Source of the DNA: Candidatus Woesearchaeota archaeon
Lineage (GTDB): Archaea; Nanobdellota; Nanobdellia; Woesearchaeales; SKGA01
Reading direction: 5' to 3'
Length of the DNA stretch: 45,809 bases
Assembly: GCA_050187915.1 (NCBI GenBank)
Contig: JBFXLI010000007.1
Coordinates: forward strand, 1-45,809
Part shown: one piece after another, positions 1 through 45,809 of the stretch
How the letters are laid out: the number at the start of each line of letters is the position of its first letter
How positions within the stretch are numbered: the first letter of the stretch is position 1
Made by a program: the position numbers and the translations under genes
The notes under the pieces: generated by a model
The model's database searches: none
What the model was told of the DNA's origin: nothing
The model's input: only the letters and a program-made list of their open reading frames with translations

Positions 1-2888
1 CCATCATAAATTTGATTTGTATTTTCATCGTATAAAACTAAATCTGCTTTTTCTTCAAAAGGTAAATCACTTACAACTTCTTTACAAACTGGAGAATTAA
101 TGCAAACTTCTGCTTCTTCGCAAGAATAAATTCTAATACCACTTATATCCTTATTTGTTTTTGATTTGAAAACACAAGATGGTTCTTCATCACAAATTTG
201 TGTTGGTGTTGGTGAAGGTATGTTTATTGGTGATAAATCAACAATTAATTTGCTACATGTGTCAACATCATAACATCCTAAATTAGGATCTTGTTGTTGT
301 AATACTTCTGCTAAATCTTCTCCCTCCATACCTGAAGGAACGTCTGTTACAACTTTTGCAGTTTTTTCTAAACTAGGACAACTGTCGGATAATACACATT
401 GTCCACCAATAACTTTGTAATAATCTGCTGGACAACAAACAGGTGTTGTTAAAATATTTCCATAACAATCCGTTGTGATTAAAGATTCGTTTCCATCGTC
501 GCCACAACATTCCATTTCTCCTAGTTCGTTGTATTCTCCAACTGGGAACTCTGCACTGTTTGTTGTTCCTAAATCGTGATATGTTTGTATGTTTTCAATT
601 CCACCTGGAGCCCAAGTGTGAGAACCTTTTTCACAAGCAGTTTGAGTTGAATCTAAATCAACCCATTTACCATCATCACAAACATGAGTTATTATTTTAT
701 CTCCATAATAATCCCAAGGATAATCTTCATTAGCACAAGAACCACTTCCAAATATTTCCATAACACAATCATTCTGATTAGGACAACAAGAATTTATACT
801 TGTATCATCAATTCTTAAAGGTTCGTCATTTGAATCATAAGTTAATGGATTTCCAGTATATCCTGTTTTTTGATAATTTGGAAATAAATTTGAAGCACAA
901 TCATTTACACAATAACCATTAGTACAAAATGTTGGACAAATTTTAGATTCATAACTAATCTCATTAATAATACAACTATATTCTCTTAAATTTTTACTAT
1001 CTAAACAATAATCAGTAAAAGCAGTACCAGGTGGTATTGGTGGAAAAGGTCTTAAATTTCTAATACCTGAAAGTTGTCCTTTAACATAGATACTATCACC
1101 ATCACTATCTGTACAAGTATTATTAAATTGACAAGCAACACAACCATAAGTATCTGGATCACATTCTTCTACTGGAGGAGTTAAACCTCCTGTAAAAATT
1201 TCTCCATCGCCACAATAATTATCTATATAACCAGAACAATCGTAGTTACAAACTTGGTTTAAACTCCAAACTTGGTTTTCATCAGCATTATTAATTCCGG
1301 AATCACAATTTTCTTCATAATGAAACCAATCTGAAATATTCAAATACCAAAAATTTTGGGTGTAGTTATCTCCACAGCGTGCAAATTTACATTCAGTAGT
1401 ACATCTATTTGTGTTATCTAAATCTCCATCATCACATTCTTCTCCTTCATCTTTAATTCCATTTCCACAAGTTGGGTTATAATAATATTCACATTTTCTT
1501 AAAGTACATGAAGTTGATGAAGTTCCAGCATTATTCCATGCTAATGATGAAGTTAAACTAATATTGTCATTTTCACACATCATAGCGCCATCAGGTATTG
1601 TTGCTGTACATTCAAACTTACAAGTTGCAGAACAACCATCACCACTATTTTTATTAGAGTCATCACATTGTTCATATGTACTATCTATTTTTCCATCGCC
1701 ACAATATGAAGTTTCTCCTGCAATCTTAGTACAACCAGAATTACAAACTTCACAACTAGTTAAGCCATAAGCACATTTTTCAGTTATTGTATTTCCATCA
1801 TCACATTGTTCTACATAATTATCTAAACAAGCTCCATCAGCAGAACAACTATCACATTTCATTTTCATATTGTACCATGTTTCTGCAGTTAATTTTGGAG
1901 AGACACTATTATCTTCAGCTATTTCTCCTTCCCAAACACTTCCTCCTGGACAACCAGAACCTCTACATGCACACCAATATCTCCATCCATTAATGCAATC
2001 TGAACTATAGTCACATAAACTTGAAGATGCTCCTGCTTGACTTACAACTATAGCTCCATATTTGTATATATTTCTTGTTCCATCGCCACAATATGAACAG
2101 TTATTGTCATTACAATAATCACAAGGCAAAGCAATTTGTGCAGGATTCCAAACTTGAAGCGTTGTTTTATCAGGACAACCTAAATAATAATACTCGCACT
2201 TTCTTGAAGTACAACTTGTAGATGAACTTCCGACATACTCCCAAGTTAAATTAGTTGTTAAATAAATATCATCATTTAAACACTTTGTAGCACCATTAGG
2301 TAAAGTTCCTAAACAAAAATTTTGTGTGCAATCTTTTGGACATGTTTCATAAGTTTCACCATTATCACATTCTCCATTTCCACAACAAGAAATACAAGAT
2401 GCATAAGTTCCTTTAGCTGTTCCTCCACCACCAGTGGATTCTTCACAACCACAAGGACAATACGTTGAAGAACCAGGAACAATATTTTTATTATAACAAG
2501 TTAATTTAGTATTGCCATTACAATAAGAACCATCATATTCGTTTGCACAAAAATTTGCAGGACCTTGACATTGATAAACTGGAGTTGCATCATCAACACA
2601 TGTACAACCTAAAGTATTTTCACAAGTTCCACAATCATCAGAGAAAAATAATTGTCCTTCTAAATCGCACCAATTATAAGGTCCTCCATCGTAAGTACAT
2701 TTTTGAGAAGGTACCATTTCACATGAACAATCTTCAATATAATTACAAGCCTTTCCACAATTATATGAAGATGTAAAAACTGAAGTAACAACATCTTCAC
2801 ATTCAACACTTGTTCCTGCGTTTGAAAAATTAATATTTAATGTCATTAAAACAAGAATTATCAAAATTAAAAATAACTTTTTATTCAT
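1..2888 (-). CDS. Large secreted cysteine-rich repeat protein. The N-terminal ~962 aa lie in the window and the C-terminus runs off the window start.
   Basis: It is absent from the ORF track because it stays open to the window edge. The reverse-strand ATG is at 2888-2886, with GGTGAG about 6 nt upstream. The N-terminus MNKKLFLILIILVLMTLNINFSNA looks like a signal peptide. The frame was checked at 1797-1799 and at 3-59 and stays open. It carries repeated units such as CGDGKIDSTYEQCDDSN..GDGC and YCGDG..E.CDDGN, as in DUF4215 / Myxococcus-type cysteine-rich repeats, and Cys density is very high throughout. Confidence 0.8.
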   Translation of the reverse strand, partial: MNKKLFLILIILVLMTLNINFSNAGTSVECEDVVTSVFTSSYNCGKACNYIEDCSCEMVPSQKCTYDGGPYNWCDLEGQLFFSDDCGTCENTLGCTCVDDATPVYQCQGPANFCANEYDGSYCNGNTKLTCYNKNIVPGSSTYCPCGCEESTGGGGTAKGTYASCISCCGNGECDNGETYETCPKDCTQNFCLGTLPNGATKCLNDDIYLTTNLTWEYVGSSSTSCTSRKCEYYYLGCPDKTTLQVWNPAQIALPCDYCNDNNCSYCGDGTRNIYKYGAIVVSQAGASSSLCDYSSDCINGWRYWCACRGSGCPGGSVWEGEIAEDNSVSPKLTAETWYNMKMKCDSCSADGACLDNYVEQCDDGNTITEKCAYGLTSCEVCNSGCTKIAGETSYCGDGKIDSTYEQCDDSNKNSGDGCSATCKFECTATIPDGAMMCENDNISLTSSLAWNNAGTSSTSCTLRKCEYYYNPTCGNGIKDEGEECDDGDLDNTNRCTTECKFARCGDNYTQNFWYLNISDWFHYEENCDSGINNADENQVWSLNQVCNYDCSGYIDNYCGDGEIFTGGLTPPVEECDPDTYGCVACQFNNTCTDSDGDSIYVKGQLSGIRNLRPFPPIPPGTAFTDYCLDSKNLREYSCIINEISYESKICPTFCTNGYCVNDCASNLFPNYQKTGYTGNPLTYDSNDEPLRIDDTSINSCCPNQNDCVMEIFGSGSCANEDYPWDYYGDKIITHVCDDGKWVDLDSTQTACEKGSHTWAPGGIENIQTYHDLGTTNSAEFPVGEYNELGEMECCGDDGNESLITTDCYGNILTTPVCCPADYYKVIGGQCVLSDSCPSLEKTAKVVTDVPSGMEGEDLAEVLQQQDPNLGCYDVDTCSKLIVDLSPINIPSPTPTQICDEEPSCVFKSKTNKDISGIRIYSCEEAEVCINSPVCKEVVSDLPFEEKADLVLYDENTNQIYD

Positions 2889-2949
2889 GAATACTCACCA
2901 ACCCTTAACATAGTCAAACTTAGAATTAGTTTATTTATAAATGTTATTG

Positions 2950-3375
2950 TTACAAAAATTTAATTAAATCCTTTGTAGAATATACTCTTATTGATTTTAC
3001 ACCATCAAAATCTTTATCGTTAGTCCAAATTCCATCATAATTTCCAGATAAAGCTAACGCTAAAAAAGGTAAATCATTTTCATCATTGATTTCTAATTTG
3101 GCTTTATTCAAATAATTAAAATAAACTGAAATATCTATTACAGTTATATTGTCAAATAGAATAGATATTACTTCATTAAATTCTAGTTCAGTTAAATTAC
3201 TTTTTTTAAGTATTAAATTTTTGTGTTTATATATTTCAAATTTTACAAAATCAGGTGAATAAAAATTAAAGTTGTTATTTAAAATTATTTTTCTAGAAAT
3301 GCTATTTTTAATTAAAGCTGAAATTATTTCATTTGTGTCTATTATCAACCTCATATGTTTTGTGCCTCTTTGCAA
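2950..3375 (-). CDS. PIN-domain protein (VapC-like toxin)
   Basis: MRLIIDTNEIISALIKNS is a typical PIN N-terminus with the acidic Asp, and TNDKDF lies near the C-terminus. The likely true start is the internal Met at 3354. It is a paralog of 43151..43567. Confidence 0.7.
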   Translation of the reverse strand: MQRGTKHMRLIIDTNEIISALIKNSISRKIILNNNFNFYSPDFVKFEIYKHKNLILKKSNLTELEFNEVISILFDNITVIDISVYFNYLNKAKLEINDENDLPFLALALSGNYDGIWTNDKDFDGVKSIRVYSTKDLIKFL

Positions 3376-3574
3376 CTTCTTTTTTTATTAAATCACCAAT
3401 TTCTTTTGAATCTAATTCACTTAATGTACTTTTAAATAATATTTTATCCATTAATTCTAATTTTTTTGCTTGTTCCCACAAAGCTTTTCTTGCAATTTCA
3501 CTCCATTTAATTTCATTGTGTTTTTTTATTATAGAGTGTAAATCTTCAGGTATTGCCAAAGTCATATTTGTCAT
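3329..3574 (-). CDS. Small antitoxin-like protein paired with the PIN gene
   Basis: It is 81 aa and contains MTLAIPEDLHSIIKKH..IKWSEIARKALWEQAKKLE. It lies immediately upstream of the PIN gene and overlaps it. It is a paralog of 43564..43788 (ITLSISEEMKQEMDKFQDINWSAVAREAIKQKL). Confidence 0.6.
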   Translation of the reverse strand: MTNMTLAIPEDLHSIIKKHNEIKWSEIARKALWEQAKKLELMDKILFKSTLSELDSKEIGDLIKKEVAKRHKTYEVDNRHK

Positions 3575-3690
3575 TTTATATCACATAAGTAAAATATGTG
3601 TACTTACTTATATACTTTTGCATTTGAAAACTAAAAATAAGTTAATTTAAGTTCTATTTATATTTGCTTGAGAAAAATTCGGAAATAATT

Positions 3691-3825
3691 TAGAAAACAT
3701 TAATAAAAATAAAAAAATCTACTTCATTCGTCTATTGGCATATGACTACGCCAGCGACTAAAGCTACGCTTAAGTCACTAAACAATCTAGAAAACATAAT
3801 AAAAATAAAAAAATTTACTTCATTC
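3691..3825. repeat. Direct duplication of the rpl40e 3' end plus its downstream sequence (3691-3729 and 3788-3825) around a 58-nt GC-rich insert
   Basis: Copy 1 is tagaaaacattaataaaaataaaaaaatctacttcattc and copy 2 is tagaaaacataataaaaataaaaaaatttacttcattc, differing by 1 indel and 1 mismatch. The insert at 3730-3787 is gtctattggcatatgactacgccagcgactaaagctacgcttaagtcactaaacaatc. Confidence 0.85.
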
Positions 3826-3976
3826 TTACAACTCTTAAAGCTCTTGAAGCGCATTTTCTACAAGATATTTTACCTTGTAAAACCTTCATTTGTGGAGCTC
3901 TAATTCTTGATTTACATTTTTTACATATGAAGATATTTTTGAATAATCTTGCATTTGCTTCTGGAAATTTTGCCAT
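3815..3976 (-). CDS. rpl40e: 50S ribosomal protein L40e
   Basis: This 53-aa ORF is below the track cutoff. Its sequence is MAKFPEANARLFKNIFICKKCKSRIRAPQMKVLQGKISCRKCASRALRVVRMK, with the CxxC...CxxC zinc ribbon typical of L40e. AGGTG lies 7 nt upstream of the ATG, and the gene starts 10 nt downstream of aIF5A on the same strand. Confidence 0.8.
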   Translation of the reverse strand: MAKFPEANARLFKNIFICKKCKSRIRAPQMKVLQGKISCRKCASRALRVVRMK

Positions 3977-3986
3977 ATTTTTTCAC

Positions 3987-4385
3987 CTAATCGTTTTTTA
4001 TTGACTTCATTACTTTGTCGTCTAATATTGTCCAATATACAATAGTCATTCCTTCTGAAAGTTGTCCTTTTAATTCGTCTGGAATTGCTAAATCGAATGT
4101 TTCAAATGTTTCTGAATCCATTACATTTGCATGATCTGGAGTTAATGATAATACTTGTGCGTTTCTTTTTCCTATAACTGGAGTTGGAACCATGTCGTGC
4201 CCTGGCATAACCATGTTTCTTTTTCTTCCGTCTATCATTCCTACTGCCATGAAGTTTACTTTTGCATGTCCATGTTTTCCTGGTCTTGAAACGCTTAAAT
4301 CTGTAACTACTGATGCTACACCGTCAACTACAACGTTGCTTCCTTTTTTTAATGATCCTACGCTTACTAATTTAGTTTCACCCAT
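3987..4385 (-). CDS. eif5a: Translation initiation factor 5A (aIF5A)
   Basis: It contains the hypusine-site motif SRPGKHGHAKV and has the typical ~130 aa length. Confidence 0.92.
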   Translation of the reverse strand: MGETKLVSVGSLKKGSNVVVDGVASVVTDLSVSRPGKHGHAKVNFMAVGMIDGRKRNMVMPGHDMVPTPVIGKRNAQVLSLTPDHANVMDSETFETFDLAIPDELKGQLSEGMTIVYWTILDDKVMKSIKND

Positions 4386-4521
4386 AATTATTCACCTAAT
4401 ACATAATAATTGAGACTATTATTTAATATTCTAAGGATTAATAGTTAATTTATAAAGGTTTTGTCGTAAAAAATGTCTAGAACCATAAGTATTTATAAAT
4501 AAATTCGAAATTTAAACAAAC

Positions 4522-5247
4522 ATGAGCAAATTTTCAGATTTAAAAAAGGATTTAATGAAGGAAACTAAAATTAAGGTTAAAGAAGCTGTTAGTTTTGATT
4601 TAATGATAATTCAAGCTATGAATACAGTGGATGAATTAACTAAAGTTTTGAATTCTTTAACAAAAAGACTTAGAGAGTGGCATGCTTATTCTTTGCCTGA
4701 AATGGAATTTTCAATGGAAGATAATGAAGTTTATTGTAAATTAATTTCTACAAAATCTTATGAAGAATTAAAAGAAGAATTTGGAAAAGATACTATGGGT
4801 AATATTTTAGATGAAAAAGATGTTGCTATGCAAATTGAAACTGCTAAAAATATAACTCAACTTTTTAAATTGAAGGAAGATTTATTAACTTATATAGAAA
4901 ATATTATGAAAATTAATATGCCTAATTTTCAAATTCTTGCTGGAACTAATATTGGTGCTAGAATGCTTGTTAGTGCTGGAAGTTTGAAAAAGCTTGCTAT
5001 GATGCCTGCTTCTACTATTCAAATGCTTGGTGCTGAAAAAGCTTTATTTAGACATTTAAAATCTGGTGCTAGATGTCCTAAACATGGTTTTATTATTAAT
5101 CATAATTTAGTTGCTGGGAATAAAGAAAAAGGTAAAGTTTCTAGAATTTTGGCTGATAAACTTGCTCAATGTGCTAAGATTGATTTCTTCAAAGGAGAAG
5201 TTGTTGCGAATAAAATGAAAGAAGATTTGGAGACTAAATTTAAATGA
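4522..5247 (+). CDS. Nop5 (Nop56/58) C/D box snoRNP protein, short form without the N-terminal domain
   Basis: It contains the Nop-domain motifs LREWHAYSLPEM, GARMLVSAGSLKKLAMMPASTIQMLGAEKALFRHL and CPKHGFI. At 241 aa it begins at the coiled-coil region. Confidence 0.85.
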   Translation: MSKFSDLKKDLMKETKIKVKEAVSFDLMIIQAMNTVDELTKVLNSLTKRLREWHAYSLPEMEFSMEDNEVYCKLISTKSYEELKEEFGKDTMGNILDEKDVAMQIETAKNITQLFKLKEDLLTYIENIMKINMPNFQILAGTNIGARMLVSAGSLKKLAMMPASTIQMLGAEKALFRHLKSGARCPKHGFIINHNLVAGNKEKGKVSRILADKLAQCAKIDFFKGEVVANKMKEDLETKFK

Positions 5248-5672
5248 AAACTTCTAAGATTAAAAAAAAATTTAAGAATTTATTTGAAAAAATAAAAGGA
5301 GTATTATTTTTAATTAGAATTATTTTTATTTCGGTTGTTGCTATAGGACTTTATACTACTTACAAATATGTTGATTCTAAATATATATTTTTTACTAGTT
5401 TAATTGCAGTTCATGTTTTTGTTTTTGTTCTTACTTATTTATTGAAAGAAGGATTTTTAAAAAATAAAAAAAAGAATTTTATAAAAAATTATTTAGAAAA
5501 TACATCTGTTGTTGCTATAACAGGTGGTATATTTCATTGTATTAATTTTATTGTTACTTTTTTTATAGTTTATTTAGACAAAAGTATTTATTTATATGAG
5601 GGTTTAGTATTGACTGGAATTATTTTAAGTTCAATACTTTTACAAAAAATTAGTTTTTTTAAAATAATTTAA
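5244..5672 (+). CDS. Hypothetical polytopic membrane protein inserted between nop5 and the fibrillarin gene
   Basis: Its ATG overlaps the nop5 stop (ATGA). There are about 4 hydrophobic segments and no recognisable domain. Confidence 0.5.
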   Translation: MKTSKIKKKFKNLFEKIKGVLFLIRIIFISVVAIGLYTTYKYVDSKYIFFTSLIAVHVFVFVLTYLLKEGFLKNKKKNFIKNYLENTSVVAITGGIFHCINFIVTFFIVYLDKSIYLYEGLVLTGIILSSILLQKISFFKII

Positions 5673-5683
5673 GGAATGAGAAA

Positions 5684-6517
5684 ATGGAAGAATTAAGAAA
5701 ATTTCCAAATTTGTTTATGGAAAGAAAGGGAAAGAAGACTAGTTATTTTATTAAAACTAAATTAAATAAAGCTTTTTTTGAAGAAAAGATTATCAAACTT
5801 AATGGTGATTATTATAAGGAAGTTGATCCTGAAAGAAGTAAGTTGTTTGCGTCTATTGCAAAAGATATTTCTCAGCTTGGAATTAAAACCAACAGTACAA
5901 TTTTATATTTAGGTGCAAGTCATGGTTATACTGTGAGTTTTTTATCTGATATGGTTGAAGATGGTGAAATTTATGCTTTGGATTTTGCACCACGAGTTGT
6001 AAGAGATTTGGTTTTTTTATGTGAAGTTAAAGAAAATATTGCTCCTATAATGGACGATGCTTTTCATCCAGAAAGATATGTTGATTTTGTTCCTAAGGTA
6101 GATATTGTTTTTATGGATATTGCTCAAAAAAATCAAGTTGAAATTTTTGTTAAGAATTGTGATATTTTTTTAAAAGAAGGTGGTTTTGGTTTATTGGCTT
6201 TGAAGGCTAGAAGTGTTGATGTTACAAAATCTCCTAGAGAAATATTTAAGCTTACAAGAGCTCAGCTTGAGAGCGTTATGACTGTTGTTGATTATAGAGA
6301 ACTTGAACCTTTTGAAAAAGATCATGCATTTTTTGTTTGTAAAAGAAAAGATGATAAAAAAATTGATTTAGAAAAAATAAAAAATGTTAAAGTTGTTGAA
6401 ACTAAGTCGGATACTTTTCAAAGAAGAGATAATAATTTTAGAAATGAAAAAGGAAAAAATAATTTCCAAAAGAAAAATTATAGTGGAAATTCTAGAAGTT
6501 TTTCAAGAAGAAGATAA
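5684..6517 (+). CDS. flpA: Fibrillarin (rRNA/tRNA 2'-O-methyltransferase) with a basic C-terminal tail
   Basis: It contains the SAM-methyltransferase motifs ILYLGASHGYTVSFLSD and FMDIAQ, and it sits next to nop5. A ~50 aa K/R/N-rich tail ends in ...NYSGNSRSFSRRR. Confidence 0.9.
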   Translation: MEELRKFPNLFMERKGKKTSYFIKTKLNKAFFEEKIIKLNGDYYKEVDPERSKLFASIAKDISQLGIKTNSTILYLGASHGYTVSFLSDMVEDGEIYALDFAPRVVRDLVFLCEVKENIAPIMDDAFHPERYVDFVPKVDIVFMDIAQKNQVEIFVKNCDIFLKEGGFGLLALKARSVDVTKSPREIFKLTRAQLESVMTVVDYRELEPFEKDHAFFVCKRKDDKKIDLEKIKNVKVVETKSDTFQRRDNNFRNEKGKNNFQKKNYSGNSRSFSRRR

Positions 6518-6519
6518 AA

Positions 6520-6745
6520 TTATTTATCTACCCATTGAACGCCTTCAAATTTGTGTTTAGTTGCAATTAATATTACATCTATTAACCACCAAATCCAAGC
6601 AGCAAATCCTAAAGTGAGTACAGATATTAATAATTTTAATATTCCTGTTCCTACTTTTCCCATTATAAATCTATCAACACCTAGTGCTCCAAAAAAAAAT
6701 GGACATCACAAGTGTTAAAACCCAATTAACTTTTCTATCTGCCAT
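6520..6745 (-). pseudogene. TM2-domain membrane protein gene with a 1-nt frameshift in an A9 (T9 on the coding strand) run
   Basis: The ATG is at 6745 and the ORF starts MADRKVNWVLTLVMSIFF. A frame change occurs at 6691-6699. The other frame continues GALGVDRFIMGKVGTGILKLLISVLTLGFAAWIWWLIDVILIATKHKFEGVQWVDK to the stop at 6520-6522. The span is 226 nt, which is 3n+1. Confidence 0.75.
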
Positions 6746-6795
6746 AATATCAGTTATTTAATTAATTTAATAATTTATATATGTTTTTATTTCAT

Positions 6796-6950
6796 TGAGT
6801 TTGTCCCAAGTCTCAATTATTTATTAAAATTCTACGAAAAATCACTGAACGCAGTCAGATTTTACGAAATTTACACTGCATGAATCGTGCAAATTTCTGA
6901 TAATATTTCAAGGTAGAAATTTTAATATTTCGACTCTTGGGACAAACCCA
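6796..6950. mobile_element. MITE-like element: 155 bp, ~19-bp imperfect terminal inverted repeats, flanked by a TTTCAT direct repeat
   Basis: The left TIR is tgagtttgtcccaagtctc. The reverse complement of the right end is tgggtttgtcccaagagtc, matching 16/19. The hexamer tttcat occurs at 6790-6795 and 6951-6956. There are nested internal inverted repeats: tattaaaattctac / gtagaaattttaata, and gaaatttacac / gtgcaaatttc. Confidence 0.6.
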
Positions 6951-6952
6951 TT

Positions 6953-8932
6953 TCATTTATATAATTCCATCATTAATTCTAGAAATGTTGCTGAACTCCA
7001 TGCTTGTGATTTTGTTCCACAGGATTCTTGTATTTCTGCAGATGATAATTCGCTTGCGTGTCCCATGAATCCTTGTTCTAATATGTCTTTTACTGATGCT
7101 TTTATTAATTTGTTTATGATTTCATGATATTTTTCTTTGTTTATTTTATATAATATTAATGCAGTTAAATTATTTACAAAATACCATGAATCTCCTCGAT
7201 GATAACTTTTGTTGTTTTCACCTGTGTATGTTAGTTGAAATAAACCATTATCTTTTGATATTGTTGTTATTCCTCCCCAAGATGTTAATAGATTTTCTAA
7301 ATAAAAATCAAAAATATTTTCCCATTGTTTTCTCTCAAATAAATTTGGGTAAATGTATGCTGCTAAAAATATATTGCATCTTATATTTTTGTCATAATTT
7401 TGTTCATTTAAATTTAATTCACTTATTTTGTTTGCATCTGTTATATAGTTTAAATTTAAATTTAATTCTTTAGGAGTTATTCTGTCTACTAATATTCCTT
7501 TAAAGTTTTTTAAAACAAATTTTTCTTTTATTTTATTTAATAATTGTTCTTTTGATTTTTTTAATTTAGATATTTCTTTTGATTCTATTAATTTTGCTAA
7601 TAATAATAGTGCATCGTGTAATGCTAAAAATAATGTTTGTATTTCTATGGAATAACCTGCTCTTCCATCGTCATTAAATGACGTATCCATCCATGTTTCA
7701 CATTTTGCATTTGCAAATAATGTTTGTTTTCCATAATTTTGTTTTGCATTTTGTAATCCTTGATATAATTTATCAAACCATAATCTTAAATCTTCATCTG
7801 ACATTAAGTCAAATAATATTTTTCTTTCATTAAGATGAGTTATGAAATCATAAACTCTTTTTCCGAGCCAACCAAATGCATCTATTGAACCTAGTGTTGT
7901 TTCTGGATAAAGACTAGGTAATCTTCCTTGAAGAGTTATAGAATTTATGTATCTTGATAATGTTTTTTTTACAAAATATAAATTGTGATTTTTTATTTCT
8001 TCTTCTGAATCAAATGTGTGAGATATTGAAATTTCATTTTGATAGTGTTGTGAAGAGGATATTAATCCTCCTAAAGTTATTAGTTCGTCTCTTGCCCAAA
8101 TTTGAAAAAACCAAGGTAAACCTGCATAAATTGCGTTGAATTGTTTGTAATTAAATTCAAATGAATTTATGAGTGAATTTAATGAATTAAATGCACATAT
8201 TGTAGTAATGTTTAAATTTTCATCGATTATATTGTTAAATTGTGGTGTTTGTTGTATTTGTGATGTATGTTTGAAATTTAATATTTCATCGAAGTGAAAG
8301 AATGCTATATCCGCTCTTGTTTTTGCTATGTTTTCTGTTTCTCCATAGCTAAATACTACATATGAATTTGCTGAAAATTCTAAAGCATCATATATCCAAA
8401 AATTACTTTGTGAATTTCTTTTTTTATCATCTGAATAGTTTATTTCTCGCCAATTATTTATTATATTTATGTCTTGTATTCCTTTTATTGCTATATAATT
8501 TTCTTTGTTTTCTTCTGTAAATTTTATAACTAGATAATTTTCTTCTTTTTTTATTTCAAAATTTCTTCCTATTTTGCTTGGTTCATGTATATTTCTGTTA
8601 TCTAAAGTTAATTTAATTTTTGATTTTAATTTTTGACAATTATACAACAAGGAATAATTATAAATAAGTAATATATCTTCTTCTTTGTTTTCAAATTTTC
8701 TTCTAATTCCATAAAATAGATTAGTTATTTCTGTTATTTTTCCTGCTTGAATTGGAGATATTGAATCTATAACTTTTCTTAAAATCCAATTTTTAGAATT
8801 GAAAATATACCAACCATTAAAGTTGCTATTTGGATTTATTGAAAAATAACTTCCATGGTTATTTGTAACTAAACAATTTTCGTTTCCTTCACATTCGTAG
8901 TCTTTATTTAAAATTTTATATTTTCGTTTCAT
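6953..8932 (-). CDS. Glycogen debranching enzyme / amylo-alpha-1,6-glucosidase family protein
   Basis: It contains the GDE C-terminal domain motifs YAGLPWFFQIWARDELITLGGL, HRGDSWYFVNN and SQAWSSATFLEL. Confidence 0.8.
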   Translation of the reverse strand: MKRKYKILNKDYECEGNENCLVTNNHGSYFSINPNSNFNGWYIFNSKNWILRKVIDSISPIQAGKITEITNLFYGIRRKFENKEEDILLIYNYSLLYNCQKLKSKIKLTLDNRNIHEPSKIGRNFEIKKEENYLVIKFTEENKENYIAIKGIQDINIINNWREINYSDDKKRNSQSNFWIYDALEFSANSYVVFSYGETENIAKTRADIAFFHFDEILNFKHTSQIQQTPQFNNIIDENLNITTICAFNSLNSLINSFEFNYKQFNAIYAGLPWFFQIWARDELITLGGLISSSQHYQNEISISHTFDSEEEIKNHNLYFVKKTLSRYINSITLQGRLPSLYPETTLGSIDAFGWLGKRVYDFITHLNERKILFDLMSDEDLRLWFDKLYQGLQNAKQNYGKQTLFANAKCETWMDTSFNDDGRAGYSIEIQTLFLALHDALLLLAKLIESKEISKLKKSKEQLLNKIKEKFVLKNFKGILVDRITPKELNLNLNYITDANKISELNLNEQNYDKNIRCNIFLAAYIYPNLFERKQWENIFDFYLENLLTSWGGITTISKDNGLFQLTYTGENNKSYHRGDSWYFVNNLTALILYKINKEKYHEIINKLIKASVKDILEQGFMGHASELSSAEIQESCGTKSQAWSSATFLELMMELYK

Positions 8933-10698
8933 TATTTATTTGATTCTAAAGCTTTATTGTGTGCTTGTATGTAATAAGTAATTAAGTTTTTCCAATCTGC
9001 ATGATAAGATAATTTGTGTGCATTCATTTTGCAAGCTACTCTTGCATGTCTGTTAAATGAAATATAATTTCTCATTAATTCAAATATTCTATCAGATGCA
9101 TCAAATACATTGTTTTGCCAATTGTATAAAAATACTCCTTGATATGTGCTTGGGAGTTTATCTTTTAAGAATTTTCCAAATCCTGCTTCTTCGGATGTTA
9201 TTGCAGGTACACCAAATGCTATTGATTCTAAAGGAGTATATCCCCATGGTTCATAAAGACTTGGAAATATTCCTAGATGTGATGCATTTACAATATCATA
9301 ATATTCCATATCTAAAAAGCTATCACTTCCATCTAAGTAATATGGAACCATTATTATTTTTACTTGGTCTTCAGAACGATTTAGTAATCCGTTTGCTTTT
9401 AGTTCATTTAATAGTGGGTCGTTTATTTCATCATAATTTAAATTATGAGAACAAAGTGGAGGTAGTCCATCTTTTTTCATTTTATAATAATGCATTTTTA
9501 ATGCTATGAGTTCTTCTTTGTCTAGTAGGTTACTTGGTTCTTTTTCAGATAATATTTCATATACTATTTTATTTTCAACTGATTCTGTTATAGTGTCCAT
9601 AAATTGTTTTATATCATCGTAATTATTTTCATTTTCTAATACTTCTTTTTTTGGGCCTTGAGAATTTGCAGCAACTAAAAATAACATAACTATATTTTGA
9701 TTTGAATTTGAAAGTTTAAGATAGTTATTTAGTTTTCCTAATGCTTTGGGTAATACGTTTAATCCTTTTGTTATAAATTCATATCTTCCACCGAAATAAA
9801 ATAACAAAGAATTTTCTACATCAAATGTGTAGTATGGGAAAAAATATGCTTTTATTTTTTCTTTTAATCTTCTTTTTAAATTTATGTGATTATAAGATGC
9901 TCTTTCAAAGTTTGGAAAATCTTCAATTAATAATCCGTTTGGTAAAATGTCAGGTAATCTATTGAAAAATTTATTGCATTCGTTTGCGGTGATGTCTGAA
10001 ACTGTTGTAAATACATCTGCGTTGTTTGCACAAGCGTGTTCTGTTGAATGTTTATCAATAATTCTTAGTTCTCTTGCTTTATCTATTGGATTTATTAAAT
10101 CAAGTATTCTTCTTAGTGCTTCTCCACTTTGAGATATGGATCGTCCTAGCATAGTTGCATGTGTTGTAAATACGGTTTTTACATTTGATTTATTTAATCT
10201 TAAATATAATAATGCAAAACCAGATAACCATTCATGAAAATGTCCTACGATTTTTTTATCATTGAATTTTTTTGCAACTTTGTCTAAAAATATTCCTACT
10301 GCCCATGACCATATTAGTGGTTCATTGAAATCATTTGCACAATTTAATGTGTCAACTTGAAAATTATTCCAAAGTGTTGTTTTTATATTATTTAAGTCGT
10401 GATATAATATTCTTCCATCTATTAAAATTGTTTTTGGAGCTCCTAATATATTCCATGTTCCATATACACATTTTATTCCTTGTGATTTTAATTCTGAAAA
10501 TATATCTTGAAATTCTTCTGGAGTTTCTTCTTTTGTGAAATCTAAAGGTAATTTGTCGAATAATGGACCTATTGAAATGTATTTTTTATAGAAGGATTGC
10601 ATTATTTTTGCTTTGGAACTTATAACTGTATATATTCCTCCACATTTGTTTGTAATTTCCCAGGATGCCTCAAATAGCATATCTGCATTTGCATTCAT
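8932..10698 (-). CDS. Glycogen synthase, eukaryote-type (GT3 family)
   Basis: Similarity to yeast/animal glycogen synthase runs along the whole length. Matching segments are FEASWEITNKCGGIYTV, VYGTWNILGAPKTILID, GHFHEWLSG, VFTTHATMLGR, ADVFTTVSDIT, FYFGGRYEF..KG and GIFPSLYEPWGYTPLESIAFGVPAITS. Confidence 0.85.
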   Translation of the reverse strand: MNANADMLFEASWEITNKCGGIYTVISSKAKIMQSFYKKYISIGPLFDKLPLDFTKEETPEEFQDIFSELKSQGIKCVYGTWNILGAPKTILIDGRILYHDLNNIKTTLWNNFQVDTLNCANDFNEPLIWSWAVGIFLDKVAKKFNDKKIVGHFHEWLSGFALLYLRLNKSNVKTVFTTHATMLGRSISQSGEALRRILDLINPIDKARELRIIDKHSTEHACANNADVFTTVSDITANECNKFFNRLPDILPNGLLIEDFPNFERASYNHINLKRRLKEKIKAYFFPYYTFDVENSLLFYFGGRYEFITKGLNVLPKALGKLNNYLKLSNSNQNIVMLFLVAANSQGPKKEVLENENNYDDIKQFMDTITESVENKIVYEILSEKEPSNLLDKEELIALKMHYYKMKKDGLPPLCSHNLNYDEINDPLLNELKANGLLNRSEDQVKIIMVPYYLDGSDSFLDMEYYDIVNASHLGIFPSLYEPWGYTPLESIAFGVPAITSEEAGFGKFLKDKLPSTYQGVFLYNWQNNVFDASDRIFELMRNYISFNRHARVACKMNAHKLSYHADWKNLITYYIQAHNKALESNK

Positions 10699-10724
10699 TG
10701 TCTCGTCCTCTTTTAATTTTTATT

Positions 10725-11639
10725 TTAATTATTTGTTAATAATTTTGATGGTTCATTTAATATTATTGGCTCCATCATTTCTTTTCCTTGTTTTATTAAT
10801 TCTACATTTTTTAGTTTATATGATAAATCATTTATTATATTCATCATTGAAATATAATTTTCATAATCTTGTTTTGTCATATGATTAATGTTTGAAGATA
10901 ATAATCTCCATTCTTGTAATATATTTTCATCATTTAATTTAGATATGTGTGGAAATATATTTGATAACTCTGATTGTATGTGGTTTTTTAATTCACAATT
11001 ATTGTTTTCATTTATTTCACTGAGTATGTTAGTTAGATTATTTAAATCGTTGGTTATTTTTTCTTGTGTTTTATTTGCAAAAAAACTTTGTGTTAATAAA
11101 ATATTTTCTTTATGAATTCCTGTTTGAAAATTTTCAATTACTAATTCGTTTTTTAATTTAAAATTTTTTAAAATTTCTTTGTTTTCAATAGGAGTATTTG
11201 TAATTATTGATTTTGGCATTCTTCTGAATACTTCTTTGACTAGATTACTATGTAGTTTTATTTGATAGTTTAATTCTTCATTTGACATTGTTTTAATATG
11301 TGAATTAAAATAAGGTTTGGTTGCTAATGAAATAAATCTTGATTTTGCAAATCTTCTTAAATTGTTTAATGTTTTAATTGAATTTTCTTTTAAGTAGTTT
11401 AATATATTTCCTGAAATAAGTAGAGTTATATTTTGAGAATTTTCTTTTATGAAATTTGATAAAGATTCTAATGCGTTATTTATTATTGGTTCTATTTCGT
11501 TTGAAATTATATATGTTGTTCTTCCTTCATCAAAATATGTTTTATTTGTTCCTAATTGAAATACATTCATATGTTGTAATTTTATTGGAGCTGTGAATGC
11601 TACTATCATTTGTTTTTCATTATTTGTTTTATTTTTCAT
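10725..11639 (-). CDS. Hypothetical protein in the glycogen operon
   Basis: This 304-aa ORF overlaps the upstream glycosyltransferase gene by 4 nt. No domain could be assigned by eye. Confidence 0.5.
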   Translation of the reverse strand: MKNKTNNEKQMIVAFTAPIKLQHMNVFQLGTNKTYFDEGRTTYIISNEIEPIINNALESLSNFIKENSQNITLLISGNILNYLKENSIKTLNNLRRFAKSRFISLATKPYFNSHIKTMSNEELNYQIKLHSNLVKEVFRRMPKSIITNTPIENKEILKNFKLKNELVIENFQTGIHKENILLTQSFFANKTQEKITNDLNNLTNILSEINENNNCELKNHIQSELSNIFPHISKLNDENILQEWRLLSSNINHMTKQDYENYISMMNIINDLSYKLKNVELIKQGKEMMEPIILNEPSKLLTNN

Positions 11640-12904
11640 GATAACATCCTCTCATACAAATTCTCACACTCTTTTGCTGGTTTTTTCCAATCTATTTTTT
11701 CTGCTTCTTTGAATGCTTCTTCTTTTATTGTTTTGTGAAGAAGTGGATATGCTAAAAGGCTTACGACATTTGATGCCATTTTTTCAACGTCCCAAAAATC
11801 ATTTATTAAAACGTGTTTTACTACTTCTGCAACTCCTGATTGTTTGCTTAATACAACTGGTGTTTTTTTAATCATTGCTTCAAGTGGAGTTACTCCAAAT
11901 GGTTCAAGTTGTGAGGGAAGAACAAAAACATCTGCTAAATCATATAATTTTTCTGCTTCTTCTCTTGTGTAAAATCCAAAGAAGTGAAATTTATTATCTA
12001 TTTTCAATTCTTTTGCTTTTTCTATACACTGATTTAATTGGTCTCCTGTTCCAGCCATTACAAAATATGTGTCAGGTTGTTGTTTTAAAACTAGATTTGC
12101 CATATCGACAAATCTTAATGGACCTTTCATTCCTGTTATTCTTCCTGCAAACATAACTACTTTTGCGGTTTCTGAATAATTTTCACCCATAAGCCAAATT
12201 TTGTCGGCATCTTTTCTTGGGTTCATTTTTATTCCGCCATTGTGTATTATTTCGATTTTATTTTCTGAGATTCCATATTGTTTTACAGTTTCTTTTATGA
12301 GATTGCTTATTGCGATAACTTTATCTGATTTTTCAAATCCTTCTTTTTCTATTTTGTAGATATCTGGATTCGCTGTGTTGTTTCCTGTTTTGTTGAATTC
12401 AGTTATATGTACATGAACTGCTAGGGGTTTTCCTGATAATTTTTTTAAAACTAAAGCTGCTGGAATTGTTGTCCAATCATGGGCATGAATTACGTCAAAA
12501 TCATCAAAAAGTCCATCTAAAAACATTTTTTCAACTCTTTTTGCAAAAAGTTCTATTTCTAAAAACATATCTTCTCCATATAATTTTGAAGTGTTGTTTT
12601 TGTTGTTTCCTAATGTGCTTGATTTAAATGTTAATTTTTCTAGTGTTTCTTTGTATTCTTTTTCAGTTTGATATGCAGATAAAATTGAATTAACTTTAGT
12701 GACTTTTATTGATTTAGATAATTTGATGTTTGGTGCATTTTTTGATGCGTTATAAATCTTTAAGAATTCTGGATTTAAATTGTCTGGACAAAATGGCATT
12801 ACATATTGAACTTCGACTCCATCTTCAGCAAGCTGTTTAGTAAGTTCATAGCAAACTGTTCCTACTCCTCCTGCGAAAAATGGTGGAAATTCCCATCCAA
12901 ACAT
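11636..12904 (-). CDS. Glycosyltransferase, glycogen/starch synthase-like (GT4/GT5 fold)
   Basis: It contains MFGWEFPPFFAGGVGTVCYELTKQLA, HAHDWTT and LPSQLEPFGVTPLEAM. The start was moved to the ATG at 12904, which has GAGGGTG just upstream. The track ORF extends to 12976. Confidence 0.75.
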   Translation of the reverse strand: MFGWEFPPFFAGGVGTVCYELTKQLAEDGVEVQYVMPFCPDNLNPEFLKIYNASKNAPNIKLSKSIKVTKVNSILSAYQTEKEYKETLEKLTFKSSTLGNNKNNTSKLYGEDMFLEIELFAKRVEKMFLDGLFDDFDVIHAHDWTTIPAALVLKKLSGKPLAVHVHITEFNKTGNNTANPDIYKIEKEGFEKSDKVIAISNLIKETVKQYGISENKIEIIHNGGIKMNPRKDADKIWLMGENYSETAKVVMFAGRITGMKGPLRFVDMANLVLKQQPDTYFVMAGTGDQLNQCIEKAKELKIDNKFHFFGFYTREEAEKLYDLADVFVLPSQLEPFGVTPLEAMIKKTPVVLSKQSGVAEVVKHVLINDFWDVEKMASNVVSLLAYPLLHKTIKEEAFKEAEKIDWKKPAKECENLYERMLS

Positions 12905-13158
12905 AAGCACCCTCACTTGTGCACACCTCTTTGTATTAATTATATAGTGATTACTATATTTGATATTTATAACCAAATTTAGTTCATACTATTGTCAAAT
13001 TGAATGTGTTATGAATTTAATATTTAAATAACTTTGTACTATTATGTATTTTTATTCTAATTTTATGATGATTTTGAGATTTATTTAATTTTTTAGTTAA
13101 ATAAATAAGTTAATTATTAAATAGAAAAACTTAAATACTAGTATAAATTAAAAATAAC

Positions 13159-13821
13159 ATGTCTGAACATATTTTATTTAGTAATTCCAAATTTGAAATT
13201 TTAAAAAAAGTTGCAGAAAAAGAACAATCTCCAACTGATTTATCACAGAAATTAGGATTCAGTGTTCCTTATGTTCATCAACAAATGGTTTTGTTGGAAG
13301 CTCAAGGTTTTATTAAAAAAAAGGTTCTTAAAGATGGGAGTAATGGAAAGCCTAAACAAATTTATAGACTTATTAATGAATTTGCAAATATAAGTTTAGT
13401 GAGAGAGGGGTTTGCTGAACAGTTTAAAATTTCAAAAGAAGGTTATACTTTGTTATATTTACAATTAATTTCAATGATGCCTTCTTCTAATTATTTTTTA
13501 TTTAGTAAGTATTATTGGCAAAATGTGGAAGAAATTTTTAAATTAAAATCTTTATCTTTGATTTCTTACGATGATGAAAAAATTGAACTTTTTGGAGTAG
13601 CTGATGCAAATGATGTTTTTGAACTTAGAAAGAAAATAAGTCATGTTAAGTTGAAAGATGTAAAAAATGAAGATAAAATTATTGTTTGTTGGGTAAATAC
13701 AGTTACTGAATGTCAAGAAGGTATTTTGAAAAAAGATAATTATTATTTATCACACATTACAAGAGCTAAAGTTTTGTTTGATAATGAAAATATTTTAAAA
13801 GAATTGAAGGAGGAAATATAA
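13159..13821 (+). CDS. Winged-helix (ArsR/MarR-like) transcriptional regulator with a C-terminal domain of unknown function
   Basis: The N-terminus ILKKVAEKEQSPTDLSQKLGFSVPYVHQQMVLLEAQGFIKKK looks like a wHTH. Confidence 0.55.
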   Translation: MSEHILFSNSKFEILKKVAEKEQSPTDLSQKLGFSVPYVHQQMVLLEAQGFIKKKVLKDGSNGKPKQIYRLINEFANISLVREGFAEQFKISKEGYTLLYLQLISMMPSSNYFLFSKYYWQNVEEIFKLKSLSLISYDDEKIELFGVADANDVFELRKKISHVKLKDVKNEDKIIVCWVNTVTECQEGILKKDNYYLSHITRAKVLFDNENILKELKEEI

Positions 13822-14087
13822 TGAATAAATTAGTTAAATTAATTGAAAATATGCCTCTTGAAGATTTAAAATTGCTTAAAAAGGATTTAGATGCTGGAAA
13901 TATAAATAAGTTAATTCATACTAGATTAGAATCTCAAATCAAGAACGAGACTGGAAATTGTCCGGTGTGTGGAGCTATAATTAAAAAAAATGAAAGTTTC
14001 GTTCTTGAATTTGGAAAAGAAATAAGAAAAAGAGCATACTTTGATGAATTAGATTGTCTTAATTATTTCTTAGGTAGATTGAAATAA
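13821..14087 (+). CDS. Small hypothetical protein with a CPVCG motif
   Basis: It is 88 aa. Its start overlaps the upstream stop (ATAATG), suggesting translational coupling. Confidence 0.45.
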   Translation: MNKLVKLIENMPLEDLKLLKKDLDAGNINKLIHTRLESQIKNETGNCPVCGAIIKKNESFVLEFGKEIRKRAYFDELDCLNYFLGRLK

Positions 14088-14091
14088 CAAT

Positions 14092-14913
14092 CTAATTCAA
14101 ATTTTTTTTCTTTTCATTTAGGTGTAAATAATTCTTTTTTGAAACAACTTTTTCACCCGTTTCTTTTTCTAATTGTTTTCTCGCCATTCCTGCAACTTTT
14201 CCACCTTTTTTTGCAGCAACTTTATTTTGATGAAAACCTTGTGCATCTTTTTTTCTTGCAATTTTAGTTGTAGATGCTTCTCCAAGCATTGTAAAAATCA
14301 GTTCTAAATCATCCATATGGTCTCTGAGATTTTCAGATTTTAAATCCTTGATTGTTTTATAAGTGTGTATTTCAATTCCAAATGTTGCTTTACTTATCTC
14401 ATTTGTAAGTATTGCATATTCTTTTCTTTCTTTTACTCCACGTTTTTTCCATTCATCTGTTAATTCATCCCTTATAGCTATTCCTCGGACACGTTTTTCT
14501 ATCCAATCATCAGAGTAACCTTTAGATTTGTAAATTTCTTTCATTCTTTTTTGAGCTAATTCAGGATTTTCTATTTCTTGTATTCTTTCATACCCTACTT
14601 TAGCTAGCCAAATTTTAAATGGTTCAGCTTTTTTAGAAGGAATTGATTGTATAATTCTAAATAATGATTTTGTGTTAGCACAATCAGTAAGGTATTTTTT
14701 CCCATCTGAGGACTCTAATTTCAGTTGTCGACAAATTGTCGATAACTCAATTCCTTCCTCAAATTCTCTTTTTTTAATTCTATACCAATAATCTTTTGGA
14801 TCTACACTCTCAGTTAATACTTCTACTATGTCTATGACTGAGAAATACCACTCATCATTGTACCAAATTCTTCTTATGCTTTTATCTTGAAAAACTACTA
14901 ATTTAAATTCCAT
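14092..14913 (-). CDS. Bro-N domain / DinD-like (DNA-damage-inducible protein D family) protein
   Basis: It contains FQDKSIRRIWYNDEWYFSVIDIVEVLTES, FKIWLAKVGYERIQEIENPELA and RGIAIRDELTDEWKKRG. Confidence 0.65.
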   Translation of the reverse strand: MEFKLVVFQDKSIRRIWYNDEWYFSVIDIVEVLTESVDPKDYWYRIKKREFEEGIELSTICRQLKLESSDGKKYLTDCANTKSLFRIIQSIPSKKAEPFKIWLAKVGYERIQEIENPELAQKRMKEIYKSKGYSDDWIEKRVRGIAIRDELTDEWKKRGVKERKEYAILTNEISKATFGIEIHTYKTIKDLKSENLRDHMDDLELIFTMLGEASTTKIARKKDAQGFHQNKVAAKKGGKVAGMARKQLEKETGEKVVSKKNYLHLNEKKKNLN

Positions 14914-14965
14914 AATTAAATAGTATTTAATTTATTTAAATACTTTGTTGCTAAATGTCCAGTGA

Positions 14966-15175
14966 TTATTTCTTAAAGAATCTTATTATTATCCAAATAT
15001 ATAATATTGCAAAAACTGCTATCCAATACCAAATAAACGTTTTTACAAAGTTTGAAATATATGCTCCTATTATTATACCAAAAATTATTAAACATGTTTT
15101 TATTAAAGCAAAGTTCCAAAATGTAACTTTTTTAATTTTTTTGTTGAACCAATTTTCAAGTTTTTTCATACACAT
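14966..15175 (-). CDS. Small two-TM membrane protein
   Basis: The start was set at the internal ATG (MCMKKLENWF...), which has AGGTGA 5 nt upstream. The hydrophobic core is LIIFGIIIGAYISNFVKTFIWYWIAVFAILYIWIII. Confidence 0.5.
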   Translation of the reverse strand: MCMKKLENWFNKKIKKVTFWNFALIKTCLIIFGIIIGAYISNFVKTFIWYWIAVFAILYIWIIIRFFKK

Positions 15176-15236
15176 GATATTCACCTTAAGTAATATTCTA
15201 GAAATTAAAGTATTTAAAGTTTTGTTTATTATAAAT

Positions 15237-17387
15237 TCATCCATTTTTCATCATTACTGCAATGATGTCATACCCAAATTCTTTTATTTTTGCTTTTGAA
15301 AGTCCAGAAATTCCTTCAAGTTCTTCTACATTTAAAGGTTGTAAATCTATCAAATTGTCTAAAACTTTATCTGAAAATATTTGATATGCAGATATTCCTC
15401 TGTCTTGTGCTTCTAAATATCTCCAACGTTTCAAGGCTTTTATTTGTTTTTCTACATTTTTTTCTTCTTTTGTACTTTCAATAATTTCTGAACAAATTTG
15501 TTTTGAAGCTGATTTTGTTATGAATGGTGTAAGTGAAGATGTATGAGTTATTCTTAAAACATCTTTTGCTCTTGTGCATGCAACATAAAGTAATCTTTTT
15601 TCTTCTTGTATTTGATCATAATTTTTTTCTGCTGTAAATATTTCAACGAATCTATGATCTTTTGCTTTACATGGATAATTTTTATAGTTTGCTTGTATTA
15701 CATATACTAATTTTGCTTCTAATCCTTTTATCGCATGTACTGTAGATAATGTTATTTCATCTTCCTTAGGTTCTAAATTTAATTGTTTTTTCTCATCTGT
15801 TCTTATTAAATATTTTATTCCAAGTTTGTCACATTCTTTTTGTATTTTTTCAAGTCCTTTGTTTGTTCTTGATAAGATGAATATTTCATTTCTTGGAATT
15901 GAAAGTAAGGATATTTCTTTTGCTATGCTTTTTGCTTCTGAATCTTCTGAGGAATATTTTGTTATTGTAACTGAACCTTCAATTTCTGAATTTGATGTGC
16001 ATGGTTCAAAACCTAGTTCACCTATTAATTTGTTTGTGAAGTCTACTATTGATTTTGTTGAACGAAAATTTTTTGTTAATTGTATTACTTCTGTTGTTGT
16101 ATCTGCGAAGTCATATATTCTTTCTGGCTCTGCTCCTCGCCATGCAAATATACTTTGTCTTGGGTCGCCTACTACGAATAAATTTTCAATTGCTATTAAA
16201 TTTAATAATTTTACTTGTTCAGAATTTACATCTTGATATTCATCTACTAAAACCCATTTGTATTTTTTTCTTGTTGATGGGTGATTTTCATATAATTTTA
16301 ATATATCTATTAATTGATCACTATATGTTCTTAATGATTGTTGTTCTAATTTTTCTGTTACTAATTTTAAAAGTTGGAGTATGGATGTTGCTGTAACTTT
16401 ATCTGATAATTGACTTAGATTTGATCTTTTTTCAAATTCTAATATATTTTTATTTTCTAATAAAAATGCATCAAGTATTGCTGAAAAATCATAAAGAAAT
16501 GAAAAAAATAATTGTCTTTGATCTTTTCCTTGTTTTTCTCTTGTGGTGAAGTAATGATTTAGAAATGTATCTGTTGTAAATCCAAGTTCATTCATTGAAG
16601 AAGTAATTAATTTTATGAATTGTTTTGAAGAAGCCATTTGTTTTTCTTTGCCGTAAAGTAATAATGAATAATAACTTATTTCTTTTTCTGCAAAGGAATT
16701 AAATGTTTCTACTCTTACTTGTTTTGAAGGCATTAATTTTGATAATCTAGATATCATTTCTTGTCTTGCTTTTCTTGTAAATGTTATTGCTAAAACATCT
16801 TCTGGTTTTACTCCTAAAAATTTTACTAAAAATATTATTTTATTTGTTAATACGCTTGTCTTTCCTGAGCCTGCACCTGCAATACAAAGTTGTTTCTTTG
16901 AAAGGCAAGTTATCGCTTTTTTTTGTTCATTTGTAAATCCACTTAAAAATAATTCAAATTCTTTAAAAATTATTTCATCTTGTTCAGTTATTGTTGTTTT
17001 TGGAAATACTTTTTTCGTACATTCGTTTTTTATTCCATCTACTTTTAGAGTTAAGTTTCTTTCTGAAAGTTCATCTTTTGCTTTTGTTGTTAATATTAAT
17101 ACTGGATATAATCCTTTTTCTTTTTTTATGGAAATAAAATTTAAATTCATTAAATAATCTATAAATGTAGAGATTTCTTCTTCAGTGTATCCTCCTAAAG
17201 AACCATGATATATTTTTTTATGTAATTCATGTTTAATTATTTGTGAGTTTGTTTCTCCGCGTAAAATATTTATTAATAATTTTTTTCCTACAGAAAAGTC
17301 TAGTTCATCTATTAAATTAAAAATTGTAATGTGATCATAATTTGGTTTTTTACTTACTTTTAAAGAACCATCTGAATTAAATTCCAT
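15237..17387 (-). CDS. UvrD/PcrA-type SF1 DNA helicase with an N-terminal RecQ-like RQC winged helix and a C-terminal HRDC domain
   Basis: The Walker A motif is AGAGSGKTS. Other helicase motifs are VLVDEYQDVN, TVHAIKGLEAKLVYV and RLLYVACTRAKD. The N-terminus LRGETNSQIIKHELHKKIYHGSLGGYTEEEISTFIDYLM is RQC-like. The C-terminus LKRWRYLEAQDRGISAYQIFSDKVLDNLIDLQPLNVEELEGISGLSKAKIKEFG is HRDC-like. Confidence 0.8.
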   Translation of the reverse strand: MEFNSDGSLKVSKKPNYDHITIFNLIDELDFSVGKKLLINILRGETNSQIIKHELHKKIYHGSLGGYTEEEISTFIDYLMNLNFISIKKEKGLYPVLILTTKAKDELSERNLTLKVDGIKNECTKKVFPKTTITEQDEIIFKEFELFLSGFTNEQKKAITCLSKKQLCIAGAGSGKTSVLTNKIIFLVKFLGVKPEDVLAITFTRKARQEMISRLSKLMPSKQVRVETFNSFAEKEISYYSLLLYGKEKQMASSKQFIKLITSSMNELGFTTDTFLNHYFTTREKQGKDQRQLFFSFLYDFSAILDAFLLENKNILEFEKRSNLSQLSDKVTATSILQLLKLVTEKLEQQSLRTYSDQLIDILKLYENHPSTRKKYKWVLVDEYQDVNSEQVKLLNLIAIENLFVVGDPRQSIFAWRGAEPERIYDFADTTTEVIQLTKNFRSTKSIVDFTNKLIGELGFEPCTSNSEIEGSVTITKYSSEDSEAKSIAKEISLLSIPRNEIFILSRTNKGLEKIQKECDKLGIKYLIRTDEKKQLNLEPKEDEITLSTVHAIKGLEAKLVYVIQANYKNYPCKAKDHRFVEIFTAEKNYDQIQEEKRLLYVACTRAKDVLRITHTSSLTPFITKSASKQICSEIIESTKEEKNVEKQIKALKRWRYLEAQDRGISAYQIFSDKVLDNLIDLQPLNVEELEGISGLSKAKIKEFGYDIIAVMMKNG

Positions 17388-17427
17388 ACAAAATATAGGT
17401 AAAAAAAGGTGTTTAAAAATCTATTGA

Positions 17428-18345
17428 TTATTTTCTATGTCTTAGTGCTATCATTGAACCTGAAAAATCTGTTGTTTCTGTTAATATCATATGATAATTG
17501 TGTAATAAAACAAGTTCTTCTTTTGGTGAATTTTCTAGAAGATTTATGAAATCTTCTTCTAATTTTATTTTTATATCATTTGCTTCAACTAATTTATTAA
17601 ATGAAAAATTATAAAAACATTCATAATATAATTTAAGGTAATTGTTGACTTCTTGTATAAATTTTAATAATTTGTTTGAAACTTTAGGTATTTTTACTTT
17701 GTAATGTTTTGCAATGTATTTAAATGAATCTCCTATTGTTTCTAAATTCCAAGCAAGCATATACCAAAAGTGTCCATCTTCTTTTTCTCTTAGATTTTTA
17801 TTTAATAGTCTACAACAAAAATTTGTTAGTTTATTGTTTTCATGTTCTAAATTTATTTGATTTAATAGAAGTAAATTATCTTGATTTTTTATGGATTCAT
17901 ACATTTCTTCTGACATAGTTATTAATTGTCTGAATGTTCTTCTTAATGCTGAATCAAATTCGTTTGCATCTGTAACTGCAATTTGTCCTATTATTAATTT
18001 TAAATTTGTCTTTTGTTTTATTATGAAACCTATAAATAAGTTGTCTATTAAATCTTCAATTGTTTTAACTTGTTCTTCATTATAAGATGTTATTATTATT
18101 TCATCATACCCTTGTTTGTGTAATGATGCTATTTCCCATCTTAAAATTCTTTCAGATATTCCTTTAATATCTATTGTTATTTGTTTTATTTCTGGTTTTT
18201 TATTTAATGGAGATAAAAGTAATTTATTATCTAAAATAGATATATCTATTTCATCTCCTTTTTTTAATTCGTTTAGTGAAATCCAATTTGAAGGTAAGGA
18301 TATAACTAAAGTTTTTTCCGCAAGTTTTATTATTTTTCTATTCAT
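17428..18345 (-). CDS. AbrB/SpoVT-PhoU fusion regulator (archaeal PhoU-like)
   Basis: The N-terminus KLAEKTLVISLPSNWISLNELKKGDEIDI is an AbrB-type swapped hairpin, followed by helical PhoU-like repeats. It is a paralog of 21292..22251. Confidence 0.65.
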   Translation of the reverse strand: MNRKIIKLAEKTLVISLPSNWISLNELKKGDEIDISILDNKLLLSPLNKKPEIKQITIDIKGISERILRWEIASLHKQGYDEIIITSYNEEQVKTIEDLIDNLFIGFIIKQKTNLKLIIGQIAVTDANEFDSALRRTFRQLITMSEEMYESIKNQDNLLLLNQINLEHENNKLTNFCCRLLNKNLREKEDGHFWYMLAWNLETIGDSFKYIAKHYKVKIPKVSNKLLKFIQEVNNYLKLYYECFYNFSFNKLVEANDIKIKLEEDFINLLENSPKEELVLLHNYHMILTETTDFSGSMIALRHRK

Positions 18346-19507
18346 TTTTATCTACCAAATTTATCATTAAATCAATTATAAAATCTATTAATTTTTTCTG
18401 TGTATCTTTCCAATCGAAACCAGAAGAAGCTATTTCTCTTGAATGTTTTCCAAATTCTTGTCTAAGATTTTTGTCTTTACATAAGAGTTCTAATTTTTTC
18501 ATTAATGTGTATGAATCTTTTAATGGAAAGAAGTATCCATTGTAATTATTTCGTACATAGTCTCTTACAAATCCTACACCTGTGGTTACAATAGGTAAAC
18601 CACAACTCATGGCTTCTAATGTTGATAATGAGGTTGTTTCTGTTAAAGAGGGTAAACAGTATATATCTATTGCAGGTATATAATTTTCAACCTCCATTTG
18701 CATAGGAATGTGTATTATATCTTTTTGATTTTCGAACTTTTTTTCTAATTTTGGAACTCCACTTCCAATTATTAATAATTTTATATTATTTACTTTTTTT
18801 CTTAATTTTATGAATGCTCTAAGTAATGTGTTTAAGTCTTTTTCATAAGCAATTCTGCCATGATATCCTATTACTATTTCATTTTCATTTATTGCCATAG
18901 ATGCTCTTACTTTTTGACGTTTATCTTCTGAGAATGGAATAAATTTATTTGAATCTACACCTAAGTTTATTATTTTTTTTGGTGTGTTAATATTTTCCCA
19001 GGATAACATGTCTGCTATTCTTTCAGAGGGAACTATTAGATAATCTACTTTTCTATATAAATATTTTACCCATAATTTAGATATTATTTTTGATATTTTT
19101 TTTAATATAAATGTATGTATTGATTTTGAAACTAAAAGCCATTCAAGAGAATGTGTATATACTATTGTTTTTAAATTTCTTTTTTTAGATAGCCATAAAG
19201 CCAAACCACCTATAGGTCCTATTGTTTGAGAGAATAAAACATCATCTTTTTTCAATGTTTTTGAAATTAAATTATATTTAATTTTCGGAAGTTGAAAGTC
19301 TCCAACATATTTTTTAGTTAAGGGTATTCTTACAAATTCAATTCCTTCTATTTCAATATTTTTTTCTTTGAAATCTGGACATATTATAATTATTTTAAAA
19401 TGTTTTTTTAATTCTGGTAAAATTGTTTCAAGAAATCTACTTATTCCATCCATTTTTGGCATGAAATTATCTGTAGCAATAATTAATCTTGGTAATTTTG
19501 ATATCAT
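18338..19507 (-). CDS. Glycosyltransferase family 4 (GT-B, group 1)
   Basis: It contains IGYHGRIAYEKD and LPSLTETTSLSTLEAMSCGLPIVTTGVGFVRDYV. Confidence 0.8.
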   Translation of the reverse strand: MISKLPRLIIATDNFMPKMDGISRFLETILPELKKHFKIIIICPDFKEKNIEIEGIEFVRIPLTKKYVGDFQLPKIKYNLISKTLKKDDVLFSQTIGPIGGLALWLSKKRNLKTIVYTHSLEWLLVSKSIHTFILKKISKIISKLWVKYLYRKVDYLIVPSERIADMLSWENINTPKKIINLGVDSNKFIPFSEDKRQKVRASMAINENEIVIGYHGRIAYEKDLNTLLRAFIKLRKKVNNIKLLIIGSGVPKLEKKFENQKDIIHIPMQMEVENYIPAIDIYCLPSLTETTSLSTLEAMSCGLPIVTTGVGFVRDYVRNNYNGYFFPLKDSYTLMKKLELLCKDKNLRQEFGKHSREIASSGFDWKDTQKKLIDFIIDLMINLVDKNE

Positions 19508-20166
19508 CTTATTTTTTGAAACTCCTCAGATAAACTTGTGTTGTGTTTAAATCCTGATAAAAATGCTTTTACATAAACGCTCCATGTTAAAAGCAACATT
19601 GAATCCCATTGACTTTTGAAAACTTTAAGTGCAGATATTTTTTTATCAAATGTTTCGCTTATATCTACTACTAATCTTGGTTTGTTTCTATTTTTATATT
19701 TGAAAAATCTCCAAACTCCAAATGTATAAATGTTTGTTTTAAAATTTTTATTTTTATTTAATTCATCATATGTTTCAATAACTAATTTATTTACTGCTTT
19801 ATGGTCTGGTAAATTATCATCATCTGCGTGTGTAAATATTTTTTCTGGTTTGTATTTTAATAGTAATTTTTTTAATTCTTCATTGAAATTTTTTTCATAG
19901 AAATCTTGTTTGAAATTTCCTTCTTTTAAATCAAAGAATATTACTTGTTGTCCACCTATTATTTTATCTGCCTTATGGGCTTCTTCTATTCTTAAATCTT
20001 TTATAACTTCTTTTTTGAAATGGGGGTTTGAAAAAACTCCATAAGAAAATATTATTGTCAATATATTTTTTCCTTCTTTGGCATATTTAGCTAGTGTAGC
20101 ACCAGGTCCTAATATTTGATCATCTGAATGTGCTACTATTGCAAAAATCCAAGATTTTTCTGTCAT
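19504..20166 (-). CDS. PIG-L / LmbE family N-acetylglucosaminyl deacetylase
   Basis: It contains AHSDDQILGPGATLAKYAKEGKN and THADDDNLPDHKAV. It overlaps the downstream GT4 gene by 4 nt. Confidence 0.8.
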   Translation of the reverse strand: MTEKSWIFAIVAHSDDQILGPGATLAKYAKEGKNILTIIFSYGVFSNPHFKKEVIKDLRIEEAHKADKIIGGQQVIFFDLKEGNFKQDFYEKNFNEELKKLLLKYKPEKIFTHADDDNLPDHKAVNKLVIETYDELNKNKNFKTNIYTFGVWRFFKYKNRNKPRLVVDISETFDKKISALKVFKSQWDSMLLLTWSVYVKAFLSGFKHNTSLSEEFQKIR

Positions 20167-20272
20167 AAGTAATTACAAATGGCGTTTATTTATTAAGATT
20201 ACTCTTTGAATTGATTGTTTTTAGTAGTAATATTTATAAAATAACTCAATATTCTTTGAATTAACTGGTTAT

Positions 20273-20392
20273 GCATCGGTAGTCTAACGGCTAGGATACG
20301 GGCCTTCCATGCGCTAGAATCAAAGATTCGCTGAATCTTCTCTAGTGAGAAGATAGCCTGTGATTCGGGTTCGAATCCCGGCCGATGCACCA
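20273..20392 (+). tRNA. tRNA-Gly(UCC) with a 45-nt intron at the canonical 37/38 position (20310-20354) and an encoded CCA
   Basis: The hand-folded cloverleaf has acceptor GCATCGG/CCGATGC, anticodon stem CGGGC/GCCTG, loop CTTCCA[intron]A, T arm TCGGG-TTCGAAT-CCCGG and discriminator A followed by CCA. Confidence 0.85.
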
Positions 20393-20512
20393 TTTTTCTG
20401 TATAAAATAAATTAAATCATAACCTTATACTACCTTATAGTCCTTAAGGATTTCATTAATATTCTCATTTGTTTAAAATTATAACAGGTAAAAATTTACC
20501 TGGAGGAATATT

Positions 20513-20959
20513 ATGAATGATTTGAAAAAAAAGGATTTTGAGATTATAAAACACTTAAGGATGAATTCAAGACAAACTTTAACACAAATAAGTAAAAAAA
20601 CACATATACCTATATCAACTTTATATGATAAGTTGAGATTATATGAGAAGGAAGCAATATTAAAACATACTAGTATTATAGATTTTGATAAATTGGGTTA
20701 TTCTACTAGAACTCAAATTTATTTAAAAACTAATTTGGAAAATAGACATAAACTTCAAAATTTTCTTTTAACGCATGAAAATATAAATAATATGTTTCTT
20801 TTAACTAATGATTATGATTTTTGTTTGGATTGTGTTTTTGAGGATTCAAGGTCTGTTAGGGACTTTATTGATTATTTAGATAATGAATTTTGTATAGAAA
20901 AACAACAGGTTTTGTTTGTGGCTAAAGAAATTGTGGCTGAAAAATTTTTGGCTAGTTAA
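20513..20959 (+). CDS. Lrp/AsnC family transcriptional regulator
   Basis: The HTH is DFEIIKHLRMNSRQTLTQISKKTHIPISTLYDKLR, followed by a RAM-like C-terminal half. Confidence 0.75.
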   Translation: MNDLKKKDFEIIKHLRMNSRQTLTQISKKTHIPISTLYDKLRLYEKEAILKHTSIIDFDKLGYSTRTQIYLKTNLENRHKLQNFLLTHENINNMFLLTNDYDFCLDCVFEDSRSVRDFIDYLDNEFCIEKQQVLFVAKEIVAEKFLAS

Positions 20960-21067
20960 AACTATTTTATTTTTATTTCTTATTTTATTGTTTATTTTAT
21001 TGTTAAATTGTTAATTTAAAAATTAATATATGTAGAAAGAAGTATTTTAAAAATAAAAATAAAAAAA

Positions 21068-21205
21068 TTAATTTCTATAGTCGTTGTAACCCATTAAAAA
21101 TGCTGCTTCTTCAAAACTTAATTCGTCGTCTTCTAATTGGTCTTCTAACTCTTCTTGATATTTTTTTGGTTTTCCTTCATTAAACAACATATCATCTGCA
21201 AACAT
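21068..21205 (-). CDS. Candidate small acidic protein (45 aa)
   Basis: It is below the track cutoff. The sequence is MFADDMLFNEGKPKKYQEELEDQLEDDELSFEEAAFLMGYNDYRN, with GGTGGTAAGT immediately upstream of the ATG. Confidence 0.4.
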   Translation of the reverse strand: MFADDMLFNEGKPKKYQEELEDQLEDDELSFEEAAFLMGYNDYRN

Positions 21206-21291
21206 ACTTACCACCCCAATTATCTATTGATTTTTAAGTATTTATATCTTTTCACCATAAAATATATAAACTATATAGTATTTTATATGTT

Positions 21292-22251
21292 ATGGAAATA
21301 AGAAAAATCATTCAATTTGGGGGAAATTCGTTTGTTATTTCTTTACCTAAGAAATGGGTAGAAAATAATAATTTAAGTAAAGGAGACGCTGTATATATTG
21401 ATACTGAAAATGATGAACTTATTATTAAAAGTGGTTTGAAACAAGAAAAATCAAAAAAGATTGAAATTGAGATAAAGTTAGATTCTAAAACTAAAGAAAA
21501 ATCTGTAAAAAGAAAATTATTTCATGCTTATGTTAATGGAGCTACTAAAATTGTGTTTTATAGTGAAGATATTAATAAGTTTTCTGAAATGATAAATTTT
21601 GCAGCTGAAAAATATATTGCTCTTGAAATTGTTGAACAAACAAATAACAAAATTGTGGCTAAAACATATGTTAATACTGATGATGTTAAATTAGATAATT
21701 TTGTCAGAAGAATTGATAATACTATTCGTTCTATGATTATTGATTTAGAAAGTTGTTTTAAAGATGAAGGTAAAAACATTAAAGAAATAAGTTCTACTAT
21801 TAATCAAAGAGAAGAAAGTATTGATAAAATAAAAAGACTTGTTTATAGAGTTATAAAAGAAAGATTGAATAATCCAAGTTTACAAAAATTTGAAACTCCG
21901 TTAAAATTATTAAAATATTGGGATGCTGTTAAAATTTTGGAAAAGATTTCTAATTTGATAAGATTTATGACTACTTTAATTTCAGATGATAGGAAATTGA
22001 ATGGCGATAAAAAATTAAATGGTGAATTAAAAAATTCTTGTAAAGAAATTTCTAATTTAAAAAATATTTTTAATGAGATTATGAATTGTTTTTATAAAGA
22101 AGATTTTGAAAAATCTGATAAAATTTCTTCTACTATTGAAATTTTAAGAAAGGAATTATTGAAAAATTTAAATAATAAAAGTTATGAACAAAAGCAATTA
22201 ATTTTGAATTTGTTGGAGAATATGAGAGACTTAAATAGGCTTTCACATTAA
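21292..22251 (+). CDS. AbrB/SpoVT-PhoU fusion regulator (second paralog)
   Basis: The N-terminus is IIQFGGNSFVISLPKKWVENNNLSKGDAVYID, followed by helical PhoU-like repeats. Confidence 0.65.
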   Translation: MEIRKIIQFGGNSFVISLPKKWVENNNLSKGDAVYIDTENDELIIKSGLKQEKSKKIEIEIKLDSKTKEKSVKRKLFHAYVNGATKIVFYSEDINKFSEMINFAAEKYIALEIVEQTNNKIVAKTYVNTDDVKLDNFVRRIDNTIRSMIIDLESCFKDEGKNIKEISSTINQREESIDKIKRLVYRVIKERLNNPSLQKFETPLKLLKYWDAVKILEKISNLIRFMTTLISDDRKLNGDKKLNGELKNSCKEISNLKNIFNEIMNCFYKEDFEKSDKISSTIEILRKELLKNLNNKSYEQKQLILNLLENMRDLNRLSH

Positions 22252-22257
22252 ATTAAA

Positions 22258-22887
22258 ATGAAATTTGTTGTATTTGGAGATATACATGGTGACTTATTTG
22301 CTCTTGAAGAAGTTAGACATAAGTGTAATGTTGATGGTGTTGAAATAGCTATTTGTATTGGGGATTTAAGTTATTTTGAACATGATTTAGATTTTTTACT
22401 TGAGGTTTTAAATGATTTTCCAGTTCCTGTTTTAATTATACATGGTAATCATGAATTAAAGGAAAATGTTGAATTAATTACAAGTTATTTACCTAATTTA
22501 AGTTTTGTACACAAGAAAATTATTAAAATGAAAAATTTTAATTTTATGTTTTATGGTGGTGATGGATTTAGTAAATTAGATAAAGAATTTGAAGAGTGGA
22601 GTAATAAAGAAATTAAAAAACTAGATGTTGAAAATACTATTTTATTTTTACATGGTCCTCCTTACAATACTAAATTAGATGTTCCGTATGACAATCATCA
22701 TTGTGGTAATAAATCAACAAAAAAATTTTTAGAAAAACAACAAATTTTAATGAGTGTTTCTGGACATGTTCATGAAGGAGAAAATTTAACTGATTTTGTT
22801 GGAAAAACATTTTTGATAAATCCAGGACCTCTTGGTATGATTATTGATTTGAAAGATATACAAAAACAAAGAGAATTAAAAAATTAA
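22258..22887 (+). CDS. Calcineurin-like metallophosphoesterase
   Basis: It contains VVFGDIHGD, IGDLSYF, HGNHE, LHGPP and GHVHEG. Confidence 0.85.
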   Translation: MKFVVFGDIHGDLFALEEVRHKCNVDGVEIAICIGDLSYFEHDLDFLLEVLNDFPVPVLIIHGNHELKENVELITSYLPNLSFVHKKIIKMKNFNFMFYGGDGFSKLDKEFEEWSNKEIKKLDVENTILFLHGPPYNTKLDVPYDNHHCGNKSTKKFLEKQQILMSVSGHVHEGENLTDFVGKTFLINPGPLGMIIDLKDIQKQRELKN

Positions 22888-23411
22888 ATATTTCCGTTTC
22901 TTAAATCTAGAACTGAACGTATTTCATCTAATATTATTTCACTTGTCTTAGCATCAAATCTTGTGTTTATCATCATAAATGCTTGTGTTATGGTTGTAAT
23001 ATTATATATTTGTTGTCCATCAATTACTTGCACTATCATTAAAAATGAATTTGGAATTTGGCTTGAATATTTTTTAGTTATGTGTTCATTAAGATGTTCT
23101 AATATTTGTTTTGTAGATACAAATGATTTTAAATTTGTTAATTCTTGTATTATTCCTTCTTCTTTAAATGCATTTTCGAAATCTAATAATTTTATTGGAT
23201 TTAATTCAAATATTGCTAAATTATCTTTTTCTTTTGAATAAAATCCTATTTGCCAAGGTGATTTTTCTGAAAAATCTTTATTTAATTGTATGAAACCATG
23301 TGCTAAAGTGTATGATGGATTTTCTTTAGAAAATTTTTCATATTCTTTTGAACTTTCTAATTCTTTTATTGCTTCGCTAAATTCTTTAACCATTTTGTTT
23401 ATGTAGAACAA
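22884..23411 (-). CDS. Hypothetical protein
   Basis: This is a 175-aa ORF with no recognisable motif. Confidence 0.45.
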   Translation of the reverse strand: MFYINKMVKEFSEAIKELESSKEYEKFSKENPSYTLAHGFIQLNKDFSEKSPWQIGFYSKEKDNLAIFELNPIKLLDFENAFKEEGIIQELTNLKSFVSTKQILEHLNEHITKKYSSQIPNSFLMIVQVIDGQQIYNITTITQAFMMINTRFDAKTSEIILDEIRSVLDLRNGNI

Positions 23412-23469
23412 AAGATTATTTATAAATACAACTGAATTATTTATAAATAGGTAGGAATTGCTCTTAAAT

Positions 23470-26082
23470 ATGGCTGAAAAAGAACCTTTTAAAAAAATAA
23501 GTGCTAAAGAAAAATATCATATTAAACATATGTTGAAGGAACTTGAAAGTATTAGAGGTAGGCACACTGAATTAATCACATTATATATTCCTGCAGGTTA
23601 CGATATTAATGCTAAAATTGCTCAAATTCAACAAGAACAAGGTACTGCTACAAATATTAAAAGTAAAAATACACGAGATAATGTTATTGCTTCACTTGAA
23701 AAAATGGCTCAATTTTTAAGAGGTTTTAAAACTACACCTCCTAATGGACTTATGGTTTTTTCAGGTAATGCTGCTGAAAGAGAAGGGCAACAAGATTACA
23801 GAGTTTGGAGTTTTGAACCTCCTGTTCCTTTAAAACAAAACTTGTATAGGTGTGATAAAGAATTTGTACTTGATCCTATGAGAGATATGATTGAAGATAA
23901 AATTCTTTTTGGACTTGTTGTTATGGATAAAAGAGAAGGCAATATTGCTATGCTTAAAGGTAAAACTATTATTCATTTGGATACTATGACTTCTGCGGTT
24001 CCTGGGAAAACTAAGAGCGGGGGTCAATGTTTAGTTAGAGATTCTGCTGTTCAATTAGGGAGTGGAAATATTGTCTCTATTTGTGAAACTCATAATCCTT
24101 TAGCTGTTAAAAGTATGGTTGGAGATTATATTGGAACTAGTGATATAACTGATAAATGGGAAGTTCCTAAAGAAGAAGTTTATACTATTACAACTAAATA
24201 TCCTCGATTACAAGTTTCTTGTTCTAAAGATCATATATTCTTTGTTAGAACTTCGTCAGGCATTGTTGAGAAAAGTGCTTCTGAATTGAAGGTTGAAGAT
24301 GCTTTAATTATGCCTGAAATTATTGATGTTAAGGGAGTTAAGCAAAAGTTAGTTGCTAAAGATTATGTTTGTTATATTGTTTCTAAAGATGGTTTGAATG
24401 AATTTATTTCTAAACGAAAGGAATTAAATTTGAGTCAGAAAAAATTTGGAGAGATTAGTGATGTTCCTCAATCTAATATTAGTGCTTTTGAAAGAGGAGT
24501 GATTAATTTTACGGAGAATGTTTTGAACAGGTTGTTGAAAAATCTAGGTTTGGAAAATTTTTCTAAATATTTACAGATTAGACGCAAGGTTACTTTGCCT
24601 AAGGTTTTAGATAAAAATGTTGCTCAATTTATTGGTTATTACTTTGGTGATGGTTGTTCTGAAGATCACCGAATTACTTTATTTGAACAAAGAAAGGATG
24701 TTGCTTTGGAGTATAAACAGTTAGGTGAGAAATTATTTAATGTTGAAGGTAAGTGTAAATTTAGAGAAAGTAAAAATTATTATCAAATTCGTTTTGATGC
24801 TTTTGTGATTGTTAAGTTTTTAAAAGATAATTTTCCTGAGTTGAAAAAAGCTTTGGATAGTTGCGTTCCTAAAAAAATCATGGAGTCTAGTAATGATGTT
24901 GTTGCTGGTTTTTTGAAAGGATTGTTTGATGCTGAAGGTTATGTTGTTAAAGATAAAGTTGGAATTGGTTTGAACAATAAAAAAACCATTCAAACTATGC
25001 AGATGATGTTTTTGAGATTTGGAATAATTTCTTCTTTCTTAGAATATGACAATAATAGAAATAAATATTCAAACAATATTCGTTATTCGTTACAAATTAC
25101 TGATAAGGAATCTTTGGAGATTTTTCAACAAGTTATTGGTTTTACAGCTAAGGATAAATCTTTGAAGTTGAAAAAGTGTATTTTAAATAAAACTGACAAG
25201 AGTTCTGTAAGGCAGATTGTTGTTGCAGGAAGTATAGTTAGAAAACTTATTGAGAAATTTGGTTATAATTCTGAGAAATATGCTAAGGCTAATATGTTTT
25301 TAAGAGATAAACGAGAGATTAGTAAGGTTGTTTTTAAGAAAATTTTTATTGAAGGAACCAAAGATGTTAGTTTGAAATCTGAGTTTCAAAAGATTTATGC
25401 CAGAAAGATATTGCCTGTCAAGATTTCTTCGATTGATGTTAAAAAGGAGAAAAATATTATGATTGATATTAGTACTTCTAAGCAAAATTTTATTGCTAAT
25501 TGTTTAATAGTACACAATTCAGCTCAACGTTTTGAGCGTTTAAGAGATGGTGCTGCAATTGATTTTTATAAAAGAATTGCTGAGAGTATGAAAGAAAAAT
25601 TTCTAGATAATCAAACTGAACTTCAAGGAATTATTATTGGTGGTCCTGGTTTTACAAAATTTGAATTTGCTGATGGAAACTATATTAATGAAACTTTAAA
25701 AAGAAAAATTATTGCTGTTAAAGATATTTCTTATACTGGAGAATTTGGTGTTACTGAACTTGTTGAAAGAAGTGAAGATGTTCTTGCTGAAGAAGAAGTT
25801 ATTAAAGAAAAACAATTAATGAGAAGATTTTTTGAGTTATTATCTAAAGCTTCTGAAAAAGCTGCTTATGGATTTGATGATGTTTTAAAATATACTGAAA
25901 TGGGTGCTGTTGAAACAATTTTAGTTTCTGAAGAATTAGATGATAATGATATTGAAATTCTTGAAAAGGCATCTGATTTAGTTGGAACTAATTTAGAAAT
26001 TATTTCTGTTGAGACTCGTGAAGGTGTTCAATTGAGGGATATGGGTAAGGTTGTTGCTATTCTCAGATATTCTGTTGAATAA
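23470..26082 (+). CDS. prf1: Peptide chain release factor aRF1, interrupted by an intein
   Basis: It contains the NIKS motif (GTATNIKSKNTRDN) and a GGQ motif (PGKTKSGGQ) followed after the intein by SAQRFERLRDG. The extein total is about 373 aa. The start was set at the first ATG (MAEKEP...), whereas the track starts at a TTG at 23458. Confidence 0.9.
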   Translation: MAEKEPFKKISAKEKYHIKHMLKELESIRGRHTELITLYIPAGYDINAKIAQIQQEQGTATNIKSKNTRDNVIASLEKMAQFLRGFKTTPPNGLMVFSGNAAEREGQQDYRVWSFEPPVPLKQNLYRCDKEFVLDPMRDMIEDKILFGLVVMDKREGNIAMLKGKTIIHLDTMTSAVPGKTKSGGQCLVRDSAVQLGSGNIVSICETHNPLAVKSMVGDYIGTSDITDKWEVPKEEVYTITTKYPRLQVSCSKDHIFFVRTSSGIVEKSASELKVEDALIMPEIIDVKGVKQKLVAKDYVCYIVSKDGLNEFISKRKELNLSQKKFGEISDVPQSNISAFERGVINFTENVLNRLLKNLGLENFSKYLQIRRKVTLPKVLDKNVAQFIGYYFGDGCSEDHRITLFEQRKDVALEYKQLGEKLFNVEGKCKFRESKNYYQIRFDAFVIVKFLKDNFPELKKALDSCVPKKIMESSNDVVAGFLKGLFDAEGYVVKDKVGIGLNNKKTIQTMQMMFLRFGIISSFLEYDNNRNKYSNNIRYSLQITDKESLEIFQQVIGFTAKDKSLKLKKCILNKTDKSSVRQIVVAGSIVRKLIEKFGYNSEKYAKANMFLRDKREISKVVFKKIFIEGTKDVSLKSEFQKIYARKILPVKISSIDVKKEKNIMIDISTSKQNFIANCLIVHNSAQRFERLRDGAAIDFYKRIAESMKEKFLDNQTELQGIIIGGPGFTKFEFADGNYINETLKRKIIAVKDISYTGEFGVTELVERSEDVLAEEEVIKEKQLMRRFFELLSKASEKAAYGFDDVLKYTEMGAVETILVSEELDDNDIEILEKASDLVGTNLEIISVETREGVQLRDMGKVVAILRYSVE
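24028..25518 (+). mobile_element. Intein (497 aa) with a LAGLIDADG homing endonuclease and an XRE-type HTH, inserted between Q of GGQ and Ser
   Basis: It starts CLVRDSAVQL (Cys1) and ends CLIVHN, followed by Ser at +1. Block B is likely VSCSKDHIFFV. The LAGLIDADG motifs are FIGYYFGDG and FLKGLFDAEGYV. The HTH is LSQKKFGEISDVPQSNISAFERG. Confidence 0.88.
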
Positions 26083-26088
26083 ATTAAA

Positions 26089-26838
26089 ATGGAAATTCAA
26101 ACTTTATTAAAGCAAGACATTCTAACCAAGGCTTTTCAAGAATTATATCCTAATAAAGAAGTTCCTAAATTAAATCTAGAATATTCAAATAGATTTTCTG
26201 ATTATAATGGTAATGTTAAATTTGAAAAATTGGGAAGATTGATTCTTTCTTTGACTTTTTCTCTTTCTAAAAAATTTAAAGATTGTGAAGATGAGATTAA
26301 AATAGGTATAATACAAGAACTTATGAATAAAGTTTACAAAACAAAAATTCAAACTTTTAATCAAGATTTATATAAGAAATTTACAAAACACTTAGGAAAC
26401 TACGCAATAAAAGGAGAAAGTAATAAATTTCTAAAAGAATTATTTGAAGAAATTAATTTAGAATATTTTTCTGGTTTGATGGAACAACCAACTATGATTT
26501 TTGGACAAAAGAGTTATAGAAGTTTAGGACATTACAATTATAATAAAGATTTAGTTACAATTAGTTCTATTTTTTTAGATGAAAATAATGAAATTAAAGA
26601 TATTAATTTAGTAAAATATGTTCTGTATCATGAACTTTTACATAAGAAACATAAATTTAAAGTTGTTAATAATCAAAATAGACATCATACTGGTGAATTT
26701 AAAAAAGATGAAAAAAAATATCAAGATAAAAATATTGAATTTAAACTTAAGAGTTTTCTTGGTAGACAAAGAATAAAAAAAGAAATAAATAAATTTGGTT
26801 TTAATAAATTAAAAGAAAAATTAAAAAAGTTTTTTTAA
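26089..26838 (+). CDS. Putative zinc metallohydrolase (DUF45 / YgjP / SprT-like HExxH protein)
   Basis: It contains YVLYHELLHKKHKF...RHHTGEF, matching the HExxH(x)nH..F pattern. Confidence 0.55.
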   Translation: MEIQTLLKQDILTKAFQELYPNKEVPKLNLEYSNRFSDYNGNVKFEKLGRLILSLTFSLSKKFKDCEDEIKIGIIQELMNKVYKTKIQTFNQDLYKKFTKHLGNYAIKGESNKFLKELFEEINLEYFSGLMEQPTMIFGQKSYRSLGHYNYNKDLVTISSIFLDENNEIKDINLVKYVLYHELLHKKHKFKVVNNQNRHHTGEFKKDEKKYQDKNIEFKLKSFLGRQRIKKEINKFGFNKLKEKLKKFF

Positions 26839-28019
26839 AATATTGCTTTTATCATTGGGAAAAAAATCAATATCAAAATTATTATTAAAAGTAATAAACT
26901 TGTTTTAACCCAAATTATATGTCCTTTTTTATCTCCTTTTATTTTAGTTAATGCAAGTTGAATCATTCTTCCACCATCAACTGGTCCTAAAGGAAGTAAG
27001 TTTGCTGCACCTAAACCAATACTTAACATAAATATCCACATTAAAAGTTTTTCAAACCATCTTAAAAGATCTACTAACCATATTGGAATTCCTTCATTGA
27101 CATTTTGAATTGTATTTATTCCTAATACTCCAATATATGCTTTTGTTTCATCATTTGGATTTGATGTGGTTGTTATTTCATATGTGTGTGTAGAGTTAGC
27201 TATAGTTATTATTTCTCCTGGCTTTATTCCACTTAGTGAATCAACAAATTCATTTGCATTTTTGATTTCAATATTGTTAACTAAATTATATGTTACTTCA
27301 GCTTCAAGTCCTGCTTGCATTGCAGGTAAATCTTCTTGTATTGAAACAAATGAAAATCCTCCGGGAGTTACCATTGAATTTATTACTGGCGTAAATATAA
27401 GAGAAAATACTGCTAACGCCATAAGTGCTAAAATTAAATTTGCAAATGGTCCTGCTGCAAATACTGAATATTTTGTTACATCATCTGCTTTTTGTAATTT
27501 TTTTTCATCTGGTTCTACAAAAGCACCAATTAAAGGTCCAAAGAAAACTATGCCTGAATTTAAAACTGGAATTTTATTTGCTCTTGAAACTACACCATGT
27601 CCAAATTCATGTATTACAACTACTATAAATAAGGCTATTATTCCATGCCAGAAGGGTATAAATACTGCGCTTCCAGGTATGTGTACTCCTGGTAATACTA
27701 TTGAAAATGTTGCTGGGGCGTCTGGAACTGTAAATAATTTTATGAATCCTGAAATTACATAAACAAAAATATATGCCATTCCTACAAATCCTGTTCCTAT
27801 TCCTATAATTCCAAGTAATTTTATAAATTCTCTATATTTTTCTCCCCATTTATCCATTAATTTTAATCCTACTTTTGTTCTATAAAGTGCAATAAATTTT
27901 GCTTGAAATTGAAATTTCTTTTTATTTATTATTACTATTGCTATTAATGAGAAATAGAATAATATTATGAATTTGTAATTCCACATAAATGTTGTTAATG
28001 CTGATGTATCTAATGTCAT
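26835..28019 (-). CDS. Site-2 protease family (M50) intramembrane metalloprotease with a PDZ-like insert
   Basis: It contains VVVIHEFGHGVVSR (HExxH) and NLLPLGPVDGGRM, plus multiple TM segments. Confidence 0.85.
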   Translation of the reverse strand: MTLDTSALTTFMWNYKFIILFYFSLIAIVIINKKKFQFQAKFIALYRTKVGLKLMDKWGEKYREFIKLLGIIGIGTGFVGMAYIFVYVISGFIKLFTVPDAPATFSIVLPGVHIPGSAVFIPFWHGIIALFIVVVIHEFGHGVVSRANKIPVLNSGIVFFGPLIGAFVEPDEKKLQKADDVTKYSVFAAGPFANLILALMALAVFSLIFTPVINSMVTPGGFSFVSIQEDLPAMQAGLEAEVTYNLVNNIEIKNANEFVDSLSGIKPGEIITIANSTHTYEITTTSNPNDETKAYIGVLGINTIQNVNEGIPIWLVDLLRWFEKLLMWIFMLSIGLGAANLLPLGPVDGGRMIQLALTKIKGDKKGHIIWVKTSLLLLIIILILIFFPMIKAIF

Positions 28020-28067
28020 GTTAGAATTGAGAAATTGATTATTTATAAATGTTTAGTTAAAAATTAA

Positions 28068-29795
28068 TTATAAAATTTTACTTACATAAACTCCATCGTT
28101 TTGGTACCCTTGTTTTCTGTAATATTCTCTTACGCCAACTCCTGAAATAACTATTATTTTATTGTAATTATTTTGTTTTGCTATTTCTTCTGCTTGTTTT
28201 AATAATTTCTTTCCTATTCCTTTGTGTTGAGAAGATGTTGGTTTGTCTTTTCCTATTGAAGTTGATTCTCCGTAAACGTGTAATTCTCTTATTATTGCTG
28301 TTGTTGGTGTTATTTCATTTCTTAATTGTTGTGATGGAAATCTTAATCTACAAAATCCAAATAATGTGTTGGTTTGAGTTTCTTCATAAGATATGAAAAA
28401 TTCTTTTCCTTCTGAAGCTAAGTATTCAATAATATTTATTTTTGCGTTTTCTATGTTGGATTCTTTTCGTCCACTTTCTCTTGCTCTTATGTCTTGTGGA
28501 ATTATTTTTTCTAATTTTAATTCTTTATCAACATATTGTCTGAGATTTGTTTTGTCTACTCCTGCCTCTATTCTGTATGTTGGTATGTCTCTTTGTACTC
28601 TCATTATTCTACAATATTTTGGAATATATTTGAATGCTTGTGCTATTATTTCTGCTGCTTGTTTTGTAGATAATGGTTGGAATTTTCCTTGTTTAAATTC
28701 ATCGTATAATTTTGTGTTAGGCATTACCATTAGTGGATAAATTTTTAACATATCAGGCTGATATCGAGAATCGGAAAACAAAATTCGAAAAGCATTTATA
28801 TCTTCATCAACACTTACTCCTGGGATTCCTGGCATGATGTGAAAATTTAATTTGAAACCTAAATCTTTCAGACGTCTTATAGCTTGAATGCTGCACTCTG
28901 CATCGTGGCCTCGGTTTATTGCTTTTAGTGCTTCATCATAAACTGATTGTATTCCTAATTCTATTCTTGTACAACCTTGATTTAACATTATATTTGCTTG
29001 TTCTAAGGATGCTTGATCTGGACGTGTTTCTATTGTTAATCCTATGCATCGTACTATTGATGTTTCGTTTCTTAACTTTTCTTGTTCTAAAGTTGTTTTA
29101 TTTTTATTTTTTAATTCGAAAAGTTTTTCATGTATTTTTTTTGTTCTTTGTTCATTTCCAATGCTTCCTGGTAATAAAAAGAATTCTTTGAACTTGTTTA
29201 AATTTAATATTTTTTCTTCAAAAAATAATTCTGAAAAATCATTCATTGCTTTGAATGCATAGGTTATGAATTCGTTTTGATAGTTTATATCTCTAGCGGG
29301 AAATGTTCCTCCCATTATTATTAAATCTGCTTTTTCTATTGAATGTCCTAATACTATGTATTGTTCTAATCTATTAAATACTTGAACATATGAATCATAA
29401 TTTGCTCTTATTGCTCTCATTGTTGCAGGTTCTTTTCCTGTATAACTTTGTGGAACATCTCCATATGCTGAATCTATTCCTCCTGGACACATTGAACATT
29501 TTCCGTGAGGGCATGGATGTGGACTTGTCATTATTGCGATAGGTATTACTCCACTTAATGAACGTGATGGTTTGGTTTGTAAAATTGATTTTAAAAATTT
29601 TAATTGTTCTTCATCTGCTTGCATCAATATTTCTATATCTGTGGGTATTTTTATTATTTTTAATTTTTTACAAAGTTTTATTTTTAATTTAAATATTGTT
29701 TCTTTATCTAATTTTTTTAGGGTTTTTAATTCTGTATATAACTGATTAATATATTCTGTCAAATTGTAATTTTTTTGATTTTCTTGTTCTTGCAT
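28068..29795 (-). CDS. elp3: Elp3-type radical SAM / GNAT tRNA uridine(34) modification enzyme
   Basis: It has the radical-SAM-region Cys cluster CPHGKCSMCPGG, the segment IELGIQSVYDEAL, and the C-terminal GNAT motif HKGIGKKLLKQAEEIA. Confidence 0.9.
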   Translation of the reverse strand: MQEQENQKNYNLTEYINQLYTELKTLKKLDKETIFKLKIKLCKKLKIIKIPTDIEILMQADEEQLKFLKSILQTKPSRSLSGVIPIAIMTSPHPCPHGKCSMCPGGIDSAYGDVPQSYTGKEPATMRAIRANYDSYVQVFNRLEQYIVLGHSIEKADLIIMGGTFPARDINYQNEFITYAFKAMNDFSELFFEEKILNLNKFKEFFLLPGSIGNEQRTKKIHEKLFELKNKNKTTLEQEKLRNETSIVRCIGLTIETRPDQASLEQANIMLNQGCTRIELGIQSVYDEALKAINRGHDAECSIQAIRRLKDLGFKLNFHIMPGIPGVSVDEDINAFRILFSDSRYQPDMLKIYPLMVMPNTKLYDEFKQGKFQPLSTKQAAEIIAQAFKYIPKYCRIMRVQRDIPTYRIEAGVDKTNLRQYVDKELKLEKIIPQDIRARESGRKESNIENAKINIIEYLASEGKEFFISYEETQTNTLFGFCRLRFPSQQLRNEITPTTAIIRELHVYGESTSIGKDKPTSSQHKGIGKKLLKQAEEIAKQNNYNKIIVISGVGVREYYRKQGYQNDGVYVSKIL

Positions 29796-29845
29796 ATTTT
29801 AAGGAATATGATTATATTTAAAAAGGTTTGAGATTATCTAATATT

Positions 29846-30931
29846 ATGGAAAAGATAGTTGATGAAGGTGAAGTTAAATTAAAAATTGACTCTGCAGATG
29901 TCGTATCTAAAGATTTAGAGGTTTTTTATAATCCTAAGATGGGATTAAATAGAAGTATATCTATTTTATTGCTTAAAATTCTTAATAATAAAAATATGAG
30001 GATTTGTTTACCTTTGGCTGGAACTGGTGTTAGGGCTGTGCGTATGCTCAAAGAGTTGCCTTCTGAATTAATTGATAAAATTTATGTTAATGATTTAAAT
30101 TTGAAAATGAATGATTATTTGAAAACTAATTTGGAATTAAATAAATTGTCTGATGAAAAATTAAATATTAGTAATGTTGATGCTAGAAAATTATTTTTAG
30201 AAGATTTTGGTTTTGATTATATTGATATTGATCCTTATGGTAGTCCAAATGTTTTTTTAGATGGAGCTATAAATAGAATTTCTAATGAAGGTATTTTAGC
30301 TGTTACTGCTACAGATACTGCTTGTTTGGCTGGAACTTATATAAATACTTGTATTAGAAAATATTGGGCAAAACCTAGGCTTTGTCCTCAAAAACACGAA
30401 ATTGCTTTAAGAATTTTAGCTAGAAAAGTTCAATTACTTGGCTTACAATATAATAAAGCCTTAATTCCAATTTTAAGTTATCATTTTGAACATTATTACA
30501 GGATTTTTTTTATTGTTAAACGTGGTAAAAAAGAGTGCAATAATTTATTTAATGAATTTGGTGAATGTGAGTATGATAATAAAACTGGAAATTTTTCTTT
30601 AGGTAAAGGTATTGGTCCTATGTACTTAGGAAAATTGCAAAATTGTGATGTTGTTGGAAAAATGTTTTTGAATTCTGATAAAATCTCAAAAAAATTAATG
30701 GAAAAATTATTTTTTGAATCTAGTTTTAATAAAGCTGGACATTATGATATACATGATGTTTGTGAAAAAAATAAAATTCCTTCTGTAAGTTCTAATGATG
30801 TTTTAAGTGAATTAATTTCTCGTGGTTTTTCTGCAACAAAAGTTCATATGAATCAATATGGTATTAGAACAGATGCTAGTATTGAAGAATTTTTAGAAAT
30901 TATAAAGATGTTAAATGGACTAGAAAAATAA
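29846..30931 (+). CDS. trm1: tRNA (guanine(26)-N2)-dimethyltransferase Trm1
   Basis: It contains FYNPKMGLNRSISILLL, LAGTGVRAVR and DIDPYGSPNVFLDGAI. The start was set at the ATG at 29846; the track begins at a TTG at 29828. Confidence 0.88.
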   Translation: MEKIVDEGEVKLKIDSADVVSKDLEVFYNPKMGLNRSISILLLKILNNKNMRICLPLAGTGVRAVRMLKELPSELIDKIYVNDLNLKMNDYLKTNLELNKLSDEKLNISNVDARKLFLEDFGFDYIDIDPYGSPNVFLDGAINRISNEGILAVTATDTACLAGTYINTCIRKYWAKPRLCPQKHEIALRILARKVQLLGLQYNKALIPILSYHFEHYYRIFFIVKRGKKECNNLFNEFGECEYDNKTGNFSLGKGIGPMYLGKLQNCDVVGKMFLNSDKISKKLMEKLFFESSFNKAGHYDIHDVCEKNKIPSVSSNDVLSELISRGFSATKVHMNQYGIRTDASIEEFLEIIKMLNGLEK

Positions 30932-31189
30932 TTATATTTTAACGAATCCTTCTAATAATTTTAAGGAATTGTTCCTTTTGAGTATTTCTAGAAAATTTAA
31001 AACGTCTTCTTCTGAAAAGTTAAAGTAACTTGCTTCGATTATTATTGCATCTATTGGAATTTTTCCTGCTTTATCTGGAACTAAAGATTGTATTATACTC
31101 ATTAATTCTATGGCACGATCAAGTTCAACTTCTCTAGCTAAACGATTAGCCATGTTTTTTTGTATATCAAATAAATCATCGAAAGGCAT
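30932..31189 (-). CDS. Hypothetical small protein (85 aa)
   Basis: This ORF lies downstream of the 644-aa gene on the same strand. Its helical pattern is possibly winged-helix-like, but no assignment was made. Confidence 0.4.
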   Translation of the reverse strand: MPFDDLFDIQKNMANRLAREVELDRAIELMSIIQSLVPDKAGKIPIDAIIIEASYFNFSEEDVLNFLEILKRNNSLKLLEGFVKI

Positions 31190-31259
31190 TATAAAGTATT
31201 AAATTACAGAGTTTATTTTTATACTTTGCTATATTTTTGTAGGAAAATGTATACTGGAG

Positions 31260-33194
31260 TTAGTTTTTAGATGTTAAATAAGAGCTTATTGGAATTAAGT
31301 TTTTACCAAATAGTTCATATTGTTCTAGAAGTTTATTAAATAAAGGTGGTTGTTTTGCATTTTTTATGTTTTCTTTTGTGAACGAATGTGCGTTTTTTAG
31401 GACTTCATCTACATATGTAAAATCAGGATTTGGAACTTTTAGATATCCTTTCATGTGTGACAAAATTCTATGATAGAGTAAAGCTAATTGCATATCTACA
31501 GATTCTTCCATGAATGGTTTCATTAAAGTATTTCTTACATTTATAGGGGTTACTGAAGGTTCATAAAAAAGTGTGTTTATTGGTTCTGCATTTTGAGATA
31601 GTTTTGATAATTCATTGTCTATGAATTCTATATCTTCGCCATAAAGGAAATTTCGAATTAGTGAATCTGTTGTTGGTTTTAATTTTGTATCTTGTAAAAT
31701 AATATCTAGTGTATCATTTGTTAACCCTTTTTTGTAAATGGTTTCATCTGGAAATATTAATCCATTTTCACCTAAGTGTTTTTCTTTTAAATCTACTTTT
31801 TTGAAATTGAAAGTTTTATCTTCGTATGTAAATCCTGTACCTAAAACATCTTGCATTTTTTCAGTAAGATTCATAATTTTTTGAAAGATAATTAATATTT
31901 CTTTTTCAGAGGGTTTGTATTTTTTTATATATTCTAAAATGTTCGGTTGCCAAGATTGTGTTGAGATTAATATTTTTTTGTCTTTTACATCTCCTAAATA
32001 TATCATTTTTTCAGTTTTAATTTGTTTTGATTGTAAAAATTTAGTTTTATAAAATTCTCCTTCTATTGCTTGTTTATTTTTACTTAATTTAAAAAATACT
32101 GCAAAATCTAAAGGAGAATATTTTCTTTGTTTGGATGCTAATATTTTTGCAGTTCCTTTAGTTCCTCCTGCTGGTTCTAATTCATCTACAAATGTTTCTG
32201 GATTTATTACTTTTGAAAATTCTTTCCAAACTTTATTTGCATATTCTGGTTCGTATTTATCAAAAAATAATCCTAAGGAGGAAAGTAGTTGTGTTTTTTC
32301 TTCATCGGAATGTTTAATAGTTTGATTATTAATTATTTCTTCCAACGCTTCTTTTGCATATTTAATTTTTAAATTTAAGTTTACATCCATTGGTAGAACC
32401 GAATTAAATTTAAATATATTAGAAGACTTTTCAAATTTTATTTCATTGTAAAAAAGCATTCTTCCTAAAAAAGAAAATCTTTTAAGTTTGGAAGTTAGAT
32501 ATAAATATTTTATTGCATATCCCATTCCTTCGACATAATTTTCTGACATTGCAAATGATGCAATATTTTGTAATACAGCAGGATCTTTTGGATTTAATTT
32601 TTGAGACGCTTTGAAAAATTTTTTTGGATTCTGTGTCGCACTATAATAAATAGTTTGCATGAATGGTTTAAATTTAAGAATTATAAATTTTAAAGTTTCA
32701 GGCACTTGTTTTATTGTTGTATCTTTTATCGCGAAGAAACTAAAAATTCCAACAGATAATTTGTGCATGGATTGTAAAATGTTTTTTGAGTTCTCTAACA
32801 AATAGTCTTTATTTAATAATAAATTTTGATTTATATTATATTCATCAAATGTTTTTGGCATGAATTTATTTAAAAAAATTAAGCCTCCTGTAAAATAAAT
32901 AGCATTATAAAAAAGTCTTTCTAAACCACCATCTTTTTCACGTATTTCTAAAGGTTCATTAATCAATTCATTTCCAAGTTCTGAAAGATGTTTTTTTGAA
33001 GGTGTATTAGCAAGATAAAACGCATATATGGGTACTGCCGATCTTAGAACCTCTCTTAAATTAATAACATCATTTTCACTTAACAAATATGCTCCTACCA
33101 ATAATGTTTCTAGAATTCTTTTTTTAGTGTCTATTTTATATGGAATTGAAAACATATTCCATAAATGTGATAAAGTTGATTTTTTATTTTGCAA
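31260..33194 (-). CDS. Hypothetical protein (644 aa), no recognisable domain
   Basis: It is a long uninterrupted ORF in an AT-rich background, which makes a chance open frame unlikely. Confidence 0.55.
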   Translation of the reverse strand: MQNKKSTLSHLWNMFSIPYKIDTKKRILETLLVGAYLLSENDVINLREVLRSAVPIYAFYLANTPSKKHLSELGNELINEPLEIREKDGGLERLFYNAIYFTGGLIFLNKFMPKTFDEYNINQNLLLNKDYLLENSKNILQSMHKLSVGIFSFFAIKDTTIKQVPETLKFIILKFKPFMQTIYYSATQNPKKFFKASQKLNPKDPAVLQNIASFAMSENYVEGMGYAIKYLYLTSKLKRFSFLGRMLFYNEIKFEKSSNIFKFNSVLPMDVNLNLKIKYAKEALEEIINNQTIKHSDEEKTQLLSSLGLFFDKYEPEYANKVWKEFSKVINPETFVDELEPAGGTKGTAKILASKQRKYSPLDFAVFFKLSKNKQAIEGEFYKTKFLQSKQIKTEKMIYLGDVKDKKILISTQSWQPNILEYIKKYKPSEKEILIIFQKIMNLTEKMQDVLGTGFTYEDKTFNFKKVDLKEKHLGENGLIFPDETIYKKGLTNDTLDIILQDTKLKPTTDSLIRNFLYGEDIEFIDNELSKLSQNAEPINTLFYEPSVTPINVRNTLMKPFMEESVDMQLALLYHRILSHMKGYLKVPNPDFTYVDEVLKNAHSFTKENIKNAKQPPLFNKLLEQYELFGKNLIPISSYLTSKN

Positions 33195-33275
33195 TTAAAC
33201 ACCTAATAAAATATAATCTCAACTCTTTTTAAAATAAAATTTAAAAACGAATAAAATTAAAAATATTAAAAAAAA

Positions 33276-33830
33276 TTAATGGTGATGTCCACAAGATGAA
33301 CAATTTCCTGAGCAACCTTCTTCATCGTCACATTCTTCTTCATCTTCGTGATTGTGTTGCATGAATTTCTTTTTGTCTTCTTCAGTTGCTTCTCTTGCTT
33401 CAACTATTTTTATGTGGAAATTTAATTTTTTTCCTGCTAATGGATGATTTGCATCTAATTCAATAGTTTCTTCTTCTATTTTTGTTACTTGAACTGGAAT
33501 TGAATGTTCTGTATTTGGTATTTGCATTCCAAGTACGGTTCCTACCTTTATGTTTTTTATATTATCTCCTAATGCTGATTTCGGAACTTTTTGTACTAAA
33601 GATGGGTTATGTGCACCGTATCCTTCGCTTGGTTCAACAACAACATCTTTTTCTTCGTTTGATTTCATTCCAATTAAAGCTTCGTCAAAACCTTTTATTA
33701 ACATTCCATTGCCTGCAATAACTTCTAATGGTTCTCTGCCTTCTGATGAATCGAAAATATTTCCATCTTCAAATTTTCCTGTGTATTGTACTTTCACAAA
33801 ATCATCTTTTTTTACAATTTTTTCACTCAT
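33276..33830 (-). CDS. slyD: FKBP-type peptidyl-prolyl isomerase, SlyD-like, with a Cys/His-rich metal-binding tail
   Basis: It contains VKVQYTGKFEDGNIFDSS, GFDEALIGM and NHPLAGKKLNFHIKIVEAREAT. The tail is HNHEDEEECDDEEGCSGNCSSCGHHH. Confidence 0.85.
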   Translation of the reverse strand: MSEKIVKKDDFVKVQYTGKFEDGNIFDSSEGREPLEVIAGNGMLIKGFDEALIGMKSNEEKDVVVEPSEGYGAHNPSLVQKVPKSALGDNIKNIKVGTVLGMQIPNTEHSIPVQVTKIEEETIELDANHPLAGKKLNFHIKIVEAREATEEDKKKFMQHNHEDEEECDDEEGCSGNCSSCGHHH

Positions 33831-34413
33831 TTTTAAACCTCTTCATATATTAAATCCATAATAATTCACATAGAACCATGTTTATGAATATAAATTTAAG
33901 AATAATTAATCATTTAAATAGTTAATGAAGTTGATTAAATTCAAGAATGGAAAATGTTTATTCATTTCCATTTGATTCTTGAAAAAAATCTGTTAAACTT
34001 CTGTTTTTGCTTTTTGCTTCGTAACTTATAACACTCACACACAACACCTTTTTTCAATGGGCTTAAGCCCTATAATTGAATTAGTTATTTTTTATGAAGC
34101 TCAATATATAAAGACTATTAATGTTAGATATAAATTTTTAAAAACATATTCTAGACAAGATAAATGAAAGTAAAAAATTGATTAATATGATGAAGAATTT
34201 TCAGTATGATGTAAATTATTTAAGCAAAATAAAAGACATTTAAGAGTGGTACTGGTTAATTTTAGAAACTACTTTTTGGTGAAATTTATTTCATTAATTT
34301 AAAAAAATATTATGTCTATAAATGTAAATATAAATTAAAATTTTAGAAAGTGTAAAATTAATTAAACAAATGTAAAGTAAATAAATATAAAAATAAATAA
34401 AAAAATAAAAACC

Positions 34414-34584
34414 TTAAAGGTCTTTAGCCATTACTGTTCTTCTTCCATTAGCTTCTGCTCTTGCTGCTGCTTTTTTTAGTAAATCTCTTACAATTTTATC
34501 TAATTCTTCAGCAAGGTCTCCTGCTACATTGAAGTCTCCAATAACATCTTTTAATTTTGCTTTTACTACTACTAAATCTGCCAT
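34414..34584 (-). CDS. Small histone-fold-like protein (DUF1931 family candidate, 56 aa)
   Basis: It is below the track cutoff. The sequence is MADLVVVKAKLKDVIGDFNVAGDLAEELDKIVRDLLKKAAARAEANGRRTVMAKDL, with GAGGTG 7 nt upstream of the ATG. Confidence 0.65.
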   Translation of the reverse strand: MADLVVVKAKLKDVIGDFNVAGDLAEELDKIVRDLLKKAAARAEANGRRTVMAKDL

Positions 34585-34703
34585 AATAAGCACCTCATTT
34601 TAGGGTTTTAGCCCTTATAATCATATTTTTTGAGGTTTTAGTATTTAAGTGTTTCGTTAATTTGTCCAGTGCATTTATAAATAAAATATATTTTTCTTTT
34701 TTT

Positions 34704-35387
34704 ATGAAATTTGGATTATTGCTTAGTGGTGGTAAGGATTCGCTTTATTCAGCTTATTTAGCTTCTAAAGAACATAAATTAGTTTGTGCTATAACTATTT
34801 ATTCTGAAAACAAAGATAGTTATATGTTTCATACTCCTAATATTAAATGGGTTGGTTTGCAAACAGAGAGTATGGGAATTCCTTTGATGATTGCAAAAAC
34901 TAAAGGTGTAAAGGAAGAAGAATTAGTTGATTTGAAAAAAGCTATTTCTGATGCTGTTGAACAGTTTGGAATTGAGTGTATTGTTACTGGAGCTATTGGT
35001 TCTGTTTATCAAGCTGAAAGAATTCAAAAAATTTGTGATGAACTTGGTTTGGTTTGTTTGAATCCTATTTGGCAAAAAAATCAAGTTGAATTATTGCATG
35101 AGTTGGTTTCAAATAAATTTCATGTTATTGTTGGTGCAATTGCGGCTTATGGACTTGATAAGAATTGGATTGGAAAAGAACTGGATTCTAAGATGATTTT
35201 AAAATTATCTGAGTTGCAAAAAAAATTTGGTTTGAATCCTGCTTTTGAAGGTGGAGAAGTTGAAAGTTTTGTAATTGATTGTCCTTTGTTTTCTAAGAAA
35301 ATTGAAATTGTTAATTCTTTTGTTGAAATGGAAAATGAGATTACAGGTAGATTAATTATTGAAGATGCTAAGTTAGTTGAAAAATAA
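34704..35387 (+). CDS. PP-loop ATP pyrophosphatase, MJ0570 / diphthine-ammonia ligase (Dph6)-like
   Basis: It begins MKFGLLLSGGKDSLYSAYLA, which includes the SGGKDS PP-loop. The start was set at the internal ATG at 34704. Confidence 0.75.
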   Translation: MKFGLLLSGGKDSLYSAYLASKEHKLVCAITIYSENKDSYMFHTPNIKWVGLQTESMGIPLMIAKTKGVKEEELVDLKKAISDAVEQFGIECIVTGAIGSVYQAERIQKICDELGLVCLNPIWQKNQVELLHELVSNKFHVIVGAIAAYGLDKNWIGKELDSKMILKLSELQKKFGLNPAFEGGEVESFVIDCPLFSKKIEIVNSFVEMENEITGRLIIEDAKLVEK

Positions 35388-35426
35388 ACAATATATTTAT
35401 ATAAAATAATAAAATATTTTTTGATA

Positions 35427-35768
35427 ATGAATCTACATGAAATATTGTCTCAATTTTATCAATGGTATAATTATAAACCAAATTGGTTAAAAGGAGGACT
35501 TATCGGCATTTTAATATCTTTAATAATTTCATTTATAGGTATAATAAATCAATCATTTTTAGCAACAAATATTTCTGACATACTTTCACTACCCTTTTCT
35601 ATATTTGCTTTCTTGTTGGATGTAGCTTTTTGTGGAGGGTGGAATGAGTGTCCAGAAAATAATTATTTAGTTATATTTATTCTAGCCACAATAGGATTAA
35701 TAATTTCTTTCTTCATAATAGGTTCAATAATAGGATATATATTCCAAATAATTAAAAAATATAAATAA
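35427..35768 (+). CDS. Small membrane protein
   Basis: It has three hydrophobic segments and no recognisable motif. Confidence 0.45.
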   Translation: MNLHEILSQFYQWYNYKPNWLKGGLIGILISLIISFIGIINQSFLATNISDILSLPFSIFAFLLDVAFCGGWNECPENNYLVIFILATIGLIISFFIIGSIIGYIFQIIKKYK

Positions 35769-35775
35769 AATAATT

Positions 35776-35814
35776 ATTATTTATGTGTGAACCAGAAAAC
35801 TCTTGTTCCATCTT
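35776..35814. repeat. Displaced copy of the gltX 3' end (39 nt, 1 mismatch against 37374-37412)
   Basis: The sequence attatttatgtgtgaaccagaaaactcttgttcc(a/g)tctt occurs at both positions. On the reverse strand this copy still reads ...RPEDGTRVFWFTHK*, against the genuine GluRS end ...KKDGTRVFWFTHK*. Confidence 0.9.
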
Positions 35815-36021
35815 CTGGTCGAAAATGTTTTGTTACAAGAACACTTAAGTGAATTTGATTATTATTTCAAAACAGTTCTCAAAATGTTGTCTAATTACGA
35901 TGATTTAAATGAGAATGATTTAGATTTTTTAATGGCTAGTACTCCTGAACAAGGTATTGAGCATTTTACTAATAAAGTTATTCCTGCTGTCGAAAAATAT
36001 GCTTTTTCAATTTCAAATTAA
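35803..36021 (+). CDS. Doubtful 72-aa ORF (TTG start) overlapping the gltX-end remnant
   Basis: It is supported only as an ORF, has a non-ATG start, and has no recognisable motif. Confidence 0.25.
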   Translation: MFHLLVENVLLQEHLSEFDYYFKTVLKMLSNYDDLNENDLDFLMASTPEQGIEHFTNKVIPAVEKYAFSISN

Positions 36022-36149
36022 ATAATTTCGAAATATTTTCGGTTTCTTTGTGAGTGGTTATATTAGTTAGTTAATTTAAAATATATTAATACTGCCATAT
36101 ATGAAAAATAATTAGATAATTATATAAATTATAATTTTAAAATAAACAT

Positions 36150-37373
36150 ATGTTAAGATTCATTAGATTTTTAAAAAAATATGATGTTAATAGACATAAT
36201 AGAGTTATGCAGTTTTCAATTTATTTTTTTCTTTGGGCTATTGCATTTTCTTTATTTGATTATTTTGCTCCATTGTATCTTGAAAATCTGGGATTAAGTT
36301 ATTTTAAAATTGGAATTATTTTATCAGGAAGTTCTTTTATTTCATTTTTTATTGATCCTTTTTTAGGACAATTGCAAAAAAAATTTCCTGCTAAAACTTT
36401 GCTTTTAAGTTCAATTTTTTTATTTGTATTAAATATTATTTTATTTATTAAATCTGGAAATTTATTTTTCATACTTTTTTTAGCCACAAATATTTATGGA
36501 GTTGCATTTGATTTATTTAGCATTACTTCTTACACTAAAGTATTTGAAAATTCTATTGAAAAAGATAGATCTACGAATATTTCATTTTTTGAATCTTTTT
36601 ATTCTTTAGGTTTATTAATAGGTGCTTTAATTGTTGGATTTGTTGCTAGCTCAAATCTTAATAATATTCCTTATCTTTGTTTTCTTGTTTTAATATTTTT
36701 ATTTTTTGTAATTCTTTTTGCTAAAAAAGAAAAAATGGATGTTACTGATAATTTTTCAATTATTGAAAGTTACAAAAAAACTTTAAATCAATTTAAATTT
36801 ATGGGGAGAGGTGGTTTGATTTTAGTTTTTGCTTTAATTTTCATACATTTATTTGATGGTTTCTTTTTTATTTTTGAACCTATCTTTGCTCAAAAATTTC
36901 AAGGATATTTTTTAGATGAATTTATAATTGGCGGAATTTTACTTGCAGTTTATACTTTACCTATAATACTTTTTGAACCTAAATTTGGAAAATTAGAAGA
37001 TAAATATGGAAGGAAGAAATTTTTATTTTTGGGATTTTCATTAGGTGCTGTTTCTTTGTTTCTTTTAAGATTTTTTGATGGAGTTTTTATGTCTGGACTA
37101 TTTATATTTTTATCGAGTCTTGGTTTTTTCGCTATGGCTTTGCCTGCTGTTGAAGGAATGTATGAAAGTATTACTGAAAAAAAATTTGGAAAAAATTATA
37201 GAGGTTATTCGGTTAGTATTATGGAGTTAACTTTAAGTGTTGGTTTTTTGTTAGGGCCATTTTTGGGTGGAATAATGCTTAGTATGCCTGATGGTTTTAA
37301 TTTTGCTTTTAAAATTTTTTCATATGTTACTTTAGGAATTATGCTTTTAATTTCATTTTTTGTTGATGTTTAA
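36150..37373 (+). CDS. Major facilitator superfamily transporter
   Basis: It has about 12 hydrophobic segments and an MFS loop-like motif FGKLEDKYGRKKF between TM8 and TM9. Confidence 0.75.
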   Translation: MLRFIRFLKKYDVNRHNRVMQFSIYFFLWAIAFSLFDYFAPLYLENLGLSYFKIGIILSGSSFISFFIDPFLGQLQKKFPAKTLLLSSIFLFVLNIILFIKSGNLFFILFLATNIYGVAFDLFSITSYTKVFENSIEKDRSTNISFFESFYSLGLLIGALIVGFVASSNLNNIPYLCFLVLIFLFFVILFAKKEKMDVTDNFSIIESYKKTLNQFKFMGRGGLILVFALIFIHLFDGFFFIFEPIFAQKFQGYFLDEFIIGGILLAVYTLPIILFEPKFGKLEDKYGRKKFLFLGFSLGAVSLFLLRFFDGVFMSGLFIFLSSLGFFAMALPAVEGMYESITEKKFGKNYRGYSVSIMELTLSVGFLLGPFLGGIMLSMPDGFNFAFKIFSYVTLGIMLLISFFVDV

Positions 37374-37412
37374 ATTATTTATGTGTGAACCAGAAAACTC
37401 TTGTTCCGTCTT
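37374..37412. repeat. Genuine gltX 3' end, the repeat partner of 35776-35814
   Basis: See the feature at 35776-35814. Confidence 0.9.
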
Positions 37413-39102
37413 TTTTGATTTCATCTAATCTACAAAAACCAAACCTTTCAAATTGAATTATTTCTCCAACTTTTAATGTAGTTATTGATTTTTCTGCAAT
37501 TCCTTTTAGGGTTGTTGCATCATTCATTAGAATTTCTATGTTAATATTGTTTTGTGTTGGTAAGAAGTGTATTATTTTTTTACCTTTTTCTTTGAATGTT
37601 TCATAATCTAAACTATCAAAAGAATATTCGTTAAATGATTTTTTGAAATTTAAGCAATCCATTAATCTGTAAACTTCTCCATTTTGGAAATCTTTGCAAT
37701 CGTTGTTTGAAATTAAGAATTCATCTGTTAAATCTAATTCTCTTAATCCTAAACTATTTTCTGGATGCATTTGTAATTTTAATTTTTGAGGTTTTGCATT
37801 TATTATTTTTATTTTTACTGCATCTGTTAGCATAAAAAATCTTTTTGCTTTTGGATCAATTAATTCTTTGTTAAATGAATTTATTATTTTAAAGAATTCT
37901 TCACCAGGAATTGTTTTATCTACTTGGGATAATCCTGTTAATTTAGTATATTTTAATAATGCTTCTGGTTGATATCCTTTTCTTCTGAGTGCTTGCAAAA
38001 ATGGTACTCTTATATCATCCCATCCTGAAAAATCTCCTTTTTTAATTCTTGCTTTGGTTTTAGTACAAGATATTTCTAGTCCTTCAAAATTGTATCTTCC
38101 TAAAAAGTATGTTTGTGGAAATTTATCTGCAATTCCTAATGCTTGATATATTTTTTCTTGTCTTTTTGCATTGTCTGCATGTTCTTTTGCTCTTATAATG
38201 TGTGTCATTCCTGCTTCTATGTCATCAACCGTTACACATAAATTCATTAATGGCCAAACTCTATATTTCAATCCTTGTCTTGGATGATTTGAATCATTTA
38301 TTCTTGCTAAGGGGAAATCTCTCATTGCGGGATTTTTATCTTGCATTCCTGATTTGAATCTTATTACTGCTTCTCCTTCTTTGAATCCATTTTTTTTGTC
38401 AAACATTTTTTCCCATCTTGCTTGATTTTCTTCTATTAAATTATTTCTACATGGACAATTTTTTGATGTATCTGCAAATGATTTAAATTGTTCTTGAGAA
38501 CAAGTACAAATATATATTGCATTTAATTTTAATAATTTTTCAAGGTAATCATAATATATTTGCATTCTGTCTGATTGTATCCATACTTCAGATACATTTC
38601 CAAAAATCCAATTTGCATCTTCAGGTAATAATTTGTATGCGTCTAAATATATATTGTCGCTGTTTGTATCTTCTATTCTTAGAATAAATTTTCCACCATA
38701 TTTTTTTACATATAATGAAGTAAGTCCACCTGTTATTGCATGTCCTATGTGCATTGGACCTGATGGTGAAGGAGCAAATCTCATTATTACTCCTTTTTTT
38801 GTATTGACTTTATCTAATTCTTTTAATTCATCTTTGATGTGTTTATTTTGTTCTTGTTTTTTTTCTTGTTCTTGAAAATAATTTGGATTTAGTTTTAATA
38901 ATTCTTTTTCTTGTTTGTCTATTGATAATTTGTTTATTTCTTCAACTATTTCTTTTATTTGTGATTGTAATTGTGACATATTGTCTTTTGCTTCTGGATG
39001 AATTTTTATTATTGAACCTACTAAGGCTGATGGATTTGCTTTTCCTTTGAATTTTAATGCATTTTCTAATGCTAATTGGGTAATTGTATTTTTGTAATCC
39101 AT
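37375..39102 (-). CDS. gltX: Glutamyl-tRNA synthetase, archaeal/eukaryotic type
   Basis: It contains RFAPSPSGPMHIGHA (HIGH motif), RIEDTN and the archaeal-type C-terminal anticodon-binding region. Confidence 0.9.
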   Translation of the reverse strand: MDYKNTITQLALENALKFKGKANPSALVGSIIKIHPEAKDNMSQLQSQIKEIVEEINKLSIDKQEKELLKLNPNYFQEQEKKQEQNKHIKDELKELDKVNTKKGVIMRFAPSPSGPMHIGHAITGGLTSLYVKKYGGKFILRIEDTNSDNIYLDAYKLLPEDANWIFGNVSEVWIQSDRMQIYYDYLEKLLKLNAIYICTCSQEQFKSFADTSKNCPCRNNLIEENQARWEKMFDKKNGFKEGEAVIRFKSGMQDKNPAMRDFPLARINDSNHPRQGLKYRVWPLMNLCVTVDDIEAGMTHIIRAKEHADNAKRQEKIYQALGIADKFPQTYFLGRYNFEGLEISCTKTKARIKKGDFSGWDDIRVPFLQALRRKGYQPEALLKYTKLTGLSQVDKTIPGEEFFKIINSFNKELIDPKAKRFFMLTDAVKIKIINAKPQKLKLQMHPENSLGLRELDLTDEFLISNNDCKDFQNGEVYRLMDCLNFKKSFNEYSFDSLDYETFKEKGKKIIHFLPTQNNINIEILMNDATTLKGIAEKSITTLKVGEIIQFERFGFCRLDEIKKDGTRVFWFTHK

Positions 39103-39186
39103 AACAAAGAATAATTGTATTTTATTTATAAAGTTTAGTTATAAATAAAAGATAATTTTAAATATATGTTGCTGGAAACATGATTT

Positions 39187-39594
39187 ATGGAAAATTGTGT
39201 ATATTGTAAAATTATTGAAGGGAAACTTCCTACTGTGAAGATTTATGAAGATGAAGATTTTTTAGTTATTCAAAGTTTGGGACAAAATTCTAAAGGACAT
39301 TCTTTAATTATTCCTAAAAAACATTCTGAAGATATTTTAGAAATGAATAATAATTTGGGATGTAAATTTTTTGAAATTGTTAAAAAAGTGGGAAATGCAA
39401 TGATAAAAGGACTTGAAGCTGAAGGTTTTAATTTAATTTTTAATACTAAATCTGCTGCTGGACAAGTTATTATGCACACCCATTGTCACATTATTCCCAG
39501 GTATAAAAATGATGGTTTAAAGTGTTGGCATGAACATCAAGTTTCTGAAGAAGATAGACTTTTATTTGCTGAAAAGATTATAAAAGAACTATGA
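39187..39594 (+). CDS. HIT family (histidine triad) nucleotide hydrolase
   Basis: It contains CVYCKII and HTHCHIIPR, the HxHxHxx motif. Confidence 0.88.
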   Translation: MENCVYCKIIEGKLPTVKIYEDEDFLVIQSLGQNSKGHSLIIPKKHSEDILEMNNNLGCKFFEIVKKVGNAMIKGLEAEGFNLIFNTKSAAGQVIMHTHCHIIPRYKNDGLKCWHEHQVSEEDRLLFAEKIIKEL

Positions 39595-39664
39595 TTTTTT
39601 GTCAATTTATATATTGTAAACAGAAGTATTTATAAATTAAAAATTAATTCTTTGATTTGTAAAT

Positions 39665-39791
39665 GCGGGAGTAGTTCAGCCTGGTTAGATCGCCACGCTC
39701 ATAAATGGAACTTGAGCGATGAGAAGAAATTCGATGATTATCAAGTTGCGGTGTACCGTGGAAGTCCGGAGTTCAAATCTCCGCTCCCGCA
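39665..39791 (+). tRNA. tRNA with a CAU anticodon (elongator Met or Ile2) and a 52-nt intron at or next to position 37/38
   Basis: The fold has acceptor GCGGGAG/CTCCCGC, anticodon stem CCACG/CGTGG and loop CTCATAA. The anticodon is at 39700-39702 and the intron spans about 39705-39756. The T arm is CGGAG-TTCAAAT-CTCCG and the discriminator is A. The G1:C72 pair and the absence of a GGG/CCC stem argue against an initiator tRNA. Confidence 0.85.
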
Positions 39792-39865
39792 CCTTACTTT
39801 TCTATTAGCTATGATTTGAACATGCTCAAACTTTTCAAGTTTGGCACCCTTCACTTTGTTCATGG

Positions 39866-39881
39866 AATCTCCGCTCCCGCA
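39866..39881 (+). repeat. Displaced copy of the tRNA(CAU) 3' end (AATCTCCGCTCCCGCA), 90 nt downstream of the genuine one at 39776-39791
   Basis: The 16-nt identity is exact. With the preceding GTTCA and a 3-nt insertion (GTTCAtggAATC...) the copy reaches back into the T-loop. The intervening 74 nt contains GATTTGAAC, the reverse complement of the T-loop GTTCAAATC, and a 7-bp hairpin CAAACTTttcAAGTTTG. Confidence 0.85.
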
Positions 39882-39926
39882 ACTTCTTTGAAAAGATTTA
39901 AAAAGAAATGTGATTTTTTGTCTTAA

Positions 39927-40202
39927 ATGATTAATGATATTGTAGATGAATTGTTGATTGAAAATAAAAAAGTAACTCAAGCGCATGTTAGAAGAAAATA
40001 TTTTTCTAGAATTATTCATATTGGTATTTATGGAGATGAACTTTGTCCTAATTGTATCTCTGATAAGGAAAAAATTAATGAATTTATGAAAAAATATGGT
40101 GAAAAAAACACATATTATGCTTTAATTGACAATGAAAATTCTGGTTTTATTCTTGTAAATTTAAATGGAGAAGAACCAATTTCTGAAGCATACAAATTCT
40201 AA
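39927..40202 (+). CDS. Hypothetical protein (91 aa)
   Basis: It is supported only as an ORF with an ATG start and has no recognisable motif. Confidence 0.4.
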   Translation: MINDIVDELLIENKKVTQAHVRRKYFSRIIHIGIYGDELCPNCISDKEKINEFMKKYGEKNTYYALIDNENSGFILVNLNGEEPISEAYKF

Positions 40203-40205
40203 ATG

Positions 40206-40305
40206 GCGCCACGACCCAGATTGTTAATCATTTATGATTAACCAACGAACGAAGCAAAGCGTAGTGACTATGTGAACTGGAAGTTCAAATCTGTTAACAA
40301 CTAAA
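40206..40305 (-). repeat. 100-nt repeat carrying a tRNA-Ser 3' end, copy 1
   Basis: It matches 40821-40920 at 98/100 positions. Read on the minus strand it contains these parts in order:
- CAGATTTGAACT, an inverted T-arm copy.
- TCCAGTTCA.
- A 50-nt insert with the 9-bp hairpin GTTAATCAT/ATGATTAAC.
- AATCTGGGTCGTGGCG, followed by CCA in this copy. Confidence 0.85.
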
Positions 40306-40329
40306 GAAGTTCAATTTGAGAAGAAAGAG

Positions 40330-40410
40330 CGCCACGACTCAGATTTGAACTGAGAATCCGTAAGGACCGGTTTTCGAGACCGGCGCAATACCGAGTTATG
40401 CGATCGTGGC
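40330..40410 (-). tRNA. tRNA-Ser(CGA), class II, no intron
   Basis: The hand fold is GCCACGA TC GCA TAACTCGGTAT TGC G CCGGT CTCGAAA ACCGG TCCTTACGGATT CTCAG TTCAAAT CTGAG TCGTGGC G. The anticodon is at 40374-40376. It has a long variable arm and a G discriminator. Confidence 0.85.
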
Positions 40411-40459
40411 ATGAATTTACTAATGATACGACTCGCGACTGAAGCGTTTATGCTTCACG

Positions 40460-40479
40460 TATGCGATCGTGGCATGAAT
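40460..40479 (-). repeat. Displaced copy of the tRNA-Ser(CGA) 5' end plus 6 upstream nt (ATTCAT GCCACGATCGCATA), 63 nt upstream of the genuine one
   Basis: The 20-nt sequence is identical to 40397-40416. The 43-nt spacer between them is GC-rich and contains the hairpin TGAAGC/GCTTCA. Confidence 0.85.
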
Positions 40480-40483
40480 GTAA

Positions 40484-40774
40484 TTATTTTATTTCTTTTT
40501 TCATTTCTTCAACAGTTTTTTTGAAAGCAGAAATTTGTTTTTCAGATATTGTTCCATATTTAATATAATTTATTTTTATGTTTCTTAGAAATGCATTTTG
40601 TTTATAATATTCTTCAGGAATATCTAATATTTTTTTTACAAATGGATCTGTTATTTCTTTGTTTAATTCTTCTTTTTGACATTCGTAACATATTACATAT
40701 GGTTGTTTTTTTGTAGTCATAACATAATTTATTTTGCATTTGTTGCATTTTTGTTTGAATTGAATTTTAACCAT
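40484..40774 (-). CDS. Hypothetical zinc-ribbon protein (96 aa) between the two tRNA-Ser modules
   Basis: It has the Cys pairs CNKC...CYEC at the N-terminus and no other motif. Confidence 0.45.
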   Translation of the reverse strand: MVKIQFKQKCNKCKINYVMTTKKQPYVICYECQKEELNKEITDPFVKKILDIPEEYYKQNAFLRNIKINYIKYGTISEKQISAFKKTVEEMKKEIK

Positions 40775-40820
40775 ATTTTTAGTAAAAATAAGTTATTTAT
40801 AAAATTGTTGAGAATAAAGA

Positions 40821-40920
40821 GCGCCACGACCCAGATTGTTAATCATTTATGATTAACCAACGAACGAAGCGAAGCGTAGTGACTATGTGAACTGGAAGTT
40901 CAAATCTATTAACAACTAAA
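40821..40920 (-). repeat. 100-nt repeat carrying a tRNA-Ser 3' end, copy 2
   Basis: See the feature at 40206-40305. The two differences are g/a at 'gcaaagc' vs 'gcgaagc' and g/a at 'ctgtta' vs 'ctatta'. This copy is followed by CTC rather than CCA. Confidence 0.85.
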
Positions 40921-40941
40921 TATTTAAAGATAGAATGAAAA

Positions 40942-41062
40942 TGGCGCCACGACCCAGATTTGAACTGGGAATTCCTAACGGAACAAGCTTTCCAGGCCTA
41001 CGCTCAGATAAGCAACCTCTCACTTATATGATTTGCGCAATACCGGGTTATGCGATCGTGGC
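40942..41062 (-). tRNA. tRNA-Ser(GGA), class II, with an encoded CCA and a ~35-nt non-canonical intron at about position 27/28 (41000-41034)
   Basis: The hand fold is GCCACGA TC GCA TAACCCGGTAT TGC G C[35 nt]AGGC CTGGAAA GCTTG TTCCGTTAGGAATT CCCAG TTCAAAT CTGGG TCGTGGC G CCA. The anticodon is at 40991-40993. The exact intron borders are ambiguous by 1-2 nt. Confidence 0.75.
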
Positions 41063-41111
41063 ATGAATGTAATGAATGACATGACTCGCGATGGGAACGA
41101 TTAGGTGACCA

Positions 41112-41127
41112 TATGCGATCGTGGCAT
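41112..41127 (-). repeat. Displaced copy of the tRNA-Ser(GGA) 5' end (AT GCCACGATCGCATA), again exactly 63 nt upstream of the genuine one
   Basis: The 16-nt sequence is identical to 41049-41064. The 47-nt spacer shares the core AATGA.A.GACTCGCGA with the spacer of the other module. Confidence 0.85.
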
Positions 41128-41218
41128 AATTAATAATAAAAAGATTTCTAGTTAATTTAAAAAGTTATTTGTTAAGAAGCAAAGATTTTTGATAAAATAA
41201 AAAAATTTAAAATTGAAA

Positions 41219-41524
41219 TTAAACCATTTCGATTTCGATGTTTAAACCTTCTGGGATTGGAACTCTCATAATTAATCTTAGAGCTCTTTCATCAACACCT
41301 AAATCTAACAGACGTTTGTGTACTCTCATTTCGTATCTTTCCCATGAAGCTTTTCCTTCTCCACTAGGGCTTTTACGAGTAGTAATTTTTAATTTTTTAG
41401 TTGGTAAAGGAATTGGTCCTCTTAAAACTACTCCTGTTTTTTCTGCAATAGAACGAATGTAGTCACAAGTCTGGTTTATTTTATCTATATCTGTGCTTGC
41501 TAATTTTATTCTTGCTTTTTGCAT
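41219..41524 (-). CDS. rps10: 30S ribosomal protein S10
   Basis: It contains ARIKLASTD..., [42 protein letters not shown]. Confidence 0.92.
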
Positions 41525-41642
41525 TTTATATCTACCAGTTTTCTTGCGTACATGTAAATGATCATCAACTTTGACGTCTTAGGTCAATTACGCTTATTTT
41601 GAGAAAACGAATTTGATTTATAAAGGTTTTGTTTAAATTTAG

Positions 41643-42068
41643 TTACATGGAGCTTCGTTTTAAGAGTTTTTCAACTTCAGGTTTAATAACATTTTTCATG
41701 TAAATTCTATATGTTTCTTCTTGTTTTGTGAATAAATTTAATTCATATTTTCTTTCGTTATTTATTTTGTGGGATAAAAGAGAAACAAATGGGTCTATAT
41801 AGTCTATGTTTGTTTGTATAGGTGTTTCATTTATTATTTTATATATTTTATAATATACTTAAAAAATATATGTGTTCATGGCTTTAATTACTGTTTTTGC
41901 ACGTCGTTTTGATTGTTCTTCTGATCGAGTTAGATAATCTGTAACTGCAGTTTTGTATGTCGGAGGTTTTGTTTTTATTTCTGTTGTGGAAAGTTGTGAC
42001 CAAGCTTCTTTTTGTTCTTCTAATGACATTTCCTCATTTGGATTTGGATATATTTTATCTTCAATCAT
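41643..42068 (-). pseudogene. Hypothetical gene split by one in-frame TAA: a 69-aa ORF at 41859..42068, then 71 further open codons down to the stop at 41643-41645
   Basis: The triplet frame was followed by hand. The TAA at 41859-41861 is in frame with VYYKIYKIINETPIQTNIDYIDPFVSLLSHKINNERKYELNLFTKQEETYRIYMKNVIKPEVEKLLKRSSM*. The only Met in the downstream part is at codon 54. Confidence 0.5.
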
Positions 42069-42104
42069 AAGTATTTCAATATTGTTAAAATATTTAAAAC
42101 TTTC

Positions 42105-43103
42105 TTAATTTACTATATTTTGTAATTTGTTCTTTTTAAATGCTTCAATATTATCTTTTGTTGTTTCAAGAATTCTCTCTAATGCTTCTTTTGTATAAAA
42201 TGCTAAATGAGGTGTTAAAATTACATTTTCTCTTCCTAGTAATTTATGATTTTGTATGAGTATTTTTGCTTCTTTTTTTGTTAAATTTTTTAATCCTGAA
42301 TTCTTAACTTCTTTTTTCATATCATTTTCAAGTTCTAAGACGTCTAGTGCGCAACCTGAAATTTGTTTTTTATCTAAAGCTTCTATTAGTGCTTTTGCAT
42401 CTATTATTTCTCCTCTACTTGTGTTTATTATTTTTACTTCTTTTTTCATTTGTGAAAATGCAGATTTATTTAGTAAATGATAGGATGATTTTGTGTATGG
42501 AAGATGTAAAGAAATAAAATCTGAATTTTTGTAAAGTTGATTTAATGTTGTGTATTTAAAGTTTAATTTGTTTTCTAATTTTTTATTTGGATATAAGTCG
42601 TATGCAATAATATTCATATCAAATGCTTTTGCGTATTTTATTACATGTTGTCCTATGTTTCCTGTTCCTATTATTCCTATTGTTTTATTTTTTAAATCTG
42701 TTCCCATTAATCCTTTGTATTGAAAATTTCCTTTTCTTGTTTGTCTTGAGGCTTCAAGTAAATTTCTATTTAATGCTAAGAGTAATGAAAATGTATATTC
42801 TGCGATTGTATTTTGTCCATATTGTGGAACGTTTGAAACTTGTATGTTTCTTTTTTTGCATTCTTGTAAATTGATATGATCAAATCCTGTTGACATTGTT
42901 GCTATAAATTTTAAATTTGGAAGTTGGTTTAAAATTTCTTTAGTTATTTTTGATTTAACAAAAATTGAAATTATTTCTGTGTCTTCGAAATTTTTTGCGT
43001 TAGTTTTAGTTAATGATTGTGTTCCAAAAAAAGTATCTTTTTTAAATTGTTTTTGAAAGTAATTTATTTCCCAAGGTTCTAAATCAAAGAATGCTATTTT
43101 CAT
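42105..43103 (-). CDS. D-isomer-specific 2-hydroxyacid dehydrogenase family protein
   Basis: It contains GIIGTGNIGQHVIKYAKAFDMNIIAYD (NAD-binding), INTSRGEIIDAKALIEAL, GCALDVLE and LTPHLAFYTKEA. Confidence 0.85.
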   Translation of the reverse strand: MKIAFFDLEPWEINYFQKQFKKDTFFGTQSLTKTNAKNFEDTEIISIFVKSKITKEILNQLPNLKFIATMSTGFDHINLQECKKRNIQVSNVPQYGQNTIAEYTFSLLLALNRNLLEASRQTRKGNFQYKGLMGTDLKNKTIGIIGTGNIGQHVIKYAKAFDMNIIAYDLYPNKKLENKLNFKYTTLNQLYKNSDFISLHLPYTKSSYHLLNKSAFSQMKKEVKIINTSRGEIIDAKALIEALDKKQISGCALDVLELENDMKKEVKNSGLKNLTKKEAKILIQNHKLLGRENVILTPHLAFYTKEALERILETTKDNIEAFKKNKLQNIVN

Positions 43104-43150
43104 GTTGTTTGTTTGGATTAGGTTGTTTATAAAATTATTTAAAATTAAAA

Positions 43151-43567
43151 TTATTTAGAGATATTTTGTAATATGTCTAAAATATCTTTTGTTGAATAAA
43201 TTTTTACAAAGTTTTGATTTTTTAATTCTTTATCATTACTCCAAATAGAACAATTTAGTTTTAGTGCTAAAGCAATATAATCCATATCTTTTGGATCTGG
43301 AGAAATGTCTTTTGCTCTTTCAATATACTCAAAATATTCATCAATTGAAACTATGTAAATTATTTCTTTTAAAATATCTAATATTAATTCTAATTCTTTT
43401 TCACTTTTTTTAGTTTTTCTTAGAATTAAAGATTTATATTTTTCAAATTCTTCAAAAATAAATTTTGATGTATATAGTTTAAGATTTGAATTAAATAATA
43501 ATTTTGTTGTTGTGCTATTTTTTATTAAAGCAGCAAATAAAATATTTGCATCAAGTACTAAATTCAT
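43151..43567 (-). CDS. PIN-domain protein (VapC-like toxin), second paralog
   Basis: It contains MNLVLDANILFAALIKNS and WSNDKELK. It overlaps the upstream antitoxin-like gene by 4 nt. Confidence 0.7.
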   Translation of the reverse strand: MNLVLDANILFAALIKNSTTTKLLFNSNLKLYTSKFIFEEFEKYKSLILRKTKKSEKELELILDILKEIIYIVSIDEYFEYIERAKDISPDPKDMDYIALALKLNCSIWSNDKELKNQNFVKIYSTKDILDILQNISK

Positions 43568-43788
43568 TTTTTAGAATATTTTTTAGCAACTTTTTCACTT
43601 ACTTTTGCACCCAAACTTAAAGCATCCTTTTCAGTAAATGTGCTGTATTCAGTAAATTTTTTAAATTTTTCTAACATATCTAATTTTTGTTTTATTGCTT
43701 CTCTTGCAACTGCACTCCAATTTATGTCTTGAAATTTATCCATTTCTTGTTTCATTTCTTCTGAAATTGACAAAGTTATACTTACCAT
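43564..43788 (-). CDS. Antitoxin-like small protein, second paralog
   Basis: It contains MVSITLSISEEMKQEMDKFQDINWSAVAREAIKQKLDMLEKF. Confidence 0.6.
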   Translation of the reverse strand: MVSITLSISEEMKQEMDKFQDINWSAVAREAIKQKLDMLEKFKKFTEYSTFTEKDALSLGAKVSEKVAKKYSKK

Positions 43789-43870
43789 TTTATTACCTTT
43801 TGTATGTTATGTTTATTATGTGTAATATGTTTAAATATTTAAATGTTTGTATTTGTATCTAAATGAGATT

Positions 43871-44716
43871 TTACGGAAGTTTGGTTAATATATCTAGATT
43901 TTCAATTTTACTGAATGCAAACCACTTTTTTCCTAGATCTTTTAAGGAAGCTCCAATATGATAAATTTCTTGTTTATCTATGATTATGAATCTATCATGT
44001 GATTTATTAAATTGTATTAATTCTATGTTATTATATTGTTGATTATATTTTGTTAGTGATAAATTTAATTTTTCAGTTATATTTTTTGTGTAAATTATTA
44101 CTTTTATTTTTGTTTGTGAAAATAAAATTAAAGTATTTTCATCAATATAATTATCTATAAGAATGATTTCTTGTTTTGCATTTTTTATTAAATCGTTGAT
44201 AAATTTGAAGGCATCAAATATTTGTCCATCATAAAAAATTCCTTTTTCTGGTTTTATATTTTTTTCTTGAATAAGATTAAATATTTCCTCTATTTTATTG
44301 TCGTGAGTTAATATTTGTTTTTCTGTTTTATCTAGTCGTTGAAATATTTCTGCATTTGATTGTAAAAAATGTCTCATTTGAACAAATGCATTCATAATAT
44401 TTATACTTACATTTATGGCCATTTTTGATTTTAATATTGCTGAAAGCATAGCAACACCTTGTTCTGTAAATACATATGGACGAAATCTTTTTTTATTCCA
44501 ATATTTATTTGTGGTCACAATTTGTGACCGCAAAAATTTAATATCTTTTTCTTCAATTTGAAACATGAATTCTTCAGGAAATCGTTCTATATTTCTTTTT
44601 ACTGCTTGATTTAAAGCTTTAACTGGAATCTCATATAGTTCAGCCAAGTCTGAGTCAAGCATTACTTGTTTTCCACGAATTGTGTAGATTTTGTTTTTTA
44701 TTGTTAATTCGTTCAT
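43871..44716 (-). CDS. ORF6N-domain (KilA-N-related) DNA-binding protein
   Basis: It contains IYTIRGKQVMLDSDLAELYEIPVKALNQAVKRNIERFPEEFMFQI and FTEQGVAMLSAILKS. Confidence 0.75.
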   Translation of the reverse strand: MNELTIKNKIYTIRGKQVMLDSDLAELYEIPVKALNQAVKRNIERFPEEFMFQIEEKDIKFLRSQIVTTNKYWNKKRFRPYVFTEQGVAMLSAILKSKMAINVSINIMNAFVQMRHFLQSNAEIFQRLDKTEKQILTHDNKIEEIFNLIQEKNIKPEKGIFYDGQIFDAFKFINDLIKNAKQEIILIDNYIDENTLILFSQTKIKVIIYTKNITEKLNLSLTKYNQQYNNIELIQFNKSHDRFIIIDKQEIYHIGASLKDLGKKWFAFSKIENLDILTKLP

Positions 44717-44780
44717 TAAAAAAATATATATTTAGTGTTATTTATAATTGCTTAAGAAAAAATCGAAAACTTTCCGAATT

Positions 44781-45614
44781 TTAATCTAATGGAGATTTTA
44801 TTTTTATTAATTCTGGTTTTACAATATGTAAATATGTTAATGTTGTTCTTGCTTCGTTGTGTCCTAACAATGATTGAACTGAAGTTATATCGCTTCCTTG
44901 CTCTAAAAGATGTGTTGCGAAGGAATGTCTGAAGGTATGTGGGTGAATGTGTTTTTTCCATTTTAATTTTTTTGTTATTTGGTGGATTATCATTTCAACA
45001 CTTCTTGTTGTTAAATGTGATTTTCTTCCTGGGAAAAGATATATTGGATTTTGTTGAAGTATTGTTTTTAGTTCTTGTGTTAAACATTTCGGTATAATGA
45101 AAGGTCTATCTTTATTTCCCTTGCCTTTTCGTACCCAACCAAGATTTGTTGTTAAATCTAAATCTTGTGGTTTTAGTTTTGTAACTTCAGAAACTCTTAG
45201 TCCTGCTCCATACATTAAAGAGATAAGAAGTTTGTGTTTTGGATTTTGTATTGCGTTTAGGAAGATTAATACTTCTTGTTTTGTTAAGCATGTTGGAAGT
45301 GTTTTTGGTGTTTTTGAGTATTTAATATTTAATCGCATACTTTTTCTTAAAACTTCTTCCATTAGAAATTTTATTGAGTTTAGTGCAACATTTAATGTCG
45401 AACCTGCAATTTCATCGTTAAATTTTGACCAGTGTAATTTATTTTCCATGAATTGGTTTAAGAATTCGTTGCAATCTTTTTTTGAAATTTGTTTTATTGG
45501 TTTATCTTTTGTGAAAAGGAGGAATTTTTTGACGTAGAAAAGATATGTATGTATTGTTTTGTATGAAAGTTTTCTTCTAAGCATTTCTTTTTTCATAGAT
45601 TCTATTGGATCCAT
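44781..45614 (-). CDS. Tyrosine recombinase (XerC/D/XerA-like integrase family)
   Basis: It contains GAGLRVSEVTKLKPQDLD (catalytic Arg) and HPHTFRHSFATHLLEQGSDITSVQSLLGHNEARTTLTYLHI (HxxR, H and Tyr). Confidence 0.88.
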   Translation of the reverse strand: MDPIESMKKEMLRRKLSYKTIHTYLFYVKKFLLFTKDKPIKQISKKDCNEFLNQFMENKLHWSKFNDEIAGSTLNVALNSIKFLMEEVLRKSMRLNIKYSKTPKTLPTCLTKQEVLIFLNAIQNPKHKLLISLMYGAGLRVSEVTKLKPQDLDLTTNLGWVRKGKGNKDRPFIIPKCLTQELKTILQQNPIYLFPGRKSHLTTRSVEMIIHQITKKLKWKKHIHPHTFRHSFATHLLEQGSDITSVQSLLGHNEARTTLTYLHIVKPELIKIKSPLD

Positions 45615-45809
45615 GATTTAATTTGGTAAAAGTGTTTAAAATAATCTCTTGCGAGAATTCCGGAGATTTTTCGGTTTTTTGTTTATTTTTAAAGGAATTA
45701 AAGAATTTTCTTTGAAGTGGTTACATTTTTTGAGATTTAATTTGTTAAATTTTGGAGCTATAAAGGCTAAAAGAACCGATTTCGCCCTTCTTCGCATATG
45801 AAGTGTTAA

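What the first reader, a model, noticed from the sequence alone, without database searches (positions are those of the whole stretch)
24028..25518. Intein inserted exactly behind the catalytic GGQ motif of release factor aRF1
The aRF1 ORF reads ...VPGKTKSGGQ | CLVRDS...(497 aa)...CLIVHN | SAQRFERLRDG.... The junctions have all the hallmarks of a class-1 intein: Cys1, terminal HN and a +1 Ser. The insert has two LAGLIDADG motifs and an extra XRE-type HTH.

The insertion point is the universally conserved GGQ loop that triggers peptidyl-tRNA hydrolysis, so unspliced protein should be inactive. Inteins classically sit in such conserved sites of replication or energy-metabolism proteins. I do not recall aRF1/GGQ among the commonly listed intein insertion sites, but I cannot verify that here.

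Because this is presumably the cell's only class-I release factor, translation termination would depend on protein splicing.
Basis: partly seen in the sequence, partly recalled or inferred. Interest (0 to 1): 0.75.

Follow-up and report, generated by a model that had tools for sequence, protein, structure and literature searches.

The report
Mobile intein inside aRF1 GGQ motif
The gene for the archaeal translation-termination factor aRF1 in this window is interrupted, right after its catalytic GGQ motif, by a self-splicing and self-spreading protein element (an intein with a homing endonuclease): an ordinary kind of element, at a site I found in no paper but which is common in DPANN archaeal sequence data.

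Summary
Window 24028-25518 (+) encodes a 497-aa insert in an 870-aa aRF1 ORF, with junctions GGQ|C...HN|S.

Removing the insert gives a 373-aa protein that scores 411.7 bits on the aRF1 equivalog TIGR03676 (cutoff 234.7). This protein is 86% identical to an intein-less aRF1 at the same syntenic locus in a relative.

The insert has an Intein_splicing (Hint) domain, two LAGLIDADG motifs with intact catalytic D and E, and an XRE-type HTH. Its AlphaFold model (pLDDT 95) matches archaeal homing-endonuclease inteins such as TliVMA, PI-PfuI and PI-TkoII.

All 120 best-scoring Woesearchaeota/Nanoarchaeota aRF1 homologs listed, and at least 62 representatives of 50%-identity clusters, carry a related intein at this site.

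Several lines indicate an actively homing element:
- Presence is patchy, with at least 11 gains or losses on a 240-sequence extein tree.
- Intein and extein similarity disagree strongly in both directions.
- dN/dS is about the same in intein and extein (0.17).

Ten literature searches found no description, but JGI's automatic annotation already names some copies "eRF1/intein/homing endonuclease".

Verdict: a new member (insertion site) of a known kind, of moderate interest.

Side observation: related DPANN aRF1s, mostly Aenigmarchaeota, read GGW, GGM or GGF instead of GGQ.

The parts
23470..26082 (+). aRF1 precursor ORF (870 aa from the ATG; an in-frame TTG lies 12 nt upstream at 23458), including the stop codon
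   Evidence: The database copy P0001 is 870 aa and 100% identical.
23470..24027 (+). N-extein: aRF1 N domain (NIKS at aa 62, YRCDKEF at aa 126-132) and the first half of the M domain, ending in GGQ (aa 184-186)
   Evidence: TIGR03676 scores 411.7 bits on the spliced extein.
24028..25518 (+). Intein, 497 aa, 56.9 kDa, pI 9.4
   Evidence: AlphaFold pLDDT 95, pTM 0.90. Best Foldseek matches are 7qss, 1dq3 and 2cw7.
24028..24381 (+). N-terminal Hint (splicing) subdomain, with block A (CLVRDSAVQLGSG) and block B (S66-K-D-H69)
   Evidence: C1, S66 and H69 are invariant in 120 homologs. The model shows beta-strands over residues 1-118.
24412..24552 (+). XRE/Cro-type HTH_3 module inserted between the Hint-N subdomain and the endonuclease (intein aa 129-175)
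   Evidence: Pfam HTH_3 E = 2e-7, 31.3 bits against a cutoff of 23. The model shows helices at 120-173. Recognition-helix residues Q137, Q148, S152, E155 and G157 are at least 90% conserved.
24595..25143 (+). Double-motif LAGLIDADG homing-endonuclease core (intein aa 190-372)
   Evidence: LAGLIDADG_3 E = 4.7e-16. phmmer hits the TliVMA and PI-PfuI endonuclease regions. dN/dS is 0.136.
24616..24654 (+). LAGLIDADG motif 1 (NVAQFIGYYFGDG; catalytic D208)
   Evidence: G207 and G209 are invariant and D208 is at least 90% conserved.
24901..24939 (+). LAGLIDADG motif 2 (VAGFLKGLFDAEG; catalytic E303)
   Evidence: D301 and G304 are invariant and E303 is at least 90% conserved.
25144..25398 (+). Helical region between the endonuclease core and the C-terminal Hint strands (intein aa 373-457). 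Its function was not tested; it may be an additional DNA-contact domain.
   Evidence: The model shows helices at 375-457 with pLDDT above 90.
25399..25518 (+). C-terminal Hint subdomain, with block F (NIMIDISTSKQNFIAN, D480) and block G (NCLIVHN)
   Evidence: D480, F488, H496 and N497 are invariant in 120 homologs.
25519..26082 (+). C-extein, starting with the nucleophile Ser+1 (SAQRFERLRDG...): the rest of the aRF1 M domain and the C domain, including the stop codon
   Evidence: S+1 is invariant in 120 of 120 homologs.

Best explanation
This is a genuine full-length class-1 intein with a LAGLIDADG homing endonuclease, inserted in the housekeeping aRF1 gene of a Woesearchaeota/Nanoarchaeota (DPANN) archaeon. 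It sits between the Q of the catalytic GGQ motif and the following Ser.

Inferred mechanism:
1. The gene is translated as a 99-kDa precursor. Its GGQ loop carries a 57-kDa domain, so it should not be able to reach the peptidyl-transferase centre.
2. The Hint domain then splices itself out. Cys1 performs an N-S acyl shift at the Gln-Cys bond, the acyl group is transferred to Ser+1, and Asn497 cyclises with help from His496. An O-N shift then restores a native GGQ-S peptide bond.
3. The products are active 42-kDa aRF1 and a free basic intein (pI 9.4).
4. The free intein is a monomeric double-motif LAGLIDADG endonuclease, with an XRE-type HTH as an extra DNA-binding module. It cuts intein-less aRF1 alleles at the GGQ-coding site and is copied in by repair (homing).

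What is shown here: the anatomy, the conservation of splicing and endonuclease residues, the empty orthologous site, and the population signatures of mobility and purifying selection. What is inferred: splicing itself, DNA cleavage, and the inactivity of the precursor.
For: Anatomy and domains:
- Coordinates and junctions are exact.
- Pfam finds Intein_splicing, LAGLIDADG_3 and HTH_3 inside eRF1_1, eRF1_2 and eRF1_3.
- The spliced extein scores 411.7 bits on TIGR03676 aRF1, cutoff 234.7.

Conservation in 120 homologs:
- GGQ|C, HN|S, S66, H69 and D480 are invariant.
- The catalytic D208 and E303 are at least 90% conserved.

Structure:
- The AlphaFold model has pLDDT 95 and pTM 0.90.
- Best Foldseek hits are the TliVMA intein 7qss (E = 1e-23, TM 0.66/0.75), PI-PfuI 1dq3, PI-TkoII 2cw7 and PI-SceI.
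- phmmer against PDB sequences finds the same entries.

Empty site:
- The intein-less aRF1 P0121 is 86% identical to the spliced extein.
- It lies in the same gene order: MazE/PhoU-like, metallophosphoesterase, hypothetical, aRF1, SprT-like, M50 protease, ELP3, TRM.
- It reads GGQ|SAQRF contiguously.

Mobility:
- Intein presence needs at least 11 changes on an NJ tree of 240 exteins. The window's allele and P0002 are nested among intein-less alleles.
- Some pairs have inteins 83-91% identical but exteins only 46-58% identical. Others have exteins 89-93% identical but inteins only 58-63% identical. The nearest neighbour agrees between extein and intein in only 32 of 120 cases.
- Intein GC3 is 0.197, above all 27 other ORFs in the window (mean 0.133, sd 0.025).

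Selection:
- Against the 81%-identical homolog on L001, dN/dS is 0.166 in the intein and 0.168 in the extein. The endonuclease core gives 0.136 and the HTH 0.20.
Against: - There are no experimental data on splicing or cleavage.
- Block B has Ser rather than the usual Thr (SxxH).
- The NCBIfam domain models intein_Nterm (TIGR01445) and intein_Cterm (TIGR01443) did not reach E = 0.1 on this copy, although they hit relatives.
- The window's HTH departs from the family consensus at three near-invariant positions (F140, G141, S149) and is the fastest-evolving part.
- The dN/dS estimates come from one pair, with dS near 0.7-1.3 in an extremely AT-rich genome, so they are rough.
- This particular copy is only 79% identical to its nearest known intein and at most 50% identical to the rest. 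Recent movement of this copy is therefore not shown; only movement within the family is shown.
Confidence: 0.9

Rival explanations
1. The intein can splice but its endonuclease is dead. In this reading the element persists only by vertical inheritance, because precise deletion from an essential catalytic loop is hard.
For: This copy has no close (more than 80% identical) intein relative apart from P0002, whose extein is equally close. That is compatible with vertical descent within this small clade. Inteins with degenerate endonucleases are common (established knowledge).
Against: Both catalytic acidic residues and both LAGLIDADG helices are intact and conserved. The endonuclease core has the lowest dN/dS of any part, at 0.136. 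The family shows strong intein/extein incongruence and patchy presence. The closest exteins are intein-less.
Confidence: 0.12
2. The intein has been co-opted as a post-translational switch. Conditional splicing (redox, temperature, ions) would gate the supply of active aRF1, and that benefit would explain why it is retained. This is not exclusive of homing.
For: The intein is nearly as conserved as the extein (57% against 61% mean pairwise identity) and shows purifying selection throughout. Conditional splicing is documented for other archaeal and bacterial inteins (established knowledge; Novikova et al. 2016, PMC4760082, argue for functional retention).
Against: Close relatives do well without it: 86% and 83% identical intein-less alleles exist and most of the surrounding clade is intein-less. 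Apart from Cys1, no Cys position is listed as invariant or at least 90% conserved except one (column 170 of the family alignment), where the window has Leu, so a conserved disulfide trap is unlikely. The conservation is explained equally well by selection for homing and for fast splicing.
Confidence: 0.08
3. The insert is a lineage-specific, non-splicing domain of aRF1, or an assembly or annotation artefact.
For: None beyond the absence of experimental proof of splicing. NCBI's PGAP pipeline names such proteins 'helix-turn-helix domain-containing protein'.
Against: All four splicing blocks and the nucleophiles are invariant. The Hint fold is predicted with high confidence. A permanent 57-kDa domain on the GGQ tip is incompatible with entry into the peptidyl-transferase centre (inference from eRF1-ribosome structures). 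The same architecture appears in hundreds of independent assemblies.
Confidence: 0.01

Closest known systems
Thermococcales VMA (V-ATPase A) inteins with homing endonuclease: TliVMA and PhoVMA (PDB 7qss, 7qsu, 7qst)
   Same: Best sequence matches (phmmer E = 2e-12) and best fold matches (Foldseek E = 1e-23, TM 0.66/0.75). Both are archaeal class-1 inteins with a Hint domain plus a double-motif LAGLIDADG endonuclease.
   Different: The host protein and site differ (ATPase P-loop region against the aRF1 GGQ loop). Identity is only 13-16%. No HTH_3 module was reported by my searches for those entries.
PI-PfuI (1dq3), PI-TkoII (2cw7) and PI-SceI (1vde, 1lws)
   Same: The same bifunctional splicing-plus-homing architecture, with extra DNA-contact regions besides the LAGLIDADG core (stirrup domain or DRR; established knowledge). 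Foldseek E = 1e-20 to 1e-12.
   Different: Here the extra DNA-binding module is an XRE/Cro-type HTH_3 placed between Hint-N and the endonuclease. The hosts are ribonucleotide reductase, DNA polymerase and VMA1, not a translation factor.
HTH_3-bearing LAGLIDADG inteins in other archaeal genes (Top6A P0310, dCMP deaminase P0311, P0314). Relatives in which no HTH_3 was detected occur in RadA, GlmS, DHH/RecJ-like proteins and UDP-GlcNAc 2-epimerase.
   Same: The same Hint + HTH_3 + LAGLIDADG_3 domain order, at 27-29% identity over the whole intein. The HTH is therefore a feature of an intein subfamily, not of aRF1.
   Different: The insertion sites and hosts differ. These are separate intein alleles.
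Archaeal aIF2/IF-2 intein (NCBIfam PRK14845 contains it)
   Same: It is another intein in a translation factor. The NCBIfam model containing it is the best NCBIfam hit of this intein (E = 7.6e-16). Novikova et al. list aIF2 among archaeal intein hosts.
   Different: It sits in an initiation GTPase P-loop, not in the catalytic loop of a termination factor.
WhiA (3hyi, 8dy9)
   Same: A LAGLIDADG scaffold combined with an HTH DNA-binding domain (Foldseek E = 2.5e-6 for 3hyi).
   Different: WhiA is a non-splicing, non-cleaving transcription factor with a C-terminal HTH. It is an analogy of domain combination only.

Membership tests
Class-1 intein (Hint domain, blocks A/B/F/G) | Cys, Ser or Thr as the first residue (block A nucleophile) | tested here: met
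   Cys1 at nt 24028-24030. It is invariant in 120 of 120 homologs.
Class-1 intein (Hint domain, blocks A/B/F/G) | Block B TxxH motif | tested here: met
   S66-K-D-H69. His69 and Ser66 are invariant. Ser replaces the usual Thr, a conservative variant.
Class-1 intein (Hint domain, blocks A/B/F/G) | Block F Asp, and block G penultimate His plus terminal Asn | tested here: met
   D480, H496 and N497 are invariant.
Class-1 intein (Hint domain, blocks A/B/F/G) | Cys, Ser or Thr at C-extein position +1 | tested here: met
   Ser+1, invariant in 120 of 120 homologs.
Class-1 intein (Hint domain, blocks A/B/F/G) | Hint fold | tested here: met
   Pfam Intein_splicing scores 58.3 bits, cutoff 35.8. The model has pLDDT 95. 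The top Foldseek hits are all intein crystal structures.
Class-1 intein (Hint domain, blocks A/B/F/G) | In-frame insertion whose removal restores a contiguous, conserved host protein, with intein-less orthologs existing | tested here: met
   The spliced extein scores 411.7 bits on TIGR03676. The syntenic intein-less ortholog on L002 reads GGQ|SAQRF.
Class-1 intein (Hint domain, blocks A/B/F/G) | Actual protein splicing (precursor converted to ligated exteins plus free intein) | not testable with these tools
   This needs expression or proteomics.
LAGLIDADG homing endonuclease (monomeric, double motif) | Two LAGLIDADG helices, each ending in a catalytic acidic residue | tested here: met
   FIGYYFGDG (D208) and LKGLFDAEG (E303), both conserved. 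Model helices 196-208 and 289-303 coincide with them.
LAGLIDADG homing endonuclease (monomeric, double motif) | Evidence of mobility (homing) in populations | tested here: met
   Patchy presence with at least 11 changes. Intein/extein incongruence in both directions. This is evidence for the family, not specifically for the window's copy.
LAGLIDADG homing endonuclease (monomeric, double motif) | Site-specific cleavage of the intein-less allele | not testable with these tools
   This needs an in vitro cleavage assay on the empty site (L002-type sequence).
aRF1/eRF1 class-I release factor (TIGR03676) | Score above the equivalog cutoff, plus NIKS, YxCxxxF and GGQ motifs | tested here: met
   411.7 bits against a cutoff of 234.7. 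NIKS at aa 62, YRCDKEF at aa 126-132 and GGQ at aa 184-186 of the spliced protein.
aRF1/eRF1 class-I release factor (TIGR03676) | Sole class-I release factor of the genome | not testable with these tools
   Only 45.8 kb is available. It is the only eRF1-family ORF in the window and sits at the orthologous locus.
XRE/Cro-type HTH (Pfam HTH_3) | Score above the Pfam gathering threshold, and a helical bundle in the model | tested here: met
   31.3 bits against a cutoff of 23. Four helices at residues 120-173. DNA binding itself was not tested.

The most novel reading that the evidence does not exclude
In these small-genome DPANN archaea, the supply of active release factor would be set by intein splicing. 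The GGQ-site intein would be kept not only as a selfish element but as a conditional post-translational gate on translation termination. The unspliced precursor, which retains an intact stop-codon-reading N domain, could even act as a competitive, hydrolysis-dead stop-codon binder that tunes readthrough or stalls termination under stress.
Probability: 0.08. Interest if true: 0.75.

Novelty: new member of a known kind. Interest (0 to 1): 0.4.

Why it matters
1. It adds a translation-termination factor, at its catalytic GGQ loop, to the list of intein hosts. A second site, at the stop-codon-reading YxCxxxF cysteine, was seen in relatives. Translation proteins are reported to hold few inteins (PMC4760082). 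Both sites fit the rule that inteins sit in the most conserved functional motifs.

2. The family offers a large natural data set for studying the homing cycle in uncultivated DPANN archaea. It includes hundreds of alleles, empty sites at the same locus, mini-inteins, and variants with and without the HTH.

3. There is a practical consequence. NCBI's PGAP pipeline names these essential genes 'helix-turn-helix domain-containing protein' or 'LAGLIDADG family homing endonuclease'. aRF1 can therefore look absent from such genomes, and marker-gene alignments can be disturbed.

4. An intein that splices between Gln and Ser in a tight Gly-rich loop may be useful for protein engineering.

Tried and rejected
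- Literature. Ten full-text searches found no paper describing an aRF1/eRF1 intein. Terms combined intein with aRF1, eRF1, peptide chain release factor, Woesearchaeota, DPANN and insertion site. The Bodo saltans virus paper mentions both eRF1 and inteins, but not together. No supplement text of Novikova et al. 2016 was held. InBase itself could not be queried.

- Genome-contig scan with an alignment of intein-less aRF1. It was meant to estimate how many GTDB species carry the intein and whether any genome has two copies. One of the automatically chosen patterns (PGK..GGQS) spans the insertion site, and ranking favoured contiguous matches. All 80 loci returned were intein-less, so no prevalence estimate is possible. 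It did show that the nearest species representatives are Woesearchaeota/Nanoarchaeota, at only 69-70% identity.

- Viral-contig scan with junction-spanning patterns. It found no viral aRF1 intein, only distant LAGLIDADG hits at 23-27% identity. There is no evidence for a viral vector.

- Pelota hypothesis for the GGW, GGM and GGF hosts. This was rejected: they score 347-451 bits on the aRF1 equivalog and only 54-109 bits on pelota.

- Redox-trap idea. Apart from Cys1, only one Cys column (170) is at least 90% conserved in the family, and the window has Leu there. I did not pursue it.

- Target-site DNA conservation in 80 empty alleles. Only first and second codon positions are conserved. This says nothing specific about the endonuclease's recognition sequence.
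Full report
**Observation.** The window holds one uninterrupted ORF on the + strand, from 23458 (TTG) or 23470 (ATG) to 26082. Translating it places Cys1 of the insert at nt 24028 and the terminal Asn at 25516-25518, giving 497 aa, exactly as the finding states. The junctions are ...VPGKTKSGGQ|CLVRDS... and ...CLIVHN|SAQRFERLRDG.

Pfam finds eRF1_1, eRF1_2 and eRF1_3 in the flanks. Inside the insert it finds Intein_splicing (58.3 bits, cutoff 35.8), LAGLIDADG_3 (59.3 bits, cutoff 22.5) and HTH_3 (31.3 bits, cutoff 23). The computationally spliced 373-aa protein scores 411.7 bits on the NCBIfam aRF1 equivalog TIGR03676, whose cutoff is 234.7. It carries NIKS, YRCDKEF and GGQ. Predicted masses are 99.2 kDa for the precursor, 42.3 kDa for spliced aRF1 and 56.9 kDa for the intein, whose pI is 9.4.

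**Is it an intein?** A search with the whole precursor returned 619 proteins at E <= 1e-10. The best 120 all have the same roughly 870-aa architecture and about 50% identity. They come from Woesearchaeota/Nanoarchaeota metagenome-assembled genomes.

In their alignment the following are invariant: GGQ|C, HN|S, block B S66 and H69, block F D480, and F488. The two LAGLIDADG motifs keep their catalytic D208 and E303 in at least 90% of sequences.

An AlphaFold model of the insert, built on that alignment, has mean pLDDT 95 and pTM 0.90. It shows beta-rich N- and C-terminal parts, a four-helix module at residues 120-173, and alpha/beta repeats whose long helices coincide with the LAGLIDADG motifs. 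Foldseek against the PDB ranks homing-endonuclease inteins first: TliVMA 7qss (E = 1e-23, TM 0.66/0.75), PI-PfuI 1dq3, PI-TkoII 2cw7, PhoVMA 7qst and PI-SceI. Free-standing LAGLIDADG enzymes and WhiA follow. A sequence search of PDB chains finds the same VMA and PI-PfuI entries. Every defining sequence and fold feature of a class-1 intein and of a double-motif LAGLIDADG endonuclease that can be tested in silico is met.

**Empty site and orthology.** Searching with the spliced extein shows that its closest relatives are intein-less 373-374-aa aRF1s: P0121 at 86% and P0122 and P0123 at 83%.

The contig of P0121 (L002) and the contig of the closest intein-bearing homolog P0002 (L001, 81% identity) share the window's gene order. 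That order is MazE/PhoU-like, metallophosphoesterase, hypothetical, aRF1, SprT-like, M50 protease, ELP3, TRM. L001 holds only the part from aRF1 onward.

At the DNA level, L002 reads ...GGTGGGCAG|AGCGCTCAACGT... (GGQ|SAQR), with nothing between the codons that flank the intein in the window and in L001. The insert is therefore a precise in-frame insertion in the orthologous housekeeping gene. It is the only eRF1-family ORF in the window.

**Mobility and selection.** On a neighbour-joining tree of 240 exteins (120 intein-bearing, 120 intein-less), intein presence needs at least 11 changes. The window's allele and P0002 sit among intein-less alleles.

Intein and extein similarity correlate only weakly (r = 0.43). 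Some pairs have inteins 83-91% identical on exteins only 46-58% identical, for example P0073 and P0090. Other pairs have exteins 89-93% identical with inteins only 58-63% identical. The nearest neighbour is the same for extein and intein in only 32 of 120 cases. This is the pattern expected of repeated horizontal homing.

Mean pairwise identity is 61% for exteins and 57% for inteins. The endonuclease part averages 60% and the HTH 49%. Between the window and L001, dN/dS is 0.168 for the extein and 0.166 for the intein. By part it is 0.19 for Hint-N, 0.20 for the HTH, 0.136 for the endonuclease and 0.14 for Hint-C. These values are rough, because dS is high and the genome is very AT-rich, but the internal comparison is fair.

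The intein's GC3 (0.197) exceeds that of all 27 other ORFs in the window (mean 0.133, sd 0.025), a mild foreign-origin signal. No viral copy was found.

**Breadth.** An exhaustive search of 1.84 billion cluster representatives with the intein alone gave 2,232 hits at E <= 1e-3 and 72 at E <= 1e-30.

At least 62 of the top 149 are aRF1s interrupted at the same position. They include:
- Canonical-length aRF1s that carry the C-domain mini-domain.
- Inteins of about 410-430 aa that lack the HTH.
- Mini-inteins: about 267 aa in P0297 and 133 aa in P0478.

More distant relatives (27-29% identity) sit in RadA, Top6A, dCMP deaminase, GlmS, DHH/RecJ-like proteins, UDP-GlcNAc 2-epimerase and a terminase. 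Several of them carry the same HTH_3 module. The HTH is thus an accessory DNA-binding module of an archaeal intein subfamily. I infer that it helps target recognition, by analogy with the extra DNA-contact regions of PI-SceI and PI-PfuI.

**Mechanism (inferred).** The precursor carries a 57-kDa domain on the loop that must enter the peptidyl-transferase centre, so it should be inactive in hydrolysis until it splices. Splicing would follow the standard class-1 route: Cys1 thioester, transfer to Ser+1, Asn497 cyclisation, then O-N shift. This restores GGQ-S. The released basic intein would cleave empty aRF1 alleles and be copied in by repair. Splicing, cleavage and precursor inactivity are not shown here.

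**Comparison with what is known.** Ten full-text searches found no description of an intein in aRF1 or eRF1. Novikova et al. 2016 never mention a release factor in their main text and state that core translation components contain few inteins. From memory, unverified, aRF1 is not among InBase allele names.

The allele is nevertheless abundant in public data. JGI's automatic annotation already calls some copies 'peptide subunit release factor 1 (eRF1)/intein/homing endonuclease'. NCBI's PGAP pipeline mislabels them 'helix-turn-helix domain-containing protein' or 'LAGLIDADG family homing endonuclease'.

I therefore rate it a new member (a new insertion site) of a well-known kind. It is moderately interesting rather than surprising. 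It fits the rule that inteins occupy the most conserved functional motifs of essential proteins.

**What remains open.**
- Whether the organism has a second aRF1 cannot be tested from 45.8 kb.
- Whether the window's own endonuclease is still active is unknown.
- Whether splicing is conditional is unknown.
- The genome-contig scan meant to give prevalence and copy number was biased toward intein-less alleles by its pattern choice.

**Side observations.**
1. About 13 intein-bearing representatives have W, M, F or S instead of Q before the intein. They are nevertheless clear aRF1s, scoring 347-451 bits on TIGR03676 with NIKS and YxCxxxF intact.
2. A search with one spliced GGW extein found 118 of 120 intein-less homologs reading GGW, followed by SQ in 85 and SA in 33. 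Where a source names them, they are called aRF-1 of Aenigmarchaeota.
3. One of these GGW genes lies on a 1.1-Mb contig beside ribosomal-protein genes, and the W codon is TGG.
4. A GGQ sequence, P0486, is 70% identical to GGW ones, so these look like orthologs rather than old paralogs.
5. Burroughs and Aravind 2019 (PMC6514570) describe GGxSQ in VLRF1 families. The passages containing my search terms do not mention GGW aRF1s. I could not test whether these genomes also hold a GGQ copy.
6. Two representatives (P0279, P0302) carry a second aRF1 intein, inserted so that the Cys of YxCxxxF is the +1 nucleophile (YLYM|C...HN|CDDHYHL, junction read in P0279).

Noticed in passing
Not in the window. 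Proteins P0390-P0509; example locus L083:6001-7218. Intein-bearing examples: P0264, P0280, P0288, P0291 (GGW); P0286, P0290, P0295, P0317, P0339 (GGM); P0251, P0263, P0274, P0296 (GGF); P0277 (GGS).: Large DPANN clades have aRF1 proteins in which the 'universal' catalytic GGQ reads GGW, GGM or GGF. Where a source names the GGW ones, they are Aenigmarchaeota. Of 120 intein-less homologs of one such extein, 118 read GGW (85 GGWSQ, 33 GGWSA). They pass the aRF1 equivalog cutoff (347-451 bits) and keep NIKS and YxCxxxF. One lies on a 1.1-Mb contig next to ribosomal-protein genes, with W encoded by TGG. A GGQ sequence (P0486) is 70% identical to them. I could not determine whether these genomes also carry a GGQ copy, and my searches found no paper on this.
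   Followed up: partly
Not in the window. Protein P0279, residues about 125-365, and P0302, residues about 131-594.: There is a second intein insertion site in aRF1, inside the stop-codon-recognition motif YxCxxxF. The motif's Cys serves as the +1 nucleophile (YLYM|CLSPG...FLVHN|CDDHYHL in P0279). These proteins also carry the GGQ-site intein, so they hold two inteins in one release factor.
   Followed up: partly
Not in the window. P0478 (538 aa), P0297 (682 aa); P0249, P0251, P0252, P0255, P0291, P0296, P0305, P0307.: The same aRF1 site also holds mini-inteins (133 aa in P0478, about 267 aa in P0297) and inteins of about 410-430 aa that lack the HTH module. This is a full series from complete to reduced forms, as expected from the homing cycle.
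   Followed up: partly
Database annotation of homologs of window 23470-26082.: NCBI's PGAP pipeline names intein-bearing aRF1s 'helix-turn-helix domain-containing protein' or 'LAGLIDADG family homing endonuclease'. The essential release factor can therefore look absent from these genome annotations. JGI labels some correctly.
   Followed up: no
Window 20273-20389 (+) and 39665-39791 (+); also 40329-40410 (-).: Two tRNA matches of 117 and 127 nt were found by Rfam but not by ARAGORN, so they are probably intron-containing archaeal tRNA genes. ARAGORN found one ordinary tRNA-Ser(CGA).
   Followed up: no
Window 23470-26082 (spliced product) compared with other archaeal aRF1s.: The Woesearchaeal aRF1 is short (373 aa). 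It lacks the insertion of about 40 aa (the Cys-rich mini-domain) in domain C that the longer aRF1s in the alignment have.
   Followed up: no
Window 24028-25518.: Intein GC3 is 0.197, higher than in all 27 other ORFs of the window (mean 0.133, sd 0.025). The extein has 0.112. This is a mild sign of foreign origin or of weaker codon adaptation.
   Followed up: yes
Loci L004, L008, L009, L020-L023, L054 and others; P0170.: Many contigs carrying Woesearchaeota-type aRF1 are titled 'uncultured Methanosarcinales archaeon', 'Alphaproteobacteria bacterium' or 'Bacteroidota bacterium' in the public records. These are probably taxonomic mislabels or mis-binned contigs.
   Followed up: no
Window 31260-33194 (-) and 22884-23411 (-).: A 644-aa ORF and the 175-aa ORF immediately upstream of aRF1 have no Pfam match at E <= 1e-3. 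An unannotated ORF of similar size (200 aa) occupies the same position on L002, the intein-less relative's contig.
   Followed up: no

Follow-up and report, generated by a model that had tools for sequence, protein, structure and literature searches.

Candidatus Woesearchaeota archaeon contig JBFXLI010000007.1, of which the 45,809 nt analyzed here are called the window, belongs to a small-genome Woesearchaeota (DPANN) archaeon and carries an intact gltX gene whose last codons occur a second time 1.6 kb away, with an MFS transporter gene between the two copies. Direct repeats of a gene end on both sides of a segment can be read as the att sites of an integrated element, and the question here is whether a mobile element was integrated or whether the duplication was made in another way. 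We find an insertion scar of an ordinary kind and no new type of mobile element or mobile system; on the explanation favored below, the 1.6-kb segment itself would be no autonomous mobile element. The features on which this answer rests are listed in Table 1.

Table 1. Features at the Dph6/gltX junction of the window.
Feature	Position	Strand	Details
Dph6 (diphthine-ammonia ligase), conserved left anchor of the variable junction	34662..35387	+	Pfam Diphthami_syn_2, E 2e-64; NCBIfam Dph6_archaeal above cut-off
Orphan small membrane-protein gene, 115 aa	35421..35768	+	Outside the repeat-bounded segment
Remnant of the ancestral AT-rich spacer 3' of gltX	35755..35775	.	Adjoins the displaced copy on its outer side; the stop codon of the orphan gene falls within it
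Displaced repeat copy, 34/34 identical to the gltX end	35776..35809	-	39-nt version to 35814
Relic of gene X in inverted orientation (residues ~132-147, IHLSVLVTKHFRPED)	35810..35857	-	In-frame fusion with the displaced gltX end (GTRVFWFTHK and stop)
C-terminal relic of gene X (residues ~266-313 and stop)	35866..36021	+	Real content of the "doubtful 72-aa ORF" (35803-36021)
Conserved non-coding 52-nt motif: two TTTCGR boxes and TATA-like GTGGTTATATTAGTTAGTT	36021..36072	+	Located ~80 nt 5' of the MFS gene
Intact MFS transporter gene (407 aa)	36150..37373	+	Pfam MFS_1, E 2e-31; stop codon 1 nt from the gltX stop
Proximal repeat copy, functional last 10 gltX codons, stop and 1 nt	37374..37407	-	39-nt version to 37412
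gltX, archaeal-type glutamyl-tRNA synthetase, intact, 575 aa	37375..39102	-	ORF list; Pfam tRNA-synt_1c, _C and _C2

The 39-nt duplication of the gltX end described in the initial annotation is present as two plus-strand copies in direct orientation (35776-35814 and 37374-37412), which are identical at 38/39 positions with the sole mismatch at 35810, and the displaced copy, read on the minus strand, does translate to ...DGTRVFWFTHK and a stop. The duplicated unit had been given as about 11 codons, the stop codon and 1 nt; its exact part comprises 10 codons, the stop codon and 1 nt, that is, 34 nt (35776-35809 = 37374-37407), and the remaining 5 nt match at only 4/5 positions (ATCTT vs. GTCTT) and are compatible also with Glu-Asp codons of a broken gene, here called X. 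The repeat begins 1 nt past the gltX stop codon and immediately after the MFS stop codon (37371-37373). The gltX product shows 87% identity to P0027, and the GluRS C-terminus (...FWFTHK and stop) is conserved among about 120 homologues. With 1.6 kb of DNA inside its last 11 codons, gltX stays whole thanks to the second copy of its own end. A chance or dispersed repeat is ruled out, since the 39-mer has two copies in the window against zero expected from dinucleotide shuffles of the window, and the next-best match is 24/39. No older, decayed gltX-end copy of the kind that tandem accretion would leave was found between Dph6 and the MFS gene, and a second gltX-end copy is absent in 74 other Woesearchaeota gltX loci. 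Similarly, the core pattern has 0 matches in viral contigs and 1 match only in JGI metagenomes, at a normal gene end; the databases hold few close relatives, which bears on the absence of a second element or core copy. An independent Logan unitig (L001; run SRR27751817, 1624 nt) agrees with window 35780-37403 at 100% identity, and the junction between the displaced gltX end and X thus exists in the raw reads.

A related 1-Mb contig, L088, whose GluRS is 87% identical, presents the empty site: Dph6 is convergent on gltX across a 39-nt spacer, and the same flanking synteny is kept (56-aa gene, FKBP, 660-aa protein and HIT). The displaced copy together with 21-22 nt outside it forms one homologous unit with the L088 spacer and gltX end, both in BLASTN (L088rc 9978-10038 vs. 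window 35755-35814, 90% over 61 nt) and in a four-way alignment. When the spacer 22-mer was searched at ≤3 edits, only two matches were found in both strands of the window (91.6 kb), one of them exactly beside the displaced copy. The displaced copy carries window-specific variants, CCAGAAAAC, where L088 has CCAAAAAAT. The empty site in L088 and the presence of its spacer next to the displaced copy indicate that DNA was joined into the gltX end, and the earlier proposal of an insertion at the extreme 3' end of the gene with a replacement end is borne out. The empty site does not have the predicted form, in which the membrane-protein gene would abut gltX directly. This 115-aa protein is an orphan, without a homologue in 5.8 billion proteins and without a Pfam match, and its gene is absent from the L088 empty site as well as from L082, a relative described below. 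Direct repeats around L088-specific genes are weak and AT-rich and were kept out of the evidence.

Between the two copies lie only the MFS gene and relics of X, and no integrase or transposase was found in 35776-37412 in the ORF list or by Pfam, as the initial annotation had noted for integrases. It had also listed the 72-aa ORF as a doubtful gene; the ORF is no gene, and its content is a relic of X. In a HMMER search with this ORF, P0150 (316 aa) matches at 55% identity (query 23-69 = protein 267-313) and P0151 (302 aa) at 46%. The inverted relic, ≤10 nt from the C-terminal one, was recognized by TBLASTN within the window (P0150, 12/14 identical, E 0.004; P0151, 11/14, E 0.016). X has an intact length of ~310 aa, is broken in the window, and belongs to a family without a Pfam or PDB match. 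It is intact in L090, in an ordinary chromosomal context; no intact X lies near gltX in 90 fetched loci, and the X contexts in L090 and L091 are uninformative and lack the 52-nt motif. At the joint of the gltX end with X there is microhomology of 4-7 nt (AAGA or AGAAGAT, the longer form with an L089-like allele; here the gltX allele of L089 has GAAGAAGAC). A novel joint, short microhomology and a broken gene, by which illegitimate recombination is recognized, are thus found together at this point, and the displaced copy seems to end, on its inner side, in a fortuitous joint rather than in an evolved attP.

The MFS product has full-length homologues at 52-71% identity, and its dN/dS is ~0.24 between the window and L082. 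A foreign signal in GC content or codon usage, which the initial annotation had suggested looking for, does not set the insert apart from host genes: GC (0.234), GC3 (0.105) and codon usage of the MFS gene are within the spread of host genes, and a foreign origin by composition was rejected. The MFS gene has no match in viral contigs, and no repeats were found flanking MFS homologues in other genomes (L082-L087). The MFS family spans contigs of bacterial type (possibly CPR) and contigs of DPANN archaea, with 57-65% identity between the two. The 52-nt motif upstream of the gene is unique within the window and within the loci, has a counterpart in L089 (BLASTN, L089rc 479-531 vs. window 36020-36072, 83%, E 5e-8), and is a putative promoter or operator; no structured RNA family of Rfam was found in 35380-36200.

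Relatives carry different DNA at the same junction. Dph6 orthologues in L088, L082 and L089 share 82-86% amino acid identity. In L082, which comes from the same sequencing run, 41 nt separate Dph6 from an MFS gene next to it (71% amino acid identity), and this junction has no gltX-end copy, no 72-aa ORF and no membrane-protein gene. Of the gene to the right of the L082 MFS gene only 35 nt are present; they end in ...ELKLIN and a stop, unlike the GluRS C-terminus, and a short-query BLAST was uninformative. In L089, the Dph6 stop is directly followed by the 52-nt motif, a MazE/AbrB-like gene and then gltX, without a repeat. The synonymous divergence (dS) is 0.84 for the MFS gene (window vs. L082), 0.59 for Dph6 and 0.43 for gltX, and there are 0 substitutions between the two copies of the 34-nt repeat. 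With the displaced copy evolving neutrally, a repeat as old as the lineage split would be expected to show about 7 changes (P about 1e-3). The repeat is recent, and the insertion scar is real and recent. Moreover, because the MFS dS is as deep as or deeper than that of Dph6 and the repeat is unchanged, the MFS gene may have occupied this locus before the duplication arose.

We tentatively favor, as the leading explanation, one recent recombination at the hypervariable Dph6/gltX junction, in which an "empty" and a "filled" allele would have been joined by homology at one end and illegitimately at the other. Two versions of the junction would exist in the genus, an empty one with the order Dph6-(orphan gene)-AT-rich spacer-gltX, and a filled one in which X, the 52-nt regulatory motif and the MFS gene were packed against the gltX end. 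Filled-type DNA would have been joined to empty-type DNA on one side by ordinary homology within gltX, and on the other by an illegitimate, microhomology-mediated joint (AAGA, up to AGAAGAT) that linked a point 34 nt inside the gltX 3' end to an already scrambled X. If the crossover points overlapped by 34 nt in this way, the repeat is that overlap and no evolved att site. The outcome would be an intact gltX beside the MFS gene and a stranded 34-nt copy of the end still sitting on its old downstream spacer. Such a process would be homology-facilitated illegitimate recombination or, equivalently, a Campbell-type integration of a circle with the accidental joint as its sole "attachment site".

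Homology-facilitated illegitimate recombination and Campbell-type integration of this kind are known mainly from naturally transformable bacteria, and the process is not known to have been demonstrated in DPANN archaea. The locus shares with it one flank in the conserved gltX, an opposite flank newly joined to unrelated sequence over a microhomology of a few nucleotides, the lack of dedicated enzymes, and inserted DNA of host composition, as expected from a closely related donor. It differs from the classical outcome, in which recipient DNA is replaced or deleted, whereas here the 34-nt overlap of the crossovers leaves a duplication. L082 (MFS gene) and L089 (motif) have parts of the filled allele at this junction but lack the repeat, which supports recombination between two alleles. 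The homologous anchor would be gltX and the presumed donor pieces are those in L082 and L089; the intact arrangement X-motif-MFS-gltX was found in no genome, and the filled allele is pieced together from different relatives. That a filled allele with an intact X existed, which partner was the donor, and the enzymology are inferred. Against recombination between two alleles, the gene to the right of MFS in L082 has an end unlike that of GluRS, the adjacency of MFS and gltX is seen in the window only, and the inverted piece of X demands either a further rearrangement or a complex junction made by template switching.

The main rival, a possible but less likely mechanism and not the best-supported one, is site-specific integration of a small element (X relics, motif and MFS gene) whose attP mimicked the last 34-39 nt of gltX. 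Its tyrosine or serine recombinase would be encoded elsewhere, as in non-autonomous, satellite or IMEX-like elements, or would have been deleted later, the patchwork of X beside attL being the deletion scar. Direct repeats that bound the insert, a restored gltX 3' end and the empty site in L088 all agree with such an event, and the cargo at the junction differs among relatives (MFS gene, MazE-like gene or nothing). The att sites of archaeal integrated elements measure 8-69 bp, a range that includes this repeat, and integration into the 3'-distal parts of protein genes is documented, 14/68 thaumarchaeal elements using such targets (PMC6563490); this precedent counts against the recombination that we favor. 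So does a second single-gene insertion in the window, an ORF6N gene (43874-44777) bounded by palindromic 23-nt direct repeats (at 43851 and 44778), which adjoins an Xer/integron-integrase-like tyrosine recombinase gene (44781-45614, 7.4 kb away, inside a lineage-specific insertion) and gives a hint of a systematic, enzyme-mediated process. The core also contains a weak inverted repeat seen by inspection, TGAACCAG-N6-CTTGTTCC, which pairs at 6/8 positions, is not significant and is within chance for 34 nt of AT-rich DNA.

On the other hand, the insert has no integrase, and the identity of the repeat stops at a microhomology joint with a broken gene, so that a later deletion would have needed to end precisely at the core. 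Relatives with the MFS gene or the motif at the junction have no repeat, no further copy of either the core or the whole unit turned up elsewhere, and none of the 74 other Woesearchaeota loci has a duplicated gltX end. Furthermore, the MFS gene seems to have been at the locus before the repeat, and the 34-nt core is unlike the palindromic 23-nt repeat beside the recombinase gene of the window. The comparison with thaumarchaeal integrated elements (PMC6563490) gives the same divided picture: direct repeats, one of them the functional 3' end of the target, an empty site and a repeat length within range are shared, whereas the insert of the window is 1.6 kb long with one intact gene and no integrase, mobility or replication gene, one repeat has a microhomology joint with a broken gene as its inner edge, and no other copy of the element or attP is known. 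Of the att-like integration first proposed, the insertion into the gltX end and the restored gene stand; the missing integrase, the joint with a broken gene, the L082 MFS gene without duplication and the single occurrence among 74 loci speak against the rest.

An origin of the repeat in cis is improbable. On this reading the chromosome would already have had the order X-motif-MFS-gltX, and template switching during replication (fork stalling/microhomology-mediated break-induced replication) would have placed two short copies in the junction during the deletion of X, one of 34 nt from the nearby gltX end in direct and one of 48 nt from X in inverted orientation. Template switching of the FoSTeS/MMBIR type is known to leave templated insertions at rearrangement junctions, and the patchwork of short segments in both orientations, their sources within 2 kb, the microhomology, the adjacent deleted gene and the absence of mobility genes fit such an event. 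In addition, 16 nt of a tRNA 3' end recur ~90 nt downstream of that tRNA, in an otherwise conserved flank, which counts in favor of such a process. In contrast to an event of this type, the displaced copy has the ancestral spacer, which is now missing beside the template; a copy of a gltX end abutting the MFS gene could not have brought this spacer along, which argues for an inter-allelic event over one in cis. Two independent events would need an identical breakpoint to the nucleotide.

Just as improbable is a broader reading, in which the Dph6/gltX junction and at least one other site of the window would be docking points for integrase-less single-gene units, each a promoter and a gene with its stop codon abutting the repeat, and a trans-acting Xer/integron-integrase-like recombinase, with the product of 44781-45614 as the candidate enzyme, would make target duplications of 20-40 nt. 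Integron cassettes and IMEX likewise include integrase-less single-gene units at a fixed point, and a recombinase of this kind is present in the window. They differ from the locus in that no attC-like or dif-like site was identified here, the recombinase gene is 7.4 kb away and scores 202 bits against the IntI cut-off of 265 and below the XerA cut-off too, and cassettes are inserted without a 34-nt target duplication. The distance and score of the recombinase and the lack of a structured RNA or DNA family in 35380-36200 disfavor an integron gene cassette proper. If docking points were real, they would amount to a cassette-exchange system in DPANN archaea that moves genes such as the MFS transporter gene.

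Target-site duplications of transposons are usually far shorter than 34 nt. The segment has no terminal inverted repeats (terminal alignment score 10 vs. a shuffle mean of 9.7 +/- 1.6) and no transposase or casposase gene, and a transposon, insertion sequence or casposon was rejected.

Least probable is an assembly choice, in which an empty-site chromosome and a separate element of 1598 nt, circular or in tandem array (core-X relics-motif-MFS), were threaded as one loop through the 34-nt core: both ends of L001 lie at the repeat, precisely at the point where k=31 words cease to be unique (its first 26 nt are its last 26 nt), an integrated copy and a 1.6-kb circle plus an empty site look alike in such a k=31 graph, which is compatible with a loop, and all proteins involved are singleton clusters, each on one contig, but reads of 100-150 nt and large-k assemblers normally resolve a 34-nt repeat, a transporter-only circle of 1.6 kb would lack a replication function, and the joint of the gltX end with X would be real even then and need the same explanation.

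For annotation, the locus is a warning that an att-looking repeat need not mean a mobile element and that the "ORF" enclosed by it can be a gene relic. For the biology of these archaea, it is a clean and datable case in which a streamlined DPANN genome gains a gene beside an essential one that stays undamaged. The content of this one 39-nt intergenic point differs in each of four related lineages, which makes the locus useful for studies of gene turnover and of recombination between strains in uncultured Woesearchaeota.

The 39-nt sequence at the 3′ end of gltX occurs exactly twice in the window, at 35776–35814 and 37374–37412 (38/39 identity), with none expected from shuffled sequences and a next-best match of 24/39; the duplication of the gene end described in the initial annotation is thus real. 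One copy is the true gltX end (...DGTRVFWFTHK*); the displaced copy at 35776 also encodes this peptide (minus strand), preceded there by stop codons. Exact identity between the copies spans 34 nt and begins 1 nt past the gltX stop, right where the MFS stop codon ends. An independent Logan unitig (L001, 1624 nt, run SRR27751817) is identical to 35780–37403 and ends exactly at the repeat, so the joint of the gltX end with the sequence at 35810 is real in the reads; in the k=31 graph from which the unitig derives, an integrated copy is not distinguishable from a 1.6-kb circle plus an empty site.

Coordinates and strands of features in the window
Feature	Position	Strand
Large Cys-rich protein	3–2600	
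Bro-N domain protein gene	14092–14913	
eRF1 gene	23458–26082	
FKBP	33276–33830	-
59-aa gene	34414–34593	-
Dph6	34662–35387	+
Orphan 115-aa membrane-protein gene	35421–35768	+
72-aa ORF	35803–36021	+
52-nt motif	36021–36072	
MFS	36150–37373	+
gltX	37375–39102	-
HIT	39187–39594	+
Intron-containing tRNA	39665–39791	
ORF6N-domain protein gene	43871–44716	-
Tyrosine recombinase gene	44781–45614	-

The window (25% GC) belongs to a Woesearchaeota (DPANN) archaeon and encodes archaeal-type GluRS, Dph6, fibrillarin/Nop, eRF1 and intron-bearing tRNAs; its closest GluRS relatives are all found in Woesearchaeota/Nanoarchaeota MAGs. An intein splits the eRF1 gene (874 aa in total) and carries LAGLIDADG and HTH domains. 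Also present are a gene for a Bro-N domain protein, a type often seen in viruses and mobile elements, a large Cys-rich protein (weak DUF4215 match, >866 aa) that extends past the left window end, and a 29-nt direct repeat (97%; 3701–3729 and 3797–3825, 96 nt apart).

The nearest relative (L088, a 1.02-Mb JGI contig) is collinear with the window (GluRS 87% identical in amino acids, gltX 88% in nucleotides). There gltX and Dph6 are convergent across a 39-nt AT-rich spacer, and the junction has no membrane-protein gene, gltX-end copy, 72-aa ORF or MFS. Positions 35755–35814, comprising the displaced copy and 21–22 nt outside it, align as a single unit to the L088 spacer and gltX end (90% over 61 nt), and the spacer 22-mer at ≤3 edits finds only two matches in both window strands, one exactly at 35755. 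The displaced copy therefore occupies the former position of the gene end, and 35810–37373 has come to lie within the final 11 codons of gltX, so the proposed insertion into the gltX 3′ end holds. On the other side of gltX, L088 carries an AP-endonuclease-2 gene (8680–9861) between HIT and gltX that is missing from the window (39103–39186); around this gene lies a weak 44-nt direct repeat, AT-rich and 70% identical, and both sides of the gene align with 22 nt of the window's spacer.

The 72-aa ORF, doubted from the outset, is not a gene and is a relic of a broken gene X: in a full HMMER search covering 1.84 billion representatives, its residues 23–69 match the C-terminus (residues 266–313) of an uncharacterised DPANN protein family of ~300–316 aa without Pfam or PDB relatives (55% identity to homologue P0150, 46% to P0151). 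The opposite strand of 35810–35857 encodes IHLSVLVTKHFRPED, which corresponds to X residues 133–147 (12/14 to P0150) and continues in frame into the displaced GTRVFWFTHK*. At its inner flank the displaced copy is thus joined to a small inverted fragment of the broken gene. The final 5 nt of the 39-mer, ATCTT, equal Glu-Asp codons of X, and for a gltX allele like that of the related contig L089 (GAAGAAGAC) the stretch in common with X would be AGAAGA(T/C), which gives 4–7 nt of microhomology at the joint. Neither a transposase nor a terminal inverted repeat is present in the insert. Among 5.8 billion proteins there is no homologue of the predicted 115-aa membrane protein; its ORF is far longer than chance allows for 24% GC DNA, its final codons overlap the ancestral spacer, and the gene is a lineage-specific orphan.

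The Dph6–gltX junction is hypervariable, with four different contents in four lineages at similar mutual distance (Dph6 dS 0.50–0.66). L088 has nothing but the spacer. L082, from the same run as L001, has Dph6, 41 nt and MFS (71% amino acid identity), without the repeat, X or membrane-protein gene, and the gene right of MFS does not end like GluRS. L089 has Dph6, a 52-nt motif, a MazE/AbrB-like gene, 45 nt and gltX, and the window has the orphan gene, displaced gltX end, X relics, motif and MFS, so that it has MFS in common with L082, and the motif in common with L089. Among 80 Woesearchaeota gltX loci, none has MFS, Dph6 or a membrane-protein gene beside gltX; the usual downstream gene is the 59-aa gene.

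The motif lies downstream of the X relic and bears two TTTCGR boxes and a TATA-like GTGGTTATATTARTTAGTT. Elsewhere it was found only in L089, where it immediately follows the Dph6 stop (701–753, minus strand; 83% identical, E 5e-8). This conserved, non-coding element of 52–54 nt without an Rfam match stands upstream of different genes in the two relatives (MFS vs the MazE-like gene) and may act as a portable promoter or operator.

The intact MFS gene matches its homologues over their full length and evolves under purifying selection (dN/dS about 0.24). Its codon usage is indistinguishable from the host's, and neither composition nor codon usage points to a foreign origin. Against L082 its dS is 0.84, at least as deep as host genes; with the host-like codon usage, MFS seems to have been at this junction for a long time within the genus, and the repeat need not date from its arrival. 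Homologues at 52–65% identity lie in unrelated contexts: one (P0008, ERZ27296333) belongs to a bacterial ribosomal-protein operon also carrying RecO and RuvX, where secY and adk flank it, another (P0007) adjoins an intein-bearing DnaB, and a third (P0011), in another DPANN archaeon, lies end-to-end with a convergent gene. Family members at 57–65% identity (P0008, L094, L085–L087, L092, L093) are found on bacterial-type contigs, among them the secY–adk and DnaB loci, as well as on DPANN archaeal contigs, and their lack of common synteny suggests cross-domain transfer among small-genome symbionts; none of the loci in unrelated contexts is viral or has flanking repeats.

Both 34-nt copies are identical and carry window-specific variants absent from L088. 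Pairwise dS between these lineages is 0.43–0.59, and a neutral 34-mer as old as the lineage split would be expected to have about 7 substitutions (P of none about 1e-3); with 0 observed, the duplication is recent.

Other repeats and insertions occur in the window. In the region 43851–45749, positions 43874–45719 are a 1.85-kb insertion relative to L088, which has 14 nt there, containing an ORF6N-domain protein gene and a 277-aa tyrosine recombinase gene, whose top NCBIfam matches (integron integrase and archaeal XerA) are both under cut-off. Only the ORF6N gene lies between the copies of a 23-nt palindromic direct repeat (43851–43873 and 44778–44800, 83% identical); its stop codon lies inside the first copy, a layout as for MFS and gltX, and the second copy plus 13 nt matches a single L088 site (35/36). 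The last 16 nt of the intron-containing tRNA (39776–39791) recur exactly 90 nt downstream (39866–39881), the extra ~70 nt lying within otherwise conserved downstream sequence; L088 has the same tRNA with a single copy of its end. A tRNA-Ser-like cluster (40200–41130) contains direct repeats of 164 nt (40200–40363 and 40815–40978, 87%) and 37 nt (40383–40419 and 41035–41071, 95%), apparently with an intron in the second unit, and additional acceptor-stem/CCA-like ends (TGGCGCCACGACCCAGATT) point to tRNA genes, extra or split, uncalled by ARAGORN.

We tentatively favor, as the best fit to the evidence, one recent event in which an empty allele (Dph6-orphan gene-spacer-gltX) recombined with a filled one (X-motif-MFS-gltX). 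One side would be a homologous exchange inside gltX, and the other an illegitimate, microhomology-mediated joint of scrambled X with gltX, 34 nt in from the gene end. The 34-nt repeat would then mark where the two crossover points overlap, with an outer edge at the gltX end because homology between the alleles begins there. Campbell-type integration of a circle bearing that accidental joint would give the same product. In its microhomology joint with a broken gene, the structure matches an illegitimate-recombination scar.

The main rival, in which a decayed or non-autonomous element integrated site-specifically, is possible but doubtful. The topology is classical and resembles the attL and attR ends of integrated archaeal elements, as in the att-like footprint originally proposed; archaeal elements integrated in 3′-distal gene regions are documented (PMC6563490), and the window has a second repeat-bounded single-gene insertion beside an Xer/integron-integrase-like recombinase gene. 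Unlike such elements, the insert has no integrase, as initially noted, and no recurrence of the element was seen: no further copy of the unit was found, and 0 of 74 other Woesearchaeota gltX loci have a duplicated end. Relatives with MFS or the motif have no repeat, and the joint was made with a broken gene. In-cis template switching is quite improbable, as it does not easily explain the ancestral spacer attached to the displaced copy. An assembly loop is also quite improbable, and even then the joint would still need explaining.

The chance is slim that the two cases and the nearby recombinase gene reflect a trans-acting cassette-insertion system in DPANN. Whichever mechanism applies, the structure adds an example of an already known kind of event, one rarely documented so far in this lineage.

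Follow-up and report, generated by a model that had tools for sequence, protein, structure and literature searches.

Displaced tRNA ends at two tRNA-Ser genes of a Woesearchaeota archaeon suggest repeated recombination at gene ends

Two complete tRNA-Ser genes on the minus strand of the window (the whole 45,809-nt stretch of DNA from the uncultured Candidatus Woesearchaeota archaeon analysed here) are each bracketed by a displaced copy of a tRNA 5′ end on one side and of a tRNA 3′ end on the other. Such units are confined neither to serine tRNAs nor to the genome of the window; related Woesearchaeota carry them on tRNA-Ser(GGA/CGA/UGA) and tRNA-Ala, often two to three deep. Integrative elements classically leave displaced tRNA ends as their footprint. 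In this case there is the footprint with almost no element, at both gene ends, stacked and strain-variable, in DPANN archaea with tiny genomes. With somewhat better than even confidence, the comparisons point to repeated recombination that puts in a new gene end together with 45-110 nt of DNA and moves the old end outward.

Both modules contain all five parts that a preliminary description of this DNA had proposed (an outer 5′ copy, a spacer, the complete tRNA, a second spacer and a repeat):

41112-41127, minus strand: module 1 outer 5′ copy (AT plus tRNA positions 1-14), an exact 14-mer 63 nt upstream of the tRNA start
41063-41111, minus strand: module 1 5′ spacer, 49 nt, with a hairpin ATGG..CCAT, the core TCGCGAGTC and a leader-like end CATTACATTCAT
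40945-41062, minus strand: tRNA-Ser(GGA), predicted functional inner gene, with a non-canonical 35-nt intron at 29/30 (41032-40998)
40919-40944, minus strand: module 1 T-rich trailer, 26 nt, CCATTTTCATTC..., from sequence inspection
40822-40918, minus strand: module 1 97-nt repeat, with an antisense T-loop at ~40897-40907, TCCAGTTCA and a 50-nt insert
40838-40857, minus strand: 9-bp hairpin within this 50-nt insert
40822-40837, minus strand: module 1 outer 3′ copy AATCTGGGTCGTGGCG, at the end of the 97-nt repeat
40460-40479, minus strand: module 2 outer 5′ copy (ATTCAT plus tRNA positions 1-14), a 20-nt exact direct repeat with a 63-nt offset
40411-40459, minus strand: module 2 5′ spacer, 49 nt, with a hairpin TGAAGC-ATAAAC-GCTTCA and the core TCGCGAGTC
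40330-40410, minus strand: tRNA-Ser(CGA), predicted functional inner gene (ARAGORN; Rfam tRNA, 52.3 bits)
40304-40329, minus strand: module 2 T-rich trailer, 26 nt, CTCTTTCTTCTCAA..., from sequence inspection
40207-40303, minus strand: module 2 97-nt repeat, with the antisense T-loop CAGATTTGAACT at 40282-40293 and a hairpin at 40223-40242
40207-40222, minus strand: module 2 outer 3′ copy, GGA-type rather than CGA-type, at the end of the 97-nt repeat

The 14-mer GCCACGATCGCATA occurs exactly four times in the window (0.01 expected), at 41112-41125 and 41049-41062 in module 1 and at 40460-40473 and 40397-40410 in module 2. The outer 5′ copy consists of leader and tRNA positions 1-14, ahead of both tRNA-Ser(GGA) and tRNA-Ser(CGA), and the shared block is 16 nt long in module 1 and 20 nt long in module 2. 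A repeat search gives the proposed offset of 63 nt in both modules, and the distance between the 14-mers is 49 nt rather than the 43-47 nt originally given for the 5′ spacer. The core TCGCGAGTC reads GACTCGCGA on the plus strand at about 41083-41091 in module 1 and lies at about 40430-40438 of the plus strand in module 2 (positions by our own count). On the 3′ side, AATCTGRGTCGTGGCG occurs four times in the window (0.03 expected), with offsets of 123 nt; the displaced 3′ copy corresponds to tRNA positions 58-73 and is located exactly 123 nt downstream, within the 97-nt repeat, in both modules. The two copies of this repeat have 2 mismatches and are 98% identical, as the preliminary description had stated, and their flanks are not; the length of 100 nt claimed for them is in fact 97 nt, and in each module 26 nt, instead of about 24 nt, separate the tRNA from the repeat. 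Two further proposed features are confirmed, namely a 12/12 match to the reverse-complemented CGA T arm and the perfect 9-bp hairpin in the 50-nt insertion. The arm-spacer-arm recombinase core suggested for GATTTGAA/TTCACATA is weak (5/8 complementary by eye), and the real palindrome is TGAACT-TCC-AGTTCA. As for MITE-like dispersal, just these two 97-nt copies are found within the window.

tRNA-Ser(CGA) is recognised by ARAGORN and Rfam (52 bits), and tRNA-Ser(GGA) is a clean ARAGORN tRNA after the 35-nt intron is taken out. The DNA between inner and outer copies in the window, 49 nt on the 5′ side and 107 nt on the 3′ side, contains no ORF, and no Rfam families besides tRNAs were found in the window or in one unit of a related locus, L035. 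The outer 3′ copy downstream of tRNA-Ser(CGA) is GGA-type (CTGGG, not CTGAG), and therefore was not copied from the tRNA ahead of it. We note that the module 2 trailer is similar to sequence past the module 1 outer copy. Another direct repeat of the window (1660/1798) is unrelated to the units and apparently lies inside a coding sequence running off the window start, in a region with no complete ORF listed.

The surroundings of the modules include a third tRNA with a 3′ unit, a conserved small gene and a recombinase gene:

39665-39791, plus strand: tRNA with anticodon CAT (Met-type) and a 54-nt intron (Rfam, 48 bits)
39792-39881, plus strand: 3′ unit of the CAT tRNA, a 21-nt trailer followed by GATTTGAAC at 39813-39821
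39825-39844, plus strand: hairpin CTCAAACTT-TTC-AAGTTTGG of this unit
39866-39881, plus strand: exact 16-nt copy of the CAT tRNA's own 3′ end, from the direct repeat search
40484-40774, minus strand: 96-aa gene (ORF96) between the modules, not part of the units, conserved in Woesearchaeota
44781-45614, strand not stated: Xer/IntI-like recombinase gene, the nearest recombinase gene, outside the repeats and 3.7 kb away

The right half of the CAT tRNA unit resembles the first 3′ unit of tRNA-Ser(UGA) in the related locus L090, and its hairpin arms covary. ORF96 has 52 homologues, lies in the same neighbourhood in L093-L099, and matched no family when searched against Pfam; it served as the anchor for orthologous tRNA-Ser loci. 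The recombinase (277 aa) reaches 202 bits with TIGR02249, whose cut-off is 265.

The 3′ units share a layout, in which a T-rich trailer is followed by the antisense T-loop GATTTGAAC, one or two covarying hairpins and the displaced end. GATTTGAAC is invariant in 10/10 aligned units, its distance from the T-loop is 58-60 nt in 18 of 22 cases (usually 59), and the trailers between the two barely align. The hairpins covary as CCTC/GAGG, CCAT/ATGG and CCAC/GTGG in one family, and as GCAAAAC/GTTTTGC versus GCAAATC/GATTTGC in another. In 5 of the 12 5′ units, a perfect stem of at least 6 bp begins no more than 6 nt from the junction, compared with 1.4% of shuffles. Fold z-scores are -2.8 for the module 2 outer 5′ copy with its spacer and -2.4 for the tRNA-Met unit; the 97-nt repeat, with z-scores of -0.8 and -1.4, has no unusual stability. 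The conservation within units and the 98% identity of the 97-nt copies point to a structure-dependent mechanism that is active, or else to a function. An antisense mask of the 5′ spacer on the outer 5′ copy was dropped as a general claim, as the match is non-significant in most units. A two-hairpin module shared across contexts was also rejected; it recurs in several loci, and its first hairpin is simple A/T-rich sequence found by chance in unrelated viral contigs as well, so that little weight was given to it. The tRNA-Met appendix, the invariant GATTTGAAC and the behaviour of the S10 gene end in relatives were all absent from the preliminary description.

In related genomes, the displaced copies keep a strict orientation. 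In S10-anchored Woesearchaeota loci totalling 1.15 Mb, with 59 tRNA candidates, copies of the last 14 nt lie downstream in 7 and upstream in 0, and copies of the first 14 nt lie upstream in 6 and downstream in 0. Many loci have a 5′ unit alone or a 3′ unit alone. The direct-repeat blocks are 8 to 39 nt long. Their inner edge is mostly at tRNA positions 13-15 or 57-60 (outliers 8, 35 and 53), with 5′ blocks ending at position 8, 13, 14, 15 or 35, and their outer edge lies 0-11 nt beyond the tRNA, as in att identity blocks. Units are stacked in L002 (three 107-nt units), L090 (two 3′ units), L092 (two 5′ units), L095 (two units) and L098 (two identical 110-nt units). They are also gained and lost at the strain level: L002 has three units and L003 has one, with identical S10 proteins, and L099 has a 43-nt insert with an 8-nt repeat, GCCAAGAT, at a site where L098 is without a 5′ unit, with identical ORF96 homologues. 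The tRNA-Ser(GGA) genes of L093 and L094, which agree in the regions read and come from different sources, share an intron at 29/30 and have neither a 5′ nor a 3′ unit (ORF96 83% identical); in L093 and L087 the intron is at the same position as in the tRNA-Ser(GGA) of the window. Empty sites of the kind expected for integrases are thus found in L093/L094, and in L098 where L099 is occupied.

Related unit sequences lie behind different tRNAs in different genomes, and orthologous sites hold unit sequences from unrelated families. The module 1 5′ spacer is ~80% identical by eye to the 5′ spacers of tRNA-Ser(UGA) in L090, where blastn aligned 31 nt at 90%, and of tRNA-Ser(GGA) in L098, and the module 1 trailer looks homologous to the tRNA-Ser(UGA) trailer of L095. 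Larger inserts occur at the same junction: 1.45 kb in L092, with one ORF and an antisense-T-loop-like GATTGAAC ~55 nt ahead of the outer copy, 1.3 kb in L025, and 8 kb in the haloarchaeon L083. The outer copy of L035 has decayed, with 3 mismatches, and upstream of tRNA-Ser(CGA) in L095/L096 there seems to be a decayed module 2 5′ unit without its outer copy. A donor scan of viral contigs with four unit motifs returned nothing relevant, or chance matches. The comparative evidence fits units that are strain-variable, stackable products of recombination and would not be needed to make tRNA.

A protein gene end is affected as well. The 3′ ends of the S10 gene are stacked in L007, L034, L039 and L056, and all visible differences of the displaced copies over retained codons are synonymous. 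A 14/14 antisense segment follows the S10 end in L007; for L034/L056, covariation of the antisense segment is with the inner rather than the outer copy. The synonymous S10 differences, together with the GGA-type outer copy behind tRNA-Ser(CGA), make the displaced ends look like formerly functional alleles.

Two readings offered in the preliminary description, att-type scars and a non-autonomous element targeting tRNAs, agree with the comparisons in sidedness, stacking, strain differences and empty sites, and further with the related units behind different tRNAs and the kb-size inserts of L092 and L025. In the reading that we favour, the inner genes would be the working tRNAs, and the outer pieces would be ends that genes of this kind once had and that were then displaced. 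Repeated recombination would act at both gene ends, each event bringing a fresh end with 45-110 nt of non-coding DNA and pushing the previous end outward. This DNA would comprise a T-rich trailer, an inverted T-loop copy and one or two small hairpins on the 3′ side, and a hairpin, the TCGCGA..GTC core and a leader on the 5′ side. Stacking may come about by repeated events or by unequal exchange, and the stacked ends would be a record of past allele replacements at the locus. The units would then be miniature, cargo-less att-type direct repeats, at both tRNA ends and at the S10 3′ end. We infer that the primary event is carried out by a putative recombinase, probably a tyrosine integrase or Xer-like enzyme, and that existing units may then spread between strains via ordinary homologous recombination, in which outer copy and gene body would serve as homology arms. 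The units would be transcribed as a long leader or trailer and trimmed by normal end processing. Several observations stand against this reading. The units are all without a recombinase gene or any ORF, a length of 45-110 bp is to our knowledge far below that of any described integrative element, and no donor replicon was found in the viral contigs scanned. The 5′ block boundaries are not fixed and hence fit a site-specific enzyme less well, and parts of the units (GATTTGAAC, its spacing and the hairpins) are conserved beyond neutral expectation.

Local errors of replication or repair could also produce the pattern, with no mobile DNA and no dedicated recombinase: at the T and D arms, which are prone to form hairpins, the polymerase would switch templates or fold back, and unequal crossing-over would follow, so that the gene end is directly duplicated and an inverted copy lies between. 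Each displaced end comes with the beginning of the duplicated block in inverted form (GATTTGAAC, or the 14/14 segment of the L007 S10 gene), so that the pattern is one of duplication-inversion-duplication; the identical tandem units of L098 and the copy numbers of L002 and L003 are as expected from unequal exchange, and block lengths vary from 8 to 39 nt. We nevertheless regard this explanation as doubtful, as local duplication yields identical copies, yet displaced S10 ends differ, at synonymous sites only, and the outer copy of the CGA gene has a GGA-type T stem. Related units behind different tRNAs in different genomes, and the covariation of the L034/L056 antisense segment with the inner copy, also speak against it. 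The conserved parts raise the question of a function in the transcript, in which structured leaders and trailers, with antisense segments pairing with the T-loop or the 5′ end, would influence folding, processing order, stability or termination of tRNA (and S10) transcripts. The invariance and near-fixed position of GATTTGAAC, the covarying hairpins, the stems near the junctions of 5′ units and the z-scores of the module 2 5′ unit and the tRNA-Met unit are consistent with such a function. In addition, the sole TATA-like box for module 1, identified by eye, lies upstream of the outer 5′ copy, suggesting that the unit is probably transcribed. However, L093/L094 have the same tRNAs without units, strains vary in the presence and number of units, and orthologous sites carry units from unrelated families. 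Moreover, the fold of the 97-nt repeat is of ordinary stability, most units show no significant antisense match between 5′ spacer and outer copy, and outer copies decay in some lineages. We therefore consider a transcript function unlikely.

The preliminary description had also raised a functional pre-tRNA arrangement, with alternative exons, split-tRNA-like pieces or leader/trailer pairing, and had called for a search for bulge-helix-bulge motifs. Here the outer pieces would be exons joined by the archaeal splicing endonuclease and ligase (including as nested introns), or would pair as an outer acceptor stem for processing. Non-canonical introns are indeed abundant in the lineage. They include D-loop introns and, in L007, L010, L018, L020 and L021, genuine T-loop introns at 59/60 with a 3′ end, TTTGAA, that pairs with the T-loop. 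In the RNAfold prediction, the outer 5′ and 3′ copies are paired with each other and enclose the inner tRNA. Our own scanner (4-bp helix, two 3-nt bulges) found no motif joining equivalent positions of inner and outer copies, which is weak evidence, as the scanner is noisy and also missed the real introns of the window. The stronger argument is that two identical direct repeats are unable to pair as the central 4-bp helix. By eye, the 4 nt ahead of most outer copies do not pair with TTCA, the spliced product would be the same as the unspliced one, loci with only a 5′ or only a 3′ unit are common, and relatives make the same tRNAs without units. The outer pieces span just positions 1-14 and about 49-73 with a complete tRNA between them, and so do not supply a missing tRNA. 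Altogether, joining of the outer pieces is very improbable. A derivation of these pieces from an older intron-bearing gene found no support either, as the 50-nt insert is without significant similarity to the T-loop introns of relatives. A metagenome assembly artefact, in which strain variants of the locus were concatenated via shared k-mers, would account for stacked copies that resemble alternative alleles, such as the S10 ends with their synonymous differences. This is scarcely credible, since the shared blocks of the window (14-20 nt) are below the usual k-mer length of assemblers, the same architecture is found in independent assemblies (JGI, ENA, NCBI MAGs and Logan), L093 and L094 agree despite their different sources, and the antisense T-loop and hairpins are not an allele of anything at the locus.

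A bolder proposal, by analogy with guided mobile elements, is that the units are tiny (about 60-125 bp), non-coding, structure-dependent mobile modules of DPANN archaea. Each would carry a replacement gene end and a segment in antisense (GATTTGAAC in the case of T-loops and its counterpart in the case of the S10 end), whose pairing with the target or with the module's own end would steer insertion into T-loops, D-loops or last codons without harm. This would be an undescribed class, which could also be raw material for T-loop and D-loop introns; we hold the proposal only tentatively and think it rather unlikely. The literature searched contains no description of this architecture. If such modules exist, they would indicate a recombination activity able to rewrite the ends of essential genes (tRNAs, S10) while leaving the genes intact, and they would offer a concrete, testable route to archaeal tRNA introns and fragments. 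The fragments and their long structured flanks will mislead tRNA annotation in these genomes.

Among known systems, elements that integrate into archaeal tRNA genes by way of SSV-type and pNOB8-type tyrosine integrases leave attL/attR direct repeats and tRNA gene fragments (Sugahara et al. 2012, PMC3293823; van der Gulik et al. 2023, PMC9897764). The units are similar in having an intact reconstituted tRNA with a direct repeat of the 5′ or 3′ terminal segment on its outer side, an identity block that starts within the tRNA and takes in the gene end, copies with mismatches, heterogeneity among closely related genomes, and kb-size versions in the lineage (L092, L025). Unlike integrase elements, they hold just 45-110 bp between the repeats, with no integrase and no ORF, sit at both ends of one gene, are stacked, involve a protein gene end, and have an invariant antisense T-loop at near-fixed spacing and covarying hairpins bordering the displaced end. 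CIMEs (cis-mobilisable elements) and accretion arrays consist of att-flanked DNA without recombination genes that builds up, one copy behind another, at a target gene's 3′ end in streptococci. They share with the units tandem att-bounded organisation without an own integrase at a conserved gene 3′ end and strain-dependent copy number, but are kb long, bacterial and visibly ICE-derived. The fixed-length target-site duplication and TIRs of MITEs and DNA transposons are not seen, as the repeats vary from 8 to 39 nt and the S10 copies have synonymous differences.

Intron transposition in archaeal tRNAs has reportedly been described by Fujishima et al. Mobile elements have been proposed to create archaeal introns and split tRNAs (Sugahara 2012, PMC3293823). 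Unit junctions lie in the same two loops as the T-loop and D-loop introns of the lineage, and its genuine T-loop introns also carry an antisense T-loop. The antisense segment of these T-loop introns directly adjoins the 3′ exon, where it makes a bulge-helix-bulge motif, whereas in the units it is 45-60 nt away, with a complete tRNA ahead and no splice motif. Archaeal integrons are said to have been reported by Ghaly et al. in 2022. Like integron cassettes, the units are stackable, have a single ORF or none, and end in an imperfect inverted-repeat site with GTT...AAC-type cores (GTTCAAA/TTTGAAC), and an Xer/IntI-like gene lies 3.7 kb off in the window. However, the cores TTTGAAC/GTTCAAA do not fit GTTRRRY/RYYYAAC, the recombinase is under the TIGR02249 cut-off and has 277 aa where integron integrases have ~320-340 aa, no attI is found beside intI, and the target is a tRNA loop. 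The structure-dependent modules proposed above would resemble the guide pairing of IS200/IS605 or IS110, or the folded attC of integrons.

Two tRNA-Ser genes follow the S10 gene in the window, and a tRNA with a CAT anticodon runs towards them from the opposite strand. We call the end of a working tRNA the inner copy, its displaced repeat the outer copy, and the outer copy together with the non-coding DNA between it and the gene a unit. Each module consists of a tRNA-Ser gene and its flanking copies, in the minus-strand order S10, module 1, 96-aa gene, module 2:

41219-41524, minus strand: S10 gene
40945-41062, minus strand: tRNA-Ser(GGA), module 1
40484-40774, minus strand: 96-aa gene between module 1 and module 2
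40330-40410, minus strand: tRNA-Ser(CGA), module 2
39927-40202: 91-aa ORF between the outer copy of the CAT-anticodon tRNA and the convergent outer copy of tRNA-Ser(CGA)
39792-39881, plus strand: 3' unit of the CAT-anticodon tRNA (21-nt trailer, GATTTGAAC, 7-bp hairpin, 16-nt copy)
39665-39791, plus strand: CAT-anticodon tRNA carrying this unit

The window contains four copies of the 14-mer GCCACGATCGCATA (tRNA positions 1-14; 0.01 expected), all of them in the modules, and also four of AATCTGRGTCGTGGCG (positions 58-73). In both modules the 5' outer copy lies exactly 63 nt ahead of the tRNA start and the 3' outer copy exactly 123 nt past the inner copy, at the end of a repeat with two mismatches between the modules. 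These observations bear out the two-module arrangement of the preliminary description, although its 100-nt repeat measures 97 nt, and the gap of about 24 nt between tRNA and repeat is present but 26 nt long in both modules, with barely similar sequences. tRNA-Ser(CGA) was detected by ARAGORN and Rfam, and tRNA-Ser(GGA) was recognised after removal of a 35-nt intron at 29/30. Behind tRNA-Ser(CGA), the outer 3' copy has a GGA-type T stem (CTGGG) and so does not duplicate the tRNA that precedes it. Recent copying or gene conversion between the modules best accounts for how nearly identical the two 97-nt copies are.

Positions 58-73 of the CAT-anticodon tRNA are repeated exactly (16 nt) 90 nt further downstream, and the GATTTGAAC behind the tRNA is the reverse complement of its T-loop. 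Displaced-end units are thus not specific to serine tRNAs. The fourth tRNA of the window (20273-20389) carries no appendix. The window has a G+C content of ~26%, its tRNAs contain archaeal introns, and S10 homologues place it in the Woesearchaeota/Nanoarchaeota (DPANN lineage). A 14-nt direct repeat, TCATCACATTGTTC, found 138 nt apart at 1560-1900, apparently lies within a coding region running off the window start; we take it to be a repeat within the protein, with no bearing on the tRNA-Ser units.

The order S10 then tRNA-Ser is conserved among relatives. We sampled 80 S10-anchored loci from genome assemblies, in which a T-loop/acceptor screen gave 59 tRNA candidates. With up to one mismatch allowed and a search range of 400 nt, the last 14 nt recurred downstream of seven candidates and upstream of none; a copy of the first 14 nt was found upstream of six and downstream of none. 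The copies match the sequence of their own tRNA, as in L001, where the tRNA reads GCCAAGG... and so does its upstream copy. A metagenome scan for 5' duplication added five real cases, and homologues of the 96-aa gene, used as anchors, led to orthologous neighbourhoods. The units are real and widespread in this lineage. Another match of the metagenome scan, L089, begins (1-101) with a 19-nt unit, GCCACGATCGCATAGCCCT, repeated about five times in tandem; the unit includes the tRNA-Ser 5' 14-mer, and its context appears more G+C-rich.

Ten aligned 3' units have in common only GATTTGAAC, invariant at 9/9 positions, and the displaced end. Across loci, GATTYGAAC occurs within 150 nt downstream of the T-loop 22 times against 0.76 expected, and twice upstream; near-duplicate strains are among the 22, so we estimate about a dozen independent cases. 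Its distance from the T-loop is 58-60 nt in 18 of the 22, despite trailers between them that barely align. The 5' units of tRNA-Ser contain, in order, positions 1-14, a variable hairpin, TCGCGA..GTC and a leader-like end. Covarying hairpins adjoin every displaced end, and 5 of 12 5' units have a perfect stem (6 bp or longer) that begins no more than 6 nt from the junction, compared with 1.4% of shuffles. The RNA fold of the 97-nt repeat is not unusually stable (z = -0.8 and -1.4), while moderate stability is seen for the tRNA-Met unit of the window (z = -2.4) and the 5' unit of module 2 (z = -2.8); Rfam gave no known family besides tRNA for the window or for an L035 unit. We note that a two-hairpin module (CWCAAAAA..TTTTTGG, CAC/GAC and a further hairpin, for example GAGAATCTTTGATTCTC) is present in L035, L027, L039, L012 and L038. 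It lies within a displaced T-loop, exactly between A57 and A58, in L035 (8942-9040), sits in a tRNA intron in L027 (~9990) and follows S10 in L039 (~5671); its first hairpin also has chance matches in unrelated viral contigs.

Units are common to different tRNAs. In L090, unit 1 of tRNA-Ser(UGA) is similar to the right half of the window tRNA-Met unit, and the hairpin arms covary. The module-1 5' spacer also precedes tRNA-Ser(UGA) in L090 and tRNA-Ser(GGA) in L098 (~80% similar by eye; blastn, 31 nt to L090 at 90%). A 3' family, GTAGTTCC-hairpin-GGTGC-hairpin-AGCAC, with compensatory changes in its stems, follows the GGA tRNA in L098 and the CGA tRNA in L093, L096 and L099. The tRNA-Ser directly after S10 is GGA in the window and UGA in L095. 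This difference, together with the same 5' unit standing before GGA (window, L098) or UGA (L090), suggests that isoacceptor bodies have been exchanged between conserved tRNA-Ser ends.

The 3' units can be stacked, with three of 107 nt each in L002 and two each in L090, L095 and L098; L092 has two stacked 5' units. L003 has one unit versus three in L002, with an identical S10 protein. L098 and L099 have identical homologues of the 96-aa protein; before tRNA-Ser(CGA), 43 nt with an 8-nt direct repeat, GCCAAGAT, are inserted in L099 and not in L098. Empty sites, that is, the same tRNA gene without any unit, are found in L093/L094, where tRNA-Ser(GGA) has the same 29/30 intron and neither 5' nor 3' unit (96-aa homologue 83% identical). 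Larger inserts share the junction: 1.45 kb with one ORF in L092, 1.3 kb in L025 and 8 kb in the haloarchaeon L083. Decay is seen in L035, where the outer copy has three mismatches, and in L095/L096 tRNA-Ser(CGA) is preceded by what looks like a module-2 5' unit minus its outer copy.

The S10 gene end behaves like the tRNA ends. The last 7-12 codons and stop reappear one or two more times downstream in four loci:

L007, 10267-10470: repeated S10 3' ends
L034, 265-420: repeated S10 3' ends
L039, 5563-5760: repeated S10 3' ends
L056, 3244-3400: repeated S10 3' ends

Every visible difference across the retained codons is synonymous; L007 has three versions of GLNIEIEMV-stop. Each copy in L007 (14/14) and L034/L056 is followed by its own antisense segment, with a compensatory change (GGGACTT/AAGTCCC in L034, GGGACTC/GAGTCCC in L056) and, in L034/L056, a small covarying hairpin next. 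L034 and L056 share 83% identity over the S10 body, 31 of 39 positions in the outer copies and 35 of 39 in the inner copies. Displaced S10 ends therefore look, from sequence comparison, like recently functional alleles rather than decaying local duplicates.

The units are located exactly at the sites where unusual tRNA introns occur in this lineage. In Woesearchaeota, tRNA-Ser(GGA) commonly has a genuine T-loop intron at 59/60 (L007, L010, L018, L020 and L021, tRNA-Ser after S10), where the intron 3' end TTTGAA pairs with the T-loop and adjoins the 3' exon; D-loop introns (15/16 and 21/22) are also frequent, and ARAGORN missed most of these genes. A functional pre-tRNA arrangement, proposed earlier, fails as splicing: in the units, 45-60 nt separate the antisense segment from the outer copy; the 4 nt ahead of most outer copies do not, by our reading, pair with TTCA; and identical repeats are unable to pair with each other as the central helix of a bulge-helix-bulge. 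A scan for this motif with our own scanner, a weak test, gave nothing convincing.

The units are oriented and block-structured, stacked, polymorphic, matched by empty sites and shared between tRNAs, with allele-like ends. We lean, somewhat beyond even, towards gene-end replacement by recombination with the displaced end retained. A recombinase would carry out the primary event, after which homologous recombination would bring existing units from strain to strain, the outer copy and gene body serving as homology arms. L099 agrees with such transfer, since it differs from L098 inside the tRNA and in the 3' unit as well. By our reading, the only TATA-like box of module 1 stands upstream of the outer copy, so the units are probably transcribed. 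The proposed recombinase core is a weak match, and an Xer/integron-integrase-like recombinase gene lies 3.7 kb away without a link to the units. This 277-aa tyrosine recombinase (top-scoring models integron integrase and archaeal XerA, below both cut-offs) belongs to what may be a mobile or defence islet (41859-45614, minus strand), upstream of S10 and a 2-hydroxyacid dehydrogenase gene, together with an ORF6N-domain gene, a PIN toxin gene and, ahead of the latter, a small ORF without family match that may encode an antitoxin. Local template switching, which we find rather unlikely, accounts for a direct repeat with an inverted copy between, but leaves the allele-like differences and the sharing between tRNAs unexplained.

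The units are oddly tidier than simple scars should be, given the invariant GATTTGAAC, the ~59-nt spacing, the covarying hairpins and an S10 antisense partner that tracks the inner S10 copy. This excess order keeps two further alternatives alive. The same features would suit a functional structured leader or trailer; the empty sites, however, contradict the idea that units are obligatory for tRNA-Ser expression, and we regard this function as quite improbable. An undescribed class of tiny structure-guided mobile modules is conceivable, if doubtful. Under gene-end replacement, the units follow the logic of the att repeats of integrative elements, which form attL/attR at either the 5' or the 3' end of tRNA genes in archaea (PMC3293823). 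Unlike those elements, the units here are cargo-less, 45-110 bp long and accumulate in tandem; they would be displaced gene ends of the known att type, new in being miniaturised and stackable.
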